From: Bryobacteraceae bacterium | GTDB taxonomy: Bacteria; Acidobacteriota; Terriglobia; Bryobacterales; Bryobacteraceae | DNA length: 40,000 nucleotides | Assembly (NCBI GenBank): GCA_036272835.1 | Contig: DATAXY010000025.1 | Location: forward strand, 334,155-374,154 | Reading direction: 5' to 3' | In this document: one piece after another, positions 1 through 40,000 of the stretch | Layout of the letters: each line of letters starts with the position of its first letter | How positions within the stretch are numbered: the stretch's first letter is position 1 | Notes under the pieces: generated by a model | The model's database searches: none | Told to the model about the DNA's origin: nothing | What the model saw: the letters and a program-made list of their open reading frames with translations, nothing else | Position numbers and translations under genes: made by a program

Positions 1-831
1 GCATCGGCGCAGAGCACCTCCGGAGCTAAGGCGCCTTACGACGTGTCGATCATGCTCTGGACCGTCTACAGGAAACTGCCATTCGAGGAGCGTCTTGAGA
101 AGGTTTCCGAAGCAGGCTATAAAAACGTGGAGCTGGTCGGCGAATACAGGAAGTGGTCCGAAGACGACTTCAAACGCGCCAACGCCAAACGCAAAGAGTT
201 GGGAATTCGCTTCGACACCACGGCGGGTCTGCGGCACGGCGTGGGCAATCCGAACGATCGGGACGCAATGCTTGCCGATGTTCGCAACGAACTGCCCATC
301 ATGGAGAAAATCGAGTGTCCTGCCTGTATCATCATGTCCGGCAATGTCGTTCCAGGAATGCCGCGCGCCACACAGCATCAAAGCTGCATCGACGGTTTGA
401 AGCGGGCCGCCGAGCTAGTGCAGGGCAAGGAGATCAACGGGCAGCCGGTTCGTCTTCTGCTTGAGAATATTGACCCCGAAGAGAATCCGAAATACTATCT
501 GCAGTCCGTAGCCGAAGGATTTGAAATCATTCGCGCTGTTGACCACCCGCAGGTCCGATTCCTCTACGACTTCTATCACGAGCAGATCGCGGAGGGCAAT
601 CTGATCGAGAAACTCGAAAAGAACATCGATTACACCGGTTTGGTCCACATTGCGGACGTGCCGGGCCGCCATGAACCAGGCACTGGCGAAATCGATTACA
701 ACAGCATCTATCGGAAACTGGCGCAGCTCAACTATAACCGCATCGTCGCGATGGAGTTTTACCCCACGGGTGATCCGATCGAGACGCTGCGGCACGCGCG
801 CGAGGTTGCGCTCAACGCCGGCCGCGCGTAG
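1..831 (+). CDS. Xylose-isomerase-like TIM-barrel protein, hydroxypyruvate isomerase (Hyi) family; probably 5'-truncated by the window edge
   Basis: ORF track 43..831. The frame stays open back to base 1, so the true N-terminus (possibly a signal peptide) may lie upstream. Hyi-like motif HIADVPGRHEPGTGEIDY. Confidence 0.65.
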   Translation, partial: ASAQSTSGAKAPYDVSIMLWTVYRKLPFEERLEKVSEAGYKNVELVGEYRKWSEDDFKRANAKRKELGIRFDTTAGLRHGVGNPNDRDAMLADVRNELPIMEKIECPACIIMSGNVVPGMPRATQHQSCIDGLKRAAELVQGKEINGQPVRLLLENIDPEENPKYYLQSVAEGFEIIRAVDHPQVRFLYDFYHEQIAEGNLIEKLEKNIDYTGLVHIADVPGRHEPGTGEIDYNSIYRKLAQLNYNRIVAMEFYPTGDPIETLRHAREVALNAGRA

Positions 832-836
832 CCCGG

Positions 837-1607
837 TTACTCCTTCACCGCCATGACCCGCAATCGCCGGTAATCGGCTATCCATTGCCCATCGCGGTAC
901 AAGGCCGGACGTAGCTCGTCCACCGTTTCCTCCAGAGCCTGCTTACGCTGCTGTGCAGGAAGGCCTTCAAAGTAATACCACTTGAATTGGCGGATCCAGT
1001 TTGCCATGCCGTCCGTGCCTTCTAACGCTGTCGGACGGTCGAAAAGCTGTGCGGTCCGGACTTCCAGGCCGCAACCTTCGAGCAGTGCGGAATACTCCCC
1101 TAGCGCCGGGAAATAGGTCCGCGCCAGAGGAATTGCGCCGGCCGCGTAACGCGCTACCGTGTCTTCAATCGCCGTGACAATCGTCCGAATATTGCGCTTT
1201 CCGCCCAGCTCGGCAACGAACCGGCCGCCGCGCCTCAGCACCCGCGTAATGGCCCGCGCCACGCCCTCGGCGTCCAACATCCAATGGAGCGCCGCGTTTG
1301 AAAATACCGCGTCGAAGGGCTCGTCGAACTCCATGGCCGCTGCGTCTTCCAGGATGAACGAGAGCTCGGGAAAATTCTGCCGGGCCTGGCCGATCATAGC
1401 CGGCGACGAATCAAGGCCCATTACTGCCGCCCCACGCCCGGCAATCGTGTTGGTGAGTTGCCCCGGGCCGCAACCGAGGTCTAGGATCCGCTCTCCAGGT
1501 TTAGGGTCCAGCAGATCCACCAAGCCCGCACCCAACTCCCAAACGAATCCGTGCCGGGCTTCATAGAGTTCGGCATCCCAAGTCAATTTGCCTGCCATAA
1601 CCATCAT
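837..1607 (-). CDS. Class I SAM-dependent methyltransferase (trans-aconitate methyltransferase-like)
   Basis: 256-aa ORF with the SAM-binding motif ILDLGCGPGQLT and a downstream acidic loop, typical of the Methyltransf_11/25 fold. Confidence 0.8.
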   Translation of the reverse strand: MMVMAGKLTWDAELYEARHGFVWELGAGLVDLLDPKPGERILDLGCGPGQLTNTIAGRGAAVMGLDSSPAMIGQARQNFPELSFILEDAAAMEFDEPFDAVFSNAALHWMLDAEGVARAITRVLRRGGRFVAELGGKRNIRTIVTAIEDTVARYAAGAIPLARTYFPALGEYSALLEGCGLEVRTAQLFDRPTALEGTDGMANWIRQFKWYYFEGLPAQQRKQALEETVDELRPALYRDGQWIADYRRLRVMAVKE

Positions 1608-1691
1608 GATGACAGTGAGTACCGTGGCCGGTACTCTAAATTAATTCAAATCTTGGTGTTATTCTGTTGTAGAAGCGAAAGGGGAACTACG

Positions 1692-4253
1692 GTGCTCCAC
1701 GACCTCTTTTACCGATTGAAAGCGCTCGTTCAACGCCAAAAGCTTGAGAGTGAATTAGACGAAGAACTCCGCTTTCATTTAGAGCGCCAGGCGGAGAAGA
1801 ACAAACAGGCTGGAATGCCGCGTGATGAGGCTTTACTCCGTGCCAAAGCTGCGCTTGGAGGAGAGCAAACACGCGAGGCTTGCCGGGACGCGCGCGGTAC
1901 AAGATTGGCGGAGGATCTTCTTCAGGATTCCGGGTATGCCTTTCGGGGCATTTGGCGAAGTAAGGCTTTCTCCGCTCTTATCCTGTTTGTGCTCGCCCTA
2001 GGAATCGGAGTAAACACCGCGGTATTCAGCGTTGTAAATGCGGAGATTATCAAGCCGCTTCCCTTTCATGGTTCATCGAGGCTTCTCGCAGTCTGGGATA
2101 CTTACTTGCCACAGTTCTCAAAAGTGGGCGTGTCCCCCGCGGAACTTCAGGCATGGCAAATGCAGAAAGATCTCTTTCAAGAAACGGCGTGGTATCGCTA
2201 TGTATCGCAGGACGGCGACCTGTCTGTACCTGGTTCGGAGCCGGTCGCAGTGCATGCGGACTTCGTTTCGGCAAGTCTCTTTCCGATGCTGGGAGTCTCA
2301 CCGCTTGCCGGCCGGAGATTCAGCGATACGGAAGATCCATGGTCCGTGCTGATAAGTGAACATCTGTGGCAAAGCCGTTTTGACCGCGACCCGGATGTCG
2401 TAGGAAAAACCGTACGCTTCAACGATCGGCAACTAACAATTGTAGGCGTGATGCCCGCGGTTGGACGGTTTCCGGACTGGGCCGATCTCTGGCTACCGAA
2501 GGGCCCGCTGCTTGGCGATCAGTTGACGAACCCGGTTCGACATGCGCTTGGCTTTATCGCAAGATTGCGACCGGGCGTCGCTCAGAAAGAAGCAGGCACG
2601 CGCTTGATCGCGCTCGCCCGGCAACTGGCCACGGAACATCCTAAAACCAGCACAGGGTGGGGAATTCGCGTTAGTGGGCTCCAGGATGATCTGACCGAAA
2701 ACGTGCGCCCGGCTCTGCTGGTATTATTCTGTGCCGCGTCATTCCTACTTCTGATTGGATGCGCCAATATTGCGAGCCTTTTGTTATCCCGAGCTTCCGC
2801 CAGAGCGAAAGAAATGGCCGTGCGCGTAGCGGTAGGGGCCACTGGCTCACGCATTCTACGTCAGCTTCTGACAGAGAGCCTGGTGCTCGCTTTAATCGGA
2901 GGAGCCGCCGGTCTGGTTGTGACGAAAGCAATACTGGCGTTAGCGCTTCCGGCCCACCCACACCTCGACCCAACCGTCATCCTGTTCTTGCTGACTACAT
3001 CATTGGCAACGGGCATCTTTTTCGGGCTTGCCCCAGCAACTCAGTCGCTTGCCATCGATACTCAGTCGGCCATGAAGTCTGGCGCCATGACGAACAGCGG
3101 CATGAATACACGCTCAGCGCTCGTGGTTTTTGAGATTGCCTTAACGATGATGCTCGTAATAGGGGCCGGAATCTTGACGAAGAGCTTTCTCCGCCTAATG
3201 AAGACGGACCCTGGATTCAACTCGAGAGGCGTTCTCACCGTGCGCGTTCTCGCGCCGCCTTCTCAGAAACCGGAACTCTTGTTCCATCGCATACAGGAAA
3301 AGCTTTTGTCCGTACCAGGCGTTGAGGATGCCGCAGTGACCAATGCGCTCCCGCTGATCGCGGATCGGGCGAATACGTCGCGTTTCAATATCCCGGGCAG
3401 CCCGCTCATCGATCCAAACGCCCTCCCCGGCGCGCAAATAAGAACGGCCAGCCCCGATTACTTTTCTGCAATGCAGATTTCCTTAAAGGCGGGCCGTACA
3501 TTCACCGAACGCGATTTGAACCAGCCCGTAGTGATTATCAACGAGACAATGGCGAAGCGCTTTTGGCCGCGAAGAAATCCTGTCGGTCTGAAGTTCATCA
3601 ACGGCCCATGGGGACCTAATCCAACCTGGGCCACAGTTGTGGGTGTAGTGGCCAATGTCAAGCAATTTGGTTTAGACTCCGAACCTAGCTTCGATCTTTA
3701 TTATCCAAGTCTCACGGGGCAATATCTGATCGTCAAGACAAGCCGCGACCCACTGGAGCTGAAGGGCGTCGTGCAGAAAACGATTCGTTCGGTCGATGCG
3801 GAATTGGCCTTTTCCGATATACGATCTATGGATGAAATCGCCCGGATATCCGCGCTTACAAGACGTTGGACTATGGGCCTTTTGGTCGCCTTCTCAAGTA
3901 TCGCTTTGGTGCTCGCTCTCGTGGGAATATTTGGCGTAATGTCGTGGTCGGTGGCACAACGAACACGGGAGATCGGTATCCGAATGGCACTCGGTGCGCA
4001 GCCGGGCAAAATGCTTTTACTTTTCGTTCGTTATGGACTCAAGCTCGCGCTGTCTGGACTGGGCTGCGGAATCTTAGGCTCGTTTGCCCTTCGACGTACT
4101 CTCGCTAACCTTGTCTACGGCGTCAGCACAGGAGATCCGGCCATATACGCTTTGGTCTCGGCGCTGATATTGGCAAGCGCGCTTGCAGCCTGTTATATTC
4201 CCGCCCGCAGAGCGGCAAAGGTAGATCCTCTGATTTCGCTACGGTGCGAATGA
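1692..4253 (+). CDS. ADOP-family (acidobacterial duplicated orphan permease) MacB/FtsX-like ABC transporter permease
   Basis: ORF track 1551..4253. Start moved to the in-frame GTG at 1692 (preceded by GAAAGGGGA), which removes the 5' overlap with the divergent methyltransferase. Characteristic N-terminus (LRFHLERQAE..AGMPRDEA..) and two FtsX-type membrane modules. Confidence 0.85.
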   Translation: MLHDLFYRLKALVQRQKLESELDEELRFHLERQAEKNKQAGMPRDEALLRAKAALGGEQTREACRDARGTRLAEDLLQDSGYAFRGIWRSKAFSALILFVLALGIGVNTAVFSVVNAEIIKPLPFHGSSRLLAVWDTYLPQFSKVGVSPAELQAWQMQKDLFQETAWYRYVSQDGDLSVPGSEPVAVHADFVSASLFPMLGVSPLAGRRFSDTEDPWSVLISEHLWQSRFDRDPDVVGKTVRFNDRQLTIVGVMPAVGRFPDWADLWLPKGPLLGDQLTNPVRHALGFIARLRPGVAQKEAGTRLIALARQLATEHPKTSTGWGIRVSGLQDDLTENVRPALLVLFCAASFLLLIGCANIASLLLSRASARAKEMAVRVAVGATGSRILRQLLTESLVLALIGGAAGLVVTKAILALALPAHPHLDPTVILFLLTTSLATGIFFGLAPATQSLAIDTQSAMKSGAMTNSGMNTRSALVVFEIALTMMLVIGAGILTKSFLRLMKTDPGFNSRGVLTVRVLAPPSQKPELLFHRIQEKLLSVPGVEDAAVTNALPLIADRANTSRFNIPGSPLIDPNALPGAQIRTASPDYFSAMQISLKAGRTFTERDLNQPVVIINETMAKRFWPRRNPVGLKFINGPWGPNPTWATVVGVVANVKQFGLDSEPSFDLYYPSLTGQYLIVKTSRDPLELKGVVQKTIRSVDAELAFSDIRSMDEIARISALTRRWTMGLLVAFSSIALVLALVGIFGVMSWSVAQRTREIGIRMALGAQPGKMLLLFVRYGLKLALSGLGCGILGSFALRRTLANLVYGVSTGDPAIYALVSALILASALAACYIPARRAAKVDPLISLRCE

Positions 4254-4264
4254 GGGCACGCTTC

Positions 4265-4990
4265 CTAAAGATACTGCTTGACCATTTCCCTCCAGCATCG
4301 CGCCCGATGGGCTTCGCCCGGCCAGATTGCCAGATGATTGCCTACACCCTTGCGCCAGAGGGCCTCACTCAGTAGCTCCGTGCTCCCACGAAACGGATCG
4401 TCTTCTCCCACCGTGAGTACGATGTCCATTCGGCGCATCAGACTCAAGACCGATTCGTCCGTCAAGCCCGGAACAAAGTGGTTCGGGGTATTGAAGTACA
4501 GTTCATCGCTGTAATAGCCATCGAAGAGATTTGGGAAAATGCCTGCCGATTGCGTGAGATCGTACCGGCCGCTCAAGGCAACGATGCGTTGAAACAACTC
4601 GGGACGACGCAGCGCGATGTTCGTTGCGTGAAATGCGCCAATGCTGCAACCATGCGCAATCAGGAACGGATGGGGATTCCCGCTGGTGAGGGGCAGAACT
4701 TCCTGGAGAACATACTGTTCGTACTGCGAATGGCGAGCCAGGCGGACGCGCGGAGGGCAGTTTCGACAATACAGCGCTTCCGAATCGACACTGTCCAAGC
4801 AATATAACTGGATATTCCCCGCCTCAATCGTCTCCTCCAGGGCGCGCACCAGTCCCCAGTCCTCATAATCGTAGAAACGCCCCTCGCGGGTCGGAAAAAC
4901 AAGCACGCGCGCACCGGCGTGTCCGAATACCAAAAGCTCCATGTCACGGCTTAGCCGTGTGCTGTACCACCTGTGATATTCCCGATTCAC
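4265..4990 (-). CDS. Esterase family protein (alpha/beta hydrolase, putative esterase/esterase D-like)
   Basis: 241-aa ORF. The N-terminus YHRWYS..L.R.MELLVFGHAG and the GCSIGAF nucleophile-elbow-like motif resemble the putative-esterase family. It overlaps the upstream gene by 47 bp; an alternative ATG lies at 4942. Confidence 0.6.
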   Translation of the reverse strand: MNREYHRWYSTRLSRDMELLVFGHAGARVLVFPTREGRFYDYEDWGLVRALEETIEAGNIQLYCLDSVDSEALYCRNCPPRVRLARHSQYEQYVLQEVLPLTSGNPHPFLIAHGCSIGAFHATNIALRRPELFQRIVALSGRYDLTQSAGIFPNLFDGYYSDELYFNTPNHFVPGLTDESVLSLMRRMDIVLTVGEDDPFRGSTELLSEALWRKGVGNHLAIWPGEAHRARCWREMVKQYL

Positions 4991-5675
4991 CTTCTAACGA
5001 AGGTACGCTATTCGTGTGGCTATCCGGTGTCGGTCCAATCAACAAATGCTTGCGATAGGGCCAGATCTGCTGCGTCCAGACACGATAACCAGCCGCGCTT
5101 AGGTGCAAACCGTCTGCAAGATAGAGGTCCGGGCGAGGTGTCCCATCCGCCTGCAACATCGGCGAAAAAACGTCGATGAAATAACCGTTTCCGCGCTCCT
5201 CGATATCGGCGCGAACCAAATCATTGACTTTTCGGATCCGATCGACTATTCCCCTTCGAGCCGGACTGGGCTTCACGGAAATAAAAGCGAACGGCCTTCC
5301 CGGCAGCAGCGCATCGAATTTCGCCATAAAGCTACGGAAGAAGCCGAAGACTTGCTCTGGCGAGCGCCCATCCCCCAGGTCGTTGTCTCCCGCATAAAGA
5401 ACCAGCGAACACGGCCAAAGTGGAACAACTAATCTCGCAAAAAAGTAGGCGCAGGCCTCCAGCGTCGACCCCCCGAAGCCACGATTTACCACGGCATCGG
5501 AGGCAAGATCGGCAGCTAGCGTCTCCCACATGCGGATTGATGAGCTTCCGTAGAAGACCGCCGCATTTCTCGGCAATTCCTTCGCTTCTTTTTCGAGCCC
5601 GCGTACGTCGGACTCGTACCATTCCATCGGCATAGATGTTTCAGATCGGTTAAAGTGTTTCAGTTTGGCCCGCAA
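4944..5675 (-). CDS. SGNH/GDSL hydrolase family protein
   Basis: 243-aa ORF with block I/II/III-like motifs (FYGSSSI, NRGFGGST, YAGDNDL) typical of SGNH hydrolases. Confidence 0.7.
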   Translation of the reverse strand: MRAKLKHFNRSETSMPMEWYESDVRGLEKEAKELPRNAAVFYGSSSIRMWETLAADLASDAVVNRGFGGSTLEACAYFFARLVVPLWPCSLVLYAGDNDLGDGRSPEQVFGFFRSFMAKFDALLPGRPFAFISVKPSPARRGIVDRIRKVNDLVRADIEERGNGYFIDVFSPMLQADGTPRPDLYLADGLHLSAAGYRVWTQQIWPYRKHLLIGPTPDSHTNSVPSLEGESGISQVVQHTAKP

Positions 5676-5686
5676 AAAGGGGCCGG

Positions 5687-6250
5687 CTACCGTAAACTCT
5701 GCACGTCCTGTACCAACTTGTGCATCTCGTCGGCATCGAAGGTCGAGTAGTACCCGCGAATGGTATCACGCTTGTCCACCAAAATGAACTTGGTGCTGTG
5801 ATCCATGACACCGATAAGGTCCCCCACTTTGAAGACATCATGGGCCAGAAGATGTGTTGTTGCATCATTCCCAGTGAGGAAAACCCAGTCTTCCGTGGGA
5901 CCGCCAAAGTGTTTGGCGTAGGCGTTCAGAACGGGTGGCGTATCGCGATGCGGGTCCACTGAAAACGAGACCAGCCGCACGTCGGGATCGTTCTTGACTT
6001 GCAATTGTAGATGGTGCATTTGCGAGGTCATACGCGGGCAGGGACCGGGACAATTGGTGTAAATGAAGTCGGCGACCCACACCTTTCCGGCCAGTTGCTT
6101 ACCATCGAAGCTGCTGCCCTCCGAAGTGGTCATGGTGAACGCTGGAACGTTCTCATAAGCCGGCAATTGACTTCCACGCTTCACGCAGGCCGCACCGGCA
6201 ATTAGAAGGATAAGGATAAAAAGGAGACGAATTTTACCGGCAGCGCTCAC
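5687..6250 (-). CDS. SCO1/SenC family copper chaperone / thiol-disulfide oxidoreductase (lipoprotein-like signal)
   Basis: CPGPC motif within FIYTNCPGPCP and a thioredoxin-like fold pattern. Start set at GTG 6250, giving VSAAGKIRLLFILILLIAGAAC (lipobox-like). It overlaps the ctaB stop as GTGA, consistent with translational coupling. The track's start at 6433 runs inside ctaB. Confidence 0.8.
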   Translation of the reverse strand: MSAAGKIRLLFILILLIAGAACVKRGSQLPAYENVPAFTMTTSEGSSFDGKQLAGKVWVADFIYTNCPGPCPRMTSQMHHLQLQVKNDPDVRLVSFSVDPHRDTPPVLNAYAKHFGGPTEDWVFLTGNDATTHLLAHDVFKVGDLIGVMDHSTKFILVDKRDTIRGYYSTFDADEMHKLVQDVQSLR

Positions 6251-7167
6251 GATTGTGCAGGACTCAATACCATCAGCCCGTACAGCACAGGCAAATAAAC
6301 AACGGACGTCAGTAGCACCCGGCGCGCGCGTAGTCTCGTAGGGTCGAATGATACCCGCACACCGGCGTATAGAAACAAAAGACCCATCAGGAGCGCGCCC
6401 ACGGCATAAAGCAGTCCTGTCATTCCCAGCCAATTTGGCAGCAAGCTAATCGGAATCAGCAGGACGGAGTAAGCCAGGATCTGGCGAGCCGTTGAAACGC
6501 CGTCTGGTTCCACTACCGGCAACATTTGAATGCCGGCTCGGGAGTAGTCTTCGCGGTACATCCAAGCTATCGCATAGAAATGCGGGAATTGCCAGAAGAA
6601 AAGAATGGCGTAAAGCGCCCAAGCCGCCGGAGTCAAGTGATGGCTGGCCGCCGCGTACCCGATCAGCGGAGGCATCGCCCCCGGAAACGCGCCCACTGTG
6701 GTCGACCACCAGGTTTTTTGCTTCAGCGGCGTATACAGAAACAGATACATCGTCAGGGTGAACACGCACAGGCCCGAGGCGAGCCAATTCACCCCAAAAC
6801 CCAGCTCCAGACCACCCGCCACCGCTAAACCGATCCCGAACCAAAGCGCCTTCCTGGGAGACAAGCGTCCCGAGGGCAGGGGCCGCGTTTGCGTCCTCCG
6901 CATTTTGAGGTCCGCATCGCGTTCATACCATTGGTTTAGGGCGGCCGTTCCCGACGCTACCAGTCCCGTGCCGAGCAGCGTGTTCAGGATCGCCCAAATC
7001 GGCCATGCCCCGTGGTGACCGAAGTAATACCCCACCGCCGTGCTCATCAAAATAAGCCACGTGATTCGGGGTTTCGTGAGCTCTAAGTATTCTTTCACTC
7101 TCGGATTCTTGAAGCGGCTGAAATGGGCGTCAAAGACATTTTTAGTGTACTCCTTCTCGCGCCGCAA
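6247..7167 (-). CDS. ctaB: Protoheme IX farnesyltransferase (heme O synthase)
   Basis: 306-aa polytopic UbiA-family ORF. The LELTKPRITWLIL and RDADLKMRRTQTRPLPSG motifs are typical of CyoE/CtaB. Adjacent to sco. Confidence 0.9.
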   Translation of the reverse strand: MRREKEYTKNVFDAHFSRFKNPRVKEYLELTKPRITWLILMSTAVGYYFGHHGAWPIWAILNTLLGTGLVASGTAALNQWYERDADLKMRRTQTRPLPSGRLSPRKALWFGIGLAVAGGLELGFGVNWLASGLCVFTLTMYLFLYTPLKQKTWWSTTVGAFPGAMPPLIGYAAASHHLTPAAWALYAILFFWQFPHFYAIAWMYREDYSRAGIQMLPVVEPDGVSTARQILAYSVLLIPISLLPNWLGMTGLLYAVGALLMGLLFLYAGVRVSFDPTRLRARRVLLTSVVYLPVLYGLMVLSPAQS

Positions 7168-7271
7168 GAATTCTCACCGCGAGAAAAAGTCGTGAATCGC
7201 CGTTTCGACGATGCTCTGTCCACGCTTGTTTCACGAGGTTTTGTTCTAATAAACCTGTATCTCTTACATTT

Positions 7272-8732
7272 ATGGCATCGACAACGACCGTACCCGAAAC
7301 AGTTCCTATTACCGTGGCTCATGGCGACGGTATTGGCCCGGAAATCATGGCCGCCTCGCTCCACATCATCAAGGAGGCAGGCGCTCGAATCGAGACAGAA
7401 AACATTGAGATTGGCGAAAAGGTCTATCTGCGCGGAATCGCCGAGGGCATTGAGCCCAGCGCCTGGGAATCCCTCCGGCGCACCAGGGTGTTCTTCAAGG
7501 CGCCCATTACGACGCCGCAGGGCGGCGGCTTCAAGTCGCTGAACGTTGCCACCCGCAAGACTCTCGGACTCTATGCAAACATCCGGCCTTGCGTCTCCTA
7601 CCATCCTTACGTCAGTACAAAGCACCCTGGAATGGACGTGGTCATCGTCCGCGAGAACGAAGAGGACACCTACGCCGGCATCGAGCACCGCCAGACCGAC
7701 GAAGTGATGCAGTGCCTTAAGTTGATCAGCCGCCCGGGATCGGAAAAGATCGTCCGCTACGCTTTCGAGTATGCTCGCCGGAACAACCGGAAAAAGGTGA
7801 CATGCTTCACCAAAGACAACATCATGAAGTACACCGACGGGCTGTTTCACAAGGTTTTCGATGAGATCGCCGCGGAGTATCCGGAATTCGAAAAGGAGCA
7901 CTGGATCGTGGACATCGGGGCCGCCAAGCTAGCCGATACCCCGGAAGCCTTCGATGTGATCGTGATGCCCAACCTCTACGGCGACATTCTCTCTGACGTC
8001 GCGGCCCAGATTGCCGGCTCCGTAGGGCTAGCGGGCTCCGCTAATATAGGCGCACATGTGGCAATGTTCGAAGCCATTCACGGCTCCGCTCCCCGCCGCG
8101 CCGGCCAGAATCTCGCCAATCCGAGTGGGCTGCTTCACGGCGGATTATTGATGCTCGTTCACATCGGCCAACCCGAAATTGCCGAGCGCATCCACAATGC
8201 CTGGCTGCGCACGCTGGAAGATGGCGTGCATACCTATGACATCTACAAAGAAGGTGTCAGCAAGCAGAAAGTCGGCACACGCGAATTTGCCGAAGCCGTC
8301 GTTGCTCGTCTGGGCCAGAAACCGGAGAAGCTGAAACCAGCCTCATACTCGAAAGGCGAAAATCAAAAGGCGTCTACCCACCTGCACATTACACCGCGGG
8401 CCAAGAAGGAACTGGTCGGAGTAGACGTGTTCTTCCACTGGAACAACCGCAATCCGGTCGAGTTCGGCAAGAAGCTGGAACAGTTCAACGGCGACGGTCT
8501 GAAATTCCGGGCACTGAGCAATCGTGGCGTAAAGGTGTATCCCGATGGCTTCAAGGAGACCTTCTGCACCGACCACTGGCGAGCCTATTTCGGCTCCGAG
8601 ACCAAAGACGCCCCAATAACCCATGGCCAAATTGTCAAGCTCCTGTCGCGTCTCGATGAACACGGACTCGATTTCATTAAGATCGAGAACTTGTATACGT
8701 TTGACGGCCAAAAAGCGTTCCAGGGCGAATAG
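7272..8732 (+). CDS. icd: Isocitrate dehydrogenase (NADP-type, Thermus-like long form with an extra C-terminal domain)
   Basis: 486-aa ORF in the isocitrate/isopropylmalate dehydrogenase family ([22 protein letters not shown]). It has a ~130-aa C-terminal extension (VGVDVFFHW...SNRGVKVYP...) as I recall for the Thermus thermophilus enzyme. Confidence 0.85.
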
Positions 8733-8746
8733 AGCACAGTCAAGCG

Positions 8747-9253
8747 ATGACCGCTCACCCGCCCATCACCGACCGGCCCATCGTCGGCCTGATCATGGGA
8801 AGCAGATCCGATTGGGAAACGATGCAGCGCACGAGCCATTTGCTGGACTCGCTTGGGATCCCTCACGAGAGCCGCGTTGTCTCCGCCCACCGCACTCCGG
8901 ATTGGATGACGGAATACGCCAAGGGAGCGGCGGAGCGTGGCCTGGAAGTCATCATTGCCGCTGCTGGCGGTGCGGCGCACCTGCCTGGGATGGTCGCGGC
9001 TCACACAGTTCTGCCGGTTCTTGGCGTGCCGATCAAGAGCAGTGTGCTCAACGGTGTCGATTCGCTTCTCTCTATCGTCCAGATGCCTGCTGGAGTTCCC
9101 GTGGGAACTCTCGCCATCGGAGCCGCTGGTGCGACAAACGCCGCTCTGCTTGCCGCGAGCATTCTTTCCGGCAAATATCCCGATCTGCGTCTCCGGCTTC
9201 AATCGTGGCGGCGCGAGCAGACCGAATCGGTCCTGCAGGATAACCTGCTGTGA
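8747..9253 (+). CDS. purE: 5-(carboxyamino)imidazole ribonucleotide mutase
   Basis: 168-aa ORF with [12 protein letters not shown] and SAHRTPD motifs. Confidence 0.95.
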
Positions 9254-10389
9254 CTGAATCGCCCGTTCTGCCGGGAAGCGCCATAGGAGTGCTGGGCAGT
9301 GGGCAGCTCGGCCGCATGTTCGCTATCGCGGCGCGCCGGATGGGTTATCGCGTCCATACGCTGTCGCCGGATGGGGACACACCCACCGGGCAGGTAGCGG
9401 ATCTCGAAATCCAGGCACCCTATGAAGATCTGGATGCCGTTTCCGCCTTCGCCAGCGGCGTCTCTGTTGTCACCTTCGAATTCGAGAACGTGCCTGCTCC
9501 AACGGCGGTCGCCGCGGCGAAATGTGCGCCCGTTCGACCCAGCGGACACATTCTGCACACCACTCAACATCGCCTGCGCGAGAAGACGTTTCTTGCGCAA
9601 AACGGCTTCCCGCTCACGCCCTTTCGCGCGGTCCGAAGCCTCGTGGACCTGGAGCAGGCCACAGCAGAGCTCGGAATTCCCGCGATCCTCAAGACCGCTG
9701 ACTTCGGCTACGACGGAAAGGGCCAATTCCGCATTCGCTCCTCCGCAGATCTCAAATGCGCCTGGAGCGTCGCCGGAGAACGCGAAGCTGTTCTCGAAGC
9801 CTGGATCGATTATGAACTCGAAATCTCTGTCGTGGCCGCCCGATCCATCAATGGCGAGTTTGTTCCCTTCGGTGCCATTGAGAATCATCATCATAACCAA
9901 ATTCTCGATCTCTCGATTTCTCCGGCCCGCGTCTCGCCGGAGGTTGCCGATAGAGCAATCGAGATCGCCCACGCTGTTCTTGAAAAACTGGAGGTCGTCG
10001 GCGTGCTTTGCGTCGAGTTCTTCGTCTGCCGGGACGGCAAACTGCTGATCAACGAATTGGCGCCGCGCCCGCACAACTCCGGACATCTCACCTTCGACGC
10101 CAACCTCACCAGCCAGTTTGAGCAACAGTTGCGGGCGGTCTGCGGGCTGCCGCTCGGCGATGTTCGCCAATTCGCTCCCGCCGCAATGGCCAACATTCTT
10201 GGCGACCTCTGGTCGAATGGCGAACCTAACTGGACCGCCGCGGCCTCTGTCCCGAACGTCAAAATTCATCTCTATGGCAAGCTGGAGCCGCGGCCGGGCC
10301 GCAAAATGGGGCATTTGACTGCGATAGCCGATACCGCGGCGCAGGCTCTTGCCGATGTCGAACGCGCCCGACGGCTTCTGCTGAATTAG
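9250..10389 (+). CDS. purK: 5-(carboxyamino)imidazole ribonucleotide synthase
   Basis: 379-aa ATP-grasp ORF with a 4-bp overlap with purE. Contains [11 protein letters not shown] and [12 protein letters not shown] motifs. Confidence 0.9.
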
Positions 10390-11499
10390 GTGACTCGCCG
10401 AGACCATAGGATCGATCTGCTCCGCGGCCTTGCCATTTTCTCCGTACTGCTGCTTCACTTCGACCTGTCCTATCGCTTGACCCAAGATTTCTCGGGCCTC
10501 GCCGGCCGGATGATCCACACAGCGATCCGAAACGGGAATTACGGGGTGGTCGTATTCTTTGTCGTTTCGGGTTATTTGATCACGTCCACTTCCTTGCGCC
10601 GCTTTGGAAGCCTCGCTCAGGTCTCTCCTCGCGTGTTCTACTCCTTCCGCGCGGCCCGCATTCTGCCTTGCCTCGCGCTGGCCCTCGCGATCATTACGCC
10701 TTTAGGCGTTGCGGGGATTCCGTCCTTCCGGGACACTCGGCACGTGCCCCTGTGGCTCGCCGACCTTTCCGTACTGACCTTTTGGCACAACGTATTAATG
10801 GCCAAGTTTGGCTATTTCAATTACTGCCTGAATATCTATTGGTCGCTGTCGGTCGAAGAAGTCTTTTATCTTTCGTTTCCGCTGCTCTGCCTGTTGAAGA
10901 GACCCAAATGGATCGTGCCGGTCTGGTTGTTAGCGATCACCATCGGACCGATTTATCGGCGCCTTCATTCGAATGACGAAATCCTCTTCCTCTACGGCAA
11001 CCTGGCTTGCTTCGATGCCCTTGCGCTGGGTTGTTTGATGGCTCTTCTGGCTCGGCATGTTCGGATTGGTGCTCGCACGCGCGACATCGTCCAGATCTGT
11101 GCGCTGGTCTTCATGGCGGCAATTTACGTGCGTGGAAGTATCGATGCGACTCCCGTTTGGGGTTCCACTTTAATGGCTGCCGGGGCAGCGGCCATTCTAC
11201 TTGCCGAAGGTGCGGTTGCACTCGATTCCCCGCCGGTCAAGCAACGGTTCCGTGCGCTCGCATCGATGGGCCGCCATAGCTATGAGTTGTATCTGTTTCA
11301 CATCGCCGTACTCGGCCTAATGCGCGATCTGGTGAAATCCGCCGGCCTAAATATCACCGCTAAATTGCTTTGGCTTGTACTCTTCTTATGTATGTCGGCG
11401 AGCTTGGCCGCTGTGATTGCGCGATATTACTCAGAACCGCTAAACAGCCGGCTGCGACAGTATTTTGTTGGATACTACCGAAAACGACCAGTGCTTTAG
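10390..11499 (+). CDS. Acyltransferase family 3 membrane protein
   Basis: 369-aa polytopic ORF. The N-terminal RIDLLRGLAIFSVLLLH motif is typical of Acyl_transf_3. Confidence 0.75.
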   Translation: MTRRDHRIDLLRGLAIFSVLLLHFDLSYRLTQDFSGLAGRMIHTAIRNGNYGVVVFFVVSGYLITSTSLRRFGSLAQVSPRVFYSFRAARILPCLALALAIITPLGVAGIPSFRDTRHVPLWLADLSVLTFWHNVLMAKFGYFNYCLNIYWSLSVEEVFYLSFPLLCLLKRPKWIVPVWLLAITIGPIYRRLHSNDEILFLYGNLACFDALALGCLMALLARHVRIGARTRDIVQICALVFMAAIYVRGSIDATPVWGSTLMAAGAAAILLAEGAVALDSPPVKQRFRALASMGRHSYELYLFHIAVLGLMRDLVKSAGLNITAKLLWLVLFLCMSASLAAVIARYYSEPLNSRLRQYFVGYYRKRPVL

Positions 11500-11519
11500 G
11501 ATTGTAAACGTACACGATA

Positions 11520-12902
11520 TTGCAATCATCAGGCGAGTTCAACGTTCGCTACACAACGCTGATCTGTTCGGTCGCGGCCCTGGGCGGCTTGCTCTTCGGC
11601 TACGACTGGGTGGTGATTGGCGGCGCCAAACCGTTTTACGAAGCTTATTTCCGTCTTCAAAACACATACCAGATCGGCTGGGCCAATAGCTGCGCGTTAT
11701 TGGGCTGCCTCGTTGGCTCTATTCTTTCCGGTGCACTGAGCGGCCGTTTCGGACGAAAGCGATTGCTGCTGCTTTCGGCGCTGATCTTCGCGGTCTCTTC
11801 GTTATTTACAGGTCTTGCCTCGAGCTTTGTTGTCTTTATTGCCTGGCGAATTGTGGGTGGAATTGCTATCGGCATCTCCGCGAACGTTTCTCCGACCTAC
11901 ATAGCCGAAGTGAGCCCGGCTCAATGGCGCGGACGCCTTGTGTCGCTCAATCAAATGACCATCGTGATTGGAATCCTGGGGGCGCAAATTGTCAATTGGC
12001 TGATCGCGGACCGTGTTCCCGACGGTTCGACGCAGGCGATGCTCAGGAATTCATGGAACGGGCAAAGTGGATGGCGTGTGATGTTCATCGCAGTGGTCGT
12101 GCCATCGCTTTTGTTCCTGGTCAGCGCCTTTTTCGTTCCGGAAAGTCCCAGGTGGCTTATGGCGCGGGGTGAGGAGGGCCGGGCTCGCGAGATCTTTGCC
12201 AAAATCGGCGGAGTCTCTTACGCGGCGCAGACTGGCGAGCAGGTCGAAGCGGCCGCGGAGGCTCAGGTTACGGGAAGGTATTCTGCGTTATCGCCCGCCG
12301 TTCGCCGTGTTCTGCTGATTGGAATTGTTCTCGCAGTTTTGCAGCAGTGGAGCGGCATCAACGTGCTTTTCAACTATGCGGAAGAGATATACCGCGAGGC
12401 GGGATACAGCGTCAGCGGCATTCTCTTCAATATCGTCATCACAGGCACGATTAATCTCCTCTTCACACTGGTGGCTCTCCGGACAGTCGATCGCTGGGGC
12501 AGACGAACCCTGATGCTGCTGGGCTGTGCGAGCATCGCCGTGTGTCATCTATTGATCGGAATTTGTTACCTGTTCCGGATGCATGGCGTGCCGCTCCTGG
12601 TAGCGACGCTACTGACCATCGGCAGTTATGCGATGTCGTTGGCGCCCGTCACCTGGGTTATCATTGCCGAGATATTTCCATTGCGATTTCGAGCCGAAGG
12701 CGTGGCGATTTCCGTATCCGCCCTGTGGGTGGCCTCATTCCTATTGACCTTCACGTTTCCTCTGCTGAACGCGGCGCTTGGACCAGCGGGCACTTTCTTT
12801 CTCTATGCGTCGGTTTGCGCGGCTGGATATGTCTTCGTCTTTCTGCTCGTCCCTGAGACCAAGGGAAAAACCCTCGAAGAGATTGAGCTATTGACAGGCT
12901 AG
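11520..12902 (+). CDS. MFS sugar porter family transporter
   Basis: 460-aa ORF with a TTG start. Sugar-porter signatures GRKRLLL, PESPRWL and PETKGKTLEEIE. Confidence 0.9.
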   Translation: MQSSGEFNVRYTTLICSVAALGGLLFGYDWVVIGGAKPFYEAYFRLQNTYQIGWANSCALLGCLVGSILSGALSGRFGRKRLLLLSALIFAVSSLFTGLASSFVVFIAWRIVGGIAIGISANVSPTYIAEVSPAQWRGRLVSLNQMTIVIGILGAQIVNWLIADRVPDGSTQAMLRNSWNGQSGWRVMFIAVVVPSLLFLVSAFFVPESPRWLMARGEEGRAREIFAKIGGVSYAAQTGEQVEAAAEAQVTGRYSALSPAVRRVLLIGIVLAVLQQWSGINVLFNYAEEIYREAGYSVSGILFNIVITGTINLLFTLVALRTVDRWGRRTLMLLGCASIAVCHLLIGICYLFRMHGVPLLVATLLTIGSYAMSLAPVTWVIIAEIFPLRFRAEGVAISVSALWVASFLLTFTFPLLNAALGPAGTFFLYASVCAAGYVFVFLLVPETKGKTLEEIELLTG

Positions 12903-13131
12903 TTTCCTTCTGCCGATTTGAACTTCGGCACGCGTGCAGTTCAAAGAGACCATGCGCAAGTTGGTAAAGGTCTCTAAAGCCGATCTGGATGCAGCGTTGA
13001 AAGAGCATAAGGAAGCCAAGCCAGAAAGGGATTTGAAAAGCCAGCCGAGGGAAGGTGGCCTTTCGCCTTTTATATCTCCCTGTCAGAACCCATTCTTGTT
13101 GGGTTAGTCAAGTGATTTATTGCCAATAACT

Positions 13132-13207
13132 TGGTGGACGGCATGGGGCTCGAACCCACGACCCCCACGTTGCGAACGTGGTGCTCTCCCAACTGAGCTA
13201 GCCGCCC
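13132..13207 (-). tRNA. tRNA-Ala (anticodon CGC), CCA encoded
   Basis: Reverse complement reads GGGCGGCTAGCTCAGTTGGGAGAGCACCACGTTCGCAACGTGGGGGTCGTGGGTTCGAGCCCCATGCCGTCCACCA. It folds as a cloverleaf with the G3:U70 alanine identity pair and anticodon loop TTCGCAA. Confidence 0.9.
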
Positions 13208-13302
13208 ACTGAACGGACGCGCAGGCGCGAACGCGTGCGGATACTGGACCCAATATAACATTCGGGCGCATGTTAGGATGGCGGTTCGATCCTTCGCGTC
13301 CC

Positions 13303-13881
13303 ATGGTTCTCTCCGACGTTGATATACGGCGTTATCTCGAGCAGGGCAAAATTCGCATTTCGCCCGAATTGCCCCACGAGCAGTTCGGCAGTTGCTCGGT
13401 AGACTTCCGGCTCGGCGCGGAATTCAGTGTGTTTGAACATAGCCGCCACGCCTTCATCGACGTCCGGGAAAAAGGCGCTATTCAAGACATCATGCGGACG
13501 ATTCACGTCAAGGAAGGCGACCCGTTCATCCTGCAGCCTCGCGAGTTCGCCCTAGCCATTACGGAAGAGACGCTGGAACTCGACGACGACGTACTGGGTC
13601 GATTGGAAGGCCGCTCCAGCCTGGGCCGCATCGGCATCATCGTGCACGGTACTGCGGGCCTATTCGATCCCGGCTGGCGTGGCAAAGCAACCTTGGAGCT
13701 CAGTAATTTGGGCATTATGCCGGTAGCGCTCTATCCGGGCATGCGCATCTGTTCCTTTACCTTTGAACAGTTGAGTTCGCCGGTTTCGGTTCCCTACTAC
13801 AAGAAGGCGGGCAATAAGTACGCCGGGCAGACGCAGCCGGTAGCGAGCAGGCTAACGTCCGAAGCCCCTTCGAAGCGTTAG
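13303..13881 (+). CDS. dcd: dCTP deaminase
   Basis: ORF track 13270..13881. Start moved to the ATG at 13303, giving the typical N-terminus [12 protein letters not shown]. Dcd/dUTPase-fold motifs are present ([14 protein letters not shown]). Confidence 0.9.
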
Positions 13882-14309
13882 CGGCCGGAAGACCCAAACC
13901 CGCCGGCGCCACGAATGGAGTCCGAGAGTTCGCCTTCGATCCATTCGACGGTCTCGTACCGAGCCACAACGAGTTGTGCGATGCGATCGCCCGCACATAT
14001 CTCGAAAGGAGTCTTGCCCAGGTTTAAGAGAATGACCTTGAGCTCGCCGCGATAGCCCGGATCGATGGTCGCCGGCGCATTGGGGAGGGTAATGGCGTGC
14101 TTTAGGGCCAAGCCGCTGCGCGGCCGAATCTGCACCTCATATCCCGGAGGGATCTCAAGCGCCAGGCCCGTGGGCACGGCTTGCGGAATACCGGGTTCGA
14201 GCAGAGCGGCCTCCAAGGAACGCACGTCAAGCCCCGCGTCCTCCATTGGCCCGTGAGCATAGGAGGGAAGCTGGGCCCCCGGGTGCAACCGTTTGATCCG
14301 AATAAGCAT
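13878..14309 (-). CDS. dut: dUTP diphosphatase
   Basis: 143-aa ORF with Dut motifs ([30 protein letters not shown]). Convergent with dcd, with a 4-bp overlap. Confidence 0.9.
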
Positions 14310-14335
14310 GGGGAATCCGTTATCATAGCGGCTTC

Positions 14336-15769
14336 ATGCCTGAAGAGCGAAAAGGGCGCGTTCTGACAGTGGCTTCTATGCCTCCGGAAAAGTTGGCGTA
14401 CGCGCTGGCCCGCTACAGCCGGTCCCCGGATTCAATACGCGATTCGATCGAGTGGGTGCGCAGCCACGACTCTGCAAAATTTCTTGAAAGCTTCTACTTC
14501 CAATACGGCCACGCCAGCATCGCCGACCTGGGACACGTGACCGTTTGCTTCGAGGGCATCTCGGAGCTGGCGGCCACCGAGATTGAAGACGAGCAGCTCT
14601 GGGATGGGCAAGCGCGCAGCTCGCGGTATCAGGACTTTTCGCAAGCCGGAGTCATTTTACCTCCGGAGTTGACCGGAACCGAACCCGAGATTTACCTATC
14701 GGCGGCTGCGCACCTGCTGGATGCATATCGCGTGGTCCAGAGCCGGGCACTTTCCTATCTGCAAGAGCAACTTCCCTGCCCAGCCGGCATGAGGCCGGAG
14801 GCTTATCGCCGGAATTTGGCGGCCCGGGCCTTCGATATTGCCCGGTACCTGCTGCCGTTCGGGATTCCGACAGGAGTTGGTCAAGTAACCAGCATCCGTA
14901 CCCTCGAAAAGCAAGTGCGGCGATTGAAGGCAAGCGAGTTCCAGGAATTACGGGAATTGGGCGAAGAGCTGGCGCGAGCCTGCGCGGCGCCCCCCGAATG
15001 CGGCTGGGACAACCATGCGGCGGAGCCGGTCGCGCCCACATTGGCGCGGCATGCGGAAGCCGATACCTACACGCCTCATCTACGCGCCGACTTGACGGAG
15101 TGGGCGGCCGATCATCTGCCCCCGGAGGCGGGTCTACCCGTCAAGCCTGCCGATCTCTTGCAACCCGCCGACACTGTCGCCGATATCTGCGCCACTTTGC
15201 TCTATCCCGTGGTAACCCGGAGTTACCGGGAGCTTTATGAGTTGGCCTGCCAGTGGAGCGAGGCAAGGCGGCAAGACGTAATTCACCTTGCGCTTGGGAA
15301 ACGGACCCGGCGAGACGACTTACCACGGCATTTTCGAAACGCGCCCTACGTCTTCGATTTCGTAATGGACATCGGGGCTTATCGCGATCTACATAGGCAC
15401 CGGCGGTGCCAGCAGTTCAGGCAGTATTACACAAATCAGCTCGGTTACGAGACTCCTGAGGCTGTTTTGAAATGCCAGGCTGGGGAAGTCTACGCCGACG
15501 CGCTGGCGCATGCCGACCGAGTTCTGGAGGTGCTGCCGCATCCAGCGTCCCAATATGTTCTACCGTTCGCCGCGCGGTCCCGATTCCTATTCAAAATGGA
15601 TTTTGCCGAATTGGAATATATGGCGCGGCTACGTAGCGGGGTAAAGGGCCATTTTTCCTACCGCAATATCGCGTGGGCGATGAAACAGGAACTAGAACGG
15701 TTGGATCCCATGTTGGGAACACTGGTGGAAGCGACGCCGCCCTGGGTGGAAGATCCTTTGACGCGGTAG
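14336..15769 (+). CDS. Long (tandem-domain) FAD-dependent thymidylate synthase ThyX-like protein
   Basis: 477-aa ORF, about twice the ThyX length. The first half has ARYSRS, YGHASIADLGH and ..SSRYQDF, but the RHR position reads EDEQ. The second half carries YRDLHRHRRCQQF (RHR present, downstream Ser absent). Confidence 0.6.
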   Translation: MPEERKGRVLTVASMPPEKLAYALARYSRSPDSIRDSIEWVRSHDSAKFLESFYFQYGHASIADLGHVTVCFEGISELAATEIEDEQLWDGQARSSRYQDFSQAGVILPPELTGTEPEIYLSAAAHLLDAYRVVQSRALSYLQEQLPCPAGMRPEAYRRNLAARAFDIARYLLPFGIPTGVGQVTSIRTLEKQVRRLKASEFQELRELGEELARACAAPPECGWDNHAAEPVAPTLARHAEADTYTPHLRADLTEWAADHLPPEAGLPVKPADLLQPADTVADICATLLYPVVTRSYRELYELACQWSEARRQDVIHLALGKRTRRDDLPRHFRNAPYVFDFVMDIGAYRDLHRHRRCQQFRQYYTNQLGYETPEAVLKCQAGEVYADALAHADRVLEVLPHPASQYVLPFAARSRFLFKMDFAELEYMARLRSGVKGHFSYRNIAWAMKQELERLDPMLGTLVEATPPWVEDPLTR

Positions 15770-15815
15770 TTACCAACCGCTCGCCAGACTGGCTACAAGT
15801 TCTCTCGCCGCTTTT

Positions 15816-15842
15816 TAAAAAGTGAGCTGCGCTAGCCGATAA
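15816..15842 (+). promoter_or_regulatory. Sigma-28 (FliA)-type promoter upstream of fliS
   Basis: TAAA (15816..15819), then 15 nt, then GCCGATAA (15835..15842). This is an exact match to the TAAA-N15-GCCGATAA consensus, ~90 nt upstream of the fliS start. Confidence 0.55.
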
Positions 15843-15930
15843 CAGAAGCAAGCCGGACTTTGGTTCGCAAGTTGCTCTGAAAGTTGCTAAGCCGTGACTC
15901 AGGACCAATCCGGCGAAAACGAAAAGGATT

Positions 15931-16401
15931 TTGAACTTATCTGCTATGCCAACCCCGACATTGTCTCCCTACGCACAGAATGAAGTGCTGCATGCGCCGC
16001 CGGAGCGGCTGGTCCAGATCCTTTATCAATTGGGGATCAAAGCAATTGTCTCCGCGCGAGAGTGTCTCCGTGCCAAAGACGTCCCTGGACGTGTGCATCA
16101 GATTAATAGGGCGTTTGATGTTACCGCAGAGCTCGTCAACGGGCTCGATTATGAAGCGGGCGGTGAGATCGCCTCAAACTACGGGCGGCTCTATGACTAC
16201 TGCCAGCGACGTCTGATTGAGGCAAATACTTCGCAATCCGACGAGATATTGGCGGAAGTTCAATCCTTGTTTGAGGACCTCAGCGAGGCATGGCAGATTG
16301 TAGTTGCGAAGACGGCTGTCGAACGCAGCCAAATCCTCTACTCAGCCGAACTATCCGAAAGCGCCGCCGAATTGGCTGGTAGCGTTAATTGCATCGGTTG
16401 A
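15931..16401 (+). CDS. fliS: Flagellar export chaperone FliS
   Basis: 156-aa ORF (TTG at 15931; alternative ATG at 15946). FliS pattern: PERLVQILYQ, INRAFDVTAELVNGLDYEAGGEIASNYGRLYDYCQRRLIEAN, AEVQSLFEDLSEAW. Confidence 0.8.
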   Translation: MNLSAMPTPTLSPYAQNEVLHAPPERLVQILYQLGIKAIVSARECLRAKDVPGRVHQINRAFDVTAELVNGLDYEAGGEIASNYGRLYDYCQRRLIEANTSQSDEILAEVQSLFEDLSEAWQIVVAKTAVERSQILYSAELSESAAELAGSVNCIG

Positions 16402-16523
16402 GACCGACTCTTTAAACTTGCTCCTGGCATCGGGTGTGACCCGGACCGGCTAAATGCCCGGTGCCCTTCTATTGAGAAACTCGCGCAAAGCGGTCGGCAC
16501 TCTGGACCTTGCTATAAACGGAT

Positions 16524-18053
16524 ATGCCTCGCTACGCGGCGGTGGATATCGGCAGCAATTCGGTCCGTATGATGGCGGCGGAAGCCGGTCCGGAGACAAC
16601 ACGCATTTTGGCACAGGAACGCCAGGTGACGCGGCTCGGCGAGAGTGTTTTTCGCGATGGGCGAGTCAGCGAGGAAGCCTTGGTTTTCCTCTGCGCCACG
16701 CTGGGGCGCTTCGCGGCAGTTTATCAAAAACTCGACGTCCAAGGGGTGCGCGCTGTCGCGACCAGCGCAGTGCGGGACTCGAGTAATCAACAGGAATTTC
16801 TAGATCGTGCCAGCGCCGCTCTCGGGACGCCTGTCGAAATCATTAGCGGGCAAGAAGAAGCGCGCCTGATTCACCTGGGCGTCGAGGCGCGCTGGCCCAG
16901 ACCCAAAGAACGGACGTTGATCGTCGATGTAGGTGGTGGAAGCGCTGAGTTGATCCTCTCGCAGAACGGCGAGTTGCTGGATGCGGTGTCGCGCCCGCTG
17001 GGTGCCGTGAGACTTACCGAACTATTCTTGCAGTCGGATCCTCCGGCGCCGGACGAACTACACCGAATGAACGCCTATATCGACGAGAAGTTGGTTCCGT
17101 TTCACAGACGACACCACGAGGAGAAATTCGACCGAGTTGTTGCGACATCGGCGACGGCCGCGGCGATTGTCTGCGCTGTAAATCAGGTGGCGCGACCGAA
17201 GCGCGATGCGGCCGATCGTTTGCGGGCGCGTACCACCCAGATTCGCAAACTATACGCGGAGGTGTCCGGCAGAGATTTGGCAGCCCGCCGGAAGATTGTC
17301 GGGATCGGACCGCGCCGCGCTGAAATCATCGTGGCCGGAACCGCGGTCTTCTTGCGGGCGCTCGAAACATTTGGATGTACGTCGCTCTACTACTCGACCG
17401 CCGGGGTCCGCGATGGCATTATTGCGGATCTGGCGGTACGCGGCGTGGGCCGGGAACTCTCTCAGCTTTCCCGGGAACAGTTGCTGGTGGTGGAGGGAAT
17501 GGCCAAGCGTTATGGTGTGCTTCTCCGCCATGCCAAGCGAGTCGCATTCCTGGTGCATCGGCTCTTCGAACTGCTGCACCCTCTGCATGGGCTTCCGCCA
17601 GCGGCCGGAAAACTGCTCCAGGCTGCTGCTTATCTCCACGACGTCGGCCATTTTGTAAGCGACACGGGTCACCATAAACACTCGGCTTACCTGGTGGCGA
17701 ACGCGGATTTACCGGGATTTACGAACAAGGAGCGCCTTACGATTGCCAGCCTGTGCCGTTTTCACCGCAAATCGATGCCGCAGCCTCGGCATACCCAGTT
17801 CCAGGGACTCGATGCCGAGTCGAAACGGGTGGTGGTGAGCCTGACGCCGCTGCTCCGGATCGCCGACGCGCTGGATCGGGGCCATGGGCAGAGGGTTCAC
17901 GACGTGCACACGGTCGTGAAGAACGGCGCATTAAACCTTGTGGTTGAGGCCGACCAGGACGCGGATTTGGAGATTTGGGCTGCGGGAGAAGCGGCTCAGG
18001 TGTTTGAACAGGTCTATTCGCTGCCGCTCACATTACAGCGGGCGAAACCGTAA
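16524..18053 (+). CDS. ppx: Ppx/GppA family exopolyphosphatase / guanosine pentaphosphate phosphohydrolase with C-terminal HD domain
   Basis: 509-aa ORF with AAVDIGSNSVRM, DVGGGSAE and HDVGHF motifs. Confidence 0.9.
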   Translation: MPRYAAVDIGSNSVRMMAAEAGPETTRILAQERQVTRLGESVFRDGRVSEEALVFLCATLGRFAAVYQKLDVQGVRAVATSAVRDSSNQQEFLDRASAALGTPVEIISGQEEARLIHLGVEARWPRPKERTLIVDVGGGSAELILSQNGELLDAVSRPLGAVRLTELFLQSDPPAPDELHRMNAYIDEKLVPFHRRHHEEKFDRVVATSATAAAIVCAVNQVARPKRDAADRLRARTTQIRKLYAEVSGRDLAARRKIVGIGPRRAEIIVAGTAVFLRALETFGCTSLYYSTAGVRDGIIADLAVRGVGRELSQLSREQLLVVEGMAKRYGVLLRHAKRVAFLVHRLFELLHPLHGLPPAAGKLLQAAAYLHDVGHFVSDTGHHKHSAYLVANADLPGFTNKERLTIASLCRFHRKSMPQPRHTQFQGLDAESKRVVVSLTPLLRIADALDRGHGQRVHDVHTVVKNGALNLVVEADQDADLEIWAAGEAAQVFEQVYSLPLTLQRAKP

Positions 18054-18086
18054 GTGATGAAACAGATGAAAAGTTAATCGGGCTGT

Positions 18087-18359
18087 TTACGCCGTCGGTG
18101 CGAGGCTGCGCAACCGCAAGGTTAAGCGGCTTTTGTAACGCGCGGCCGTGTTCTTCTTGATAATGCCCCACTTTGCCGCACGGTCAACTAGAGAGAACGT
18201 TGCCGGAACCACTTTAGCGGCCGCTTCGGCGTCCTTCTGATCCAGCAGACGGCGCATAGTGCGGATCTGGTGACGCAACCGGGTCTTCCGAACCCGGTTG
18301 ATCGCGGTCTTCCGCTCAGCCATGCGGACCCGCTTCAACGATGAAACTGTATTTGCCAT
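18087..18359 (-). CDS. rpsT: 30S ribosomal protein S20
   Basis: 90-aa basic [25 protein letters not shown]... Confidence 0.95.
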
Positions 18360-18559
18360 TAAAAACTGTTTAAACCCTGAATTTCTGAATTGCCCAGCCT
18401 GCGCCCGCCACGGCCAACTTCCTAAAAGGTGTCAACTTTCGGGTGCGGCTCATTTCGAGCTACAATGATAAGGATACCTGAGCGGCCACCGCTATGCAAA
18501 CGCGCGTCCGCCAGTGCCCAAATTTATCTATTACCCTGAAAGTCCGAGTGTAACCCAAC

Positions 18560-19186
18560 TTGGCTCAGCAGGTTTGCTCAGAGGATTTCGCCAAGATTGA
18601 TATGGAACAGGATACAAACGCGTCCGGTGTCGCGATGGAAGACACTAAACCAGTTAACGGGGCCAGTGAGCCCCAGTCAAAACCCGAGCGTTCTCCCGAA
18701 GCCGGTGAAGCGACGGAGACCGCCGGAACCCGCTCCCTAGCCGCTGAATTGGATCGGCTGGCTCGGGAGAAACGCGATCTGCAGGAATTGATGCAGCGAC
18801 GGCAGGCCGAGTTCGAGAATTACAAAAAGCGCGTGGAGCGAGAGCGCGGCGAGCTGTTTGAATTCGCGAGCATGGATACCGCCAAGGCGATGCTGCCTAT
18901 TTTGGACGATTTCGAACGCGCGTTGAAGGTTGAAAGCGCCGATAAAGAATATGCGCGCGGCATGGAACTGATTTATCAACGGCTGTACGAATCCCTTAAG
19001 AAGATCGGGCTGGAGCCGATCTCGACCGAGGGAATGTTATTTGACCCCCATCTGCACCATGCCGTGGACATGGTGGATTCGCCAGATTCGCCGGATCAGA
19101 CAATTCTCGAAGAATACCAGCGCGGCTATAACTTCAAAGGCCGCCTCTTGCGGCCAGCCATGGTGAAAGTGGCAGTTCGCCAGTAA
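18560..19186 (+). CDS. grpE: Nucleotide exchange factor GrpE
   Basis: 208-aa ORF (TTG at 18560; alternative ATG at 18602). GrpE motifs RRQAEFENYKKR, LPILDDFERA and the C-terminal GY.FKGRLLRPAMV. Confidence 0.9.
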   Translation: MAQQVCSEDFAKIDMEQDTNASGVAMEDTKPVNGASEPQSKPERSPEAGEATETAGTRSLAAELDRLAREKRDLQELMQRRQAEFENYKKRVERERGELFEFASMDTAKAMLPILDDFERALKVESADKEYARGMELIYQRLYESLKKIGLEPISTEGMLFDPHLHHAVDMVDSPDSPDQTILEEYQRGYNFKGRLLRPAMVKVAVRQ

Positions 19187-19211
19187 CTCTCCTGGGAATA
19201 TTTTAAAGACG

Positions 19212-20336
19212 ATGGGCGTCGCCAAACGAGATTACTACGAAATACTGAGCGTCGCGCGCGATTGCGACGACCAAACGCTGAAATCGGCCTATCGCAAGCT
19301 TGCGCTGCAACATCATCCCGACCGAAATCCGGGAAATGCCGAATCAGAGGAGCGGTTCAAGGAAGCGGCGGAAGCCTATGCGGTCTTGAGCGACCCGCAG
19401 AAGCGCGCGGCCTATGATCGGTATGGCCATCAGGGCGTGAACGGCGGAGCGGCGCCGAATTTCGACGAATCGCAGTTCGCCGACTTTGGGGATATCCTGG
19501 GCGATCTTTTCGGATTCGGCGATATATTTGGGCGCCGTGGCGGCGGCCGCTCGCAGCGTGCCCAACGCGGGGAAGACATTCGCTTCGACCTTGAGATTTC
19601 CTTTGAAGACGCAATGAAAGGCTTATCGGCAGACCTGCTCGTGCCCCGCCTGGAAGCGTGCACAAAATGCCGCGGAACCGGTGCCGAGCCGAACGGCGGC
19701 ATGGTGACCTGCTCGCTCTGCAATGGGCGTGGCGAAGTGCTCTATCAGCAGAGCTTCCTTAGCATTCGCAAGACCTGTCCCACGTGTGGTGGCCGCGGTC
19801 AAGTGATCCGCCAAGCCTGTTCCCAGTGTCGGGGCGAAGGATTCCACCGCACCGAGAAGAAGTTGAAAGTCAATATCCCAGCGGGCGTCGACACGGGCAC
19901 GCGCCTGCGCTTGAGCGGGGAAGGAAATCCGGCACCGCAGGGTGGACTGTCAGGCGATTTATACGTTGTTCTGAAAGTCACTGAACACCCAGTCTTCGAG
20001 CGCCGTGAAAACGATTTGCATTGCACTTTACCCGTCAATGTGGCGCAGGCCGCATTGGGCGCCGAAGTGACCATTGAAACCTTTGATGGCCCACAAGTAA
20101 TACGCATTCCGGAGGGCGCCCAGTCCGGAGCGCAATTCAAGCTTCGCTCCTTAGGTGTGCCGGAACTGAACTCGCGTGGGCGGGGTGACCTGTATGTGCA
20201 TTTGGATGTGCAGATCCCAAAGAAATTGACGCGCGAGCAGCGGCGGCATTTCGAAGAACTGCGCAATCTGCTGCCAACGGACAACACGCCGCAGGAAAAG
20301 AGCATGTTCGAAAAAGTCCGCGATTTCTTTGGATAG
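19212..20336 (+). CDS. dnaJ: Molecular chaperone DnaJ
   Basis: J domain (HHPDRNP), G/F-rich linker and four CxxCxGxG zinc-finger repeats. Confidence 0.95.
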   Translation: MGVAKRDYYEILSVARDCDDQTLKSAYRKLALQHHPDRNPGNAESEERFKEAAEAYAVLSDPQKRAAYDRYGHQGVNGGAAPNFDESQFADFGDILGDLFGFGDIFGRRGGGRSQRAQRGEDIRFDLEISFEDAMKGLSADLLVPRLEACTKCRGTGAEPNGGMVTCSLCNGRGEVLYQQSFLSIRKTCPTCGGRGQVIRQACSQCRGEGFHRTEKKLKVNIPAGVDTGTRLRLSGEGNPAPQGGLSGDLYVVLKVTEHPVFERRENDLHCTLPVNVAQAALGAEVTIETFDGPQVIRIPEGAQSGAQFKLRSLGVPELNSRGRGDLYVHLDVQIPKKLTREQRRHFEELRNLLPTDNTPQEKSMFEKVRDFFG

Positions 20337-20455
20337 GGCGGCGTCGGCTATAGCACGCGGTCCACGTGCGCCTTTCGCGGGTGCGAGCGCATTCGCTGTC
20401 CAGATAGAAAAAGCTACAGGTTCTTCTCTCTCGGAATGACGCGTCCCAATTAGTA

Positions 20456-21520
20456 GTGAAGGGCTTCAGAGGACTCTCTCGTAGGTCGACTGTTCTGACA
20501 CCAGAGAAAAAAGCAGCCGCTATCGCAGGATTACGTTATGCCATTCCTAAGGGCGCGGGCATTATCAGAAGGCGCGCCGGTCATGGCTTTGTCTACCTTT
20601 GGCAGGGCAAGATTCTTAAGAACGAGGTGATATTGAAGCGCATTCGCTCCTTGGTTATCCCGCCGGCATGGACTTCAGTGTGGATCAGCCCGGACGCGAA
20701 CGGCCATATACAGGCGGTCGGATATGACGCGCGCGGCCGGAAGCAGTATCGATACCACCCCGAATACCGGCATGTTCGCGACTTGGTGAAATTCGATCGT
20801 ATGCGAAGCTTTGGGAGGGCTCTGCCGCGCATTCGCCGTATCGTGGGCCGGGATCTGGTCCGTCCAGGACTGCCGAAACGCAAGGTGGTGGCCGCCATTG
20901 TGCGGTTGCTTGAGACCACCTACATTCGGGTCGGCAATGAAGAATATGTCAAGGAGAACGAATCGTTCGGACTGACAACCTTACGCAACCGCCACGTGGA
21001 GATTCTGGGCGAAGTGCTGCGCTTTCATTTTCGCGGGAAGAGTGGCCAGAGACACGAAATTGCGCTGGACGATGCACGACTCGCGCGGATCGTCAAAAAG
21101 TGTAAGTGCCTGCCGGGGAGTGCCGTATTTCAGTACCTGGATGAGGACGGGCGACCCGCGTCCGTAGACTCGGGCGATGTGAACGAGTATTTGAAAGAAA
21201 TCGCCCAGGGCGAGTTCACCGCCAAGGATTTCCGTACGTGGGGAGGAACCTGTTTGGCCCTCGAGTCTCTTGTCGAGAAAGGCCAAGAGGAGAGAGCCGC
21301 AAACATTAAGACGGCTCTGGTTGACGTTGTAAAGTCCGTGGCATCGAAACTTGGCAACAAACCAAACACCTGCCGCAAGTATTACATCCATCCCGACGTG
21401 CTGGAGAGTTTTGCTACTGGGCGATTGGCTCAAATGGCTGCCGGGTTGCGGAATGGCGAATCCTATCTCTACGAGAAGCTTCTGCTCTCATTGCTCAAAC
21501 CGCAGAAACTGGCGGCCTGA
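20456..21520 (+). CDS. DNA topoisomerase IB (poxvirus-like bacterial type)
   Basis: 354-aa ORF with IPPAWTSVWIS, GYDARGRKQYRYHP, FRGKSG and a C-terminal CRKYYIHP (catalytic Tyr context). Confidence 0.85.
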   Translation: MKGFRGLSRRSTVLTPEKKAAAIAGLRYAIPKGAGIIRRRAGHGFVYLWQGKILKNEVILKRIRSLVIPPAWTSVWISPDANGHIQAVGYDARGRKQYRYHPEYRHVRDLVKFDRMRSFGRALPRIRRIVGRDLVRPGLPKRKVVAAIVRLLETTYIRVGNEEYVKENESFGLTTLRNRHVEILGEVLRFHFRGKSGQRHEIALDDARLARIVKKCKCLPGSAVFQYLDEDGRPASVDSGDVNEYLKEIAQGEFTAKDFRTWGGTCLALESLVEKGQEERAANIKTALVDVVKSVASKLGNKPNTCRKYYIHPDVLESFATGRLAQMAAGLRNGESYLYEKLLLSLLKPQKLAA

Positions 21521-21524
21521 AAGG

Positions 21525-22808
21525 CTACACGGAGGCCGGCTTCACGCGTCCCAGTAGCTTATTCAGAACGGAGATGGCGCGATCCACATCCTGTTCGGCT
21601 AAAATGTACGGCGGCAAAAAGCGAAGCACGGTGTCGTGCGTGCAATTGAAGAGTAGACCTTCCTGAATTCCATCGAGCACAATCTGGTTGCCGGGGGTAT
21701 CCAGTTCCATGCCGATCATGAGGCCTTGCCCGCGAATTTCGCGGATGAAGCTGTAGCGGCGCGCAAGTTCCGTCAAACGCATGCGGAAGTATCCTCCGAC
21801 AGAACTTATCGAAGGTAAAAGCTCATCGAGAATATCGAAAAACTCCAGCGCGACGCGGCACGCGAGCGGACCGCCCCCATAAGTCGTGCCGTGCATGCCG
21901 GGGCGAATGGTGCGCGCTGCCTTCTCGTTGGCCACAATCGCGCCTAATGGGATACCGCAAGCCATAGGCTTAGCGGCGACCACAATGTCCGGCAGTACGA
22001 CCGGATCGAGAAGCTGGTACGCAAAGTAGGTGCCCGGACGTCCTACGCCACACTGGATCTCATCGAAAACCAATAATGCATTGAACCGGTCGGCCAGTTC
22101 GCGCGCCTTGCGAAGGAAGGATTCGGAGAGCGGGTAAATGCCGCCCTCGCCCTGAATCACTTCGAGCACAATCGCGGCGGTGTTTTCATTAACTGCAGCT
22201 TCGAGAGCCTGCATATCACGGCGGGGAACGAAGCGAGCTCCCGGTAAGAGCGGCTCAAAATCGGCGCGGTACTTCGGTTGACCCGTGATCGATAAGGCGC
22301 CAAGGGTGCGGCCGTGAAACGATCCTTCTATAGCCACCACCTCATGTTTATGCGGGCCGATCGAGTTCCCGTGAGAGCGCGCCATCTTAAGCGCTCCCTC
22401 CACGCACTCGGTTCCCGAATTGCAGAAAAACGCGCGATTGAGACCGGTAGCTTTGGCCAAGCGCTCCGCAAGCCGTCCTTGATACTCGTGATAGTAGAGG
22501 TTGGACGTGTGCAGCAGGAGACCGGCCTGCTGGCGAATCACCTTAGTAATTCGGGGGTGCGCATAGCCGAGGGAGTTCACGCCGATGCCTGAGATCAGGT
22601 CCAGATAGCGCTTCCCATCGAGATCGTATAAATAGCAGCCCTTCCCACGATGTAGGGCTAATGGATAACGCGCATAGTTCTGGAGCAGGTACTGCCGCTC
22701 AAGACCCATGATCTCTTCAAGGCTCATGGTGGGATCATTGGGAGGTATCACCTCCGGTTCCGGAGGCACAATTGTCGCCATAGATTCATCATACGGAGTC
22801 ACCCGCAC
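21525..22808 (-). CDS. argD: Class-III aminotransferase (acetylornithine/succinylornithine aminotransferase-like)
   Basis: 427-aa ORF with LISGIGVNSLGYAHP, a DEIQCGVGRPG motif and PLP-lysine context. Start uncertain: GTG 22808, ATG 22781 or ATG 22727. The symbol is tentative. Confidence 0.8.
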   Translation of the reverse strand: MRVTPYDESMATIVPPEPEVIPPNDPTMSLEEIMGLERQYLLQNYARYPLALHRGKGCYLYDLDGKRYLDLISGIGVNSLGYAHPRITKVIRQQAGLLLHTSNLYYHEYQGRLAERLAKATGLNRAFFCNSGTECVEGALKMARSHGNSIGPHKHEVVAIEGSFHGRTLGALSITGQPKYRADFEPLLPGARFVPRRDMQALEAAVNENTAAIVLEVIQGEGGIYPLSESFLRKARELADRFNALLVFDEIQCGVGRPGTYFAYQLLDPVVLPDIVVAAKPMACGIPLGAIVANEKAARTIRPGMHGTTYGGGPLACRVALEFFDILDELLPSISSVGGYFRMRLTELARRYSFIREIRGQGLMIGMELDTPGNQIVLDGIQEGLLFNCTHDTVLRFLPPYILAEQDVDRAISVLNKLLGRVKPASV

Positions 22809-22814
22809 CTGAAA

Positions 22815-24314
22815 TCACTTCTTGACGTAATCGAACTTCACCAACCCGTTGCGGTAATCGATTGTGAGACGGAAAAGATCCAGCAGCGGAAACCCAAAAA
22901 CGCCGCTCATGCGCACCGGCACATGCTCTGGTGAGTTGTTTAGATTGACGGAGGTGATGCCAACATTCTGCTGTCGAAAGGTTGCGAACTCCAATTGGGC
23001 TCGGTCGGCTTCGAATACCTTGTTGACTTCGCCCGAAAGGCCGCGCACGCGCATATAAGAGTTCGCATAGACTTTCGTCGAAAGCCGGGCGAACGTGGAA
23101 TCGACGATTGACATCGAGGACCCGGTATCAATCAGGAAAAGCCCCCACGTCTTTCCATTTAGCCGCGTAGGGACCATCAGTTGATGTCCGTAGCGAAAGA
23201 TCGGCGTGAAGTCCTTTTCGTCTGGCAAAGGAGCGCGGTTGTATCCTTGCGCGCTCGGTTCGCGAGCCGGCTGCGGAGTCAAATGGAGCAGACGCCGCTG
23301 GAAATCGATCTGTACGACGTAGCGAGAGAAGAAGTCGGCGCCAATCAGTCCATCTTCATCGCCGGCCGGATGCTTACCTTCGAAAACCCGCATCACGCAA
23401 GTTTTGTAAGTCAGAGTGCTGATTTTGCAAGTGTCCGCAACCGATACAAAGCCGTTACGAGGTCCCTTATCGCCGATGCCCCGGCCTTCAATTGTTCCCA
23501 GATGACTCAGCCCGACTTTGTCGACCGCCTTTTGATTCACCATAATGCCGGAAGCACCCGTATCGAAGAGCAGTACCAGCCGTTTGCCATTTTCAATCGT
23601 GAACTCAAGGCCGAGCCCGCGTATTTTGGTGGCGGTATACATCAAAGGGACCAAATGAAGCGTGGTTTCCTGAAGGCCGCCATCGAGTTCGAAGGCCTTC
23701 CGCTTGTTAACCCCGGCGGCAACCTGCGAGCTTGTGGCGGATTGAGTCGCGTAGTGCTCATAAAGCCACGGATGTGCGGCGCGGAACGGGCCGAAGACTT
23801 CCCGGCGCTTTTCCGGTATCAAGGAGGGTATCCATGCGCGGGTAATGAGAGCATCTTTGGGATCGAGTTCATGCGCGCGCATGGTGAGTAGGCGGGCGGT
23901 CCGGTAATTTGAGGAGGCCCTCAGCATTTCCGACAGAGCGAAAACGGCTCGGGCGGTTTCGGCGATCTTCACAGACCGGTTGAATAGCTGGTTGGCCAAA
24001 TAGACGTCGCCCATGTAATAGGTGAATTCCCCACGGGCGGTAAGCACTTCGGGGGAATTGGGAAAGTCGGTGGCCGCGGCATCGAAAGCATCGGCGGCTT
24101 CATCGACCAAGCCTTCGTAGGTCAGGCTTGAAAGCAGCGCCGCGCGTACTGAGGCATTCTTCGGGTCCGCGGCGGCCGCAGCCCGGAGTAGCGGTAGCGC
24201 GACTTTGAAATTCGCGTCCTCATATTCGCTAAGACCGTTCGAGACCGGGCCAGTTTGGGACCGCGCCACGGCTATCAGCGAGAACGCGAGTACAATTCCA
24301 GCGGCGATGCGCAT
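22815..24314 (-). CDS. Secreted aspartyl protease family protein with N-terminal TPR-like region (two retropepsin-like lobes)
   Basis: 499-aa ORF with a signal-peptide-like N-terminus. Two D-T-G active-site motifs (LLFDTGASGIMV and FLIDTGSSMSIV). Confidence 0.7.
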   Translation of the reverse strand: MRIAAGIVLAFSLIAVARSQTGPVSNGLSEYEDANFKVALPLLRAAAAADPKNASVRAALLSSLTYEGLVDEAADAFDAAATDFPNSPEVLTARGEFTYYMGDVYLANQLFNRSVKIAETARAVFALSEMLRASSNYRTARLLTMRAHELDPKDALITRAWIPSLIPEKRREVFGPFRAAHPWLYEHYATQSATSSQVAAGVNKRKAFELDGGLQETTLHLVPLMYTATKIRGLGLEFTIENGKRLVLLFDTGASGIMVNQKAVDKVGLSHLGTIEGRGIGDKGPRNGFVSVADTCKISTLTYKTCVMRVFEGKHPAGDEDGLIGADFFSRYVVQIDFQRRLLHLTPQPAREPSAQGYNRAPLPDEKDFTPIFRYGHQLMVPTRLNGKTWGLFLIDTGSSMSIVDSTFARLSTKVYANSYMRVRGLSGEVNKVFEADRAQLEFATFRQQNVGITSVNLNNSPEHVPVRMSGVFGFPLLDLFRLTIDYRNGLVKFDYVKK

Positions 24315-24436
24315 GAATGACCTGAGCCACAGCGTACCATGAGTTGGAGGAGTGAAATATCCCGCTGCAATCTACGGCTTACAAGGATTACAGATGGATT
24401 GTCGCAGATCCGGAGCGTCTGGGTGGAAATCTTTCC

Positions 24437-24722
24437 ATGTGGCTGCTTGACGCCAACATGGAGCAAATCTCGGCGATGTACAGTATGGGTTATGGACCGC
24501 AACCAAATCGCGAAGGCATGTGTGACTTCGTCGCGATTCGCAAGGAAACGCTCCACCTCTCAAGACGCAGTGGAATATGTTCGAAGTCTCCGTCAAGGTG
24601 ACCGGCTGGATCGATTTGTCATCAGAGCGACAGCGACTGCCGCAGCACTTTGGACGCGAAACCGCAAACACTACCCGATGAAGCAACTTGCCTTTTTTCG
24701 ATTGAGCGTCGAAGTCATCTAG
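24437..24722 (+). pseudogene. Possible degraded toxin-antitoxin remnant (PIN/VapC-like C-terminus, frameshifted)
   Basis: The frame of ORF 24339..24722 ends ...DRFVIRATATAAALWTRNRKHYP..., like the C-terminal D..IAATA....LvTrN..hF block of PIN toxins. A second frame (24437..24601) reads MWLLDAN.... Total length is too short for an intact PIN domain. Confidence 0.25.
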
Positions 24723-24896
24723 AAGCACAAAGGGCGCGGATGCGCGCTCCAGACAGCAAAGAAACTCGCTCAGTTTTTGGGTGACGGGCTTGGCGGCGCG
24801 ACCGTGTTGCGCTGTCCCTCAGTAGGCGGAGATGGAACCCTCCGATACAATACGCTTCGGGATGCCTCTCAATATCTGCATCCCATCACCACTCTT

Positions 24897-25619
24897 ATGA
24901 AAGTAAAAACCACAGTTCAACTCTCACTCGATCTCATTCATTTGCAGGATGCGCTCGAGGCAGCCGATGTCGCGATTCGCGCCGGAGTGGATTGGCTGGA
25001 AGCCGGTACTCCTTTGATCATCGCGGAAGGGCGGCATAGTGTTCGGCAACTGCGCGAGCGTTATCCCGATGTGCCCATTGTGGCCGATCTCAAAGCGATG
25101 GATGGCGGAGGGGGTGAAACCGAAGTTATGGTGAAGGCCGGAGCGAGCATGGTGGTAGTGATGGGACAAGCGCATCCGGAGACCGTGGAAGCGGCAGTGA
25201 AAGCGGGGCATGAATACGGCGCAAAAGTAATGGGCGACAACATGGCGATGCCGGATCCGGTGGCTGGCGCCAAACGGCTGGAAGACCTTGGTTGCGACTA
25301 CATTATTCACCACGTCGGCTATGACATGCGAACATTGCGGAGACAAAGAGGGCAGGATTCGCCGACTCCGCTTGATCGCTTGCGTGAAATTGTCCAAGCC
25401 GTTTCAGTGCCTGTGCAGGCCGTTGGAGGCTTGACGATCCAGCAGGCTATGGATACTCCGAAGTACGGGGCGCCGTTGGTCGTGATCGGGGCGCCATTGG
25501 TGATCGAAGGTCATATGTTTCGCGCAGCGACAGGCGACATGGAGGGAATGCTGCGGATGATCTGCGAAAACGTTCATGCGTACGGAGCGATCGAAGTGGG
25601 TCACGGGGCTGCGGCATGA
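24897..25619 (+). CDS. 3-hexulose-6-phosphate synthase / 3-keto-L-gulonate-6-phosphate decarboxylase family (OMP decarboxylase-like) enzyme
   Basis: ORF track 24777..25619. The likely start is the ATG at 24897, giving MKVKTTVQLSLDL.. (the family begins with LQ.ALD). DWLEAGTPL and VADLKAMD motifs. Confidence 0.7.
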   Translation: MKVKTTVQLSLDLIHLQDALEAADVAIRAGVDWLEAGTPLIIAEGRHSVRQLRERYPDVPIVADLKAMDGGGGETEVMVKAGASMVVVMGQAHPETVEAAVKAGHEYGAKVMGDNMAMPDPVAGAKRLEDLGCDYIIHHVGYDMRTLRRQRGQDSPTPLDRLREIVQAVSVPVQAVGGLTIQQAMDTPKYGAPLVVIGAPLVIEGHMFRAATGDMEGMLRMICENVHAYGAIEVGHGAAA

Positions 25620-26653
25620 ACGCTCTGATGCCCGGCCTGGTCAATTACGCACGTGAACCGCGTTCCGTTGAATTACGCGAGGTACGTGTTCCGGAAATCG
25701 GTGATCACGATGTGTTGTTGCGAGTAGGCGCAGTCAGTATCTGTGGCAGCGACTTGCACCAGTGGCGCGGATCGCATAGCTGGCACGTCAATTATCCGTG
25801 CATTCTGGGACACGAATTTGCGGGTACCGTCTTTCGAGCCGGGCCGCTCGTGTCGAAGTTCAACGAGGGGGATCGCGTTGTTAGCGAAACAGCGGCCGTG
25901 ATCGATGAATCCTCCCCGCTCACGCGAACCGGACTGTATAACTTAGATCCTTCCCGGCGCGGCTTCGGCTATGGTGTCGATGGTGCGATGACAGAGTATG
26001 TGCGCGTACCGGAACGATGCCTGCATCGCATTCCGGAGACCCTGATCTTCCAAAAAGCTGCGCTGACAGAGCCTTGCTGCGTTGCTTACAACGCGGTTTG
26101 CATGAACGGACGAGTGCGCCCGGGCGACCATGTGCTGGTGATGGGGCCCGGACCTATCGGGTTGCTATGCGCGAAGATGGCGAAGCTTAGCGGTGCGGGT
26201 CTGGTAATCGTCGCCGGGTTACCCTGCGATCGGCGACGGCTTGAAGCGGCCCAAGCGGTCGGGGCCGATGTCACACTGGACAGCGGTGTCGTGGAGTATG
26301 TTGCTCAATTGGGCGACAAGCTGGGAGTGGATGTAGTGATCGACGCCTCAGGCGTTTCCGCGACGTTGCAAACAGCCATGCAAGCTGTACGTCCCGCGGG
26401 GCAGATTATAAAGGTCGGTTGGGGACCTCAGCCTATGCAATTCAGTCTCGATCCCCTAGTGCAGAAAAACGTCACCATCTCCGGCAGCTTCTCGCATAAC
26501 TGGCCGGTTTGGGAACGAGTCATTTCAATGATCGTATCCGGCCAGATAGATCTTGACCCGATTATGAGCCGCATCGGTAACTTACCGGAGTGGCTCGAAT
26601 GCTTCGAGAAGATGCACGCGGGCGAATATGTGAAGGCTGTTTTGATTCCCTGA
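25616..26653 (+). CDS. Zinc-dependent alcohol/polyol dehydrogenase (MDR family)
   Basis: 345-aa ORF with a 4-bp overlap with the upstream gene. Contains GSDLH, GHEFAG and a GPGPIGL Rossmann motif. Confidence 0.85.
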   Translation: MNALMPGLVNYAREPRSVELREVRVPEIGDHDVLLRVGAVSICGSDLHQWRGSHSWHVNYPCILGHEFAGTVFRAGPLVSKFNEGDRVVSETAAVIDESSPLTRTGLYNLDPSRRGFGYGVDGAMTEYVRVPERCLHRIPETLIFQKAALTEPCCVAYNAVCMNGRVRPGDHVLVMGPGPIGLLCAKMAKLSGAGLVIVAGLPCDRRRLEAAQAVGADVTLDSGVVEYVAQLGDKLGVDVVIDASGVSATLQTAMQAVRPAGQIIKVGWGPQPMQFSLDPLVQKNVTISGSFSHNWPVWERVISMIVSGQIDLDPIMSRIGNLPEWLECFEKMHAGEYVKAVLIP

Positions 26654-26854
26654 CGCCATCGACTTGGGACATCGGGCTGCCGCCGCAAACAGCGGCCCCT
26701 CGCCGTGACCAGAATCATGTCGGAAGGAAGAAAACATGGGACGGCGTCTGTCTCCTTCTGGGCGTTTCCAAGAATTATTTGATTACATGCTTCCCTATTA
26801 CTTCGACAAGAGAGCCTGCTATCCTCTTATGTAGAAGAAGCAGGGAATACATAC

Positions 26855-27364
26855 ATGGCCGATCGCATCCATTTGCCGCCAGGCACGCTGGATCTCTTGA
26901 TACTGAGGGCCAAGGCGAGGATCTCTAATTCGTTCCGGATCACTTTGCTTACGTTGTTCTTGCTCCTAAATCTGCCTCTCGCGTGCCCCGCTCAGGCCGG
27001 CTCGGCTCCGATCAAAGTCGGAGAGGCCGCCCTTCGTGCAGATGCCAGCGTCTACCCGATCCCGACTTACCCCGCGGACTCTATTCGAGCTCACCATACA
27101 GGCCGTGTTGTGATTGAGGTGGTGGTGGCGCCTATCACGAGCACTAGTCCCCTCGCACGCGTGCAGTCCACCAGAGTCTTAGAAACTCCGGATCGGTCCA
27201 TGGCGCACGCGGTAATCGCGTCTCTTAAGGATGCCCGCTATATGCCTTTGTTCGACGGTGCGGGGAACGTGGTGCAAGCGTCCGGCCGTGTAGTTTGGGA
27301 GTTCCGCATCAACGAACAGGCCAGAAGTGATCGACCCGAATGCAATGCCCAAGCGATCGACTGA
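26855..27364 (+). CDS. Chimeric ORF: PadR-type N-terminus fused to a signal peptide plus TonB-C-terminal-like domain
   Basis: The first ~19 aa, MADRIHLPPGTLDLLILRA, match the PadR N-terminus. They are followed by RITLLTLFLLLNLPLACPAQA/G and by YPIPTYPADSIRAHHTGRVVIEVVV...GRVVWEFRI (TonB_C-like pattern). Confidence 0.45.
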   Translation: MADRIHLPPGTLDLLILRAKARISNSFRITLLTLFLLLNLPLACPAQAGSAPIKVGEAALRADASVYPIPTYPADSIRAHHTGRVVIEVVVAPITSTSPLARVQSTRVLETPDRSMAHAVIASLKDARYMPLFDGAGNVVQASGRVVWEFRINEQARSDRPECNAQAID

Positions 27365-27384
27365 GACCCTGGCTGACGCATTGA

Positions 27385-27576
27385 GCGGGTATCGCGCGTT
27401 TCCGGCCGCTGGAGCTGGACGGTTTGCTGGATTCGGAGTGGCGCCAAACCGAAAACTCGCGCCGGGCGAAATCCTATTCGCTCACTCGGCCCGGATGAAA
27501 GCAGCTTGAAATTGAATCGGCGAACTGGAATCGCAGGGCGTCCGCGATCGCGCGTTTCCTGAAGGTTGAGGCATAA
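27385..27576 (+). pseudogene. PadR-family regulator, C-terminal remnant with in-frame TGA
   Basis: Translation reads ...RPLELDGLLDSEWRQTENSRRAKSYSLTRPG*KQLEIESANWNRRASAIARFLKVEA*. The TGA at 27496..27498 sits where the family has Arg (..GRKQL..). The frame differs from the PadR N-terminus at 26855. Confidence 0.65.
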
Positions 27577-27764
27577 CTAGTGTCGCTTTGGCGCTACCCC
27601 TTATCCCCGAACAGGTCTGTAAGTCCGCCGGACGCGCCTACCCATTCACCGATTTCGAAAATATTGTTTCTTCCTTATTCCGAACAATTTACAAAGAAAT
27701 CGTCGGATTAAAAGTTCGTTTTTGCCTTCTCGCATGCTAGCGTCTAAACCGAAAGCGAGATCCT

Positions 27765-28076
27765 TCACCCATGTCCTCTCCCGCGCAAATTGCCGCCAAT
27801 CAGGCCAATGGGATAGGAGATAGAGAGCTGCAAAACTGCCCTCCCCCAGAGACCCTGTGCGACCGCTTCTTTAATTTTGCCCTCGGCCCCAATCGAAACC
27901 AAACACCCTGCCAATTCGGCCTTCAGAAGCAAAGATCGAGGTTCAGAGGCCTTGAAATCCGCTCTCAACAGAAGGTCGCGCGTTCGCCTTAAAGCTTGTG
28001 AGTATTCCCTAGCATCCAGCAGGGCGGTCACTTCATTTAGGAATTCTCGGTCCTCGGGGCTGATCGCTAACCTCAT
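27765..28076 (-). CDS. Hypothetical helical protein; the ORF reads outward through the left TIR into host DNA
   Basis: The 103-aa ORF begins inside the element (MRLAISPEDREFLNEVTALLDAREYSQALRR..., protein-like and TPR-like). Its last ~30 codons are encoded by the TIR, the TSD and host sequence. No recognised family. Confidence 0.3.
   Translation of the reverse strand: MRLAISPEDREFLNEVTALLDAREYSQALRRTRDLLLRADFKASEPRSLLLKAELAGCLVSIGAEGKIKEAVAQGLWGRAVLQLSISYPIGLIGGNLRGRGHG
27771..27809 (+). pseudogene. 5' fragment (13 codons, MSSPAQIAANQAN) of a host hypothetical gene interrupted by the casposon
   Basis: It joins in frame to 39617.. (AKLSTGPRTEEGRARSSHNAV...) once the element and one TSD copy are removed. 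The rest of track ORF 27771..27992 is read-through into the TIR. Confidence 0.8.
27796..27809. repeat. Target-site duplication, left copy (CCAATCAGGCCAAT; 15 bp if G27810 is included)
   Basis: Identical to 39603..39616. The following G is shared by the TSD and TIR interpretations. Confidence 0.85.
27810..27846. repeat. Left terminal inverted repeat
   Basis: GGGATAGGAGATAGAGAGCTGCAAAACTGCCCTCCCC, compared with the reverse complement of 39566..39602, GGGATAGGAGATAGAGAGCGGCAAAACTGCACCCCCC. The first 19 nt are identical and 34/37 positions match ungapped. Confidence 0.9.
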
Positions 28077-28362
28077 ATTGCTTCGGGTGGCACTAAAGCC
28101 CTTGAAGGTTCTTCTCGATGTTGACAGTTGTACAATTCGGAAAGAGAGTCAATGATCCTGATGGTTGGGACAACGACTCGCAGGTTCACATGCAGTGCAG
28201 GCCTTAGAGTTGGTTGTCGTCGTAAATGTCAAACGCTCCTGCCCCTACGTGTTGATCACGAGTTTCCCGAACAATAAGAAAGTTATCGAGTCCTGGATAA
28301 GGTAGAGATGTTCGTTCGCCTTCGCGATACTCCACTCTCTTCGTTTCGCAGGTAAATGCGTC

Positions 28363-29205
28363 TCAGCGTTCAACCAACAAAACCCCTTCCTTCATCCTAA
28401 AGGATGGATCGATGTTTTCCCTAACGAGATCGCACACGTAATTTGCGGCTCTTGTCATCTCAAGCACGAGGTCGTGAATCAAAGCTACATGGTATTCAAA
28501 TTCCAAGAGAAGCCCGGTATAGACATCATGTTCGTATGGCCGTCCCTTATAGAATGAAGCCGTTATCAGATATTCGTTAGGCCTATCCGCATCGTGCTCA
28601 GAATGCCTTGCGAACACCAGTAGAAGATCATTCACGACGAATCGGAATGACTCAAGGCTGTGACGTATCCGTTCATATCGAGTTGGCCAAACTCTCGATA
28701 ATAGCCAGACGCAGAGGCCTCGAAGGCTTTCTAAAAACTCAATGGCGACGATGGGTGTTGGAGCTAGTAAATATGAGGTATAGCCTAACCAATTATCTAA
28801 TCCGGCTCTCTTAGCCCAATCGTCAATGTATGCCGCCCACCTCTCATCGTCGGTCTGCTTCTTACTATCCCAATTGAGTGAGCTGCGAACCCACCCTTCG
28901 TGACTGCACTTAATTTCCTTCAGCTTTTGAACAGTAAAATAATTCTCCTGATCATCGACCTGCTTATGATGGATATTGCACAGCAAAATCAAATTTTCGT
29001 ACTTATTTCTCTGATCGAGGGGAAGGTCAGAATCGCCACGTGGTCCGTCGAGTTGCTCCGCTACGACGTGGGCCGCTTCTCCGACCAATGATGGATCGTC
29101 AGTCTCTGAGGGATCGATTACGAGGTCACGGCGGCACTCAGCTAGCGAGCAACGAGACGCTGCTCGCCCCCAGAGCATACGATTTGTCCTTACGCTGATT
29201 GACAC
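28363..29205 (-). CDS. HNH endonuclease domain protein with an uncharacterised C-terminal domain
   Basis: 280-aa ORF (GTG at 29205; alternative ATG at 29178). HNH core: C..AEC....GEAAHVVA....GPRGD....NKYENLILLCNIHHKQVD. Confidence 0.75.
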   Translation of the reverse strand: MSISVRTNRMLWGRAASRCSLAECRRDLVIDPSETDDPSLVGEAAHVVAEQLDGPRGDSDLPLDQRNKYENLILLCNIHHKQVDDQENYFTVQKLKEIKCSHEGWVRSSLNWDSKKQTDDERWAAYIDDWAKRAGLDNWLGYTSYLLAPTPIVAIEFLESLRGLCVWLLSRVWPTRYERIRHSLESFRFVVNDLLLVFARHSEHDADRPNEYLITASFYKGRPYEHDVYTGLLLEFEYHVALIHDLVLEMTRAANYVCDLVRENIDPSFRMKEGVLLVER

Positions 29206-29272
29206 TGAGTTTCACCACGCAGGTTTCGAGCGTTCAGCCTCCAACAGCGTCGGATGAGTGCTCGCCATTGAT

Positions 29273-30430
29273 CTAAGTTTCTCGCTTTGCCACGTCCGGT
29301 ACACTGTGGGCAGCATCACTACTCGACTGCTCGCAATTCCACAATTCAACTGAATCTGTATAGTAATATTCGACGTTAATTGCGTTCCCGGAATTCCATT
29401 GCCGAACCGCAGAAATTATTTTTGTGTTTGCTTCGCTACCAGGATCACCGTGTAATCCAACAAACACGCATCGGAATGAGGGCGCGAACATTCGTTTCAT
29501 AACGTGAGCATCTGAAGGCCCAAGGCTGTGACCAAACGTAAAAAGGATACTCCCGCTGCGGGAGAAGGTTGTGAGGCAGTACCTCAAGTACGGATGCCGG
29601 GTAATCTGCTGCATCTTTTCAGCGCTTGTTCCCTCGCAAACAAATAGGGGAGCTCGGCCCTCTCTGATGTTCATCTTGATTTGATCTACAAGTTTGCCAC
29701 CATCAGAGGTGATTTTCGTCAGTATTCCGTTTGACTCGAACAGGTGAAGCCCGCCGTGCAAGAAGTGCACATTCTGTTGGTATTGGCGGGTCTCCCGAAA
29801 AGTGTCCCTCCACTCAAGTCTTCCCTCTAAAAACTCTGACCTTCTGAAGCCGTCGCTCCATCCCTCCCAGCCAGCCGTAGCGAGAGTCCAATATAGAAGC
29901 AGATCGTAGTTCAAGGTGAAAACGTGGCCAAAGTTCTTCAGAAAGGAAAGCGTCGACGCGTAAGCATCATCGGGTATAACGAACACGTGATCGGGATGCC
30001 GTTGGGCAACAGCCCTAACCAGCGCATCTTTTATGAAATCACTATCTACTCGAAACTTCTCGCCGATCTGCAACCCGTGCTCGGCGTGACATGTCGCGAG
30101 CTTGCTTGCGATATCCAGATAGCGGATGACCTCTTCGAAATCTTTGGTACCGAGAATCTCAAACGCTTTTTGGGCTGTTGGAGCTAAGCTGAAATCGGTA
30201 TCGGTGAACAAGGCATTGTAGCTGAAAATGCTCTTATCCCAAGCGATACTGAATCCATTGCCGAGAAGAAGAACACATCTCTCAGGGGGTCCATACTCTT
30301 TGGCCTTCTGAAGAGCCCGGTCAAACGAAACGACCTCAATCACAATAAGACATAATACAGTACGCTTGTTGTTGGGCAAGCCCAAAGCTTCAAAACGCTC
30401 GCCTAATACTTGCCTCCTCAATTCCTCCAA
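29273..30430 (-). CDS. DUF4917-like protein (SIR2-like / DHS-like NAD-binding superfamily candidate)
   Basis: 385-aa ORF with LLLGNGFSIA, FTLNYDLLLYW, VHFLHGGLHLF and FGHSLGPSDAHV, which I recall as the DUF4917/SIR2_2-type motif series. It overlaps the polB stop by 13 bp; the start may be internal. Confidence 0.55.
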   Translation of the reverse strand: MEELRRQVLGERFEALGLPNNKRTVLCLIVIEVVSFDRALQKAKEYGPPERCVLLLGNGFSIAWDKSIFSYNALFTDTDFSLAPTAQKAFEILGTKDFEEVIRYLDIASKLATCHAEHGLQIGEKFRVDSDFIKDALVRAVAQRHPDHVFVIPDDAYASTLSFLKNFGHVFTLNYDLLLYWTLATAGWEGWSDGFRRSEFLEGRLEWRDTFRETRQYQQNVHFLHGGLHLFESNGILTKITSDGGKLVDQIKMNIREGRAPLFVCEGTSAEKMQQITRHPYLRYCLTTFSRSGSILFTFGHSLGPSDAHVMKRMFAPSFRCVFVGLHGDPGSEANTKIISAVRQWNSGNAINVEYYYTDSVELWNCEQSSSDAAHSVPDVAKRET

Positions 30431-33400
30431 GTGTTCGACTCTTCCCCGGTAAACCCATCCGAACTGCTTTGCGGCAGCAGTAACCGCTTAAGCAAATTCT
30501 CATTCGTCGCATGCGGTCTGCTCCTTCCAGCCCTCAGATCGATCAGCGCACGACGAGAAAGCCCGCTCACTCTCACTAGTTCCGAGAGCGCGATCTTCTT
30601 CAGTGCGGGCAAGATCTGCATGGTCCACTCGTCTCGACGTTGATCAACATATTCCGTGTACACATCTCCCTCGTCCCGGACCATGCCAGATTCAACATCT
30701 TCGAGACGATTCGATTCTTTGCCGATGTAGATGATCCTGTCGATTTGGATGTGTCTGCGCTGAAGTAGACCGACCGTCTGTTTGTCGCAGACAATGCCCT
30801 GGGTATCGGCACACTTCGATTCAGGGTGGTACTCGTATTCGGTCAGAATATCGTTGTACGTTTTGACGCGTGCCATTGTGCGTGTTCCGTGCTGGCCTTC
30901 GGTGATGATGCGATACGTGTTGCCGCTGTACTGGTCGATCCATTTTGCCTTGTGCCATTTATTCGGGTCGGTTTCGTAGGGCGCAATCAGATGGAAGTGA
31001 TTTGGATCGGCTTCGGTTGGATGTCCGAAACTATCAACTTGGGCTGTCAGCAAGAAATTGAAGGGCTTGATCTGCGCTCCGTATTGCTTACCGGCGTTGA
31101 AGGTTGAGAATGGCTTCATGACCGCAGGACTGCTGACGGTAACTCGCCCGACTGCTGGCATATGCCCAAAGCTGAGAGCCAATGTTGGCAACCCGAAATG
31201 CTCTCGAATAATGTTGAGCCACACTTGCCCAATCCAGTCGCGGTCTTCATCACCGAGATTCATCGGATTAAGCAGATGTCCAAGGCCGTGCTCTTTCCAT
31301 CCATTGTCTTTGCTGTTGGCGTTCCGGCGCAACAAAACCGGGTCTCCGGTTTCATCCTTTAGAAATAGGGCGTATCGCTTTGCTGAGATCCCAAAACAAT
31401 AGATTTGTCTCTGCTTCTTCGATACCGGATCGAAGTTCACATCCTCGATTTTGAGCACGGAACCGGATACAAGCGTTGCGTCGTATGTGTTCGGTGCTCT
31501 GAACGTTTCGGCGATCTGCCAGACCTGCTCCCATGAGAGAGCCTGAATTGCCGGTTTGCCGTCCTCAGTTGCCAGCGATCCGCCGGGACACGGCACAATC
31601 CCACCGTGTTCAGTGGCGACGATCGCCATCGAGTCCGTGTCTTCCATGGCATACGTTCCGCTAAGGCTCGTGACACTGTGCTCAAGCAGGGCAAGCATGA
31701 GACGCGCGGCCCCCGTGATCAGTGACGCCATCGGCGAAAAGAAGTATTCTCCGGGCTTTTCGACGCGTGCATTTTGGCTTGAGAATGGCTCAGGGTCGAT
31801 TCCGTGGCAGATTGTGGATTTCTCCTTTTCCTGCTCATCGCGATTCATTTCAGCGTAGATCCCGTAACTGGTCGCGTTCGCTAGTACTTTGAGAAATTTG
31901 TTCAGCGGGTTCTCGGACGGTATCTGCTTCCGCTGTTCAATTGCAACCTTGAAGAAATCCTGTTTCGCCGGGTTGATCTCCAATTCTCCGCGCAGCCGAA
32001 TTGGTATCAGCCCAGGCAAAGTACCTTTGGGAACAATACGAAACGCATCCAAAATCGTAGGTATGCGTCCAGTCAGAATTACCGATGCAACGACATCAGG
32101 TAATGATAACCAAATCGCGTGCCGGTCCGGATTTTCTTTGTCTCCGTAAAGATAATTCGATCCGACCTGCCAATCCTTGCTGACATCCGAATATTTCGCT
32201 CTCGTTGGGACAATATCGCCATCCGGGACAATCTTCACGAACGCTGTGAGGAACTTCCAGATTTCCGGCTGAAACAATTTCTCTGGCGTGATCGCTGAGA
32301 GCCAATCGCTGATTTCGGCTGCGCAATTCTCGACAACTTCGATTTTCTTAGCAATGACGAACCGCCACAATCCCATGAGACTGTTAACCGTTGGATACAT
32401 CGACAGAAAATCCACGTACACAACGGGCACAGAAACTTTCCGAATATGAACGCTGGTGCGGCCCCCGAAGAATGCAGATTGCGCATATCCAATAAACTGT
32501 TTCGGAAACTCCGGCTGACGCTTCAGTATCGGTGGAATATTCATCGCCTTGAGATGTGCCTTACCGATCGACGCTGGCGAATATGCCTTGGTCTCCTGAA
32601 GATCGATCGAATGCCAGTCGTATTCTTCGAGAAGCTTGAAAAGCAGCCCCGCAGTTGCGCGAACGTCCTGCCGGTTGTATTCGATGTATTCGTCAGAAAC
32701 AACTCCGTGACCAAGAGCCTTTGATTTTCCTGCCTTAACTCCAAAATCTTTGCAAGCTCGCTCCAAACTGTAGTTCTTGTCGGTGAGTGCAAAAGCGAGT
32801 GTTTTCAAATCCAGGAAATGCCCCCGGAAGATATATCCTTTCTCGGGTTTGCCCGTTGTTGAGCCTTCTGGAATGAGATCCACAAAGTCAGGATTCTTTC
32901 GCGCGGTGAATCCCTTCAATGCGCTCTTGCTGTTGATGTGCTTGATTCCGAGCCTGGGTAGAAACGGATTCCGTTTGTTGGCGTTGGTTTTGTCTTGATA
33001 CGTATCGAGACCCAACGAGAAGCCACCCTCGAACGCACCTCGGGCTGTTGTGGCGTCAGACGCGATCCGGGAGAGGTCAAAGGGCAAATTGAAGCCGACA
33101 ATCAGGCCCCTGGTTTTGTATCCGACTTGATAAAGCTTGCGAATGAATTGGCTACGGGTGAGGAGCAGCAGCTTTCGTGATTGTCTTGCGCCTGTGTCTT
33201 GCGTGTTCTTTGCCACGTATTCTTTGAGAGTCGAAAGTTCGATTCCGGTTATGTCATCACCAAAGAACAGACCTTCTTCGACGCAATACTTGCCGTCGAA
33301 ATATCGATAGCTGCCAAAGATTAGGCTTTGTATCTGGTCAGTTCTGGTTTCCGTATCGAATACAAGAAAGCCGGTTGGACGTTTCCTGGACGCTGGTTTC

Positions 33401-33486
33401 TTCGGCTTCTGCTTATCGTGCTTTTTCGCGTCAGGGTAGACTCGGACCGCGATGTTCAGGGGTGTTGGGTCGGACTGTTTAATCAA
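30418..33486 (-). CDS. polB: Family-B DNA polymerase with 3'-5' exonuclease domain
   Basis: 1022-aa ORF with a TTG start. Exonuclease motifs: ExoI FDTET (D44, E46), ExoII NLPFD (N133-D137), ExoIII YNRQD (Y270-D274). Polymerase motifs: A YVDFLSMYPT (D359), B KVLANATSYG (K533), C YAMEDTDS (D616, D618). Confidence 0.92.
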   Translation of the reverse strand: MIKQSDPTPLNIAVRVYPDAKKHDKQKPKKPASRKRPTGFLVFDTETRTDQIQSLIFGSYRYFDGKYCVEEGLFFGDDITGIELSTLKEYVAKNTQDTGARQSRKLLLLTRSQFIRKLYQVGYKTRGLIVGFNLPFDLSRIASDATTARGAFEGGFSLGLDTYQDKTNANKRNPFLPRLGIKHINSKSALKGFTARKNPDFVDLIPEGSTTGKPEKGYIFRGHFLDLKTLAFALTDKNYSLERACKDFGVKAGKSKALGHGVVSDEYIEYNRQDVRATAGLLFKLLEEYDWHSIDLQETKAYSPASIGKAHLKAMNIPPILKRQPEFPKQFIGYAQSAFFGGRTSVHIRKVSVPVVYVDFLSMYPTVNSLMGLWRFVIAKKIEVVENCAAEISDWLSAITPEKLFQPEIWKFLTAFVKIVPDGDIVPTRAKYSDVSKDWQVGSNYLYGDKENPDRHAIWLSLPDVVASVILTGRIPTILDAFRIVPKGTLPGLIPIRLRGELEINPAKQDFFKVAIEQRKQIPSENPLNKFLKVLANATSYGIYAEMNRDEQEKEKSTICHGIDPEPFSSQNARVEKPGEYFFSPMASLITGAARLMLALLEHSVTSLSGTYAMEDTDSMAIVATEHGGIVPCPGGSLATEDGKPAIQALSWEQVWQIAETFRAPNTYDATLVSGSVLKIEDVNFDPVSKKQRQIYCFGISAKRYALFLKDETGDPVLLRRNANSKDNGWKEHGLGHLLNPMNLGDEDRDWIGQVWLNIIREHFGLPTLALSFGHMPAVGRVTVSSPAVMKPFSTFNAGKQYGAQIKPFNFLLTAQVDSFGHPTEADPNHFHLIAPYETDPNKWHKAKWIDQYSGNTYRIITEGQHGTRTMARVKTYNDILTEYEYHPESKCADTQGIVCDKQTVGLLQRRHIQIDRIIYIGKESNRLEDVESGMVRDEGDVYTEYVDQRRDEWTMQILPALKKIALSELVRVSGLSRRALIDLRAGRSRPHATNENLLKRLLLPQSSSDGFTGEESNTWRN

Positions 33487-34015
33487 CTGAGTCGCCCCCC
33501 TTGCGAAGTTTCTGCCACCATTTCGCCCCCAACATTTCAGTCATCTCCGCATCGAGCTTTTCAAGATTTTCCGGCTGTATCGAGAGAAATCGCTCGATCA
33601 AGTAAGACTGCATGTCAACGAATCCTCGAATACTTGCAGCTGCCCGGCGAAGTGGACTTTGATCGGGATTTTCCAGGGTTCGTGTTGGCCAGTCTTTCTG
33701 TGCTCGTGTCAATTCCGCCCGATGATCGTTGACGGGTATTTCGACTGTTGCCGGATGGTTGTTCTTGCCAGCAACATGATGTTTGTCCATTGTTGTTCGT
33801 CCTTTCTTTTTACGAAGACAAGCTGCGCACATGACCGAGTGTTTTCTCCGTGTCAATGCTTCAGGTCTCCTCTCGCCGCAATGACATGCAGCATTCTCAC
33901 CAACTCTTCTTTGCGCAATTGCTGTTCGCTGCGCTGCTTTGATGGGATCTCGTCCTTGTCGGTTTGAATTCACTTCAGACGCTCCTCGCATACACAGATT
34001 CGAAAGAAAGCACAC
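33479..34015 (-). CDS. Zinc-ribbon / HNH-like small protein, translationally coupled to polB
   Basis: 178-aa ORF (GTG at 34015; the ATG at 33991 is more plausible). Contains CHCGE...CAAC cysteines and DKHHVAGKNNHPATVEIPVNDHRAEL (H-N-H-like spacing). Its stop overlaps the polB TTG start by 8 nt (GTTGATTAA). Confidence 0.4.
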   Translation of the reverse strand: MCFLSNLCMRGASEVNSNRQGRDPIKAAQRTAIAQRRVGENAACHCGERRPEALTRRKHSVMCAACLRKKKGRTTMDKHHVAGKNNHPATVEIPVNDHRAELTRAQKDWPTRTLENPDQSPLRRAAASIRGFVDMQSYLIERFLSIQPENLEKLDAEMTEMLGAKWWQKLRKGGDSVD

Positions 34016-34613
34016 CGGCAGAACCGAGGCGATTCAGTTCCTTTAAGTCGGTAACGAGTCGAATCTCGTTTCCATTGGCGTCCTTCACTTTTTTGCCTCT
34101 AAATTTCTTCAGAGCGGAACTGTCGCCAGTTCTGAGGTACTTCTGAACGGCGTCCATGTATCGGCCTACCGTGCTGCCGTATTTGGAATTGCGAAGTGAA
34201 ACTTCCTGCTGGCCTTCATTTGATGGAATTCGCATCACTCGAAGAAGGCTGTCTGTTTTGGATACCGAATACCGTCCATTCGGCTGCTTCTTGATGGCGC
34301 GGCCAGCCCAACGAACAACGGTTTGAGACTTAACCCCCGCTTCTTTAGCAGCCTTGCTGAGAGACAACCGATCAGTTCGCATCTTGGCGATTGTCCGAAG
34401 GACCTTACTCCAGGTCTCTTGGTCCGCTTCAGGTTTTGCGAAGAAATCGTCCCGAGTTCGGGGCACGGAAGGGGCGGGACGCCGTCCACGGCTTATTTTT
34501 CTCTTGCGCCTCACGACATGAGCATGCAGGTTTGTTTTGGCAACAACAACAAAAAGTTTGTGTGTCGAAATTGCCAGGAACAGGTCGGCAGCAGTGATTG
34601 GCATCGTTGCCAA
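33975..34613 (-). CDS. Hypothetical DNA-binding protein (HTH: LSLSKAAKEAGVKSQTVVRW)
   Basis: 212-aa ORF. The N-terminal ~40 codons look non-coding and contain a palindrome, so the true start is probably further in (a GTG near 34530). The basic RRKRKISRGRR stretch precedes an HTH-like segment. Confidence 0.4.
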   Translation of the reverse strand: MATMPITAADLFLAISTHKLFVVVAKTNLHAHVVRRKRKISRGRRPAPSVPRTRDDFFAKPEADQETWSKVLRTIAKMRTDRLSLSKAAKEAGVKSQTVVRWAGRAIKKQPNGRYSVSKTDSLLRVMRIPSNEGQQEVSLRNSKYGSTVGRYMDAVQKYLRTGDSSALKKFRGKKVKDANGNEIRLVTDLKELNRLGSAGVLSFESVYARSV

Positions 34614-34619
34614 TCACTG
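34592..34619. promoter_or_regulatory. Perfect 12-4-12 palindrome (candidate operator) in the divergent control region of the element
   Basis: CAGTGATTGGCA-TCGT-TGCCAATCACTG. It lies 21 nt upstream of the ATG of ORF 34640 and over the annotated 5' end of ORF 33975..34613. Confidence 0.5.
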
Positions 34620-34639
34620 TTGGACAATAGTTTCTGGCA

Positions 34640-35242
34640 ATGGTTGAAGATGGAATGACAGACGAGACCCTACGAAAGCTAAAGGAGCAATTCCAGGAGC
34701 TAAAGCATACATTCACGAGTCTCAGCGGTTCGTCGGATTACTCCGTAGCCATCCAAGAGCTTCAGGCACTCACAAAGGATATGCCGTTGCTGGCACCGTT
34801 CCTGCGGGACGCAGCAGAACGGATGATGCCTGAAGCGACCCGAGGCAATACCGTACGCCCCGAAATGTTCACTCGTTATTTAGCGGCGATTGACACAGAG
34901 GAAAAGTTTGATCTAGTCCTTGCAAGTATGACGGAATCTGATGGTCAGCAGCTAAGCAGGCACTTAACACAGATGCTAAAGAGCGTTCTTCCCAACATTA
35001 GGGAGGACGGATTAGAAACTTTAAAGAAATTACCCCATCGGCGCGGTGGTGGAAGAAAGAAGGAAGTCGATGATGAACGAGCAGAACGGATTTGCAAAAA
35101 AATCGCAAAGCATATTGAGTCTGGCGTAAGTATTGGCGACGCGCAACGACGGGTTAGCAAGGACGAACGTCTAAGCGAAAGAACCGTTAGAGAAGTCTGG
35201 CAAAACCGAAAGAAAAGACACTTGGTGACTGAGAACAGCTAA
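34640..35242 (+). CDS. Hypothetical protein with C-terminal HTH-like segment
   Basis: 200-aa ORF upstream of cas1 on the same strand. The C-terminus GVSIGDAQRRVSKDERLSERTVREVW resembles a resolvase/Sigma70_r4-type HTH. No family recognised. Confidence 0.45.
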   Translation: MVEDGMTDETLRKLKEQFQELKHTFTSLSGSSDYSVAIQELQALTKDMPLLAPFLRDAAERMMPEATRGNTVRPEMFTRYLAAIDTEEKFDLVLASMTESDGQQLSRHLTQMLKSVLPNIREDGLETLKKLPHRRGGGRKKEVDDERAERICKKIAKHIESGVSIGDAQRRVSKDERLSERTVREVWQNRKKRHLVTENS

Positions 35243-35344
35243 CCAGCGATGACCTGGAAACGTCAACTATTTGAAGGAATATCGGGCCTGCAGCTTGTTC
35301 CACCAAGCGGCAAGCCCTAACCAGCACAGGAGGGTTAAGCTCCC

Positions 35345-36934
35345 ATGAAGGCTACAAAAACCGTAGCGCAGTCGTCGCGCGTCCGCAAGTTAACGCCGCG
35401 ACCGCCAGCAAACATCCACTTCCGACGCTTGTTCGCACCCAGCCATGGTGTCGTGGTTCTTGTCGGATTCGGGATCAAGGTTCGAATCGATCGAGGCCAT
35501 CTAATGCTAGAGGAGGGCATCGGCGACGATCGCCGTGTAGGTCGATTCCCGCGTGTCCATCATGGCCTCAGCCGCGTAGTGGCGATCGGTAACGATGGCG
35601 TAGTCTCGTTGGCAGCGTTGCAGTGGCTTGCCGATCAGAAGATAGCCCTTTCGATGTTGGAACGGGACGGAGTTGTTCTCTGCTCGATAGGTCCCATTGC
35701 GGCCTCAGACACGAGGTTGCGCCGTGCGCAAGCGTGTCTGTCTCATTCACCCTCAGCCGTTTTGATTGTTCGGGAATTGATCCGCCAGAAAATCGCCGGT
35801 CAGGAGAGCGTTGTCCGAAACAAGCTCAACAAAACGAGCGCGGCTCACGTGATCGCCAGATTTCGGAATCAACTCATGACCGCAGACAGCATCGATACCA
35901 TCCGGATGATCGAGGGACATGCAGCGGGTGTTTACTGGACAGCCTGGCAGGATGTCGCGATTCGATTTCCGAAGAGCGATCTTCCGAAAATCCCGGAACA
36001 CTGGACCCAATTTAGTACCCGTCGTTCTCCCATCTCTGGCACGTCGCGGCGATCGCCGAACCCGGTAAACGCTATTCTGAATTACCTCTACACGCTCCTG
36101 GAATCGGAAACACGGCTGGCCATCACAGCGCTCGGACTGGACCCCGGCTTCGGGCTGCTTCACGTCGATCAATCGACCCGTGACAGTCTCGTCTATGACT
36201 TGATGGAACCGATTCGACCCAAGATCGACGCCTACGTTCTCGATTGGATACTACGGACACCCCTCAAGCGCTCATGGTTTTTCGAAGAACGTGATGGTTG
36301 TTGCCGTCTCATGTCCGACATGACCGCTTCTCTAGCAGACACTACGAGAACCTGGGCTGAAGAAGTAGCGCCGATCGTCGAATGGTTTGCGCAGTCGCTT
36401 GCGTCCTCAGCCCAGGAGAGCACTCGGGTTCGGACACCGGCAACACGCCTCACTCAGCGCAGTAGATGCGAAGGACAGGGCGTTAGCGCCCCCGCCGCGA
36501 AAGAACCAAAAACTCAGCCGAACGTTTGCACCATATGCGGAACCGCTGTCTCACCGAACAATCGCTACTGCCATGAGTGCGGCCAGCAGGAATCGGGTAA
36601 GCGGCTTGCCGCAGCCCAAGCCATGAGTCTGGATGCCGCAAGGACACCAGAAGCGCTGGAGAAGAAATCAGCGGCAATGAAGGACCATCGGAACGCTCTC
36701 AGGAATTGGCAACCGTCGGATCTGCCGGAATGGTTAACCGATGAGGTTTACATCGCCAAAATTCAACTCGCCCTTGAGCGTTTTTCTAAAGCGGAAATTG
36801 CCAGAGCCCTCGGAATCTCCAAAGATTACGTCTACGAAATCGTGCGTGGCGATAAGGTGCCACATAAACGGCATTGGGTGAAGTTGGCGGAATTGGTGGG
36901 GATGAGCTCAGAAGAGGGGTCGAAGAGACGGTAA
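35345..36934 (+). CDS. cas1: Cas1 homologue (casposase-type integrase) with C-terminal zinc ribbon and HTH
   Basis: 529-aa ORF with AGGAGG ~10 nt upstream of the ATG. Cas1 motifs: IEGHAAGVYW (E190), NPVNAILNYLYTLLESE, GLDPGFGLLH (H273), YDLMEPIRP (D286/E288). C-terminal CTICG-x10-CHECG and FSKAEIARALGISKDYVYEIVRG. Confidence 0.9.
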   Translation: MKATKTVAQSSRVRKLTPRPPANIHFRRLFAPSHGVVVLVGFGIKVRIDRGHLMLEEGIGDDRRVGRFPRVHHGLSRVVAIGNDGVVSLAALQWLADQKIALSMLERDGVVLCSIGPIAASDTRLRRAQACLSHSPSAVLIVRELIRQKIAGQESVVRNKLNKTSAAHVIARFRNQLMTADSIDTIRMIEGHAAGVYWTAWQDVAIRFPKSDLPKIPEHWTQFSTRRSPISGTSRRSPNPVNAILNYLYTLLESETRLAITALGLDPGFGLLHVDQSTRDSLVYDLMEPIRPKIDAYVLDWILRTPLKRSWFFEERDGCCRLMSDMTASLADTTRTWAEEVAPIVEWFAQSLASSAQESTRVRTPATRLTQRSRCEGQGVSAPAAKEPKTQPNVCTICGTAVSPNNRYCHECGQQESGKRLAAAQAMSLDAARTPEALEKKSAAMKDHRNALRNWQPSDLPEWLTDEVYIAKIQLALERFSKAEIARALGISKDYVYEIVRGDKVPHKRHWVKLAELVGMSSEEGSKRR

Positions 36935-37126
36935 AGCCCGGTAAAGGGGAAACCGGCGATATATAATTCTCGGAATGACTCGGCTCAAGTGGGACAAATC
37001 ACAGCGTCTTGGCTAAATGATTGCGAGAATGATTAGAGGGCCAGTTGACGTTGCGAACCACGGAATTGCGGTGTTCAGCCGGGCGTGTCAGATGTTGGCC
37101 ATCATAGTTGAGCCTGTTTACTTGAA

Positions 37127-37876
37127 GTGGCGAAAGGAGGTCGCAACAATTTGATTGCGGGCGAGAACGATGTGCGTTCGAGGCCGGTTTACTCGATACC
37201 CGAGGCAGCCGGATACCTAGGCATACCCATCAACACCCTGGTTGCTTGGACCGTGGGGCGACGAAAGGCGAATAGTCCCAACTTTTATGTGCCGATACTA
37301 AGCTTCGTAAATCCGGATCTCAGGAAGTTGTCCTTTTATGATCTTGTAGAAGCGCAGATTCTTCGTGTCGCAGTCGAGCGTAAGGTACCCCTGAGGCAAT
37401 TGAAGCGAGGATTGGCATATCTCAGAAGTAAGCATCCGCTTAACCCTAGACCACTGCTCACTTATGATTTTCTAACTGAGGGCAAGTATTTGTTGGTCGG
37501 TGGGATGCTTGGGTCTAAAGAAAAGGACCAGGATGCCCTCGTAAACGCCTCGGTGCACGGGCAACTCGAAATGGCCAGCGTAATTGGAGAACATGTCAGC
37601 CTTCTGCTTAGCGGCATCGATGAATCTCTCAAATTCGTCGCGCGCGACCACGGCTCTAAGTTGCCTCATACGTTGTTTCCGAAAGGCGGACACCACTTGG
37701 TTTCGATCACGCCAGGAGTGGTTTCCGGTCGCCCAGCTATCGAAGGTACACGCATACCAACTAGGATCATTGCTCAGCGATTTCGTGCTGGTGAAGACGC
37801 CAAGACATTAGCGAAGGACTATCGTCTTTCAAAGGAGAAGATTGAGGCGGCGATCCAATACGAAGCAGCCGCATGA
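37127..37876 (+). CDS. VapB45-like antitoxin candidate: N-terminal MerR-like HTH plus C-terminal DUF433 domain
   Basis: 249-aa ORF (GTG at 37127; the TTG at 37151 is better placed, 10 nt after AAGGAGG). YSIPEAAGYLGIPINTLVAW is an HTH. The C-terminal ITPGVVSGRPAIEGTRIPTRIIAQRFRAGEDAKTLAKDY matches the DUF433 pattern. Confidence 0.7.
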   Translation: MAKGGRNNLIAGENDVRSRPVYSIPEAAGYLGIPINTLVAWTVGRRKANSPNFYVPILSFVNPDLRKLSFYDLVEAQILRVAVERKVPLRQLKRGLAYLRSKHPLNPRPLLTYDFLTEGKYLLVGGMLGSKEKDQDALVNASVHGQLEMASVIGEHVSLLLSGIDESLKFVARDHGSKLPHTLFPKGGHHLVSITPGVVSGRPAIEGTRIPTRIIAQRFRAGEDAKTLAKDYRLSKEKIEAAIQYEAAA

Positions 37877-38369
37877 TCCTCACGTTCTTTATCTGGACGA
37901 GGACATAAGCGGTAATAAGTTGGCATCCCTGCTACTGCAAGCACGAATAGCGGTGAAGAACTATGAATCACTGCTTAGGAAAAATAAGAAGGTTCCGGAT
38001 GGTCGTGTGATTCTCACTAGCGCCAAGGCTAACTTTGTACTCGTAACGACAGACAAGAGGATGGAGGCCGAATGGGTCGAGGACATCATCATGAACAGGG
38101 CAAAGGTGCTCCTTTTAACTGATGAGTGCGGTGGCCCGATACATTGGGCGTCAGCACTAATTTGCGGACAGTCAGCCTGGACAAGAGTTCTTCTTGATCA
38201 TCATGGCGAGCCTCTGACCATGAGGGTTAATAGAAACGGCTCCGTTACAAAAGTGACGGGAGAAAAAGAACTCAGGGAGCGTAGCGATGCTCTGTTTCAG
38301 TCAAACGTTGTTCGTGCCAAGCGGAGCGGGGAGACGTTGCCTCGCCGCGTAATGAAAAAACACGCGTGA
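37842..38369 (+). CDS. DUF5615 / PIN-like (VapC45-like) toxin candidate
   Basis: 175-aa ORF overlapping the upstream gene by 35 bp. LYLDEDISGNKLASLL...DGRVILTSAKANFVLVTTDKRM fits the D-E..D..T.D acidic pattern of DUF5615. Confidence 0.55.
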   Translation: MRRRSNTKQPHDPHVLYLDEDISGNKLASLLLQARIAVKNYESLLRKNKKVPDGRVILTSAKANFVLVTTDKRMEAEWVEDIIMNRAKVLLLTDECGGPIHWASALICGQSAWTRVLLDHHGEPLTMRVNRNGSVTKVTGEKELRERSDALFQSNVVRAKRSGETLPRRVMKKHA

Positions 38370-38561
38370 AAGTGTGCACTAGATGAGGTCAACCCCTAAG
38401 CCCATGCGGATTACACCTGAGTTAACTTCACTCTGTAAAAGGCAACCACCAGCCCGAACTGATGAACGCAGCATTCCGTGCTGTACTGAAACTTCCGCAC
38501 GCAGCAGTATGAAGGACGCAGCAAGGCGGGAGCGAGCAAGCGCGAAGAAGAAGTCCGCCTA

Positions 38562-39401
38562 ATGCGAACTATCAGCGAAGTTATCAGTGAAATCCGCTTT
38601 TCGCTTTCTCGTGCCCTCAGCTTGGTTCATAAGAATGAGACGCTTCTAACGTCACAGCTGGAAGAACATGAAGACCAAATAGCCAAGCGAGAAGTTGAGG
38701 CTGAAATCGAATTTTTTGTTAACCAAGCATTTAGGCGCGCTGTTGTAATGGCAGAGGTTAGAGGATTAAAGAGCACCCGTAGCTCCATTGAACGACTTTA
38801 TAAAGAAGCGCAAGGTCAGCTTTCAAGTTTCGAAGACGTTCATGGGGAGATCTATCTTAAGTGGCAGCCACGGCTAGAGGAGTTCTTAGACGCATTACAG
38901 ATTGCGCTAGGCGAGCCGAGTTCGGCACTAATAACGAGAGAGATTATCAGCATACTAAAAGAGACTCAATATAGCATCACGAGACCAATATATTTCGGCA
39001 GAGTTCCCGAGAAGGAAAAAGACGTGCATGATCGGATCGAAGCGATTTTGCGATGTATATTTCCTGACATGAAGCATAAGCCTCACGTTGGCACGTTCTT
39101 GAAAAACTTCGAGCCGGACACTGGCCTTCCTTCGATTAAGACACTCCTGGAATATAAGTTTGTCAAGAGCGACAACGAGGCCCGGACTGTCTTAGATCAG
39201 CTGTTTTCGGATGTCGTTGGTTATTCATCCCCTGAGTGGAAAACACTCATCTGCGTTATCTATGAAACGAAGCGTGTCTTTTCGGAGAAGCAGTGGAACA
39301 CCGAGGTGAAGTCGAGACCGGCTTTTCAGGATTCGGGAGTTGCCGAGAACGTCCAGGTAGTTGTAATCTCTGGAGATTCCCCCCGGGGTTCGAAGGCGTA
39401 A
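38562..39401 (+). CDS. Hypothetical protein with C-terminal PD-(D/E)xK-like nuclease motif
   Basis: 279-aa ORF. The N-terminal half looks like a coiled coil. The C-terminal FEPDTGLPSIKTLLEYKFVK fits D-x(n)-E-x-K of the restriction-endonuclease-like fold. No family recognised. Confidence 0.4.
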   Translation: MRTISEVISEIRFSLSRALSLVHKNETLLTSQLEEHEDQIAKREVEAEIEFFVNQAFRRAVVMAEVRGLKSTRSSIERLYKEAQGQLSSFEDVHGEIYLKWQPRLEEFLDALQIALGEPSSALITREIISILKETQYSITRPIYFGRVPEKEKDVHDRIEAILRCIFPDMKHKPHVGTFLKNFEPDTGLPSIKTLLEYKFVKSDNEARTVLDQLFSDVVGYSSPEWKTLICVIYETKRVFSEKQWNTEVKSRPAFQDSGVAENVQVVVISGDSPRGSKA

Positions 39402-39565
39402 CCCAAACGATCTCTTGTGCATCGAGTAGCGGCATCGAAACACCGCAAGACGTTTGCCTGGCGCGTTTTTACGATCACCGCAAATCTGATTCGCCAATTC
39501 TCGGATTAACAATTTTGAGCACCTGGCGTTCTAGGTCTTTTTAACTAGCCCACTCGATTCGGATT

Positions 39566-39602
39566 GGGGGGTGCAGTTTTGCCGCTCTCTATCTCCTATC
39601 CC
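39566..39602. repeat. Right terminal inverted repeat
   Basis: Its reverse complement matches 27810..27846 at 34/37 positions, with the first 19 nt identical. Confidence 0.9.
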
Positions 39603-39616
39603 CCAATCAGGCCAAT
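39603..39616. repeat. Target-site duplication, right copy (CCAATCAGGCCAAT)
   Basis: Identical to 27796..27809. Confidence 0.85.
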
Positions 39617-40000
39617 GCCAAACTATCTACGGGTCCTCGGACCGAAGAGGGCCGAGCCAGATCCTCTCACAACGCCGTCCGCACGGCGCTGACCGGCCGC
39701 ACCGTTCTGCTGCCCACCGATGATGTCGAGGAATACAAGAAGCACGTCGCCCGCTTCGAAGCCGAGTTCAAACCCGTCACCGAGCGCGAAAAAGAACTCA
39801 CCCAGAACATCGCCGAGACCCAGTGGCGCATCGATCGGATTTTCTCCCTCGAACAAGGCATCTACGCCGTCGGCCGCGTCGAATTCGCCGATCTCTTCCA
39901 AAACCAGGATGAGGCCGTCCGCGCCGCCATGATCGACGTGAAAACTCTGACCACCTATCAGCGCCAGCTCAACAATCTCTCGCTTCAAGAGGAACGTCTT
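39603..40000 (+). pseudogene. 3' portion of the interrupted host hypothetical gene (continues beyond the window)
   Basis: The frame from 39605 reads NQAN AKLSTGPRTEEGRARSSHNAVRTALTGRTVLLPTDDVEEYKKHVARFEAEF... and is open to the window end. It has no start codon of its own. Track ORF 39623..39988 (-) is its antisense shadow. Confidence 0.8.

Follow-up and report, generated by a model that had tools for sequence, protein, structure and literature searches.

A probable family 3 casposon in a multicopy gene of a Bryobacteraceae chromosome

We analysed a stretch of 40,000 nt (the window) from the chromosome of a soil acidobacterium, a Bryobacteraceae MAG (Acidobacteriota, locus tags VHZ07_), and consider it very probable that positions 27810-39602 are occupied by a structurally intact family 3 casposon, for which a mechanism is proposed below. 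Casposons are transposons that replicate themselves and integrate by means of a Cas1 enzyme. A previous reading of the sequence alone had given the same coordinates and size (11,793 bp), had recognized a casposon from the combination of a solo Cas1, a family-B DNA polymerase (PolB), terminal inverted repeats (TIRs) and a target site duplication (TSD), and had guessed an acidobacterial host from the flanking genes; the host was guessed correctly and all the parts of the casposon reading were supported. The positions of the features are reported in Table 1.

Table 1. Features of the element and of its insertion site (positions refer to the window; a dot means no strand).
Feature	Position	Strand	Details
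Disrupted target gene, 5' fragment	27771..27809	+	13 codons, MSSPAQIAANQAN; aligns with start of uninterrupted paralogue L085:3001-3678
TSD, left copy	27796..27809	.	14 bp, CCAATCAGGCCAAT; next G at 27810 common to TIR
Left TIR	27810..27846	+	GGGATAGGAGATAGAGAGCTGCAAAACTGCCCTCCCC; inverted-repeat search
280-aa cargo protein, N-terminal HNH nuclease domain	28363..29205	-	PADLOC PDC-M68A E 5e-32, SAVED_HNH E 2e-29; Pfam HNH_2 weak
DUF4917 (SIR2-like) cargo protein	29273..30430	-	PF16263 E 3.6e-52; PADLOC candidate defence gene PDC-S21 E 3.9e-96
Family-B DNA polymerase, core	30418..33486	-	1022 aa, uninterrupted, C-terminal extension; motifs and AlphaFold/Foldseek
178-aa Zn-finger protein, putative HNH nuclease, core	33479..34015	-	Motif CxCGE...CxxC and DxHHxAG...NDH
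212-aa putative HTH protein, core	33975..34613	-	Weak match to N-terminal region of IS481 transposase model
Imperfect 34-nt palindrome	34570..34641	.	76% complementary; overlaps starts of two divergent HTH-like genes
200-aa putative HTH protein, upstream of cas1	34640..35242	+	HTH_32 E 1e-4, below Pfam cut-off
Casposase, core	35345..36934	+	529 aa, uninterrupted; Cas1 domain residues 41-325, Zn-ribbon-like 391-413, C-terminal HTH-like 479-523
DUF433 and HTH_66 cargo protein, putative antitoxin-like regulator	37127..37876	+	PF04255 E 7e-15
175-aa cargo protein, possible DUF5615/PIN-like toxin partner	37842..38369	+	Faint DUF5615 match, E 0.15; overlaps DUF433 gene
279-aa cargo protein, C-terminal DpnII/MboI-type (PD-(D/E)xK) nuclease domain	38562..39401	+	PF18742 E 2e-12; PADLOC Aga_Helical-REase E 4e-12
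Right TIR	39566..39602	-	34/37 complementary to left arm
TSD, right copy	39603..39616	.	14 bp; plus G at 39617
Disrupted target gene, 3' part	39603..40000	+	NQANAKLSTGPRTEEGRARSS...; runs off window and contig

Borders, target gene and assembly of the element

The TIR arms, 37 nt long and 92% complementary (mismatches at 3 of 37 positions), were the longest and best inverted repeat of the 13-kb region searched, and the same TIR is present in the related loci L002 and L004 and in many metagenome loci. The arms are directly adjoined by the direct repeat CCAATCAGGCCAAT(G), at 27796-27809(10) and 39603-39616(17), whose two copies are identical over 14 bp, or over 15 bp when one ambiguous G is counted; the repeat search recovered the borders previously claimed from the sequence alone. 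The GC profile likewise agreed with the claim of a more AT-rich segment, with values of 0.47-0.53 across most of the element vs 0.54-0.61 in the flanks.

The element interrupts a multicopy gene encoding a hypothetical protein of about 225 aa, at the point A-N-x-x-N|A of the protein. An uninterrupted target, whose search had been suggested, exists as a paralogue of the same metagenome (L085), on which the flanks of the element are colinear and overlap by exactly the duplicated bases, and the same MAG has at least four intact paralogues (VHZ07_15020, _12660, _21910 and _14760). In the 3' part of the disrupted gene there is no in-frame ATG, GTG or TTG between the upstream stop, located inside the element, and the TSD. 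In the sublineage of the window element we counted 13 distinct, independent insertions after codon 13, which affect diverged gene copies and run in either direction (window, L001, L002, L004, L006, L097, L110, L144, L152 at both ends, L115, L140 and L149). In other lineages the point of insertion is the -35 box of promoter-like sites, e.g. upstream of valS.

Because several copies of the target gene exist and the contig stops within one of them, about 0.5 kb past the element (which leaves little context on the right), the junctions could have been produced by a metagenome assembly that mis-joined repeated copies of the gene. We consider such an artefact very unlikely, because both junctions match the TIR/TSD geometry of 33 independent relatives (the exact 14-bp TSD was present in 33/33 relatives with paired ends, complete isolate chromosomes included) and the left one is inside a 374-kb contig. 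In addition, a contig from a second assembler (Logan L161) is 100% identical, with zero differences, over 10,266 bp and stops at the right junction of the element; it may derive from the same sample.

Core genes and placement of Cas1

All the catalytic peptides quoted by the sequence-only reading for Cas1 are present in the translation, and the profile searches supported the assignment (Pfam PF01867, E 3.5e-45; TIGR00287, E 1.9e-34). Precisely, E190, H273 and D285/E288, which we take to be the expected catalytic Glu, His and acidic residues, are at positions invariant in 24 homologues, and their surroundings can be aligned with the Methanosarcina mazei casposase (PDB 6opm). The matches to a Zn-ribbon (391-413) and an HTH (479-523) behind the Cas1 domain are weak and sub-threshold. 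The protein is full length relative to its homologues and is present in 83/83 related loci.

The reference alignment of Krupovic 2014 (PMC4046053), which offers few references, those of CRISPR Cas1 being of types I and II, served as the basis of a neighbour-joining tree (100 bootstraps, 286 columns). The window Cas1 and 9 acidobacterial Cas1 proteins formed one clade (bootstrap 89), sister to AceAut-C1 (85) and inside the casposases of family 3 (79). The window Cas1 is 39.8% identical to that of AceAut; the corresponding values are 25-28% for family 2 and 17-27% for the references of CRISPR and solo group 1. The element, judged by its Cas1 sequence, fits a family 3 (bacterial) casposon and not a new kind of element.

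The gene might otherwise be an orphan of CRISPR adaptation, i.e. a remnant or stray of a CRISPR-Cas locus with the polymerase as a coincidental neighbour. In fact, its best NCBIfam match is the generic cas1 equivalog model, and among PDB entries the CRISPR Cas1 4n06 (4e-17) is nearly as good a match as the casposase 6opm (2.5e-17). This origin is nevertheless contradicted and, in our estimate, extremely improbable: the window Cas1 groups with family 3 casposases and falls outside the type I and II references, so that the nesting in CRISPR clades considered by the sequence-only reading was not observed among these; no CRISPR-like repeats were found in the 40 kb and none of the 20 flanking ORFs that were scanned is cas2 or another cas gene, as that reading had also maintained; and Cas1 and PolB are linked in 75/83 loci, inside TIR/TSD borders.

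For the polymerase the sequence profiles were weak, with PF03175 just below threshold (25.0 bits vs a cut-off of 25.8) and phrog_1907 at E 2.6e-8; the claim of the sequence-only reading, a family-B polymerase with complete motifs, was instead supported by conservation and predicted fold. An alignment of 25 homologues shows no variation in Exo I/II/III, motifs A/B/C and KxY, and the top 50/50 Foldseek matches of the AlphaFold model in PDB are family-B DNA polymerases (E ~1e-8 to 2e-6, probability 1.0). PolB is full length relative to its homologues, was found in 75/83 related loci and, like Cas1, has the uninterrupted reading frame previously claimed. PF03175 includes protein-primed viral and organellar polymerases. 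A best match of this protein-primed type is at odds with the description of the PolBs of family 2 and 3 casposons as RNA-primed (PMC4779613).

The motif of the 178-aa protein is invariant in 14 homologues and the protein was found in 28/83 loci (E<1e-5). The profile searches returned no match for it, so its previous labelling as a second HNH-type protein stands on the side of the motif and not on that of profiles, and we keep the assignment as putative. The 212-aa protein, which putatively carries an HTH, is kept in 62/83 related loci. L001-L003 have a similar-sized gene at the position of the 200-aa protein, with sequence similarity detected in 5 loci only. The palindrome at the starts of these two genes is a candidate divergent promoter or operator.

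Cargo, mobility and relatives

Among the cargo proteins listed by the sequence-only reading, the SIR2-like DUF4917 protein, the first HNH-type protein and the PD-(D/E)xK-like protein were all matched by profiles (Table 1), the HNH domain being of the same type as in PDC-M68A and the effector endonucleases of CBASS/SAVED. Of the VapBC45-like pair, the DUF433 protein was retrieved and the VapC45-like partner was not, beyond the faint DUF5615 match; from the pairing of the genes, the 175-aa protein is possibly the toxin partner of the DUF433 protein. Each cargo gene was present in 0/83 related loci; the cargo appears defence-like and, among these loci, unique to the window element.

Pipolins integrate with tyrosine recombinases. 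An element of that kind, or a provirus, would have another recombinase or virion packaging and Cas1 as a passenger, and the best profile match of PolB, to a family with protein-primed viral and organellar polymerases, could be read in this sense. Pipolins and other PolB defence islands are integrative, with a PolB and variable peripheral defence-like genes, a cargo similar to the present one (PMC11551731). Pipolins, however, often have direct repeats as flanks and a primer-independent PolB (PMC11551731), whereas in the window element the borders consist of TIRs and a 14-bp TSD and the integrase is a Cas1. We regard a pipolin or a provirus as highly improbable, since the scans of the element ORFs (ten against Pfam, seven against PHROGs) revealed neither a recombinase of the tyrosine, serine or DDE type nor a gene for a capsid or for packaging, the borders differ from the att-type direct repeats at a tRNA, and casposases leave a duplication of 14-15 bp as the signature of their integration (15 bp in Aciduliprofundum boonei; PMC5137440).

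No direct sign of current mobility emerged, since neither an empty-site allele of this locus nor an excised form nor a second identical copy was recovered. Together with the three mismatches between the TIR arms and a cargo that looks useful to the host, this would suit an immobilised relic, i.e. an old casposon that is now a fixed island kept for its defence genes and whose Cas1 and PolB no longer transpose. Such a relic is unlikely in our opinion, because the TSD copies are identical, all core ORFs have their full length and their catalytic motifs are invariant, and close relatives (Cas1 61-73% identical) interrupt other target gene copies, in either orientation, and carry a completely different cargo. 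These differences among close relatives point to ongoing turnover in the lineage, and the casposon of the window may be active at present.

In 185,579 species-representative genomes, relatives were located at 428 places, with >1,200 protein clusters in the clade of the window Cas1; the best 80 of the 428 are nearly all from Acidobacteriota, including two cultured Tunturiibacter strains. Relatives share the TIR/TSD borders, against the opposite case envisaged by the sequence-only reading. This large bacterial casposon branch was not found described in the literature searched.

Comparison with known systems and proposed mechanism

Among the closest known elements is AceAut-C1, whose Cas1 has a C-terminal Zn-binding domain and an HTH (PMC4046053), both corresponding to sub-threshold matches in the window Cas1. 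Both elements live in bacteria and combine a solo Cas1 from one clade with a family-B polymerase (likeness at the level of family B, not of subtype), a small nuclease-like gene, HTH genes, TIRs and a TSD; they differ in the host phylum and in the very large size of the clade around the window element. The bacterial casposons known in 2016 were all intergenic (PMC4779613), whereas the present one interrupts a protein-coding gene.

With family 2 (AciBoo-C1 and Methanosarcina mazei) the window element shares the logic of the five-gene core (Cas1 with C-terminal HTH, PolB, small nuclease and two HTH proteins), the 14-15-bp TSD, site-specific integration and tandem insertions at one site (PMC5137440, PMC4779613); in A. 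boonei, integration is guided by the duplicated segment and an adjacent 'leader-like' segment (PMC5137440). In contrast, the hosts of family 2 are archaea, its Cas1 proteins are distant from ours in sequence, and its targets are 3' ends of tRNA genes or intergenic sites, with genes left intact, instead of codon 13/14 of a multicopy gene or, in the sister lineages, the -35 box. The CRISPR Cas1-Cas2 adaptation module has a homologous Cas1 fold and catalytic motif and also integrates DNA ends with a fixed stagger beside a recognition (leader) sequence, but the window element lacks Cas2, array and effector genes, and the substrate of a casposase is represented by the TIR ends of the element itself.

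We propose, by homology with the A. boonei and M. mazei casposases, that the casposase (Cas1, Zn-ribbon and HTH) would bind the 37-nt TIRs and join both 3' ends to the target DNA with a 14-bp stagger, and that gap repair would then produce the 14-bp duplication. PolB would copy the element, which could be considered 'self-synthesizing' in this respect, and the small Zn-finger/HNH-like protein and the HTH proteins would represent the remainder of the conserved core, while the ends of the element would carry an exchangeable cargo that may act in defence. Integration would be site-specific, after codon 13 of the multicopy gene, and since one copy is destroyed and the paralogues remain, this gene may be a low-cost landing pad. 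Relative to AceAut-C1, Acidobacteriota is a new host phylum.

Element borders and the Cas1 protein

Every testable casposon-defining feature is present in the 11,793-bp element, and the element groups with family 3; we therefore filed it as a family 3 casposon of known type. The casposon assignment made in the sequence-only reading holds for each of its points, namely a solo Cas1, a family-B DNA polymerase (PolB), terminal inverted repeats (TIRs) and a duplicated target (TSD). The repeat search bore out the 11.8-kb segment with imperfect TIRs and a perfect 14-bp direct repeat (15 bp with one G). The two TIR arms, which mismatch at three positions, were the top inverted repeat by both length and quality in the 13 kb searched. 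The 14-mer CCAATCAGGCCAAT abuts both arms on the outside as a perfect duplication of 14(15) bp, and the G after it could be counted with the duplication or with the TIR. Removal of the element and of one TSD copy gives the reconstructed empty site GCAAATTGCCGCCAATCAGGCCAATGCCAAACTATCTACGGG. The two core ORFs, said to be uninterrupted, are open throughout, and the interior is AT-richer as claimed, with a GC content mostly of 0.47-0.53 versus 0.54-0.61 in the flanks. The casposon explains both the 11.8-kb low-GC island of the window and its split gene.

Features of the casposon, of its surroundings and of related loci (L numbers: loci in other genomes and metagenomes)
Feature	Sequence	Coordinates	Strand	Remarks
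Casposon	window	27810-39602		11,793 bp
TIR arms	window	27810-27846 / 39566-39602		37 nt, 92% complementary
PolB	window	30418-33486	-	1022 aa; invariant in homologues: Exo I D44xE46; Exo II N133...F136 D137; Exo III Y270xxxD274; A D359...S362xY364; B K533...S540 Y541 G542; C D616 T617 D618; KxY K703 R704 Y705
Zn-finger protein	window	33479-34015	-	178 aa
HTH-like protein	window	33975-34613	-	212 aa
Imperfect palindrome	window	34570-34641		34 nt, mid-element, overlapping the starts of two divergent HTH-like genes
HTH-like protein	window	34640-35242	+	200 aa
Casposase (Cas1)	window	35345-36934	+	529 aa
DUF4917 protein	window			cargo; full-length match to PADLOC defence candidate PDC-S21, E 3.9e-96
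CBASS-effector-type HNH domain protein	window			cargo; 280 aa; PDC-M68A, E 5e-32
DUF433 protein with small overlapping partner	window			cargo
DpnII/MboI-type nuclease domain protein	window			cargo
tRNA-Ala	window	13135-13207 (ARAGORN: 13132-13207)		only Rfam match in the window; no relation to the element
Bacterial type IB topoisomerase	window	20456-21520		chromosomal flank; Topoisom_I and Top1B_N_bact; no relation to the element
Small element	L152 (Ga0209112_10010830)	104-2373		2.27 kb, both TIRs
Rearranged relative	L004	150-275, 19735-19900		second target copy with TAG at codon 6, adjoining an inverted partial cas1
Rearranged relative	L006	9258-9680, 14812-14920		cas1 truncated at its 5' end
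Doubled TIRs	L025	4069-4291, 18695-18917		element ends of ~220 nt, each with the 36-nt TIR twice, inverted
TIR / 13-14 nt / TIR junction	L039	19154-19200
Same junction type	L071, L059, L043, L078, L079, L021, L029, L013, L020
Same junction type, metagenome	L100, L103, L106, L121, L135, L141, L143

The 529-aa protein, read as a Cas1 homologue, was confirmed as such by the Pfam Cas_Cas1 profile (PF01867, E 3.5e-45) and also matches TIGR00287 (E 1.9e-34). Downstream of the Cas1 domain there are sub-threshold matches to a Zn-ribbon (residues 391-413) and to an HTH (479-523). The architecture suggested in this way is that of the family 3 element AceAut-C1, whose Cas1 bears a C-terminal Zn-binding domain and an HTH (PMC4046053). 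M1 and the N-terminal peptide are kept across 24 homologues, which supports the start codon, and the expected catalytic residues E190, H273, D285 and E288 show no variation among them.

The Cas1 tree was built by neighbour-joining with 100 bootstraps from the reference alignment of the 2014 casposon paper, the window protein and nine relatives, with NitAL212, AceAut, StrAlb, SacSpi and HenMar as family 3 references. In this distance-based tree the acidobacterial proteins form a single clade (bootstrap 89), sister to AceAut-C1 (85) and within family 3 (79), while families 1 and 2, the CRISPR type I and II references and solo group 1 lie outside. The casposase is 39.8% identical to that of AceAut-C1; compared with family 2 the identity is 25-28%, and compared with the references for CRISPR and solo group 1 it is 17-27%. 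In the phylogeny that had been proposed as a check, the window Cas1 sequence falls in the casposase clade (Cas1-solo group 2) with the family 3 casposases, apart from the CRISPR type I/II references sampled. The claim that it lies outside any CRISPR context was likewise upheld, since no CRISPR-like repeats were present in the 40 kb inspected and no cas2 or other cas genes among the 10 element ORFs and 20 flanking ORFs scanned. In PLSDB, searched for plasmid relatives, we found only CRISPR Cas1 proteins, with at most 36% identity over about half the protein.

Polymerase, accessory genes and cargo

For the 1022-aa protein, read as a PolB with full Exo and Pol motifs, the motifs proved invariant and the fold is that of family B; profile support was borderline, the best Pfam match, PF03175, staying just short of its 25.8-bit cut-off at 25.0 bits, and phrog_1907 giving E 2.6e-8. 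Searched by sequence against the PDB, either as a single sequence or as a 25-sequence profile, it returned nothing, and it is annotated as a hypothetical protein in the Bryobacteraceae MAG (VHZ07_ locus tags). The AlphaFold model has a mean pLDDT of 59, with values >80 in most core blocks. The assignment was settled by the fold search, in which the top 50 Foldseek matches in the PDB were all family-B DNA polymerases (E ~1e-8 to 2e-6, probability 1.0); among these are pol alpha, phi29, poxvirus, Pol II and pol epsilon enzymes. By fold, a phi29-type and a pol alpha/Pol II-type are not discriminated. The PolBs of family 2 and 3 casposons are described as RNA-primed (PMC4779613).

Searching 83 related loci by tblastn, we detected Cas1 in 83/83, PolB in 75/83, the 212-aa HTH-like protein in 62/83 and the 178-aa Zn-finger protein in 28/83; the cargo genes of the window element were detected in 0/83. 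In L001-L003 the genes follow one another as in the window: PolB, the small Zn-finger protein, a protein of ~200 aa, a divergent one of ~200-300 aa and Cas1. Over the 75 loci with PolB, the median identity to the window PolB is only 37%, though the database has thousands of PolBs ~60% identical to it, and the median Cas1 identity is 49%. The histories of the two modules, polymerase and integrase, may differ, either by module exchange or through two PolB subfamilies.

When we looked for integrases or transposases besides Cas1 (Pfam and NCBIfam for the ten element ORFs, PHROGs for seven), none was matched; the lone trace was that the 212-aa protein resembles, below threshold, the N-terminal part of an IS481 transposase model, the basis of its putative HTH assignment. 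The mid-element palindrome may serve as an operator for regulators encoded by the element.

Cargo lies at both element ends, and relatives carry other cargo at the equivalent positions, e.g. a TIR-domain protein, a reverse transcriptase with PolA, DUF5677 and DUF2321. The SIR2-like DUF4917 protein and the PD-(D/E)xK-like protein recognized in the sequence-only reading were both recovered by searches. Two HNH-type proteins had also been listed: the 280-aa one does have an HNH domain, while the 178-aa one has the motif alone. Precisely, the latter carries an invariant CxCGE...CxxC and DxHHxAG...NDH pattern and looks like an HNH nuclease, with no significant match in Pfam at E up to 10 or in the PDB with a 14-sequence profile.

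Host, target gene and recurrent insertion

The window comes from JGI metagenome 3300036820 (SRR11836411), where it occupies positions 138-40137 of a contig of 374,635 bp, in reverse orientation. Its DnaJ, isocitrate dehydrogenase and Ppx, as well as the element proteins, have exact matches in the Bryobacteraceae MAG, and the acidobacterial host suggested by the flanking genes is thereby corroborated. The 20 flanking ORFs scanned are housekeeping genes, including isocitrate dehydrogenase, PurK, ThyX, Ppx/GppA, GrpE, DnaJ, topoisomerase IB and PyrF. Type IB topoisomerases are uncommon among bacteria.

The element splits a + strand gene after codon 13 (MSSPAQIAANQAN | AKLSTGPRTEEGRARSS...). From the upstream stop, inside the element, to the TSD there is no in-frame ATG, GTG or TTG; this copy of the gene has therefore probably been inactivated. 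The target family consists of ~225-aa hypothetical proteins in >1,000 clusters, with no significant Pfam match and no match in PHROGs or PADLOC. At least four uninterrupted paralogues, 78-94% identical, bear VHZ07_ tags and thus belong to the same MAG as the window. The uninterrupted target that was to be looked for was found as a paralogue (L085), which lies on a different contig of this metagenome and is colinear with both window flanks; the flanks overlap by exactly the duplicated bases. As a paralogue, it is not an empty allele of the window locus. A second 225-aa gene beside this paralogue was considered and shows no kinship to the target protein. Both the JGI contig, which ends at window position 40137, and an independent Logan contig that matches the window element (L161) end within the target gene or at its edge, which is consistent with this gene being a repeat in the window genome.

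The closest relatives (L002/L003, L004, L001/L005 and L006; Cas1 61-73% identical) have a TIR start identical to that of the window element and abut the same codon position in diverged target copies, in both orientations. When the JGI metagenomes were scanned for exact copies of the first 18 TIR nucleotides, 75 loci were found; the same junction is seen in eight more distinct flanks (L097, L110, L144, L152 at both ends, L115, L140 and L149). In total, 13 independent events were counted at the homologous codon site. The duplicated 14-mers vary (e.g. CCAATCAGGCCAAT, CCAACCTGGCGAAC, CGAATCAGCAGAAC), which argues for separate insertions into homologous sites and not for one event copied.

Three of these loci have a layout of their own. 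The L152 element, with two GGGATAGGAGATAGAGAG TIRs within the same target gene, is too small for Cas1 or PolB and so may be a non-autonomous mini-casposon; its flanking 14-mers are non-identical, which suggests recombination between copies. In L004 and L006 alike, one TIR adjoins the 5' portion of the target gene, and a second, uninterrupted target promoter and 5' region lies nearby; the layout points to recombination, whether between copies of the target gene or between elements.

Promoter-like targets, mobility and significance

Across 185,579 species, each represented by a single genome, 428 places encode a relative. The best 80 of the 428 are all labelled Acidobacteriota but for one contig, and include two isolates, Tunturiibacter psychrotolerans X4BP1 and T. 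lichenicola MP8S11. The exception (L054, CAVXKJ010000003.1), 197 kb long, was assigned to 'Candidatus Micrarchaeota archaeon' in binning and has a Cas1 of the acidobacterial clade (50% identity); it is probably a binning error and could be a transfer.

An exact 14-bp duplication was found in 33/33 loci with both TIRs in reach. In 25/33 it begins with GTCAA or, in reverse orientation, ends with TTGAC, and in these loci TTGAC is the first hexamer of a match to the sigma-70-type consensus. The second hexamer lies 17-18 bp off and outside the duplication (e.g. TTGACC-18-TAAGAT in L066 and TTGACC-17-TACACT in L025), so that the duplication leaves a whole promoter-like site beside the downstream gene. 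From its N-terminal sequence this gene looks like valS in seven loci, with which an eighth (L078) has its promoter sequence in common; other downstream genes encode a 520-600-aa protein with a signal-peptide-like N-terminus (six loci) or a ~340-aa, possibly radical-SAM, protein (two loci). A search of six promoter-type targets against Rfam at the gathering threshold returned no known RNA gene. We also compared the gene-type target (CCAAYC...) with the promoter-type one (GTCAAAC); they are similar, with an offset of one base, and we do not claim identity.

L018, L020, L059, L066, L067, L071, L074 and L078, with different TIRs and from different genomes, occupy one promoter-like site (TTGACC-18-TAAGAT). 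This site, followed by the valS-like gene in seven of the eight, seems to attract insertions as a hot spot; at several loci it holds two adjacent elements. In at least 10 loci and several metagenome flanks the 14-mer runs directly into another TIR, which indicates tandem casposons, known from their junctions, split by a single target copy. The layout brings to mind a repeat-spacer arrangement. In L043, L021, L079 and L074, where the far TIR of the adjoining element was sought, it lies beyond the flanks covered. The doubled TIRs of L025 would be either an internal hairpin or a solo mini-element at each end. The tandem promoter-site insertions of the acidobacterial clade agree with the A. boonei casposon model (PMC5137440), which defines the target as the duplicated segment together with a leader-like stretch next to it and predicts that a site will be hit repeatedly.

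The clade as a whole has a constant 14-bp stagger, recurrent lineage-specific targets, a kept Cas1/PolB core and variable cargo. By analogy with archaeal casposases (PMC5137440, PDB 6opm), the casposase would join the TIR 3' ends to the target 14 bp apart, the gaps being filled by repair, and PolB would replicate the element. The target would be read either by the Zn-ribbon and HTH of the casposase or by separate HTH proteins, and insertion into one copy of a multicopy gene would have a low host cost. The window copy may still be mobile, as the intact genes and the identical duplications would suggest; it may also be a fixed one, given the three TIR mismatches and the JGI metagenome TIR scan and Logan contigs, in which neither an empty allele of the window locus nor a second element copy was found.

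Tentatively, and at slightly less than even chances, the window element can be read as a tip of a very large, still-active acidobacterial family 3 radiation with motif and leader targeting. Its casposases may read a short motif at the edge of the 14-bp target together with an adjacent 'leader', and most lineages may target the -35 box (TTGAC) of promoter-like sequences that precede housekeeping genes, valS for example, where the duplicated 14 bp may preserve a gene-adjacent promoter-like site. TIR-14 bp-TIR arrays may accumulate at the leader, a natural counterpart of the way in which CRISPR arrays grow at their leader end, and the window sublineage may have been retargeted to codons 10-14 of a multicopy gene. 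If such a radiation exists, bacterial casposition and target choice would be experimentally tractable, because complete elements, with TIR and TSD, are present in cultured Tunturiibacter.

Family 3 elements had all been reported as intergenic (PMC4779613), in contrast to the window element, which lies inside a coding sequence and disrupts a gene. A further difference from the literature searched is that its sister lineages insert at the -35 box of promoter-like sites. No searchable paper ties casposons to Acidobacteria or Terriglobia in its content, in a search made without the 2017 review PMC5665730.

Our results place in soil Acidobacteriota a large and diverse branch of family 3, with clean 14-bp duplications, lineage-specific targets (a codon position in a multicopy gene; -35 boxes) and complete copies in cultured strains. 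To our knowledge, casposon experiments have so far dealt with elements from archaea (families 1 and 2), and descriptions of the bacterial family 3 stem from few genomes only. Casposons are thought to be ancestral to the CRISPR adaptation machinery. We consider the value of the finding moderate: it adds no new type of system, but provides a rich set of bacterial casposons, part of it culturable, whose ends and targets are well defined. The TIR and target sequences are concrete substrates for testing site choice by a bacterial casposase, and casposons join the elements that ferry defence-like genes in soil bacteria.

What the first reader, a model, noticed from the sequence alone, without database searches (positions are those of the whole stretch)
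27796..27846. Precise element ends: 37-bp TIRs (34/37) abutting a 14/15-bp target-site duplication
The left end is CCAATCAGGCCAAT|GGGATAGGAGATAGAGAGCTGCAAAACTGCCCTCCCC. The right end (39566..39616) read in reverse complement is GGGATAGGAGATAGAGAGCGGCAAAACTGCACCCCCC, followed on the plus strand by CCAATCAGGCCAAT. The first 19 nt of the TIRs are identical, with mismatches at positions 20, 31 and 33. The G at 27810 can be assigned either to the TIR (symmetric GGG ends, 14-bp TSD) or to the TSD (15 bp). A TSD of 14-15 bp is the length experimentally associated with Cas1-mediated casposon integration and is unusual for ordinary DDE transposons. The hexamer CCAATC of the target also recurs in subterminal positions: reverse complement of 39561..39570 on the right, and 27887..27897 on the left. 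This may hint at end/target mimicry or at an indel-extended IR.
Basis: seen in the sequence. Interest (0 to 1): 0.75.

Follow-up and report, generated by a model that had tools for sequence, protein, structure and literature searches.

The report
Site-specific bacterial casposon with precise ends
The repeats mark the exact ends of an 11.8-kb self-replicating transposon (a casposon) that uses a CRISPR-type Cas1 enzyme to insert, and related copies show it always lands in the same short stretch at the start of one family of soil-bacterium genes.

Summary
A 37-nt terminal inverted repeat (27810-27846 / 39566-39602, 34/37) is flanked by an exact direct repeat, CCAATCAGGCCAAT. It bounds an 11,793-bp element of lower GC that encodes Cas1 with a zinc ribbon and HTH, a family-B polymerase and defence-like cargo.

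The Cas1 groups with published family 3 (bacterial) casposases. Its nearest relative is AceAut-C1 (42% identity).

Relatives settle the 14/15 question: the duplication is 14 bp. The G at 27810 belongs to the TIR, and the matching G at 39617 is simply the first base of the next codon.

TIR positions 1-13 and 24-32 are conserved in 13 ends. Positions 15-23 vary.

The new finding is the target. Removing the element restores a gene for a ~225-aa protein of unknown function that occurs in several copies per genome. Seven of eight independent related elements sit after codon 13 of homologous genes, in both orientations. Five complete elements, counting the window's own, have exact 14-bp duplications. 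The insertion truncates the gene, unlike every described casposon target.

A sister clade with the same termini inserts at TTGAC -35 promoter boxes instead.

Verdict: a real casposon, and a new variant of a known kind.

The parts
27771..27809 (+). 5' fragment of the target gene: ATG plus 13 codons (MSSPAQIAANQAN), cut off from the rest of the gene by the insertion
   Evidence: Empty-site reconstruction restores one ORF. That ORF aligns without gaps to the uninterrupted paralogs L020 and L021.
27796..27809 (.). Left copy of the 14-bp target-site duplication, CCAATCAGGCCAAT
   Evidence: The 14-bp length is fixed by relatives.
27810..27846 (+). Left terminal inverted repeat, GGGATAGGAGATAGAGAGCTGCAAAACTGCCCTCCCC
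   Evidence: (I1). Positions 1-13 and 24-32 are conserved in 13 ends.
28363..29205 (-). Cargo: HNH-nuclease protein (280 aa). It resembles the HNH effectors of defence systems and is not conserved in relatives.
   Evidence: Pfam HNH_2 E=3.9e-4. PADLOC PDC-M68A and SAVED-HNH effector models, E=5e-32. No tblastn match in relatives.
29273..30430 (-). Cargo: DUF4917 protein (385 aa), matching the candidate defence gene PDC-S21
   Evidence: Pfam DUF4917 E=3.6e-52. PADLOC PDC-S21, 320 bits.
30418..33486 (-). Family-B DNA polymerase (1022 aa), part of the conserved core
   Evidence: Weak Pfam DNA_pol_B_2 hit and a PHROG DNA polymerase hit. Motifs FDTET, DFLSMYP, KVLANATSYG and MEDTDS are present. It is 57-62% identical in six relatives.
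33479..34015 (-). Conserved core gene p178, function unknown
   Evidence: 45-58% identical and syntenic in L001, L142, L144, L148, L149 and L150. No family hit.
33975..34613 (-). Conserved core gene p212, with a weak HTH-like N-terminal region
   Evidence: 62-67% identical and syntenic in six relatives. Weak match to the N-terminus of an IS481 transposase model, E=7.6e-4.
34592..34619 (.). Perfect palindrome CAGTGATTGGCA-tcgt-TGCCAATCACTG at the divergent p212/HTH gene starts; probably an operator (inferred)
   Evidence: (I2)
34640..35242 (+). HTH protein (200 aa) upstream of Cas1
   Evidence: Pfam HTH_32 E=1.1e-4. 30% identical to the L142 protein at the same position.
35345..36934 (+). Casposase: Cas1 domain (residues 41-325), zinc ribbon (391-413) and C-terminal HTH (473-523)
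   Evidence: Pfam Cas_Cas1 E=3.5e-45, with zinc ribbon and HTH hits. Best PDB match is 6OPM. Scores against family 3 are higher than against families 2 and 1 and CRISPR Cas1. Tree.
37127..37876 (+). Cargo: DUF433 / HTH_66 protein (249 aa)
37842..38369 (+). Cargo: 175-aa protein of unknown function
   Evidence: Only a weak restriction-enzyme-family match, E=8.9e-4.
38562..39401 (+). Cargo: protein with a DpnII/MboI-type restriction-endonuclease fold (279 aa)
   Evidence: Pfam DpnII-MboI E=2.2e-12. PADLOC Aga_Helical-REase E=4e-12.
39566..39602 (-). Right terminal inverted repeat (reverse complement GGGATAGGAGATAGAGAGCGGCAAAACTGCACCCCCC)
39603..39616 (.). Right copy of the 14-bp target-site duplication
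39617..40000 (+). Remainder of the target gene (from codon 14; runs off the window). It has no in-frame start codon between the stop ending at 39544 and the duplication.

Best explanation
Positions 27810-39602 are a complete, probably still functional family 3-type casposon, a self-synthesising transposon. Its host is an acidobacterium, probably from the Bryobacteraceae.

Inferred mechanism, from experiments on archaeal casposases: the element's Cas1-family integrase binds the two TIR ends. It uses their 3'-OH groups to attack the two strands of the target 14 bp apart, and repair of the gaps produces the 14-bp duplication. The element's own PolB copies it.

Shown here by comparison of related elements: integration is sequence-specific. 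The 14-bp site has the consensus C-N-A-A-Y-C-A-G-G-C-C-A-A-Y. It corresponds to codons 9-13 (A-N-Q-A-N) of a conserved family of ~225-aa genes present in several copies per genome. The element enters in either orientation and splits the gene after codon 13, which inactivates that copy.

Inferred: because the host has several paralogs, each genome offers several low-cost landing sites.
For: Ends and duplication
- The TIR and TSD are exact and non-random.
- GC drops to about 0.50 inside the element, against 0.57 outside.

Gene content
- Cas1 with zinc ribbon and HTH, PolB, and no other recombinase.
- No CRISPR array or tandem repeats in the window.

Family placement
- Cas1 scores against published references: family 3, 140-212 bits (AceAut-C1 42% identity); family 2, 107-109; family 1, 65; CRISPR Cas1, 57 or less.
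- It nests in the family 3 clade of a neighbour-joining tree.
- Published family 3 NitAL212-C1 has a TIR starting GGGGTAT, 35-36 nt long, and a 14-bp TSD.

Target
- Removing the element plus one TSD copy restores an ORF that aligns without gaps to intact paralogs.
- Independent relatives (Cas1 61-73% identical) have the same junction after codon 13: L001, L002, L142/L143, L144, L148 and L150. L142, L148 and L150 are complete, with exact 14-bp TSDs. Four insertions are in one orientation and three in the other. The targets are only 34-63% identical as proteins.
- L149 lies outside the gene family, but its TSD matches L150's at 10 of 14 positions.
- TSD positions 1, 3, 4 and 6 are invariant in 8 of 8 elements.

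Other support
- An identical copy with the same junction occurs in an independent sequencing run (L147).
- Experimental 14-15-bp TSDs and sequence-specific targets of casposases are reported in PMC6614799 and PMC9939771.
Against: - No experiment exists on this enzyme. The integration chemistry is inferred from archaeal casposases of families 1 and 2.
- Conservation of the target DNA cannot be fully separated from protein-level constraint on the N-terminal motif. Only L149 speaks to recognition at the DNA level.
- The window's right TIR has a substitution at the otherwise nearly invariant position 31.
- Three relatives (L001, L002, L144) lack a detectable second TIR, so many copies are decayed.
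- The PolB type could not be assigned.
Confidence: 0.9

Rival explanations
1. The element is an ordinary DDE-transposase transposon, or a composite IS, and its TIRs and duplication only happen to resemble those of a casposon.
For: TIRs with a flanking duplication are generic to cut-and-paste transposons. p212 has a weak match (E=7.6e-4) to the HTH N-terminus of an IS481 transposase model, and the 200-aa protein has an HTH_32 domain.
Against: No DDE catalytic domain was detected in any ORF. The 14-bp duplication, the Cas1 + PolB core conserved in six relatives, and the family 3 TIR and TSD architecture all point to Cas1.
Confidence: 0.03
2. The element is an integrative island moved by a tyrosine or serine recombinase, and the 14-bp direct repeat is an att core rather than a target-site duplication.
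For: Site-specific insertion at one conserved sequence, with a flanking direct repeat, is typical of integrase-driven islands. L149 carries a serine recombinase.
Against: There is no integrase gene in the window's element, or in L142, L148 or L150. The element inserts in both orientations, which an att recombination would not allow. The repeat directly abuts TIRs conserved to the terminal base. The repeat sequence differs from copy to copy, following the local target rather than an element-borne attP.
Confidence: 0.03
3. The shared insertion site reflects one ancient insertion inherited vertically along with the duplicating gene family, not repeated site-specific integration.
For: The target genes are paralogs or orthologs that could have carried an element along with them. 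Several copies are decayed (L001, L002, L144).
Against: Elements occur in both orientations relative to the target (4 versus 3). Each complete element has a perfect TSD that matches its own diverged target. L148's TIRs are identical over at least 50 nt. Cargo differs completely between copies. More than 1,000 family members are uninterrupted.
Confidence: 0.04
4. The inverted repeat and direct repeat are chance matches, and the Cas1/PolB cluster is a non-mobile genomic island.
For: Short repeats are common in a 40-kb window (one search lists 78 inverted pairs).
Against: This is the best inverted repeat in the window and exceeds all 30 shuffles. A 14-nt exact flank match has probability 3.7e-9. 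The same termini occur in 13 ends from 8 elements.
Confidence: 0.005

Closest known systems
Family 3 (bacterial) casposons, e.g. AceAut-C1 (Ca. Acetothermum autotrophicum fosmid) and NitAL212-C1 (Nitrosomonas sp. AL212); Krupovic et al. 2014, PMC4046053
   Same: The Cas1 clusters with them (AceAut-C1 42% identity, 212 bits). As in AceAut-C1, the Cas1 carries both a zinc-binding domain and an HTH at its C-terminus. NitAL212-C1 has a 35-36-nt TIR starting GGGGTAT, a 14-bp TSD and a 14.4-kb length. Both carry PolB plus variable cargo.
   Different: The host phylum is Acidobacteriota; the described hosts are Proteobacteria, Actinobacteria and Acetothermia. All described family 3 elements are intergenic, whereas this one sits inside a coding sequence and truncates it. 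No recurrent, sequence-defined target had been reported for family 3. The HNH gene is not part of the conserved core here.
Aciduliprofundum boonei casposon AciBoo-C1 (family 2) and its casposase; Beguin et al. 2016 and 2019, PMC6614799
   Same: It shows Cas1-mediated integration with a 14-15-bp TSD and strong target-site preference. Its casposase has a C-terminal HTH. The conserved target nucleotides lie at the leader-proximal edge of the TSD (CC at +1/+2 there; C-N-A-A at +1 to +4 here).
   Different: It is archaeal. Its target is the 3' end of tRNA-Pro, and the gene is left intact. Its Cas1 family is different (109 bits or less to family 2). The integration chemistry shown there is only inferred here.
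Methanosarcina mazei casposons (families 2 and 4); Krupovic et al. 2016, PMC4779613; casposase structure 6OPM
   Same: [quoted passage not shown] The same site is used repeatedly, and tandem arrays are separated by one TSD, as seen in the sister clade here. 6OPM is the best PDB match of the window's Cas1.
   Different: They are archaeal, with tRNA-Leu or intergenic targets and no disruption of a protein-coding gene.
Thaumarchaeal family 1 casposons, which target the aEF-2 gene
   Same: They integrate site-specifically into a protein-coding gene.
   Different: They insert at the 3'-distal end and preserve the gene, carry a protein-primed PolB, and have a Cas1 without an HTH. Here the insertion is at codon 13 of the 5' end and truncates the gene.
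Tn7 (TnsD/attTn7 pathway)
   Same: It works in a similar way, homing to a conserved sequence in a host gene so that every genome offers a predictable site. Krupovic et al. made this comparison for casposons.
   Different: Its enzymes are unrelated (TnsABC+D) and its TSD is 5 bp. It inserts downstream of glmS without damaging it. It is not a member of the same family.

Membership tests
Casposon superfamily | Encodes a Cas1-family integrase (casposase) | tested here: met
   Pfam Cas_Cas1 E=3.5e-45 and TIGR00287 E=1.9e-34. Best PDB match is the casposase 6OPM.
Casposon superfamily | Encodes a family-B DNA polymerase | tested here: met
   1022-aa ORF with ExoI FDTET, motif A DFLSMYP, motif B KVLANATSYG and motif C MEDTDS. 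Weak Pfam DNA_pol_B_2 hit and a PHROG DNA polymerase hit. Conserved next to Cas1 in six relatives.
Casposon superfamily | Bounded by terminal inverted repeats (published range 25-602 nt) | tested here: met
   37-nt TIR, 34/37 identical. The termini are conserved in 13 ends. The published range comes from PMC4046053.
Casposon superfamily | Flanked by a target-site duplication of about 14-15 bp | tested here: met
   Exact 14-bp duplication here and in L142, L148, L149, L150, L005, L006 and L013.
Casposon superfamily | No other transposase or recombinase, and not part of a CRISPR-cas locus | tested here: met
   No integrase or DDE domain, no Cas2 and no other cas gene among the 10 ORFs. No repeat array.
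Casposon superfamily | Cas1-dependent integration activity | not testable with these tools
   Needs purified protein and integration assays.
Casposon family 3 | Cas1 falls in the family 3 clade of the Cas1 tree | tested here: met
   blastp against sequences from the published alignment gives 140-212 bits for family 3, 107-109 for family 2 and 65 for family 1. The neighbour-joining tree places it next to AceAut-C1. The tree is rough, with few references and no support values.
Casposon family 3 | Bacterial host | tested here: met
   All 19 related genome loci are Acidobacteriota MAGs. The target gene's best hits are in Bryobacteraceae MAGs at 94% identity. The flanking genes are bacterial housekeeping genes.
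Casposon family 3 | Cas1 fused to a zinc-binding domain and an HTH (as in NitAL212-C1 and AceAut-C1) | tested here: met
   Zinc ribbon at residues 391-413 and HTH at 473-523, both C-terminal as in AceAut-C1.
Casposon family 3 | [quoted passage not shown] | tested here: inconclusive
   The window has an HNH protein. It has no homolog in L001, L142, L144, L148, L149 or L150 and resembles defence effectors, so it looks like cargo rather than core.
Casposon family 3 | Intergenic insertion (a descriptive property of all described members, not a defining one) | tested here: not met
   The insertion lies after codon 13 of a protein-coding gene.
Casposon family 3 | PolB of the family 2/3 type (called 'RNA-primed' in 2014-2016; placed in the divergent PolB_CDTDS group in 2020) | tested here: inconclusive
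   Only a weak hit to Pfam DNA_pol_B_2 and no PDB sequence hit. Motif C is EDTDS, not CDTDS. No PolB tree was built.

The most novel reading that the evidence does not exclude
Target choice in this acidobacterial casposon lineage is encoded by the element and can evolve. Two sister Cas1 subclades share the same 13-nt termini and the same 14-bp stagger. One homes to the TTGAC -35 box of sigma-70-type promoters and leaves the promoter intact. The other, which includes the window's element, has been retargeted to a 14-bp coding motif at codons 9-13 of a multi-copy host gene family, and destroys the copy it enters. This would be the first gene-disrupting, family-homing casposon. It would also provide a natural pair of Cas1 integrases with different, definable DNA specificities.
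Probability: 0.6. Interest if true: 0.75.

Novelty: new variant of a known kind. Interest (0 to 1): 0.62.

Why it matters
Casposons are thought to be the ancestors of the CRISPR spacer-integration machinery, yet bacterial ones are described from only a handful of genomes, all in intergenic DNA. Target recognition has been studied experimentally for archaeal enzymes of two families only.

This element shows four things:
- Family 3 casposons are abundant in soil Acidobacteriota.
- Their ends and their 14-bp stagger are precise.
- Closely related casposases use two different, sequence-defined targets.
- One of those targets lies inside a coding sequence and is disrupted by the insertion.

Together these give a tractable comparative system for asking how a Cas1 integrase reads its target. 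That question bears on how CRISPR leader-repeat recognition arose, and on the design of sequence-specific DNA-insertion tools.

Tried and rejected
- CCAATC as end/target mimicry. The hexamer occurs 28 times in the window. It is absent from the subterminal regions of L001 and L002. Rejected as chance.
- Indel-extended IR. A local alignment of 200 nt per end gives only 39/38 nt.
- tRNA target. No tRNA was found in any of the 19 related genome loci. The window's only tRNA (Ala, 13132-13207) is 14.6 kb away.
- Rescue of the target gene by the element's end. There is no in-frame ATG, GTG or TTG between the stop ending at 39544 and the TSD.
- Function of the target protein. No hit in Pfam above threshold, NCBIfam, PADLOC or PHROGs. 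The AlphaFold model is all-helical (pLDDT 79), and Foldseek against the PDB gives nothing below E=0.5.
- Palindrome 34592-34619 sharing GCCAATCA with the target. About 5 such 8-mer matches are expected by chance in 11.7 kb, and the similarity is not conserved in relatives. Not supported.
- Junction pattern in viral contigs: 0 hits.
- Exact look-up of the window's Cas1 and of P0001: not on record. A version with a shorter N-terminus (P0121) led to L147.
- Second TIR in L001, L002 and L144: not found with up to 3 mismatches.
- PolB against PDB sequences: no hit.
- The 2017 casposon review (PMC5665730) is not held. I could therefore not exclude that it mentions acidobacterial casposons. The held full-text library links the two terms only in unrelated contexts.
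Full report
**1. The observation**

- The repeat finder reports arms 27810-27846 and 39566-39602, 37 nt, 92% complementary (pair I1). The mismatches are at TIR positions 20, 31 and 33.
- This is the strongest inverted repeat in the 40-kb window. It scores 28, against 14-24 in 30 dinucleotide-preserving shuffles.
- CCAATCAGGCCAAT abuts both arms, at 27796-27809 and 39603-39616. An exact 14-nt match at a fixed position has probability 3.7e-9.
There is no longer, indel-interrupted IR.

**2. What lies between the ends**

The 11,793-bp interval has GC of about 0.50, against 0.57 in the flanks.

Core genes:
- a 529-aa Cas1 (Pfam Cas_Cas1 E=3.5e-45) with a C-terminal zinc ribbon and HTH;
- a 1022-aa family-B polymerase with intact ExoI, A, B and C motifs;
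- two small conserved genes, p178 and p212;
- an HTH protein.

Cargo at both ends:
- an HNH protein and a DUF4917 protein, the latter matching the candidate defence gene PDC-S21 at 320 bits;
- a DUF433 protein, a 175-aa unknown, and a protein with a DpnII/MboI-type nuclease fold.

There is no integrase, DDE transposase, Cas2 or repeat array.

The block PolB(-), p178(-), p212(-), Cas1(+) is syntenic and 45-73% identical in six related elements. The cargo differs in every one.

**3. Family**

I took reference Cas1 sequences from the published alignment of Krupovic et al. 2014. The window's Cas1 scores as follows:

| Reference group | Score |
|---|---|
| Family 3 (AceAut-C1 best, 42% identity) | 140-212 bits |
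| Family 2 | 107-109 bits |
| Family 1 | 65 bits |
| CRISPR Cas1 | 57 bits or less |

- A neighbour-joining tree puts it inside family 3, next to AceAut-C1. Like AceAut-C1, it has both the zinc-binding domain and the HTH at the C-terminus.
- The published family 3 element NitAL212-C1 has a 35-36-nt TIR starting GGGGTAT and a 14-bp TSD. That is the same end architecture.
- The best PDB match is the M. mazei casposase 6OPM.

**4. Other copies, and which end positions matter**

A scan of one genome per species found 19 related Cas1 loci, all in Acidobacteriota MAGs. Look-ups of the closest Cas1 homologs added nine more loci.
- Thirteen ends from eight elements of the window's subclade align without gaps. 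Positions 1-13 (GGGATAGGAGATA) and 24-25, 27-30 and 32 (within AAAACTGCCC) are invariant, and positions 15-23 are variable.
- The terminal 14 nt are two tandem heptads, GGGATAG GAGATAG. Sister-clade elements have two or three GGGATAG copies.
- L147, from an independent sequencing run, is 100% identical to window 29349-39614 and includes the right junction.

**5. 14 or 15 bp**

In the window, the base after the right-hand repeat (G, 39617) equals the first TIR base, which creates the ambiguity.
- That G is the first base of the invariant Ala-14 codon of the target gene. It therefore recurs in every insertion into this gene family.
- Elements at other sites settle the question. L149, L005, L006 and L013 have direct repeats of exactly 14 bp, followed by a base other than G.
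- The duplication is 14 bp, and the G at 27810 belongs to the TIR.

**6. The target**

Deleting the element plus one repeat copy restores an ORF starting at 27771: MSSPAQIAANQANAKLSTGPRTEEGRARSSHNA... It is at least 141 aa and runs off the window.
- The ORF belongs to a family of more than 1,000 proteins of about 225 aa, all annotated as hypothetical, from Bryobacteraceae and Acidobacteriaceae. Several paralogs occur per genome: one MAG has at least four, at 78-94% identity to the query.
- Uninterrupted paralogs align to the reconstruction without gaps across the junction. They share about 125 bp of upstream sequence with it.
- N10 and N13, which bracket the site, are invariant in 33 aligned members.
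- The insertion separates the promoter and first 13 codons from the rest of the gene. The element's right end supplies no in-frame start codon. That copy of the gene is therefore truncated.

**7. Recurrence of the target**

Junctions in the window's Cas1 subclade:

| Element | 14-bp TSD | Ends found | Orientation | Notes |
|---|---|---|---|---|
| window | CCAATCAGGCCAAT | both | A | |
| L148 | CCAATCAAGCCAAC | both | A | 13,198 bp; TIRs identical over at least 50 nt |
| L142 (= L143) | CCAACCTGGCGAAC | both | B | 13,547 bp |
| L150 | CTAATCAAACCAAC | both | B | |
| L144 | CGAATCAGGCCAAT | right only | A | |
| L001 | CCAATCAGGCCAAC | left only | A | |
| L002 | CGAATCAGCAGAAC | one | B | |
| L149 | CTAACCGGACCGTC | both | - | outside the gene family |

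- All seven gene insertions follow codon 13 of a homolog (MS[ST]xAQ[IL]AAN[QL]xN|). The target proteins are only 34-63% identical to the window's.
- L149's repeat matches L150's at 10 of 14 positions. This suggests recognition of the DNA rather than of the gene.
- TSD positions 1, 3, 4 and 6 are invariant in 8 of 8 elements. [quoted passage not shown]
- The evidence for repeated site-specific integration, rather than one inherited event, is the use of both orientations, the perfect TSDs matching each local target, and the unrelated cargo.

**8. How this compares with known casposons**

According to the literature, family 2 elements use the 3' ends of tRNA genes, family 1 uses the 3'-distal part of aEF-2, and families 3 and 4 are intergenic. 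[quoted passage not shown]

The window's element is a family 3 casposon by Cas1 phylogeny, domain fusions, TIR and TSD. It departs in three ways:
- host phylum;
- a defined, recurrent target;
- a position inside the 5' coding region that destroys the gene.

In the held literature I found nothing on acidobacterial casposons or on such a target. The 2017 review could not be read.

**9. The sister clade (a side finding)**

The terminal 16-mer is abundant in soil metagenomes.
- Of 113 unique junctions, 28 have GTCAA exactly at -14 to -10, and 9 have TTGAC at -5 to -1. These are the two faces of a 14-bp TSD of the form N9+TTGAC. The enrichment of GTCAA at that position has P=1e-58.
- Reading away from the element, 20 of the 28 show TTGACn, then 17-18 nt, then TAnnnT. 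Only 6.8% of background TTGAC sites do so (P=8e-18).
- Most of the other eight read TTGAC|GGG..., the TIR of a neighbouring element. Eight junctions of the form TIR-14 nt-TIR show tandem arrays.
- The genome loci of this Cas1 subclade follow the rule in 9 of 9 cases (L005-L010, L013, L014, L016).
- These elements therefore insert at -35 boxes of sigma-70-type promoters. Because the TSD carries the TTGAC, the promoter is rebuilt on the side that fires away from the element.
- The window's subclade does not follow this rule, so target class tracks Cas1 subclade.

**10. Mechanism: what is shown and what is inferred**

Shown here:
- precise conserved termini;
- a 14-bp duplication;
- a Cas1 + PolB core with no other recombinase;
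- a recurrent target, hit in both orientations;
- truncation of the target gene.

Inferred from experiments on A. boonei, N. koreensis and M. mazei casposases:
- the TIR 3'-OH ends attack the target strands 14 bp apart;
- gap repair produces the TSD;
- PolB replicates the element.

Speculative:
- the C-terminal zinc ribbon/HTH, or the accessory HTH proteins, read the target;
- multi-copy targets keep the cost of insertion low.

**11. Unresolved points**

- L001 and L002 each have one canonical junction and no second TIR. Instead they have 224-266-bp direct repeats, consisting of the target's upstream region plus its first 13 codons. The second copy continues into an intact gene. This could be an off-register second strand transfer, or an insertion into tandem paralogs followed by deletion.
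- The function of the target protein is unknown.
- The PolB subtype is unassigned.

**12. Verdict**

The element is a family 3-type casposon with a 14-bp TSD. It differs from described casposons in having a recurrent target inside a gene, which the insertion truncates, and in having a sister clade that targets promoters. I rate it a new variant of a known kind, with interest 0.62.

Noticed in passing
L005-L016 and metagenome loci L022-L141 (e.g. L022:4125, L051, L100, L120, L087, L127, L128): A sister clade with the same TIR head inserts with a 14-bp TSD of the form N9+TTGAC. In 20 of 28 junctions the flank reads TTGACn, 17-18 nt, TAnnnT, against 6.8% for background TTGAC sites (P=8e-18). These elements therefore target -35 boxes of sigma-70-type promoters, and the TSD rebuilds the promoter. 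One promoter recurs as a target: TTGACCCTTCTTTTCTTGCGCCTGTAAGATCAA.
   Followed up: partly
L023, L025, L031, L049, L056, L058, L109, L115 (junctions TIR-14 nt-TIR): There are tandem arrays of different casposon-like elements separated by a single 14-bp unit, as described for Methanosarcina. Several GTCAA-type flanks read TTGAC|GGG..., which is the TIR of a neighbouring, more divergent element.
   Followed up: partly
L001:1-257 vs 19575-19840; L002:9563-9786 vs 14832-15055: These two decayed relatives have one canonical TIR/target junction, no second TIR, and 224-266-bp direct repeats (target upstream region plus 13 codons). The second repeat copy continues as an intact target gene. L001 also holds an inverted Cas1 fragment (18704-19385) and a decayed TIR with an inverted target fragment at 517-583.
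   Followed up: partly
window 27771-27809 + 39617-40000; L020:6001-6678 and 6690-7367; L021:6001-6678: The target is a family of more than 1,000 helical proteins of about 225 aa with unknown function, present in several copies per genome. The N-terminus (NxxNAxLSTGP..G....S.NA) is nearly invariant and most members end in AA. Paralogs share about 125 bp of upstream DNA. L020 has two 225-aa genes tail to tail, but I did not check whether the second belongs to the family.
   Followed up: partly
window 28363-30430 and 37127-39401; L142:765-4071; L144:11813-14079; L148:11855-13189; L150:1410-5468 and 11597-13942; L149:461-5102: The cargo at both ends of these casposons is variable and mostly defence-like.
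- Window: HNH, PDC-S21/DUF4917 and a REase-fold protein.
- L142: a reverse transcriptase with a PolA-like gene.
- L144: a TIR-domain protein.
- L148: GmrSD.
- L150: NACHT and KAP NTPases.
- L149: a methyltransferase with a helicase.
   Followed up: partly
L149:11411-14744: This casposon carries two ParB/RepB genes and a serine recombinase inside its TIRs. Krupovic et al. 2016 reported the same combination for the family 3 element HypCY54-C1. It is also the only subclade member found outside the target gene family.
   Followed up: no
window 34592-34619: A perfect 12-nt-arm palindrome (CAGTGATTGGCA tcgt TGCCAATCACTG) lies at the divergent p212/HTH gene starts and shares GCCAATCA with the target site. 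L142 has palindromes at the same place sharing CCGCCAA with its own target. The other relatives have none, and matches of this length are expected by chance.
   Followed up: yes
L147 (Logan SRR11836411 contig, 10,266 nt) = window 29349-39614: The same element with the same right junction, 100% identical, was assembled from an independent sequencing run.
   Followed up: yes
L146:15776-16971; L144:2777-3619; L142:14388-15707; L145:13139-13792: IS elements (IS3-type rve, ISAZ013, Transposase_mut, IS1595) lie in or next to several related casposons. In L146 an IS abuts the casposon terminus directly.
   Followed up: no
metagenome junction set: GTCAA-type junctions (28) outnumber TTGAC-type junctions (9), although each insertion should give one of each. 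This may reflect unequal conservation of the 16-mer at the two ends, or an orientation bias.
   Followed up: no
window 20456-21520: A bacterial type IB topoisomerase gene (Topoisom_I plus Top1B_N_bact) lies in the chromosomal flank. It is unrelated to the element.
   Followed up: no

Follow-up and report, generated by a model that had tools for sequence, protein, structure and literature searches.

A Cas1 homolog with a C-terminal zinc ribbon and HTH as the probable casposase of a family 3 casposon in Acidobacteriota

Described casposons and the placement of the window Cas1

Casposons, self-synthesizing transposons that encode a Cas1 integrase and a family B DNA polymerase between TIRs flanked by a TSD of about 14-15 bp, are regarded as ancestors of the CRISPR adaptation machinery. 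To our knowledge, only two archaeal casposases of family 2 and a single one of family 1 have been characterized biochemically. In family 3 casposons a zinc-binding domain and an HTH are fused to Cas1, and in AceAut-C1 both domains are located at the C-terminus (Krupovic et al. 2014, PMC4046053). [quoted passage not shown] From family 2, the casposon of M. mazei ends in TATATCCC-3' and is flanked by a TSD of 14 bp, and deletion of the HTH renders its casposase inactive (Hickman et al. 2020, PMC6977970). The A. boonei casposase acts site-specifically, reading the leader motif TCAAATC upstream of the TSD together with the leader-TSD border (Beguin et al. 2016/2019, PMC5137440, PMC6614799).

We compared these systems with a Cas1 homolog encoded in a 40-kb stretch of bacterial DNA, referred to as the window in its entire length. 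A BLAST ranking placed the Cas1 of AceAut-C1 at the top (41.5% identity, 212 bits), with the comparison covering the core only because the published alignment does not contain the C-terminus. All five family 3 reference casposases ranked ahead of family 2, family 1, and CRISPR Cas1; the family 2 references, at 25-30% identity, ranked below every family 3 reference. In the Cas1 tree (NJ, Poisson-corrected, bipartition bootstrap, 298 columns), the window family formed a clade with AceAut, SacSpi, and StrAlb at 95% bootstrap, with AceAut nested within the window family. The grouping of all family 3 members with the window family reached a bootstrap of only 63%, while the family 2 casposases formed a clade of their own (100%) with the window protein outside.

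With AceAut-C1, which has a 15-bp TSD, the window casposon shares a bacterial host and the succession of Cas1 core, zinc-binding domain, and HTH. The earlier note on this DNA, made from the sequence alone, had proposed that the zinc ribbon and long linker may mark a distinct subgroup; given that this architecture was already described for AceAut-C1 in 2014 (Krupovic et al. 2014, PMC4046053), it defines no new one. The elements themselves differ, AceAut-C1 being a 20-kb element with 602-nt TIRs and helicase/ATPase cargo that was reported as intergenic, whereas the window casposon has 11.8 kb, 37-nt TIRs, and defence-like cargo and is found inside the 5' end of a gene. In fact, all family 3 insertions reported up to 2016 were intergenic, a descriptive feature of the family from which the gene-interrupting window casposon departs. 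NitAL212-C1 from Nitrosomonas sp. AL212, likewise of family 3, encodes a 32% identical Cas1 that, like the window protein, combines a C-terminal HTH with a zinc-binding domain; the latter lies N-terminal to Cas1, in contrast to the C-terminal one of the window protein. NitAL212-C1 has a TSD of 14 bp and a TIR that begins with GGGGTATG..., as do the TIRs of many window-element relatives.

The M. mazei casposase (family 2, 6OPM) has the same catalytic residues as the window Cas1 at a core identity of ~25%. Likenesses extend to the element ends: the left TIR of the window resembles the MetMaz-C1 TIR GGGATATAGGTAAGTCAAAAAAACGC, the M. mazei casposon TIR begins with the similar GGGATATAGG..., and a terminal TATCCC-3' is common to the right TIR of the window and the M. 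mazei casposon end in 6OPM. A further trait known from family 2, an HTH on the Cas1 C-terminus combined with a similar HTH on PolB, is also found in the window without membership in that family. The M. mazei enzyme, whose C-terminal HTH is essential for activity, possesses neither a zinc ribbon nor a long helical hairpin, and its C-terminal extension comprises 60-70 residues compared with ~200 in the window protein. Its casposon resides in an archaeal host and targets tRNA genes or intergenic sites. CRISPR Cas1 proteins (A. fulgidus 4N06, type I-C 8D3L) share the two-domain fold and the catalytic E/H/E(D) residues with the window Cas1, whereas they partner with Cas2 at CRISPR repeats and lack the zinc ribbon/HTH extension.

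Element, target gene, and relatives

With a probability of roughly 90%, we consider the protein encoded at 35345..36934 to be the casposase, i.e., the integrase, of a family 3 casposon (27810..39602) that is complete and was integrated recently, a reading that draws on element anatomy, conserved catalytic residues, domain architecture, affinity to family 3, and site-specific insertions. The element comprises 11.8 kb and is bounded by TIRs and a TSD (Table 1), the latter being 14 or 15 bp long as its final G can be assigned to either the TSD or the TIR. The window contains exactly two copies of the 18-nt TIR core, and none of 100 shuffled sequences gave two matches. Within the casposon the GC content is ~50%, compared with 56-58% outside, where the flanking genes are of bacterial type (e.g., TonB_C). 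In an empty-site reconstruction, deletion of the casposon and one TSD copy yielded an uninterrupted host ORF with the insertion point near its 5' end at codon ~13. No Pfam family was found for this interrupted gene, whose protein family is ~215 aa in length. In the two closest relatives (loci L001 and L002), the insertion is situated at the same point in homologous genes.

Table 1. Coordinates of the casposon, its genes and domains, and the interrupted host gene within the window.
Feature	Position	Strand	Basis or remark
Interrupted host gene, 5' fragment (MSSPAQIAANQAN...)	27771..27810	+	Empty-site reconstruction
Left TSD, CCAATCAGGCCAAT(G)	27796..27810	.	Exact direct repeat of 39603-39617; abuts TIR
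Left TIR, GGGATAGGAGATAGAGAGCTGCAAAACTGCCCTCCCC	27810..27846	+	37 nt, 92% complementary to 39566-39602
Cargo, N-terminal HNH effector-type endonuclease domain	28363..29205	-	PADLOC, Pfam
Cargo, DUF4917 / PDC-S21 candidate defence protein (SIR2-like)	29273..30430	-	Pfam, PADLOC
Family B DNA polymerase (PolB), 1022 aa	30418..33486	-	Pfam, PHROG, motifs
PolB C-terminal HTH, homologous to casposase HTH	30463..30639	-	HHalign, BLASTP
Conserved core gene, Cys4 + HH..N..NDH protein	33479..34015	-	HNH-like by motif only
Conserved core gene orf212, 212 aa	33975..34613	-	Syntenic in 61/80 loci
Small HTH protein upstream of cas1	34640..35242	+	Pfam HTH_32, E=1.1e-4, under family cut-off
Casposase gene, Cas1 homolog	35345..36934	+	529 codons + stop, ATG start
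Cas1 core, residues ~34-331	35444..36337	+	N-terminal beta + catalytic alpha domain; E190, H273, D285, E288
C4 zinc ribbon, residues 391-413	36515..36583	+	C395, C398, C409, C412, all invariant
Long alpha-helical hairpin, residues ~410-454	36572..36706	+	Joins zinc ribbon to HTH
XRE/lambda-repressor-type HTH, five helices, residues ~466-527	36740..36925	+	Pfam and fold
Cargo, overlapping pair: DUF433/HTH_66 protein and 175-aa protein	37127..38369	+	Toxin-antitoxin-like arrangement
Cargo, DpnII/MboI-like restriction endonuclease domain	38562..39401	+	Pfam, PADLOC
Right TIR, 3' end ...CTCCTATCCC	39566..39602	-	Pairs with left TIR
Right TSD, CCAATCAGGCCAAT(G)	39603..39617	.	Exact copy of left TSD, 15/15; abuts TIR
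Interrupted host gene, 3' part (...NQANAKLSTGPRTEEGRARSSHNAV...)	39603..40000	+	Continues past window end

Acidobacteriota genomes contained more than 512 related loci, and the Cas1-zinc ribbon-HTH family amounts to about a thousand 50%-identity clusters. Neighbourhoods were compared for the best 80 of these loci. Among them, 74 have kept the PolB gene beside cas1 and 32 show intact TIRs along with TSDs of 12-16 bp. By title, 79 of the 80 belong to Acidobacteriota lineages, among which Tunturiibacter psychrotolerans is a cultured member; only L047 differs, being titled Candidatus Micrarchaeota archaeon. In T. psychrotolerans X4BP1 the element lies at ~5,879,100-5,891,850 of NZ_CP132941 (1381-14092 in the coordinates of locus L023). 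Locus L001 was considered as a simple pair of empty and occupied sites and rejected on account of its composite make-up: besides a TIR stub that stands alone, it contains a target fragment in inverted orientation next to another TIR-like end as well as one more copy of the target, which is interrupted by a premature stop. For the L002 element, the 10-kb flank did not reveal the left end. Homolog contigs of ~11.5-11.9 kb, i.e., of element size, prompted the consideration of free or excised elements, which was dropped since two such contigs end inside PolB without being bounded by TIRs.

In more distant relatives, a GTCAA(A/C) motif marks the TSD border and a conserved block lies upstream, an arrangement that the leader recognition of Aciduliprofundum boonei resembles. 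The targets differ in kind, as the A. boonei casposon uses the 3' end of tRNA-Pro while the subgroup of the window uses codon ~13 of a protein gene. A tRNA or ncRNA target was also considered for the GTCAAAC group and rejected, with no tRNA or Rfam family matched in six such loci.

An immobile, decayed remnant, in which Cas1 is kept for another role such as regulation by its HTH or has simply not degraded yet, is unlikely. The TIR arms are mismatched at 3 of 37 positions, for which reason the window copy may have lost mobility, and the target gene is truncated and has no in-frame start. Against decay, all core ORFs are of full length with intact catalytic motifs, the TSD is perfect, and the GC content of the casposon is still unlike that of the host. 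Moreover, perfect TIRs and TSDs, multiple copies in a genome, and tandem arrays are seen in many relatives.

Casposon genes and the probable casposase

The polymerase gene, located 1.9 kb from cas1, encodes all motifs of a family B enzyme, namely the exonuclease motifs ExoI (FDTET), ExoII, and ExoIII (YNRQD) as well as the polymerase motifs A (DFLSMYP), B (KVLANATSYG), C (EDTDS), and KxY. It matched a PHROG DNA polymerase (E=2.6e-8), while a sequence search of the PDB gave no match at E<=1. The PolB tail carries a second HTH: profiles of the Cas1 HTH and of this tail aligned over 59 columns with a probability of 99.4% (HHalign, E=5.4e-21), and pairwise BLASTP likewise connected the two (E=1e-4). 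Within the HHalign alignment the recognition-helix residues differ systematically, so that the Cas1 HTH and the PolB HTH may bind different sequences. The homology as such suggests that integrase and polymerase share a type of tether to element-associated DNA.

Two core genes follow between PolB and cas1. The first encodes a protein with an invariant CxC..CxxC..HH..N..NDH pattern (C43, C45, C62, C65, H78, H79, N85, N95, D96, H97) and is syntenic in 23 related loci; profile searches of Pfam, NCBIfam, PHROG, PADLOC, and PDB gave no significant HNH match for it. The second, orf212, has weak Pfam and NCBIfam matches only, and the small HTH_32 gene next to it was found in just three related loci. 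The remaining genes constitute cargo. The protein encoded at 28363..29205 matched PADLOC PDC-M68A (E=8e-32) and SAVED_HNH effector models as well as Pfam HNH_2 (E=4e-4), and its gene is absent from all 80 related loci. Its neighbor (29273..30430) is covered by DUF4917 (Pfam, E=3.6e-52) and PDC-S21 (PADLOC, E=3.9e-96). On the other side of cas1, the overlapping gene pair, which was not found in related loci, matched DUF433 (E=7e-15) and, at E=0.15 only, DUF5615. The restriction endonuclease-like protein (38562..39401) matched DpnII-MboI (Pfam, E=2.2e-12) and Aga_Helical-REase (PADLOC, E=4.4e-12).

This gene content also bears on a provirus, i.e., a Toil-like tectivirus that integrates by means of Cas1 instead of a capsid-less transposon. 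Such proviruses encode a double jelly-roll capsid protein, a packaging ATPase, and a protein-primed PolB of the tectivirus type. StrAlb-C1 and SacSpi Cas1 belong to the same 95%-supported clade as the window Cas1, and Streptomyces 'family 3 casposons' of the StrAlb type were later reclassified as Toil-like proviruses (PMC5894146). In addition, the sole Pfam match of PolB is the organellar/viral protein-primed family DNA_pol_B_2, a weak and sub-threshold hit (E=1.1e-5). We regard a provirus as very unlikely nevertheless. No PHROG of a capsid, a packaging ATPase, or another virion component was matched by any of the ten element proteins, a sequence search that a highly divergent capsid could escape, and no tblastn match to PolB was obtained in 50,697 phage genomes. 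Roughly half of the 11.8 kb is occupied by defence-like cargo, leaving no space for a virion module. While motif C of the window PolB reads EDTDS, that of its relatives is mostly CDTDS (35 of 67), the motif of the casposon PolB cluster. By type, the window PolB may belong with the polymerases of family 2 and 3 casposons or with the protein-primed ones known from family 1.

As for the casposase itself, the Pfam Cas_Cas1 match covers residues 41-325 of the 529-aa ORF (E=3.5e-45), in agreement with the earlier note's description of a Cas1 core followed by ~200 extra residues. The structure comparison proposed there was carried out on a predicted model (AF2) with a pLDDT of mostly 80-96 in the core; the M. 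mazei casposase 6OPM emerged as top PDB match by sequence and by fold (Foldseek, 6opm_A, E=2.8e-18, TM 0.76 on target). Residues E190 (35912..35914), H273 (36161..36163), and E288 (36206..36208) occupy the catalytic positions in alignments with 6OPM and 4N06 (A. fulgidus Cas1) and are invariant across 32 homologs with a lowest identity of 48%. Thus, the assigned catalytic residues were correctly described as intact, except that the supposed D286 is a numbering error: residue 286 is Leu, and the conserved acidic residue is D285 (36197..36199) within the motif YDLME. Judged by these intact conserved residues, the window Cas1 should be catalytically active.

The designation as a 'solo' Cas1 holds, too, since no CRISPR-like array, tandem repeats, or repeat family was found in the 40-kb window; profile searches detected no cas2 among the ten ORFs of the casposon. 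A CRISPR adaptation Cas1 that drifted from its array, and that would integrate spacers and not a transposon, finds points in its favor in the generic NCBIfam cas1 model TIGR00287, which scores above its cut-off (E=1.9e-34), and in CRISPR Cas1 structures scoring close to 6OPM. This origin is highly improbable and effectively refuted, as the subtype-specific NCBIfam CRISPR Cas1 models all remained far below their cut-offs, the window is free of arrays, the gene is part of a TIR/TSD-bounded element with PolB, and its product ranks with casposases ahead of CRISPR Cas1. Overall, TIRs, TSD, PolB, the match to 6OPM, and the clustering with family 3 strongly support the initial assignment as casposase-type.

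Within the ~200 residues beyond the Cas1 core, and after a low-confidence linker (residues ~356-385, pLDDT <55), a long helical hairpin joins the zinc ribbon to an XRE-type HTH of five helices. The CxxC-x10-CxxC pattern was read correctly: in CTICGTAVSPNNRYCHECG (residues 395-413), 10 residues separate a CxxC that starts at 395 from another that starts at 409. In the model of the C-terminal part the ribbon folds into two beta-hairpins (pLDDT 92), and its four invariant cysteines presumably coordinate zinc. Pfam zinc-ribbon matches were weak, as was the profile similarity to the zinc ribbons of eL37/eL40 (E~0.004). The hairpin helices span residues 410-432 and 435-454. For the HTH, Pfam returned HTH_31 (E=8e-6) and HTH_3 (E=9e-5), matched by 16 and 12 of 32 family members, respectively; Foldseek returned XRE HTHs only (HipB, SinR, C.BclI, lambda cI), with probabilities of 0.97-1.0 but at E>=0.05. 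The predicted HTH is thereby supported by Pfam and fold, although the segment assigned to it (FSKAEIARALGISKDYVYEIVRG, beginning FSKAE... at residue 480) is not the very C-terminus, being followed by 27 residues that form the last two HTH helices. A Foldseek search of the C-terminal model found no PDB analogue of the entire module.

A frameshift in sequencing or assembly could in principle have fused cas1 to a second gene that encodes the C-terminal region, a concern to which the low-confidence linker lends itself. It is refuted by the conservation seen at sequence level: a single ORF with Cas1 and CxxC..CxxC is kept in all 117 full-length close homologs and in 91 of 105 distant ones, hundreds of independent assemblies share this architecture with invariant cysteines and HTH motifs, and database protein P0001 is 100% identical across the shared region.

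Proposed mechanism and meaning

For a casposase acting on its own casposon, a mechanism can be outlined in analogy to family 2 biochemistry. Casposase, presumably as dimers or tetramers, would bind the 3' ends of both TIRs (...TATCCC-3'OH). The metal-dependent site formed by E190, H273, and E288 would then join these ends to two phosphodiesters on opposite target strands with a stagger of 14-15 bp, and gap repair would leave a duplication of 14-15 bp. The casposon's own PolB would replicate the element, and both enzymes may be tethered to element-associated DNA in the same manner through their HTHs. We infer that ribbon, hairpin, and HTH constitute a conserved, putatively DNA-binding appendage which is probably needed for the productive engagement of ends and/or target. 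A role of zinc ribbon and linker in TIR or target recognition, as put forward in the earlier note, is plausible.

The locus does not represent a new kind of protein. What appears to be new is scale and detail, i.e., more than 512 loci, an HTH also on PolB, and an insertion into the 5' part of a protein gene that is common to the two closest relatives. A broader reading, which we advance tentatively and at slightly less than even odds, is that the family 3 casposons of soil Acidobacteriota (Terriglobia) form a very large, still mobile, and apparently undescribed radiation, with a hallmark module and divergent site specificities. If this were true, no known casposon population would come near it in size; on the integrase it would be characterized by the zinc-ribbon/helical-hairpin/XRE-HTH module and on the polymerase by the homologous HTH. 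Site specificity would vary among its lineages, with codon ~13 of a conserved hypothetical gene being used in that of the window and a site with a GTCAAAC border and a leader-like block in others. The tandem stacking at target sites would then resemble leader-proximal spacer acquisition, and through Tunturiibacter psychrotolerans X4BP1, a host in culture, both the transposition of bacterial casposons and the function of the casposase HTH would become open to experiment.

In this respect, the Cas1-zinc ribbon-HTH casposase, formerly known from the single fosmid of AceAut-C1, belongs to a large family in a dominant soil phylum, with presumably hundreds of bounded elements. This family lends itself to comparisons, and perhaps to experiments in a bacterial system, on the role of the essential C-terminal HTH, and the same material bears on how target specificity is encoded and changed as well as on the cooperation of integrase and polymerase. 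By virtue of their defence-gene cargo, casposons would join the vehicles that move defence systems in soil bacteria.

An 11.8-kb casposon

The window contains an 11.8-kb casposon, bounded by terminal inverted repeats (TIRs) and a 14-15-bp target-site duplication (TSD), whose integrase is the Cas1 protein. This assignment follows from the neighboring family B DNA polymerase (PolB), a drop in GC content, the TIRs, the directly abutting TSD, a restorable host ORF, and the absence of a CRISPR-like array anywhere in the 40-kb window. Between ~28 and ~40 kb, GC content is about 50%, compared with 56-58% outside. The 18-nt core of the TIRs occurs exactly twice in the window, two matches being reached in 0 of 100 shuffles, and removal of the element together with one repeat copy restored a continuous host ORF (MSSPAQIAANQANAKLSTGPRTEEG...). 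The cargo located at both ends of the element is defence-like, and its genes were absent from all 80 related loci examined.

Features of the window element and of related loci (window positions unless a locus is named)
Feature	Position	Strand	Details
Casposon	27810..39602		
TIR pair	27810-27846 / 39566-39602		37 nt, 92% complementary
Direct repeat CCAATCAGGCCAATG	outer side of both TIRs, directly abutting		exact, 15 nt
Core gene, PolB	30418..33486	-	1022 aa; neighbor of Cas1; all exonuclease and polymerase motifs
Core gene, Cys4/HH..N..NDH protein			
Core gene, 212-aa protein			without assigned function
Core gene, small HTH protein			
Core gene, Cas1 (casposase)	35345..36934	+	529 residues
Cas1 N-terminal peptide	35345-35440		residues 1-32; M-x-A-T-K-T-V-A-Q
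Cargo	28363-30430 and 37127-39401		both element ends
Cargo, PDC-S21/DUF4917			E=4e-96
Cargo, HNH effector-domain protein			E=8e-32
Cargo, DpnII/MboI-type REase-domain protein			E=4e-12
Cargo, DUF433-containing overlapping gene pair			
Target gene segments	27771-27810 and 39603-40000		
Target gene segments, L001	219-256 and 19801-20220		left-end junction ...GCCGCCAATCAGGCCAAC joined to GGGATAGGAG
Target gene segments, L002	14491-15122		right-end junction ...CTCCTATCCC joined to CGAATCAGGCCAATGCC
Composite arrangement, L001	257-600 and 19780-19870		
tRNA-Ala(CGC) gene	13132-13207	-	
Neighbors downstream of casposase, L081	7355-11421		

Architecture and placement of the casposase

The ORF of the casposase is genuine. 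By Pfam comparison, residues 41-325 form a Cas1 domain (E=3.5e-45), and sub-threshold matches link residues 391-413 to zinc-ribbon families and residues 479-523 to XRE-type HTHs (HTH_31, E=8e-6; HTH_3, E=9e-5). The CxxC-x10-CxxC motif described in the earlier note was recovered as CxxC pairs at 395 and 409 with a spacing of 10 residues. Its terminal HTH was found as well, with FSKAEIARALG starting at residue 480, but does not form the very C-terminus, as 27 further residues follow. Likewise, the proposed E190, H273, and E288 aligned to the catalytic positions of 6OPM (M. mazei casposase) and 4N06 (A. fulgidus Cas1), while the supposed D286 is a Leu, D285 being the Asp that is conserved. Among 32 aligned homologs, reaching down to 48% identity, no substitution occurs at E190, H273, D285, E288, or any of the four cysteines, and the C-terminal signature PHxRHW...LAxLVG is conserved. 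Consequently, the C-terminal extension is a selected part of one protein, ruling out a frameshift fusion of a separate gene onto Cas1. The N-terminal peptide is conserved family-wide (M1 is invariant, A3 and V7 are shared by at least 90%), in support of translation starting at ATG 35345; the database entry P0001, 100% identical over the shared region, begins at a downstream Met. The model leaves this peptide disordered (pLDDT ~31), ahead of a variable linker.

The AF2 model of the full-length protein (pLDDT 80) best matched the M. mazei casposase (6opm_A, E=2.8e-18, TM 0.76 on target), with CRISPR Cas1 structures ranking close behind. Modelled alone with 24 homologs, the C-terminal 148 residues (pLDDT 92) are predicted to form a C4 zinc ribbon of two hairpins, followed by a long helical hairpin (residues ~410-454) and an HTH of five helices. 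Foldseek matches of this module were exclusively XRE/lambda-repressor-type HTHs (HipB, SinR, C.BclI, and lambda cI) with probabilities of 0.97-1.0 but E-values of at least 0.05, and none spanned the entire module. In a profile search, the cysteine segment was weakly similar to the zinc ribbons of eL37/eL40 (E~0.004).

Placement among known casposons was based on the Cas1 alignment from the supplement of Krupovic et al. (PMC4046053). The window Cas1 core was closest to the family 3 reference AceAut-C1 (41.5% identity, 212 bits), followed by the remaining four references of family 3, then by families 2 and 1, and finally by CRISPR Cas1. In an NJ tree with bipartition bootstrap, a clade of the window family with AceAut, SacSpi, and StrAlb received 95% support, all of family 3 plus the window family 63%, and families 1 and 2 100% each; the window family alone received 0%, because AceAut nests inside it. 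This sequence proximity, together with the best-matching fold and the location inside a TIR/TSD-bounded element, bears out the casposase-type assignment of the earlier note. Its suggestion that zinc ribbon and linker may define a distinct subgroup does not hold: considering the closest match, the nesting, and the label “Cas1-Zf” given to the AceAut Cas1 in a table of Krupovic et al. (PMC4046053), the architecture is that of the already published AceAut-type family 3 casposase. Resemblance to family 2 is seen in the TIR, as GGGATAGGAGATAGAGAGCTGCAAAACTGC of the window is similar to GGGATATAGGTAAGTCAAAAAAACGC of MetMaz-C1. The window TIR also terminates with the TATCCC-3' bound in the 6OPM structure, and its TSD is equal in length to that of the M. 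mazei casposon.

The polymerase and the question of a provirus

The C-terminal tail of the PolB encoded by the element is a homolog of the casposase HTH (HHalign probability 99.4%, E=5e-21; pairwise E=1e-4), a “Cas1-HTH / PolB-HTH” pairing also described for family 2. Recognition-helix residues differ systematically between the two, thus a common binding sequence is not implied. Motif C of the PolB reads EDTDS in the window and, among 67 relatives, CDTDS or CDTDA (35), EDTDS (21), or TDTDS (8). Variation by subgroup is apparent among casposon PolBs (CDTDS/A, EDTDS, TDTDS, MDTDS, and ADTDS). Judged from these sequences, the residue before the catalytic DTD is not fixed, contrary to what is suggested by the cluster name “PolB_CDTDS”, under which the A. 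boonei casposon PolB was placed (Kazlauskas et al.). The motif C distribution would favour a polymerase of the family 2/3 type. Pfam gave the window PolB a single, weak match, to the protein-primed family.

A later reinterpretation (PMC5894146) turned the Streptomyces “family 3” elements into Toil-like proviruses, a reading that is improbable for the window element: no element protein matched a capsid or packaging PHROG, and the PolB had no match in 50,697 phage genomes.

Distribution, target sites, and proposed integration

A word-indexed search retrieved 1269 relatives of the window Cas1, the best 120 being 48-100% identical over nearly the full length. Exhaustive searching of 50%-identity representatives, with a cutoff of E<=1e-30, yielded 998 clusters, the most divergent full-length matches being ~34% identical. 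The CxxC..CxxC pair is found in 117 of 117 full-length close homologs and in 91 of 105 distant ones, the others being mostly near-variants; the modal spacer is 10 residues. Scanning one genome per species confirmed at least 512 loci. Among the best 80 of these, 79 bear titles of Acidobacteriota lineages (Terriglobales, Bryobacterales, and Acidoferrales), one comes from the cultured Tunturiibacter psychrotolerans X4BP1, and several genomes hold more than one copy. The remaining locus, L047 (contig CAVXKJ010000003.1; Cas1 50% identity), is titled Candidatus Micrarchaeota archaeon, probably reflecting mis-binning and not an archaeal host. L035 and L069 represent a pair of cas1 genes on the same contig, separated by ~15 kb.

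PolB/HNH-like/orf212/Cas1 synteny is present in 74 of the 80 loci, and in 32 of them a de novo search revealed TIRs with directly adjoining 12-16-bp TSDs, the elements being 7.6-19.5 kb in size. Many of the relatives' TIRs are perfect, starting with GGGATAG... or GGGGT.... At the sequence level, synteny and TIR/TSD-bounded relatives provide evidence for mobility of this casposon family. Downstream of its casposase, the metagenomic contig L081 encodes a group II intron-type reverse transcriptase (RVT_1 and GIIM), a tyrosine recombinase, and an IS91-family transposase, indicating other mobile elements inside or beside the L081 casposon.

In the window, the casposon is inserted at codon ~13 of a gene for a ~215-aa protein, for which no Pfam family was found. 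The insertion point (between …IAANQAN and A(K/Q)LS(T/S)GP…) is shared with the two closest relatives, L001 and L002 (Cas1 70-71% identical), and lies close to the 5' end of genes that are homologous in all three. The target genes appear to form a multi-copy family. In the window, the right junction lacks any preceding in-frame start, leaving the target gene truncated; in L002, an in-frame GTG within the element reads through the TIR. This 5'-proximal site in a protein gene is unlike all reported casposon targets, namely intergenic regions (family 3), tRNA 3' ends (family 2), and the aEF-2 3' end (family 1). The sole tRNA-Ala(CGC) gene of the window is distant from the element and not its target. 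L001 is composite, with a solo TIR stub after the target gene's 5' end, an inverted target fragment abutting a second, diverged TIR-like end (ATGGAGATGAGATTAGAGAG), and a further target copy in which codon 6 is a premature TAG and the same 57-nt stretch, comprising upstream sequence and start, is duplicated. Copies may have rearranged with each other here, or the MAG may be misassembled.

In more distant relatives (L005, L015, L017, L021, L037, L041, L053, L062, L064, L067, and others), TSDs start with GTCAA(A/C) and are preceded by a conserved ~30-nt block (e.g., TTGATCTTACAGGCGCGAGAAAAGAAGG), which matched neither a tRNA nor an Rfam family and recalls the leader motif of the A. boonei casposase. 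Just beyond the distal TSD, L010, L017, L018, L022, L035, L037, L053, L064, L076, and L078 carry a casposon TIR of another subtype, indicating different casposons stacked in tandem at one target site, as also reported for Methanosarcina.

Anatomy, conservation, family placement, and site-specific junctions were observed directly; the mechanism we infer from the biochemistry of family 2 (PMC6977970, PMC6614799). In this view, both TIR 3'-OH ends would be presented by an oligomer of the casposase and would attack target phosphodiesters 14-15 bp apart, and repair after end joining would generate the TSD. The C-terminal HTH, preceded in the window Cas1 by zinc ribbon and helical hairpin, would be needed for activity, since the delta-HTH M. 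mazei casposase was inactive on every substrate (PMC6977970). This module may recognise the TIR or a target leader, or it may bridge dimers.

A literature search of incomplete coverage, combining casposon with Acidobacteria, Acidobacteriota, or Terriglobia, returned no description of these elements; a 2016 census listed only a handful of bacterial casposons, and one group mentioned an unpublished survey. The window protein itself belongs to an already known kind of casposase; what appears, albeit not with certainty, to be undescribed so far is the extent to which these elements have radiated in Acidobacteriota, together with the biology of their targets. The defence-like cargo, shared with none of the 80 related loci, suggests that casposons shuttle defence genes.

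Follow-up and report, generated by a model that had tools for sequence, protein, structure and literature searches.

Structure of the locus

The window, by which we mean the whole 40,000-nt stretch of the Bryobacteraceae bacterium assembly that was analyzed, carries an 11,793-bp Cas1/PolB casposon bounded by 37-nt inverted repeats and an exact 14-bp duplication, CCAATCAGGCCAAT (Table 1). In a repeat search, the two terminal inverted repeat (TIR) arms were 92% complementary over their 37 nt, and the 14-bp direct repeat lay immediately outside them. The left junction reads ATG TCC TCT CCC GCG CAA ATT GCC G, followed by CCAATCAGGCCAAT and then by the casposon tip, GGGATAGGAGATAGAGAG. At the right junction, the element ends in CTCTCTATCTCCTATCCC, followed by CCAATCAGGCCAAT and GCC AAA CTA TCT ACG GGT. 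If the shared G is counted, the target-site duplication (TSD) is 15 bp instead of 14.

Table 1. Coordinates of the interrupted gene, the casposon and casposase-derived modules near intact members of the target family
Feature	Position	Strand	Basis or remark
Conserved upstream region (promoter / 5' leader) of target gene	27643..27770	+	Nucleotide similarity among paralogues
13-codon stub MSSPAQIAANQAN of interrupted gene	27771..27809	+	Translation, paralogue alignment
Left 14-bp TSD CCAATCAGGCCAAT	27796..27809	.	Sequence, repeat search
Casposon, 11,793 bp	27810..39602	.	TIRs, TSD, gene content
Left TIR, tip GGGATAGGAGATAGAGAG	27810..27846	+	Repeat search
Putative family-B DNA polymerase (PolB-like) gene, 1,022 aa	30418..33486	-	Pfam DNA_pol_B_2 just below cut-off; 57-60% identity to relatives
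Casposase gene (Cas1 + Zn ribbon + HTH), 529 aa	35345..36934	+	Pfam Cas_Cas1, HTH_31/HTH_3 and zinc-ribbon matches
Right TIR	39566..39602	-	Repeat search
Right 14-bp TSD CCAATCAGGCCAAT	39603..39616	.	Sequence, repeat search
Start-less gene body, codons 14-141, ends at contig end	39617..40000	+	Open frame, paralogue alignment
Casposase/remnant modules	G008:C11 8778-9756, 17525-18731, 37103-38314 (L132-L133)	Opposite to family gene	Three times
Casposase/remnant module	G047:C9 ~396651-398050 (L139)	Opposite to family gene	
Casposase/remnant module	G066:C24 ~25560-27980 (L137)	Opposite to family gene	
Casposase/remnant module	Own genome C57:23388-23740	Opposite to family gene	

Residues 41-325 of the 529-aa casposase match Pfam Cas_Cas1 (E 3.5e-45), and its C-terminus has zinc-ribbon and helix-turn-helix (HTH) matches. 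The putative polymerase of 1,022 aa scores 25.0 bits against Pfam DNA_pol_B_2, for which the cut-off is 25.8 (E 1.1e-05), and the proteins to which it is 57-60% identical are the polymerase-position ORFs of related Cas1 elements. The casposon also encodes an HNH nuclease (28363-29205; matched by HNH_2 and PADLOC HNH effector models), DUF4917 and DUF433 proteins and a DpnII/MboI-like nuclease. Some of this cargo (28363-30430 and 38562-39401) matches candidate anti-phage defence models, namely PADLOC PDC-S21 for the DUF4917 protein (E 3.9e-96), SAVED-HNH / CBASS-type effector endonuclease models for the HNH protein (E down to 1e-32), and the REase part of 'Aga' models for the nuclease at the right end. 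Neither Cas2 nor any further Cas family was detected in the ten casposon ORFs scanned, a set that leaves out the eleventh (37842-38369), and the repeat listing for 27500-40000 contains no CRISPR array. The element has hallmarks by which casposons are recognized: a Cas1 integrase, TIRs with a TSD of ~14-15 bp, and a cas1 gene outside a CRISPR-Cas locus. [quoted passage not shown] The casposon is single-copy in the assembly, its listed ORFs are open, and its relatives all come from metagenome-assembled genomes (MAGs) of Acidobacteriota.

Outside the element, positions 27771-27809 translate to MSSPAQIAANQAN, 13 codons from an ATG, and positions 39617-40000 form an open 128-aa frame beginning AKLSTGPRTEEG. 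When the element and one copy of the repeat are deleted, the 13-codon stub fuses in frame with the start-less ORF to give 141 residues. In the frame of the gene body there is no ATG, GTG or TTG from the upstream stop to residue ~105 of 128 (codon ~118 of the whole gene), where the first in-frame ATG occurs. The window ends where contig C25 (374,154 bp) ends, so the 3' truncation of the gene body is an assembly effect and not biology. Over residues 1-141, the rejoined protein is 98.6% identical to an intact paralogue of the same genome at C35:75200, 94.3% to one at C44:53131, 93.6% to one at C38:41040 (P0002; 225 aa in full length) and 91.5% to one at C65:101458. Since these uninterrupted paralogues align from residue 1 to 141, the reconstruction of the empty site is validated.

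Two claims of the preliminary description of this DNA bear on these junctions. It had joined stub and body as halves of a single gene, and the intact paralogues do have the contiguous N-terminus that this demands. It had also called a gene-inactivating insertion at codon 13 atypical among casposons, a judgement we share because described casposons spare their target gene and the body is here left without a start.

Contigs of three soil sequencing runs were compared with positions 27000-40000, and no empty-site allele of this locus was found among them. One candidate, a 181-nt contig joining 27795 to 39603, has 10 mismatches in 119 nt and was set aside as probably another paralogue. The left flank beyond the dispersed unit described below has no second copy in the assembly.

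The target family and its sites in the same genome

From its N-terminal pattern, the preliminary description had assigned the interrupted gene to a recurrent, multi-copy family of acidobacterial genomes. The assignment was borne out by 37-47 matches within the genome, by matches in each of 24 congeners and by more than 1,538 homologues. With the C-terminal part as query the family was found at 37 places in this genome, and with a full-length paralogue at 47; the copy number is quoted here as about 35-47. All 24 congeneric genomes carry it (4-42 matches each), and genomes from other families of the same order have few or no matches each. The more than 1,538 homologues, from a large protein collection, are all annotated as 'hypothetical', and none has a Pfam domain; their hosts are Bryobacteraceae, Acidobacteriaceae and a few Verrucomicrobiota. 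An HMM built from 22 paralogues recovers the same family in relatives.

Members are ~210-285 aa long and share the N-terminal motif Q-I-A-A-N-x-A-N-A-x-L-S-T-G-P-x-T-x-x-G-K. Searches of Pfam, NCBIfam, PHROGs and PADLOC and a profile search of PDB returned no credible match (at most marginal, E >= 0.05), the ESM Atlas returned only unnamed acidobacterial clusters, and Foldseek returned nothing at E <= 0.001 against PDB and BFVD. An AlphaFold model of a family protein predicts an all-helical bundle or coiled coil with a mean pLDDT of 82.8 (~90 from residue 45), although residues 1-45, the most conserved part, reach only ~50.

DNA similarity among paralogues extends ~128 nt upstream of the ATG (in long forms up to ~260 nt), or 130-300 nt when measured from codon 14, and does not continue past the stop codon. 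What is dispersed is therefore a unit of ~0.8-1 kb, made up of the ORF and its own upstream region. The neighbors of ten sampled copies are ordinary metabolic genes (e.g., PQQ dehydrogenases, a histidine kinase, phosphoglucomutase), with no integrase or transposase beside any of the ten, and neither terminal repeats nor target duplications were seen around the unit. The ~130 nt upstream of family genes (27643-27770 in the window, and ~15 paralogues) are strongly conserved, with the blocks GTCACCGATTT, GAAAATATT, TTTAC, GTTCGTTTTCGCC and TCTCGCATGCTAGCGTTTAAGCCGAAAGCGAGA in this order, and a short inverted repeat, TCTCGC/GCGAGA, directly precedes the start codon. A search of this region for structured RNA gave no Rfam match and no RNAalifold consensus fold. 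Solo copies of the upstream region, with no gene attached, occur at C1:126156-126270.

A further peculiarity of the family is a 39-42-nt in-frame insert, KDEAAFLSEPKIQQVT, which has ~95% DNA identity across 12 paralogues that are otherwise 50-75% alike. Of its 13 occurrences in this genome, 12 are in family paralogues (e.g., C43:26613-26666, C62:157128-157180 and C6:83935-83981), and it occupies different protein positions in homologues from other genomes (P0023, P0038, P0094). Two 31-nt matches lie outside the family, at C62:199637 and C49:23891. The insert may have arisen as a very small mobile insertion or through gene conversion.

The exact 14-mer CCAATCAGGCCAAT is present three times in 6.58 Mb, where chance would give ~0.05 occurrences, and each time a casposon tip adjoins it. 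Besides the two copies in the window there is one on contig C43, at a second paralogue that lacks its first 13 codons and has only 69-77% protein identity and ~72% DNA identity. The C43 gene body is preceded by the identical 14-mer and by 18-20 nt of the same casposon tip (14-mer and tip 32/32 identical); the tip is then broken by a multi-copy repeat, at which the contig ends. Identical ends beside diverged genes point to a second, independent insertion at C43. The repeat, which starts CGTGAGCTTTCGGCAGAGCTGCGTAAGC, is probably an IS: it lies at C43:26761-26899 and at the ends of C48, C49 and C72, with 140 nt identical at the four contig ends, its body is absent from the assembly, and a diverged copy is found at C3:3632. 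No second full casposon is assembled in this genome, where cas1-related sequence elsewhere consists of CRISPR-like genes on C80 and C30 and a fragment of ~50 aa (~120-150 nt) on C57.

Empty paralogues carry synonymous variants of the 14-mer that differ from it at one to several positions. The duplicated segment always spans base 2 of the Ala codon preceding the first Asn through the end of the second Asn codon, and the consensus of occupied sites is C-N-A-A-Y-C-R-N4-A-A-Y. The preliminary description had expected many equivalent landing sites if the family proved to be multi-copy; 26/31 paralogue sites of this genome fit the degenerate consensus, and the exact 14-mer is confined to occupied sites. 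It had also suggested checking for another paralogue with an insertion at the homologous site. C43 is one, and seven metagenome contigs and two further genomes of the genus likewise have family genes with such an insertion.

Related casposons and their targets

Related elements occupy the same codons in about ten further family genes, which come from soil metagenomes or from other genomes; both orientations are represented, and some insertions are tandem. These codons have been used repeatedly and independently in other paralogues and species. The casposases of three relatives with the same target are 71% (G008), 67% (L061) and 61% (G066) identical to that of the window. In each of the three a stub of the family gene runs directly into a casposon tip, namely MSTPAQIAANQAN on G008:C11 (tip at 18731), MSTEAQLAANQQN on G066:C24 and MSTPAQIAANQKN on metagenome contig L061. 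The PolB arm adjoins the stub in the window and in G008, and the Cas1 arm does so in L061 and G066. Contig G008:C11 has three more junctions of a tip with the 14-mer: at a short gene-body fragment (6078), at a different tip (6371) and at the same tip (12082-12113).

An 18-nt tip search of metagenome contigs found 75 that share GGGATAGGAGATAGAGAG. Eight of the ends that have AAAACTGCCCT, exactly or nearly, as their inner repeat abut the target family, either at the stub (L074, L108, L116(-), L061) or at the 14-mer and gene body (L079, L104, L113, L116(+)), the latter recognizable as A-x-x-S-[ST]-G-P, e.g., of the A-Q-H-S-T-G-P type. Five end types on six contigs (L065, L071/L091, L075, L078, L111) share the tip and the AAAACTGCCCT-type motif, exactly or with one base off, but have other flanks, so the target preference is strong and not absolute. 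Several metagenome junctions are tandems in which two tips are separated by 14 nt. Contig L116 (Ga0209112_10010830) contains, at 104-2373, a miniature derivative of a casposon, 2.27 kb long, which has both tips but of the genes only a short piece of cas1; both of its ends lie within a family gene at the same codons, and its two 14-mers differ at 3 positions.

Two relatives have odd junctions. In G008 and G066, one canonical junction of stub, 14-mer and TIR is present, and the other side has no TIR. That side instead carries a direct copy of the left flank, 226 bp in G066 and 1.2 kb in G008, followed by a whole family gene. The copies are at local positions 9937-10162 and 15206-15431 of G066:C24 (L137), and at 17525-18731 and 37103-38314 of G008:C11. 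A simple insertion model leaves these one-sided junctions unexplained. In four genomes, moreover, a casposase gene or a remnant of its C-terminal zinc ribbon (ZnR) and HTH lies 230-600 bp upstream of an intact family start on the opposite strand (Table 1). Between two remnant ORFs of 158 aa in G008 there are 12 synonymous and 7 non-synonymous differences, which gives a dN/dS of ~0.17 over only 19 changes. The modules may be debris of repeated insertions, products of aberrant integration or repair, or a retained inhibitor.

More distant acidobacterial casposons, with casposases 42-47% identical to that of the window, have the same type of tip (GGGATAG/GGGGTAG; L035, L036, L037, L043 and many of L050-L124) and a 14-bp TSD, but they target intergenic promoter-like sites, whereas the window element targets the coding sequence of one family. 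Their perfect 14-bp TSDs begin with GTCAA, the complement of a -35-like TTGAC, and TACACT or TATACT follows ~17 nt downstream of the TTGAC. One promoter-like site, ACTGCCGGTTTGAC, recurs in 11 metagenome contigs, and several contigs of these distant relatives contain tandem junctions of tip, 14 nt and tip. An automatic search for TIRs with TSDs succeeded in only 4/19 related loci, and less strict criteria, applied to G078 and nine further loci, yielded none. ARAGORN found no tRNA genes near four of the distant relatives.

Interpretation and comparison with known systems

We consider it very probable that the casposon split one member of a multi-copy gene family in a canonical, recent, casposase-mediated insertion. 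In such an insertion, the casposase, a Cas1 that carries zinc ribbon and HTH at its C-terminus, would hold both GGGATAGGAGATAGAGAG tips and recognize the DNA that encodes the family's N-terminal motif, Q-I-A-A-N-x-A-N-A-x-x-S-T-G-P. The two element ends would be joined 14 (or 15) bp apart, and gap repair would duplicate the 14 bp that begin at base 2 of the Ala-9 codon and include the whole Asn-13 codon. The promoter and the 13-codon stub would remain on one side and the body, lacking a promoter and a start codon, on the other, so that the hit copy is inactivated. From the sequences of the sites we infer that the casposase itself reads the target and that one flank carries a determinant. The loss of one family copy, which we assume to be harmless, should cost little because some 35-47 copies exist in the genome, and the family would serve as a set of redundant, conserved landing sites. 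Insertion would regenerate the site on both sides, making tandem insertions possible.

Dozens of family copies per genome could also produce recurrence if insertion were essentially random and reflected family abundance, or if an occupied copy had been duplicated. This is scarcely credible: the share of the family in the genome is well below 1%, and yet, in more than 10 genes with different flanks and from different species, insertion has used one and the same pair of phosphodiester bonds, one following base 1 of the Ala-9 codon and one following Asn-13. Duplication is at odds with C43, where the gene has only ~72% DNA identity, yet the 14-mer and tip are identical at every position. The locus could alternatively be a chimera, its stub and body derived from two paralogues through recombination between casposon copies, so that no empty site ever existed here. 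Many near-identical family members, at least two casposon-occupied paralogues in this genome and the rearranged junctions of relatives provide the means for such an event. We nevertheless regard it as very unlikely, as the TSD copies are identical at 14/14 positions, whereas unoccupied paralogues vary at one to several of them, and as stub (13/13 residues) and body (126/128) share the same closest paralogue, C35. A single-copy casposon with open ORFs also speaks against it.

A functional tie between family and casposon, with the family gene carried beside cas1 or a ZnR-HTH remnant acting as inhibitor or protector of the site, would imply co-evolution and not just targeting. The position of casposases or their remnants upstream of intact family starts in four genomes, and the low dN/dS of the remnant ORFs in G008, are consistent with such a tie. 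We think it improbable, however, in that casposases were found in only 5/121 genomes of the genus compared with the family in 24/24, which makes the family independent of casposons, and nothing casposon-like lies upstream of the stub in the window. The dN/dS is based on 19 changes and could be explained by gene conversion from active copies, and the modules themselves could simply be what repeated insertion at a hot spot has left behind. It likewise seems unlikely that casposon and family interact beyond targeting in the sense that ZnR-HTH remnants, which appear to evolve under constraint, have been domesticated as site shields or regulators, and that the odd junctions reflect an undescribed pathway of integration or repair. 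If this were true, truncated casposases might inhibit transposition or confer a kind of target immunity.

Casposon-mediated splitting of a redundant gene copy is of interest since the CRISPR adaptation machinery has been proposed to descend from casposons, and the target choice of Cas1 integrases is central to that question of ancestry. To our knowledge, all characterized casposases recognize a gene end, that of a tRNA gene or of aEF-2, and leave the gene undamaged. The element found here fits the definition of casposons; what sets it apart is a target that lies inside an ORF, is split by the insertion and exists in many copies. Judged from the sites, the window lineage would recognize a short coding motif with dozens of occurrences in each genome, and promoter boxes appear to be what its distant relatives recognize. 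For the study of DNA recognition by Cas1-type enzymes, this provides a natural series of related casposases that differ in specificity, along with many variants of the target, tandem arrays and miniature elements. The analysis also draws attention to a large, wholly uncharacterized family of dispersed single-gene units in soil Acidobacteriota.

Among other mobile elements, R1/R2 retrotransposons sit in rDNA units, some IS target REP sequences or other IS, and Tn7 uses attTn7. The casposon of the window resembles all of these in using a conserved, reliably present site at low cost to the host, although it transposes by an unrelated chemistry. R2, which disrupts one of many rRNA units, is a closer analogy than Tn7, which leaves its target gene intact.

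Bacterial casposons of family 3 include NitAL212-C1 and AceAut-C1 (Krupovic et al. 2014, PMC4046053). The window element is like them in its bacterial host, its putative PolB and its HNH nuclease, its TIRs and a TSD whose length is close to the median of 15 bp, and like NitAL212-C1 in particular in having Cas1 fused to a zinc-binding domain and HTH (PMC4046053). This likeness, drawn from their description, ends at the target, which here comprises codons 9-13 within an ORF that belongs to a multi-copy family and is inactivated by the hit, and at the acidobacterial lineage. No description of acidobacterial casposons was found in the literature searched. The target type of families 1 and 2, the 3' end of an aEF-2 or tRNA gene that stays unaltered, also differs from an insertion after codon 13 of a protein ORF.

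As summarized in a 2023 review (PMC9939771), published casposases are site-specific and use the duplicated segment together with a flanking (upstream) determinant (PMC5137440, PMC6614799, PMC6977970); the review also describes tandem insertion of casposons at a reconstituted site. The family 2 casposons AciBoo-C1 and MetMaz-C1 (PMC5137440, PMC6614799, PMC6977970, PMC10359463) are reported to share with the window element a sequence-specific target and a 14-15-bp TSD, and the duplicated segment likewise regenerates the target, giving rise to tandem insertions and solo-end relics. Their insertion sites, however, are the 3' ends of tRNA-Pro or tRNA-Leu genes, which stay intact, whereas the window element splits its gene. 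Where family 2 has one or a few sites per genome, the window lineage has dozens of potential sites in each genome and inserts in both orientations.
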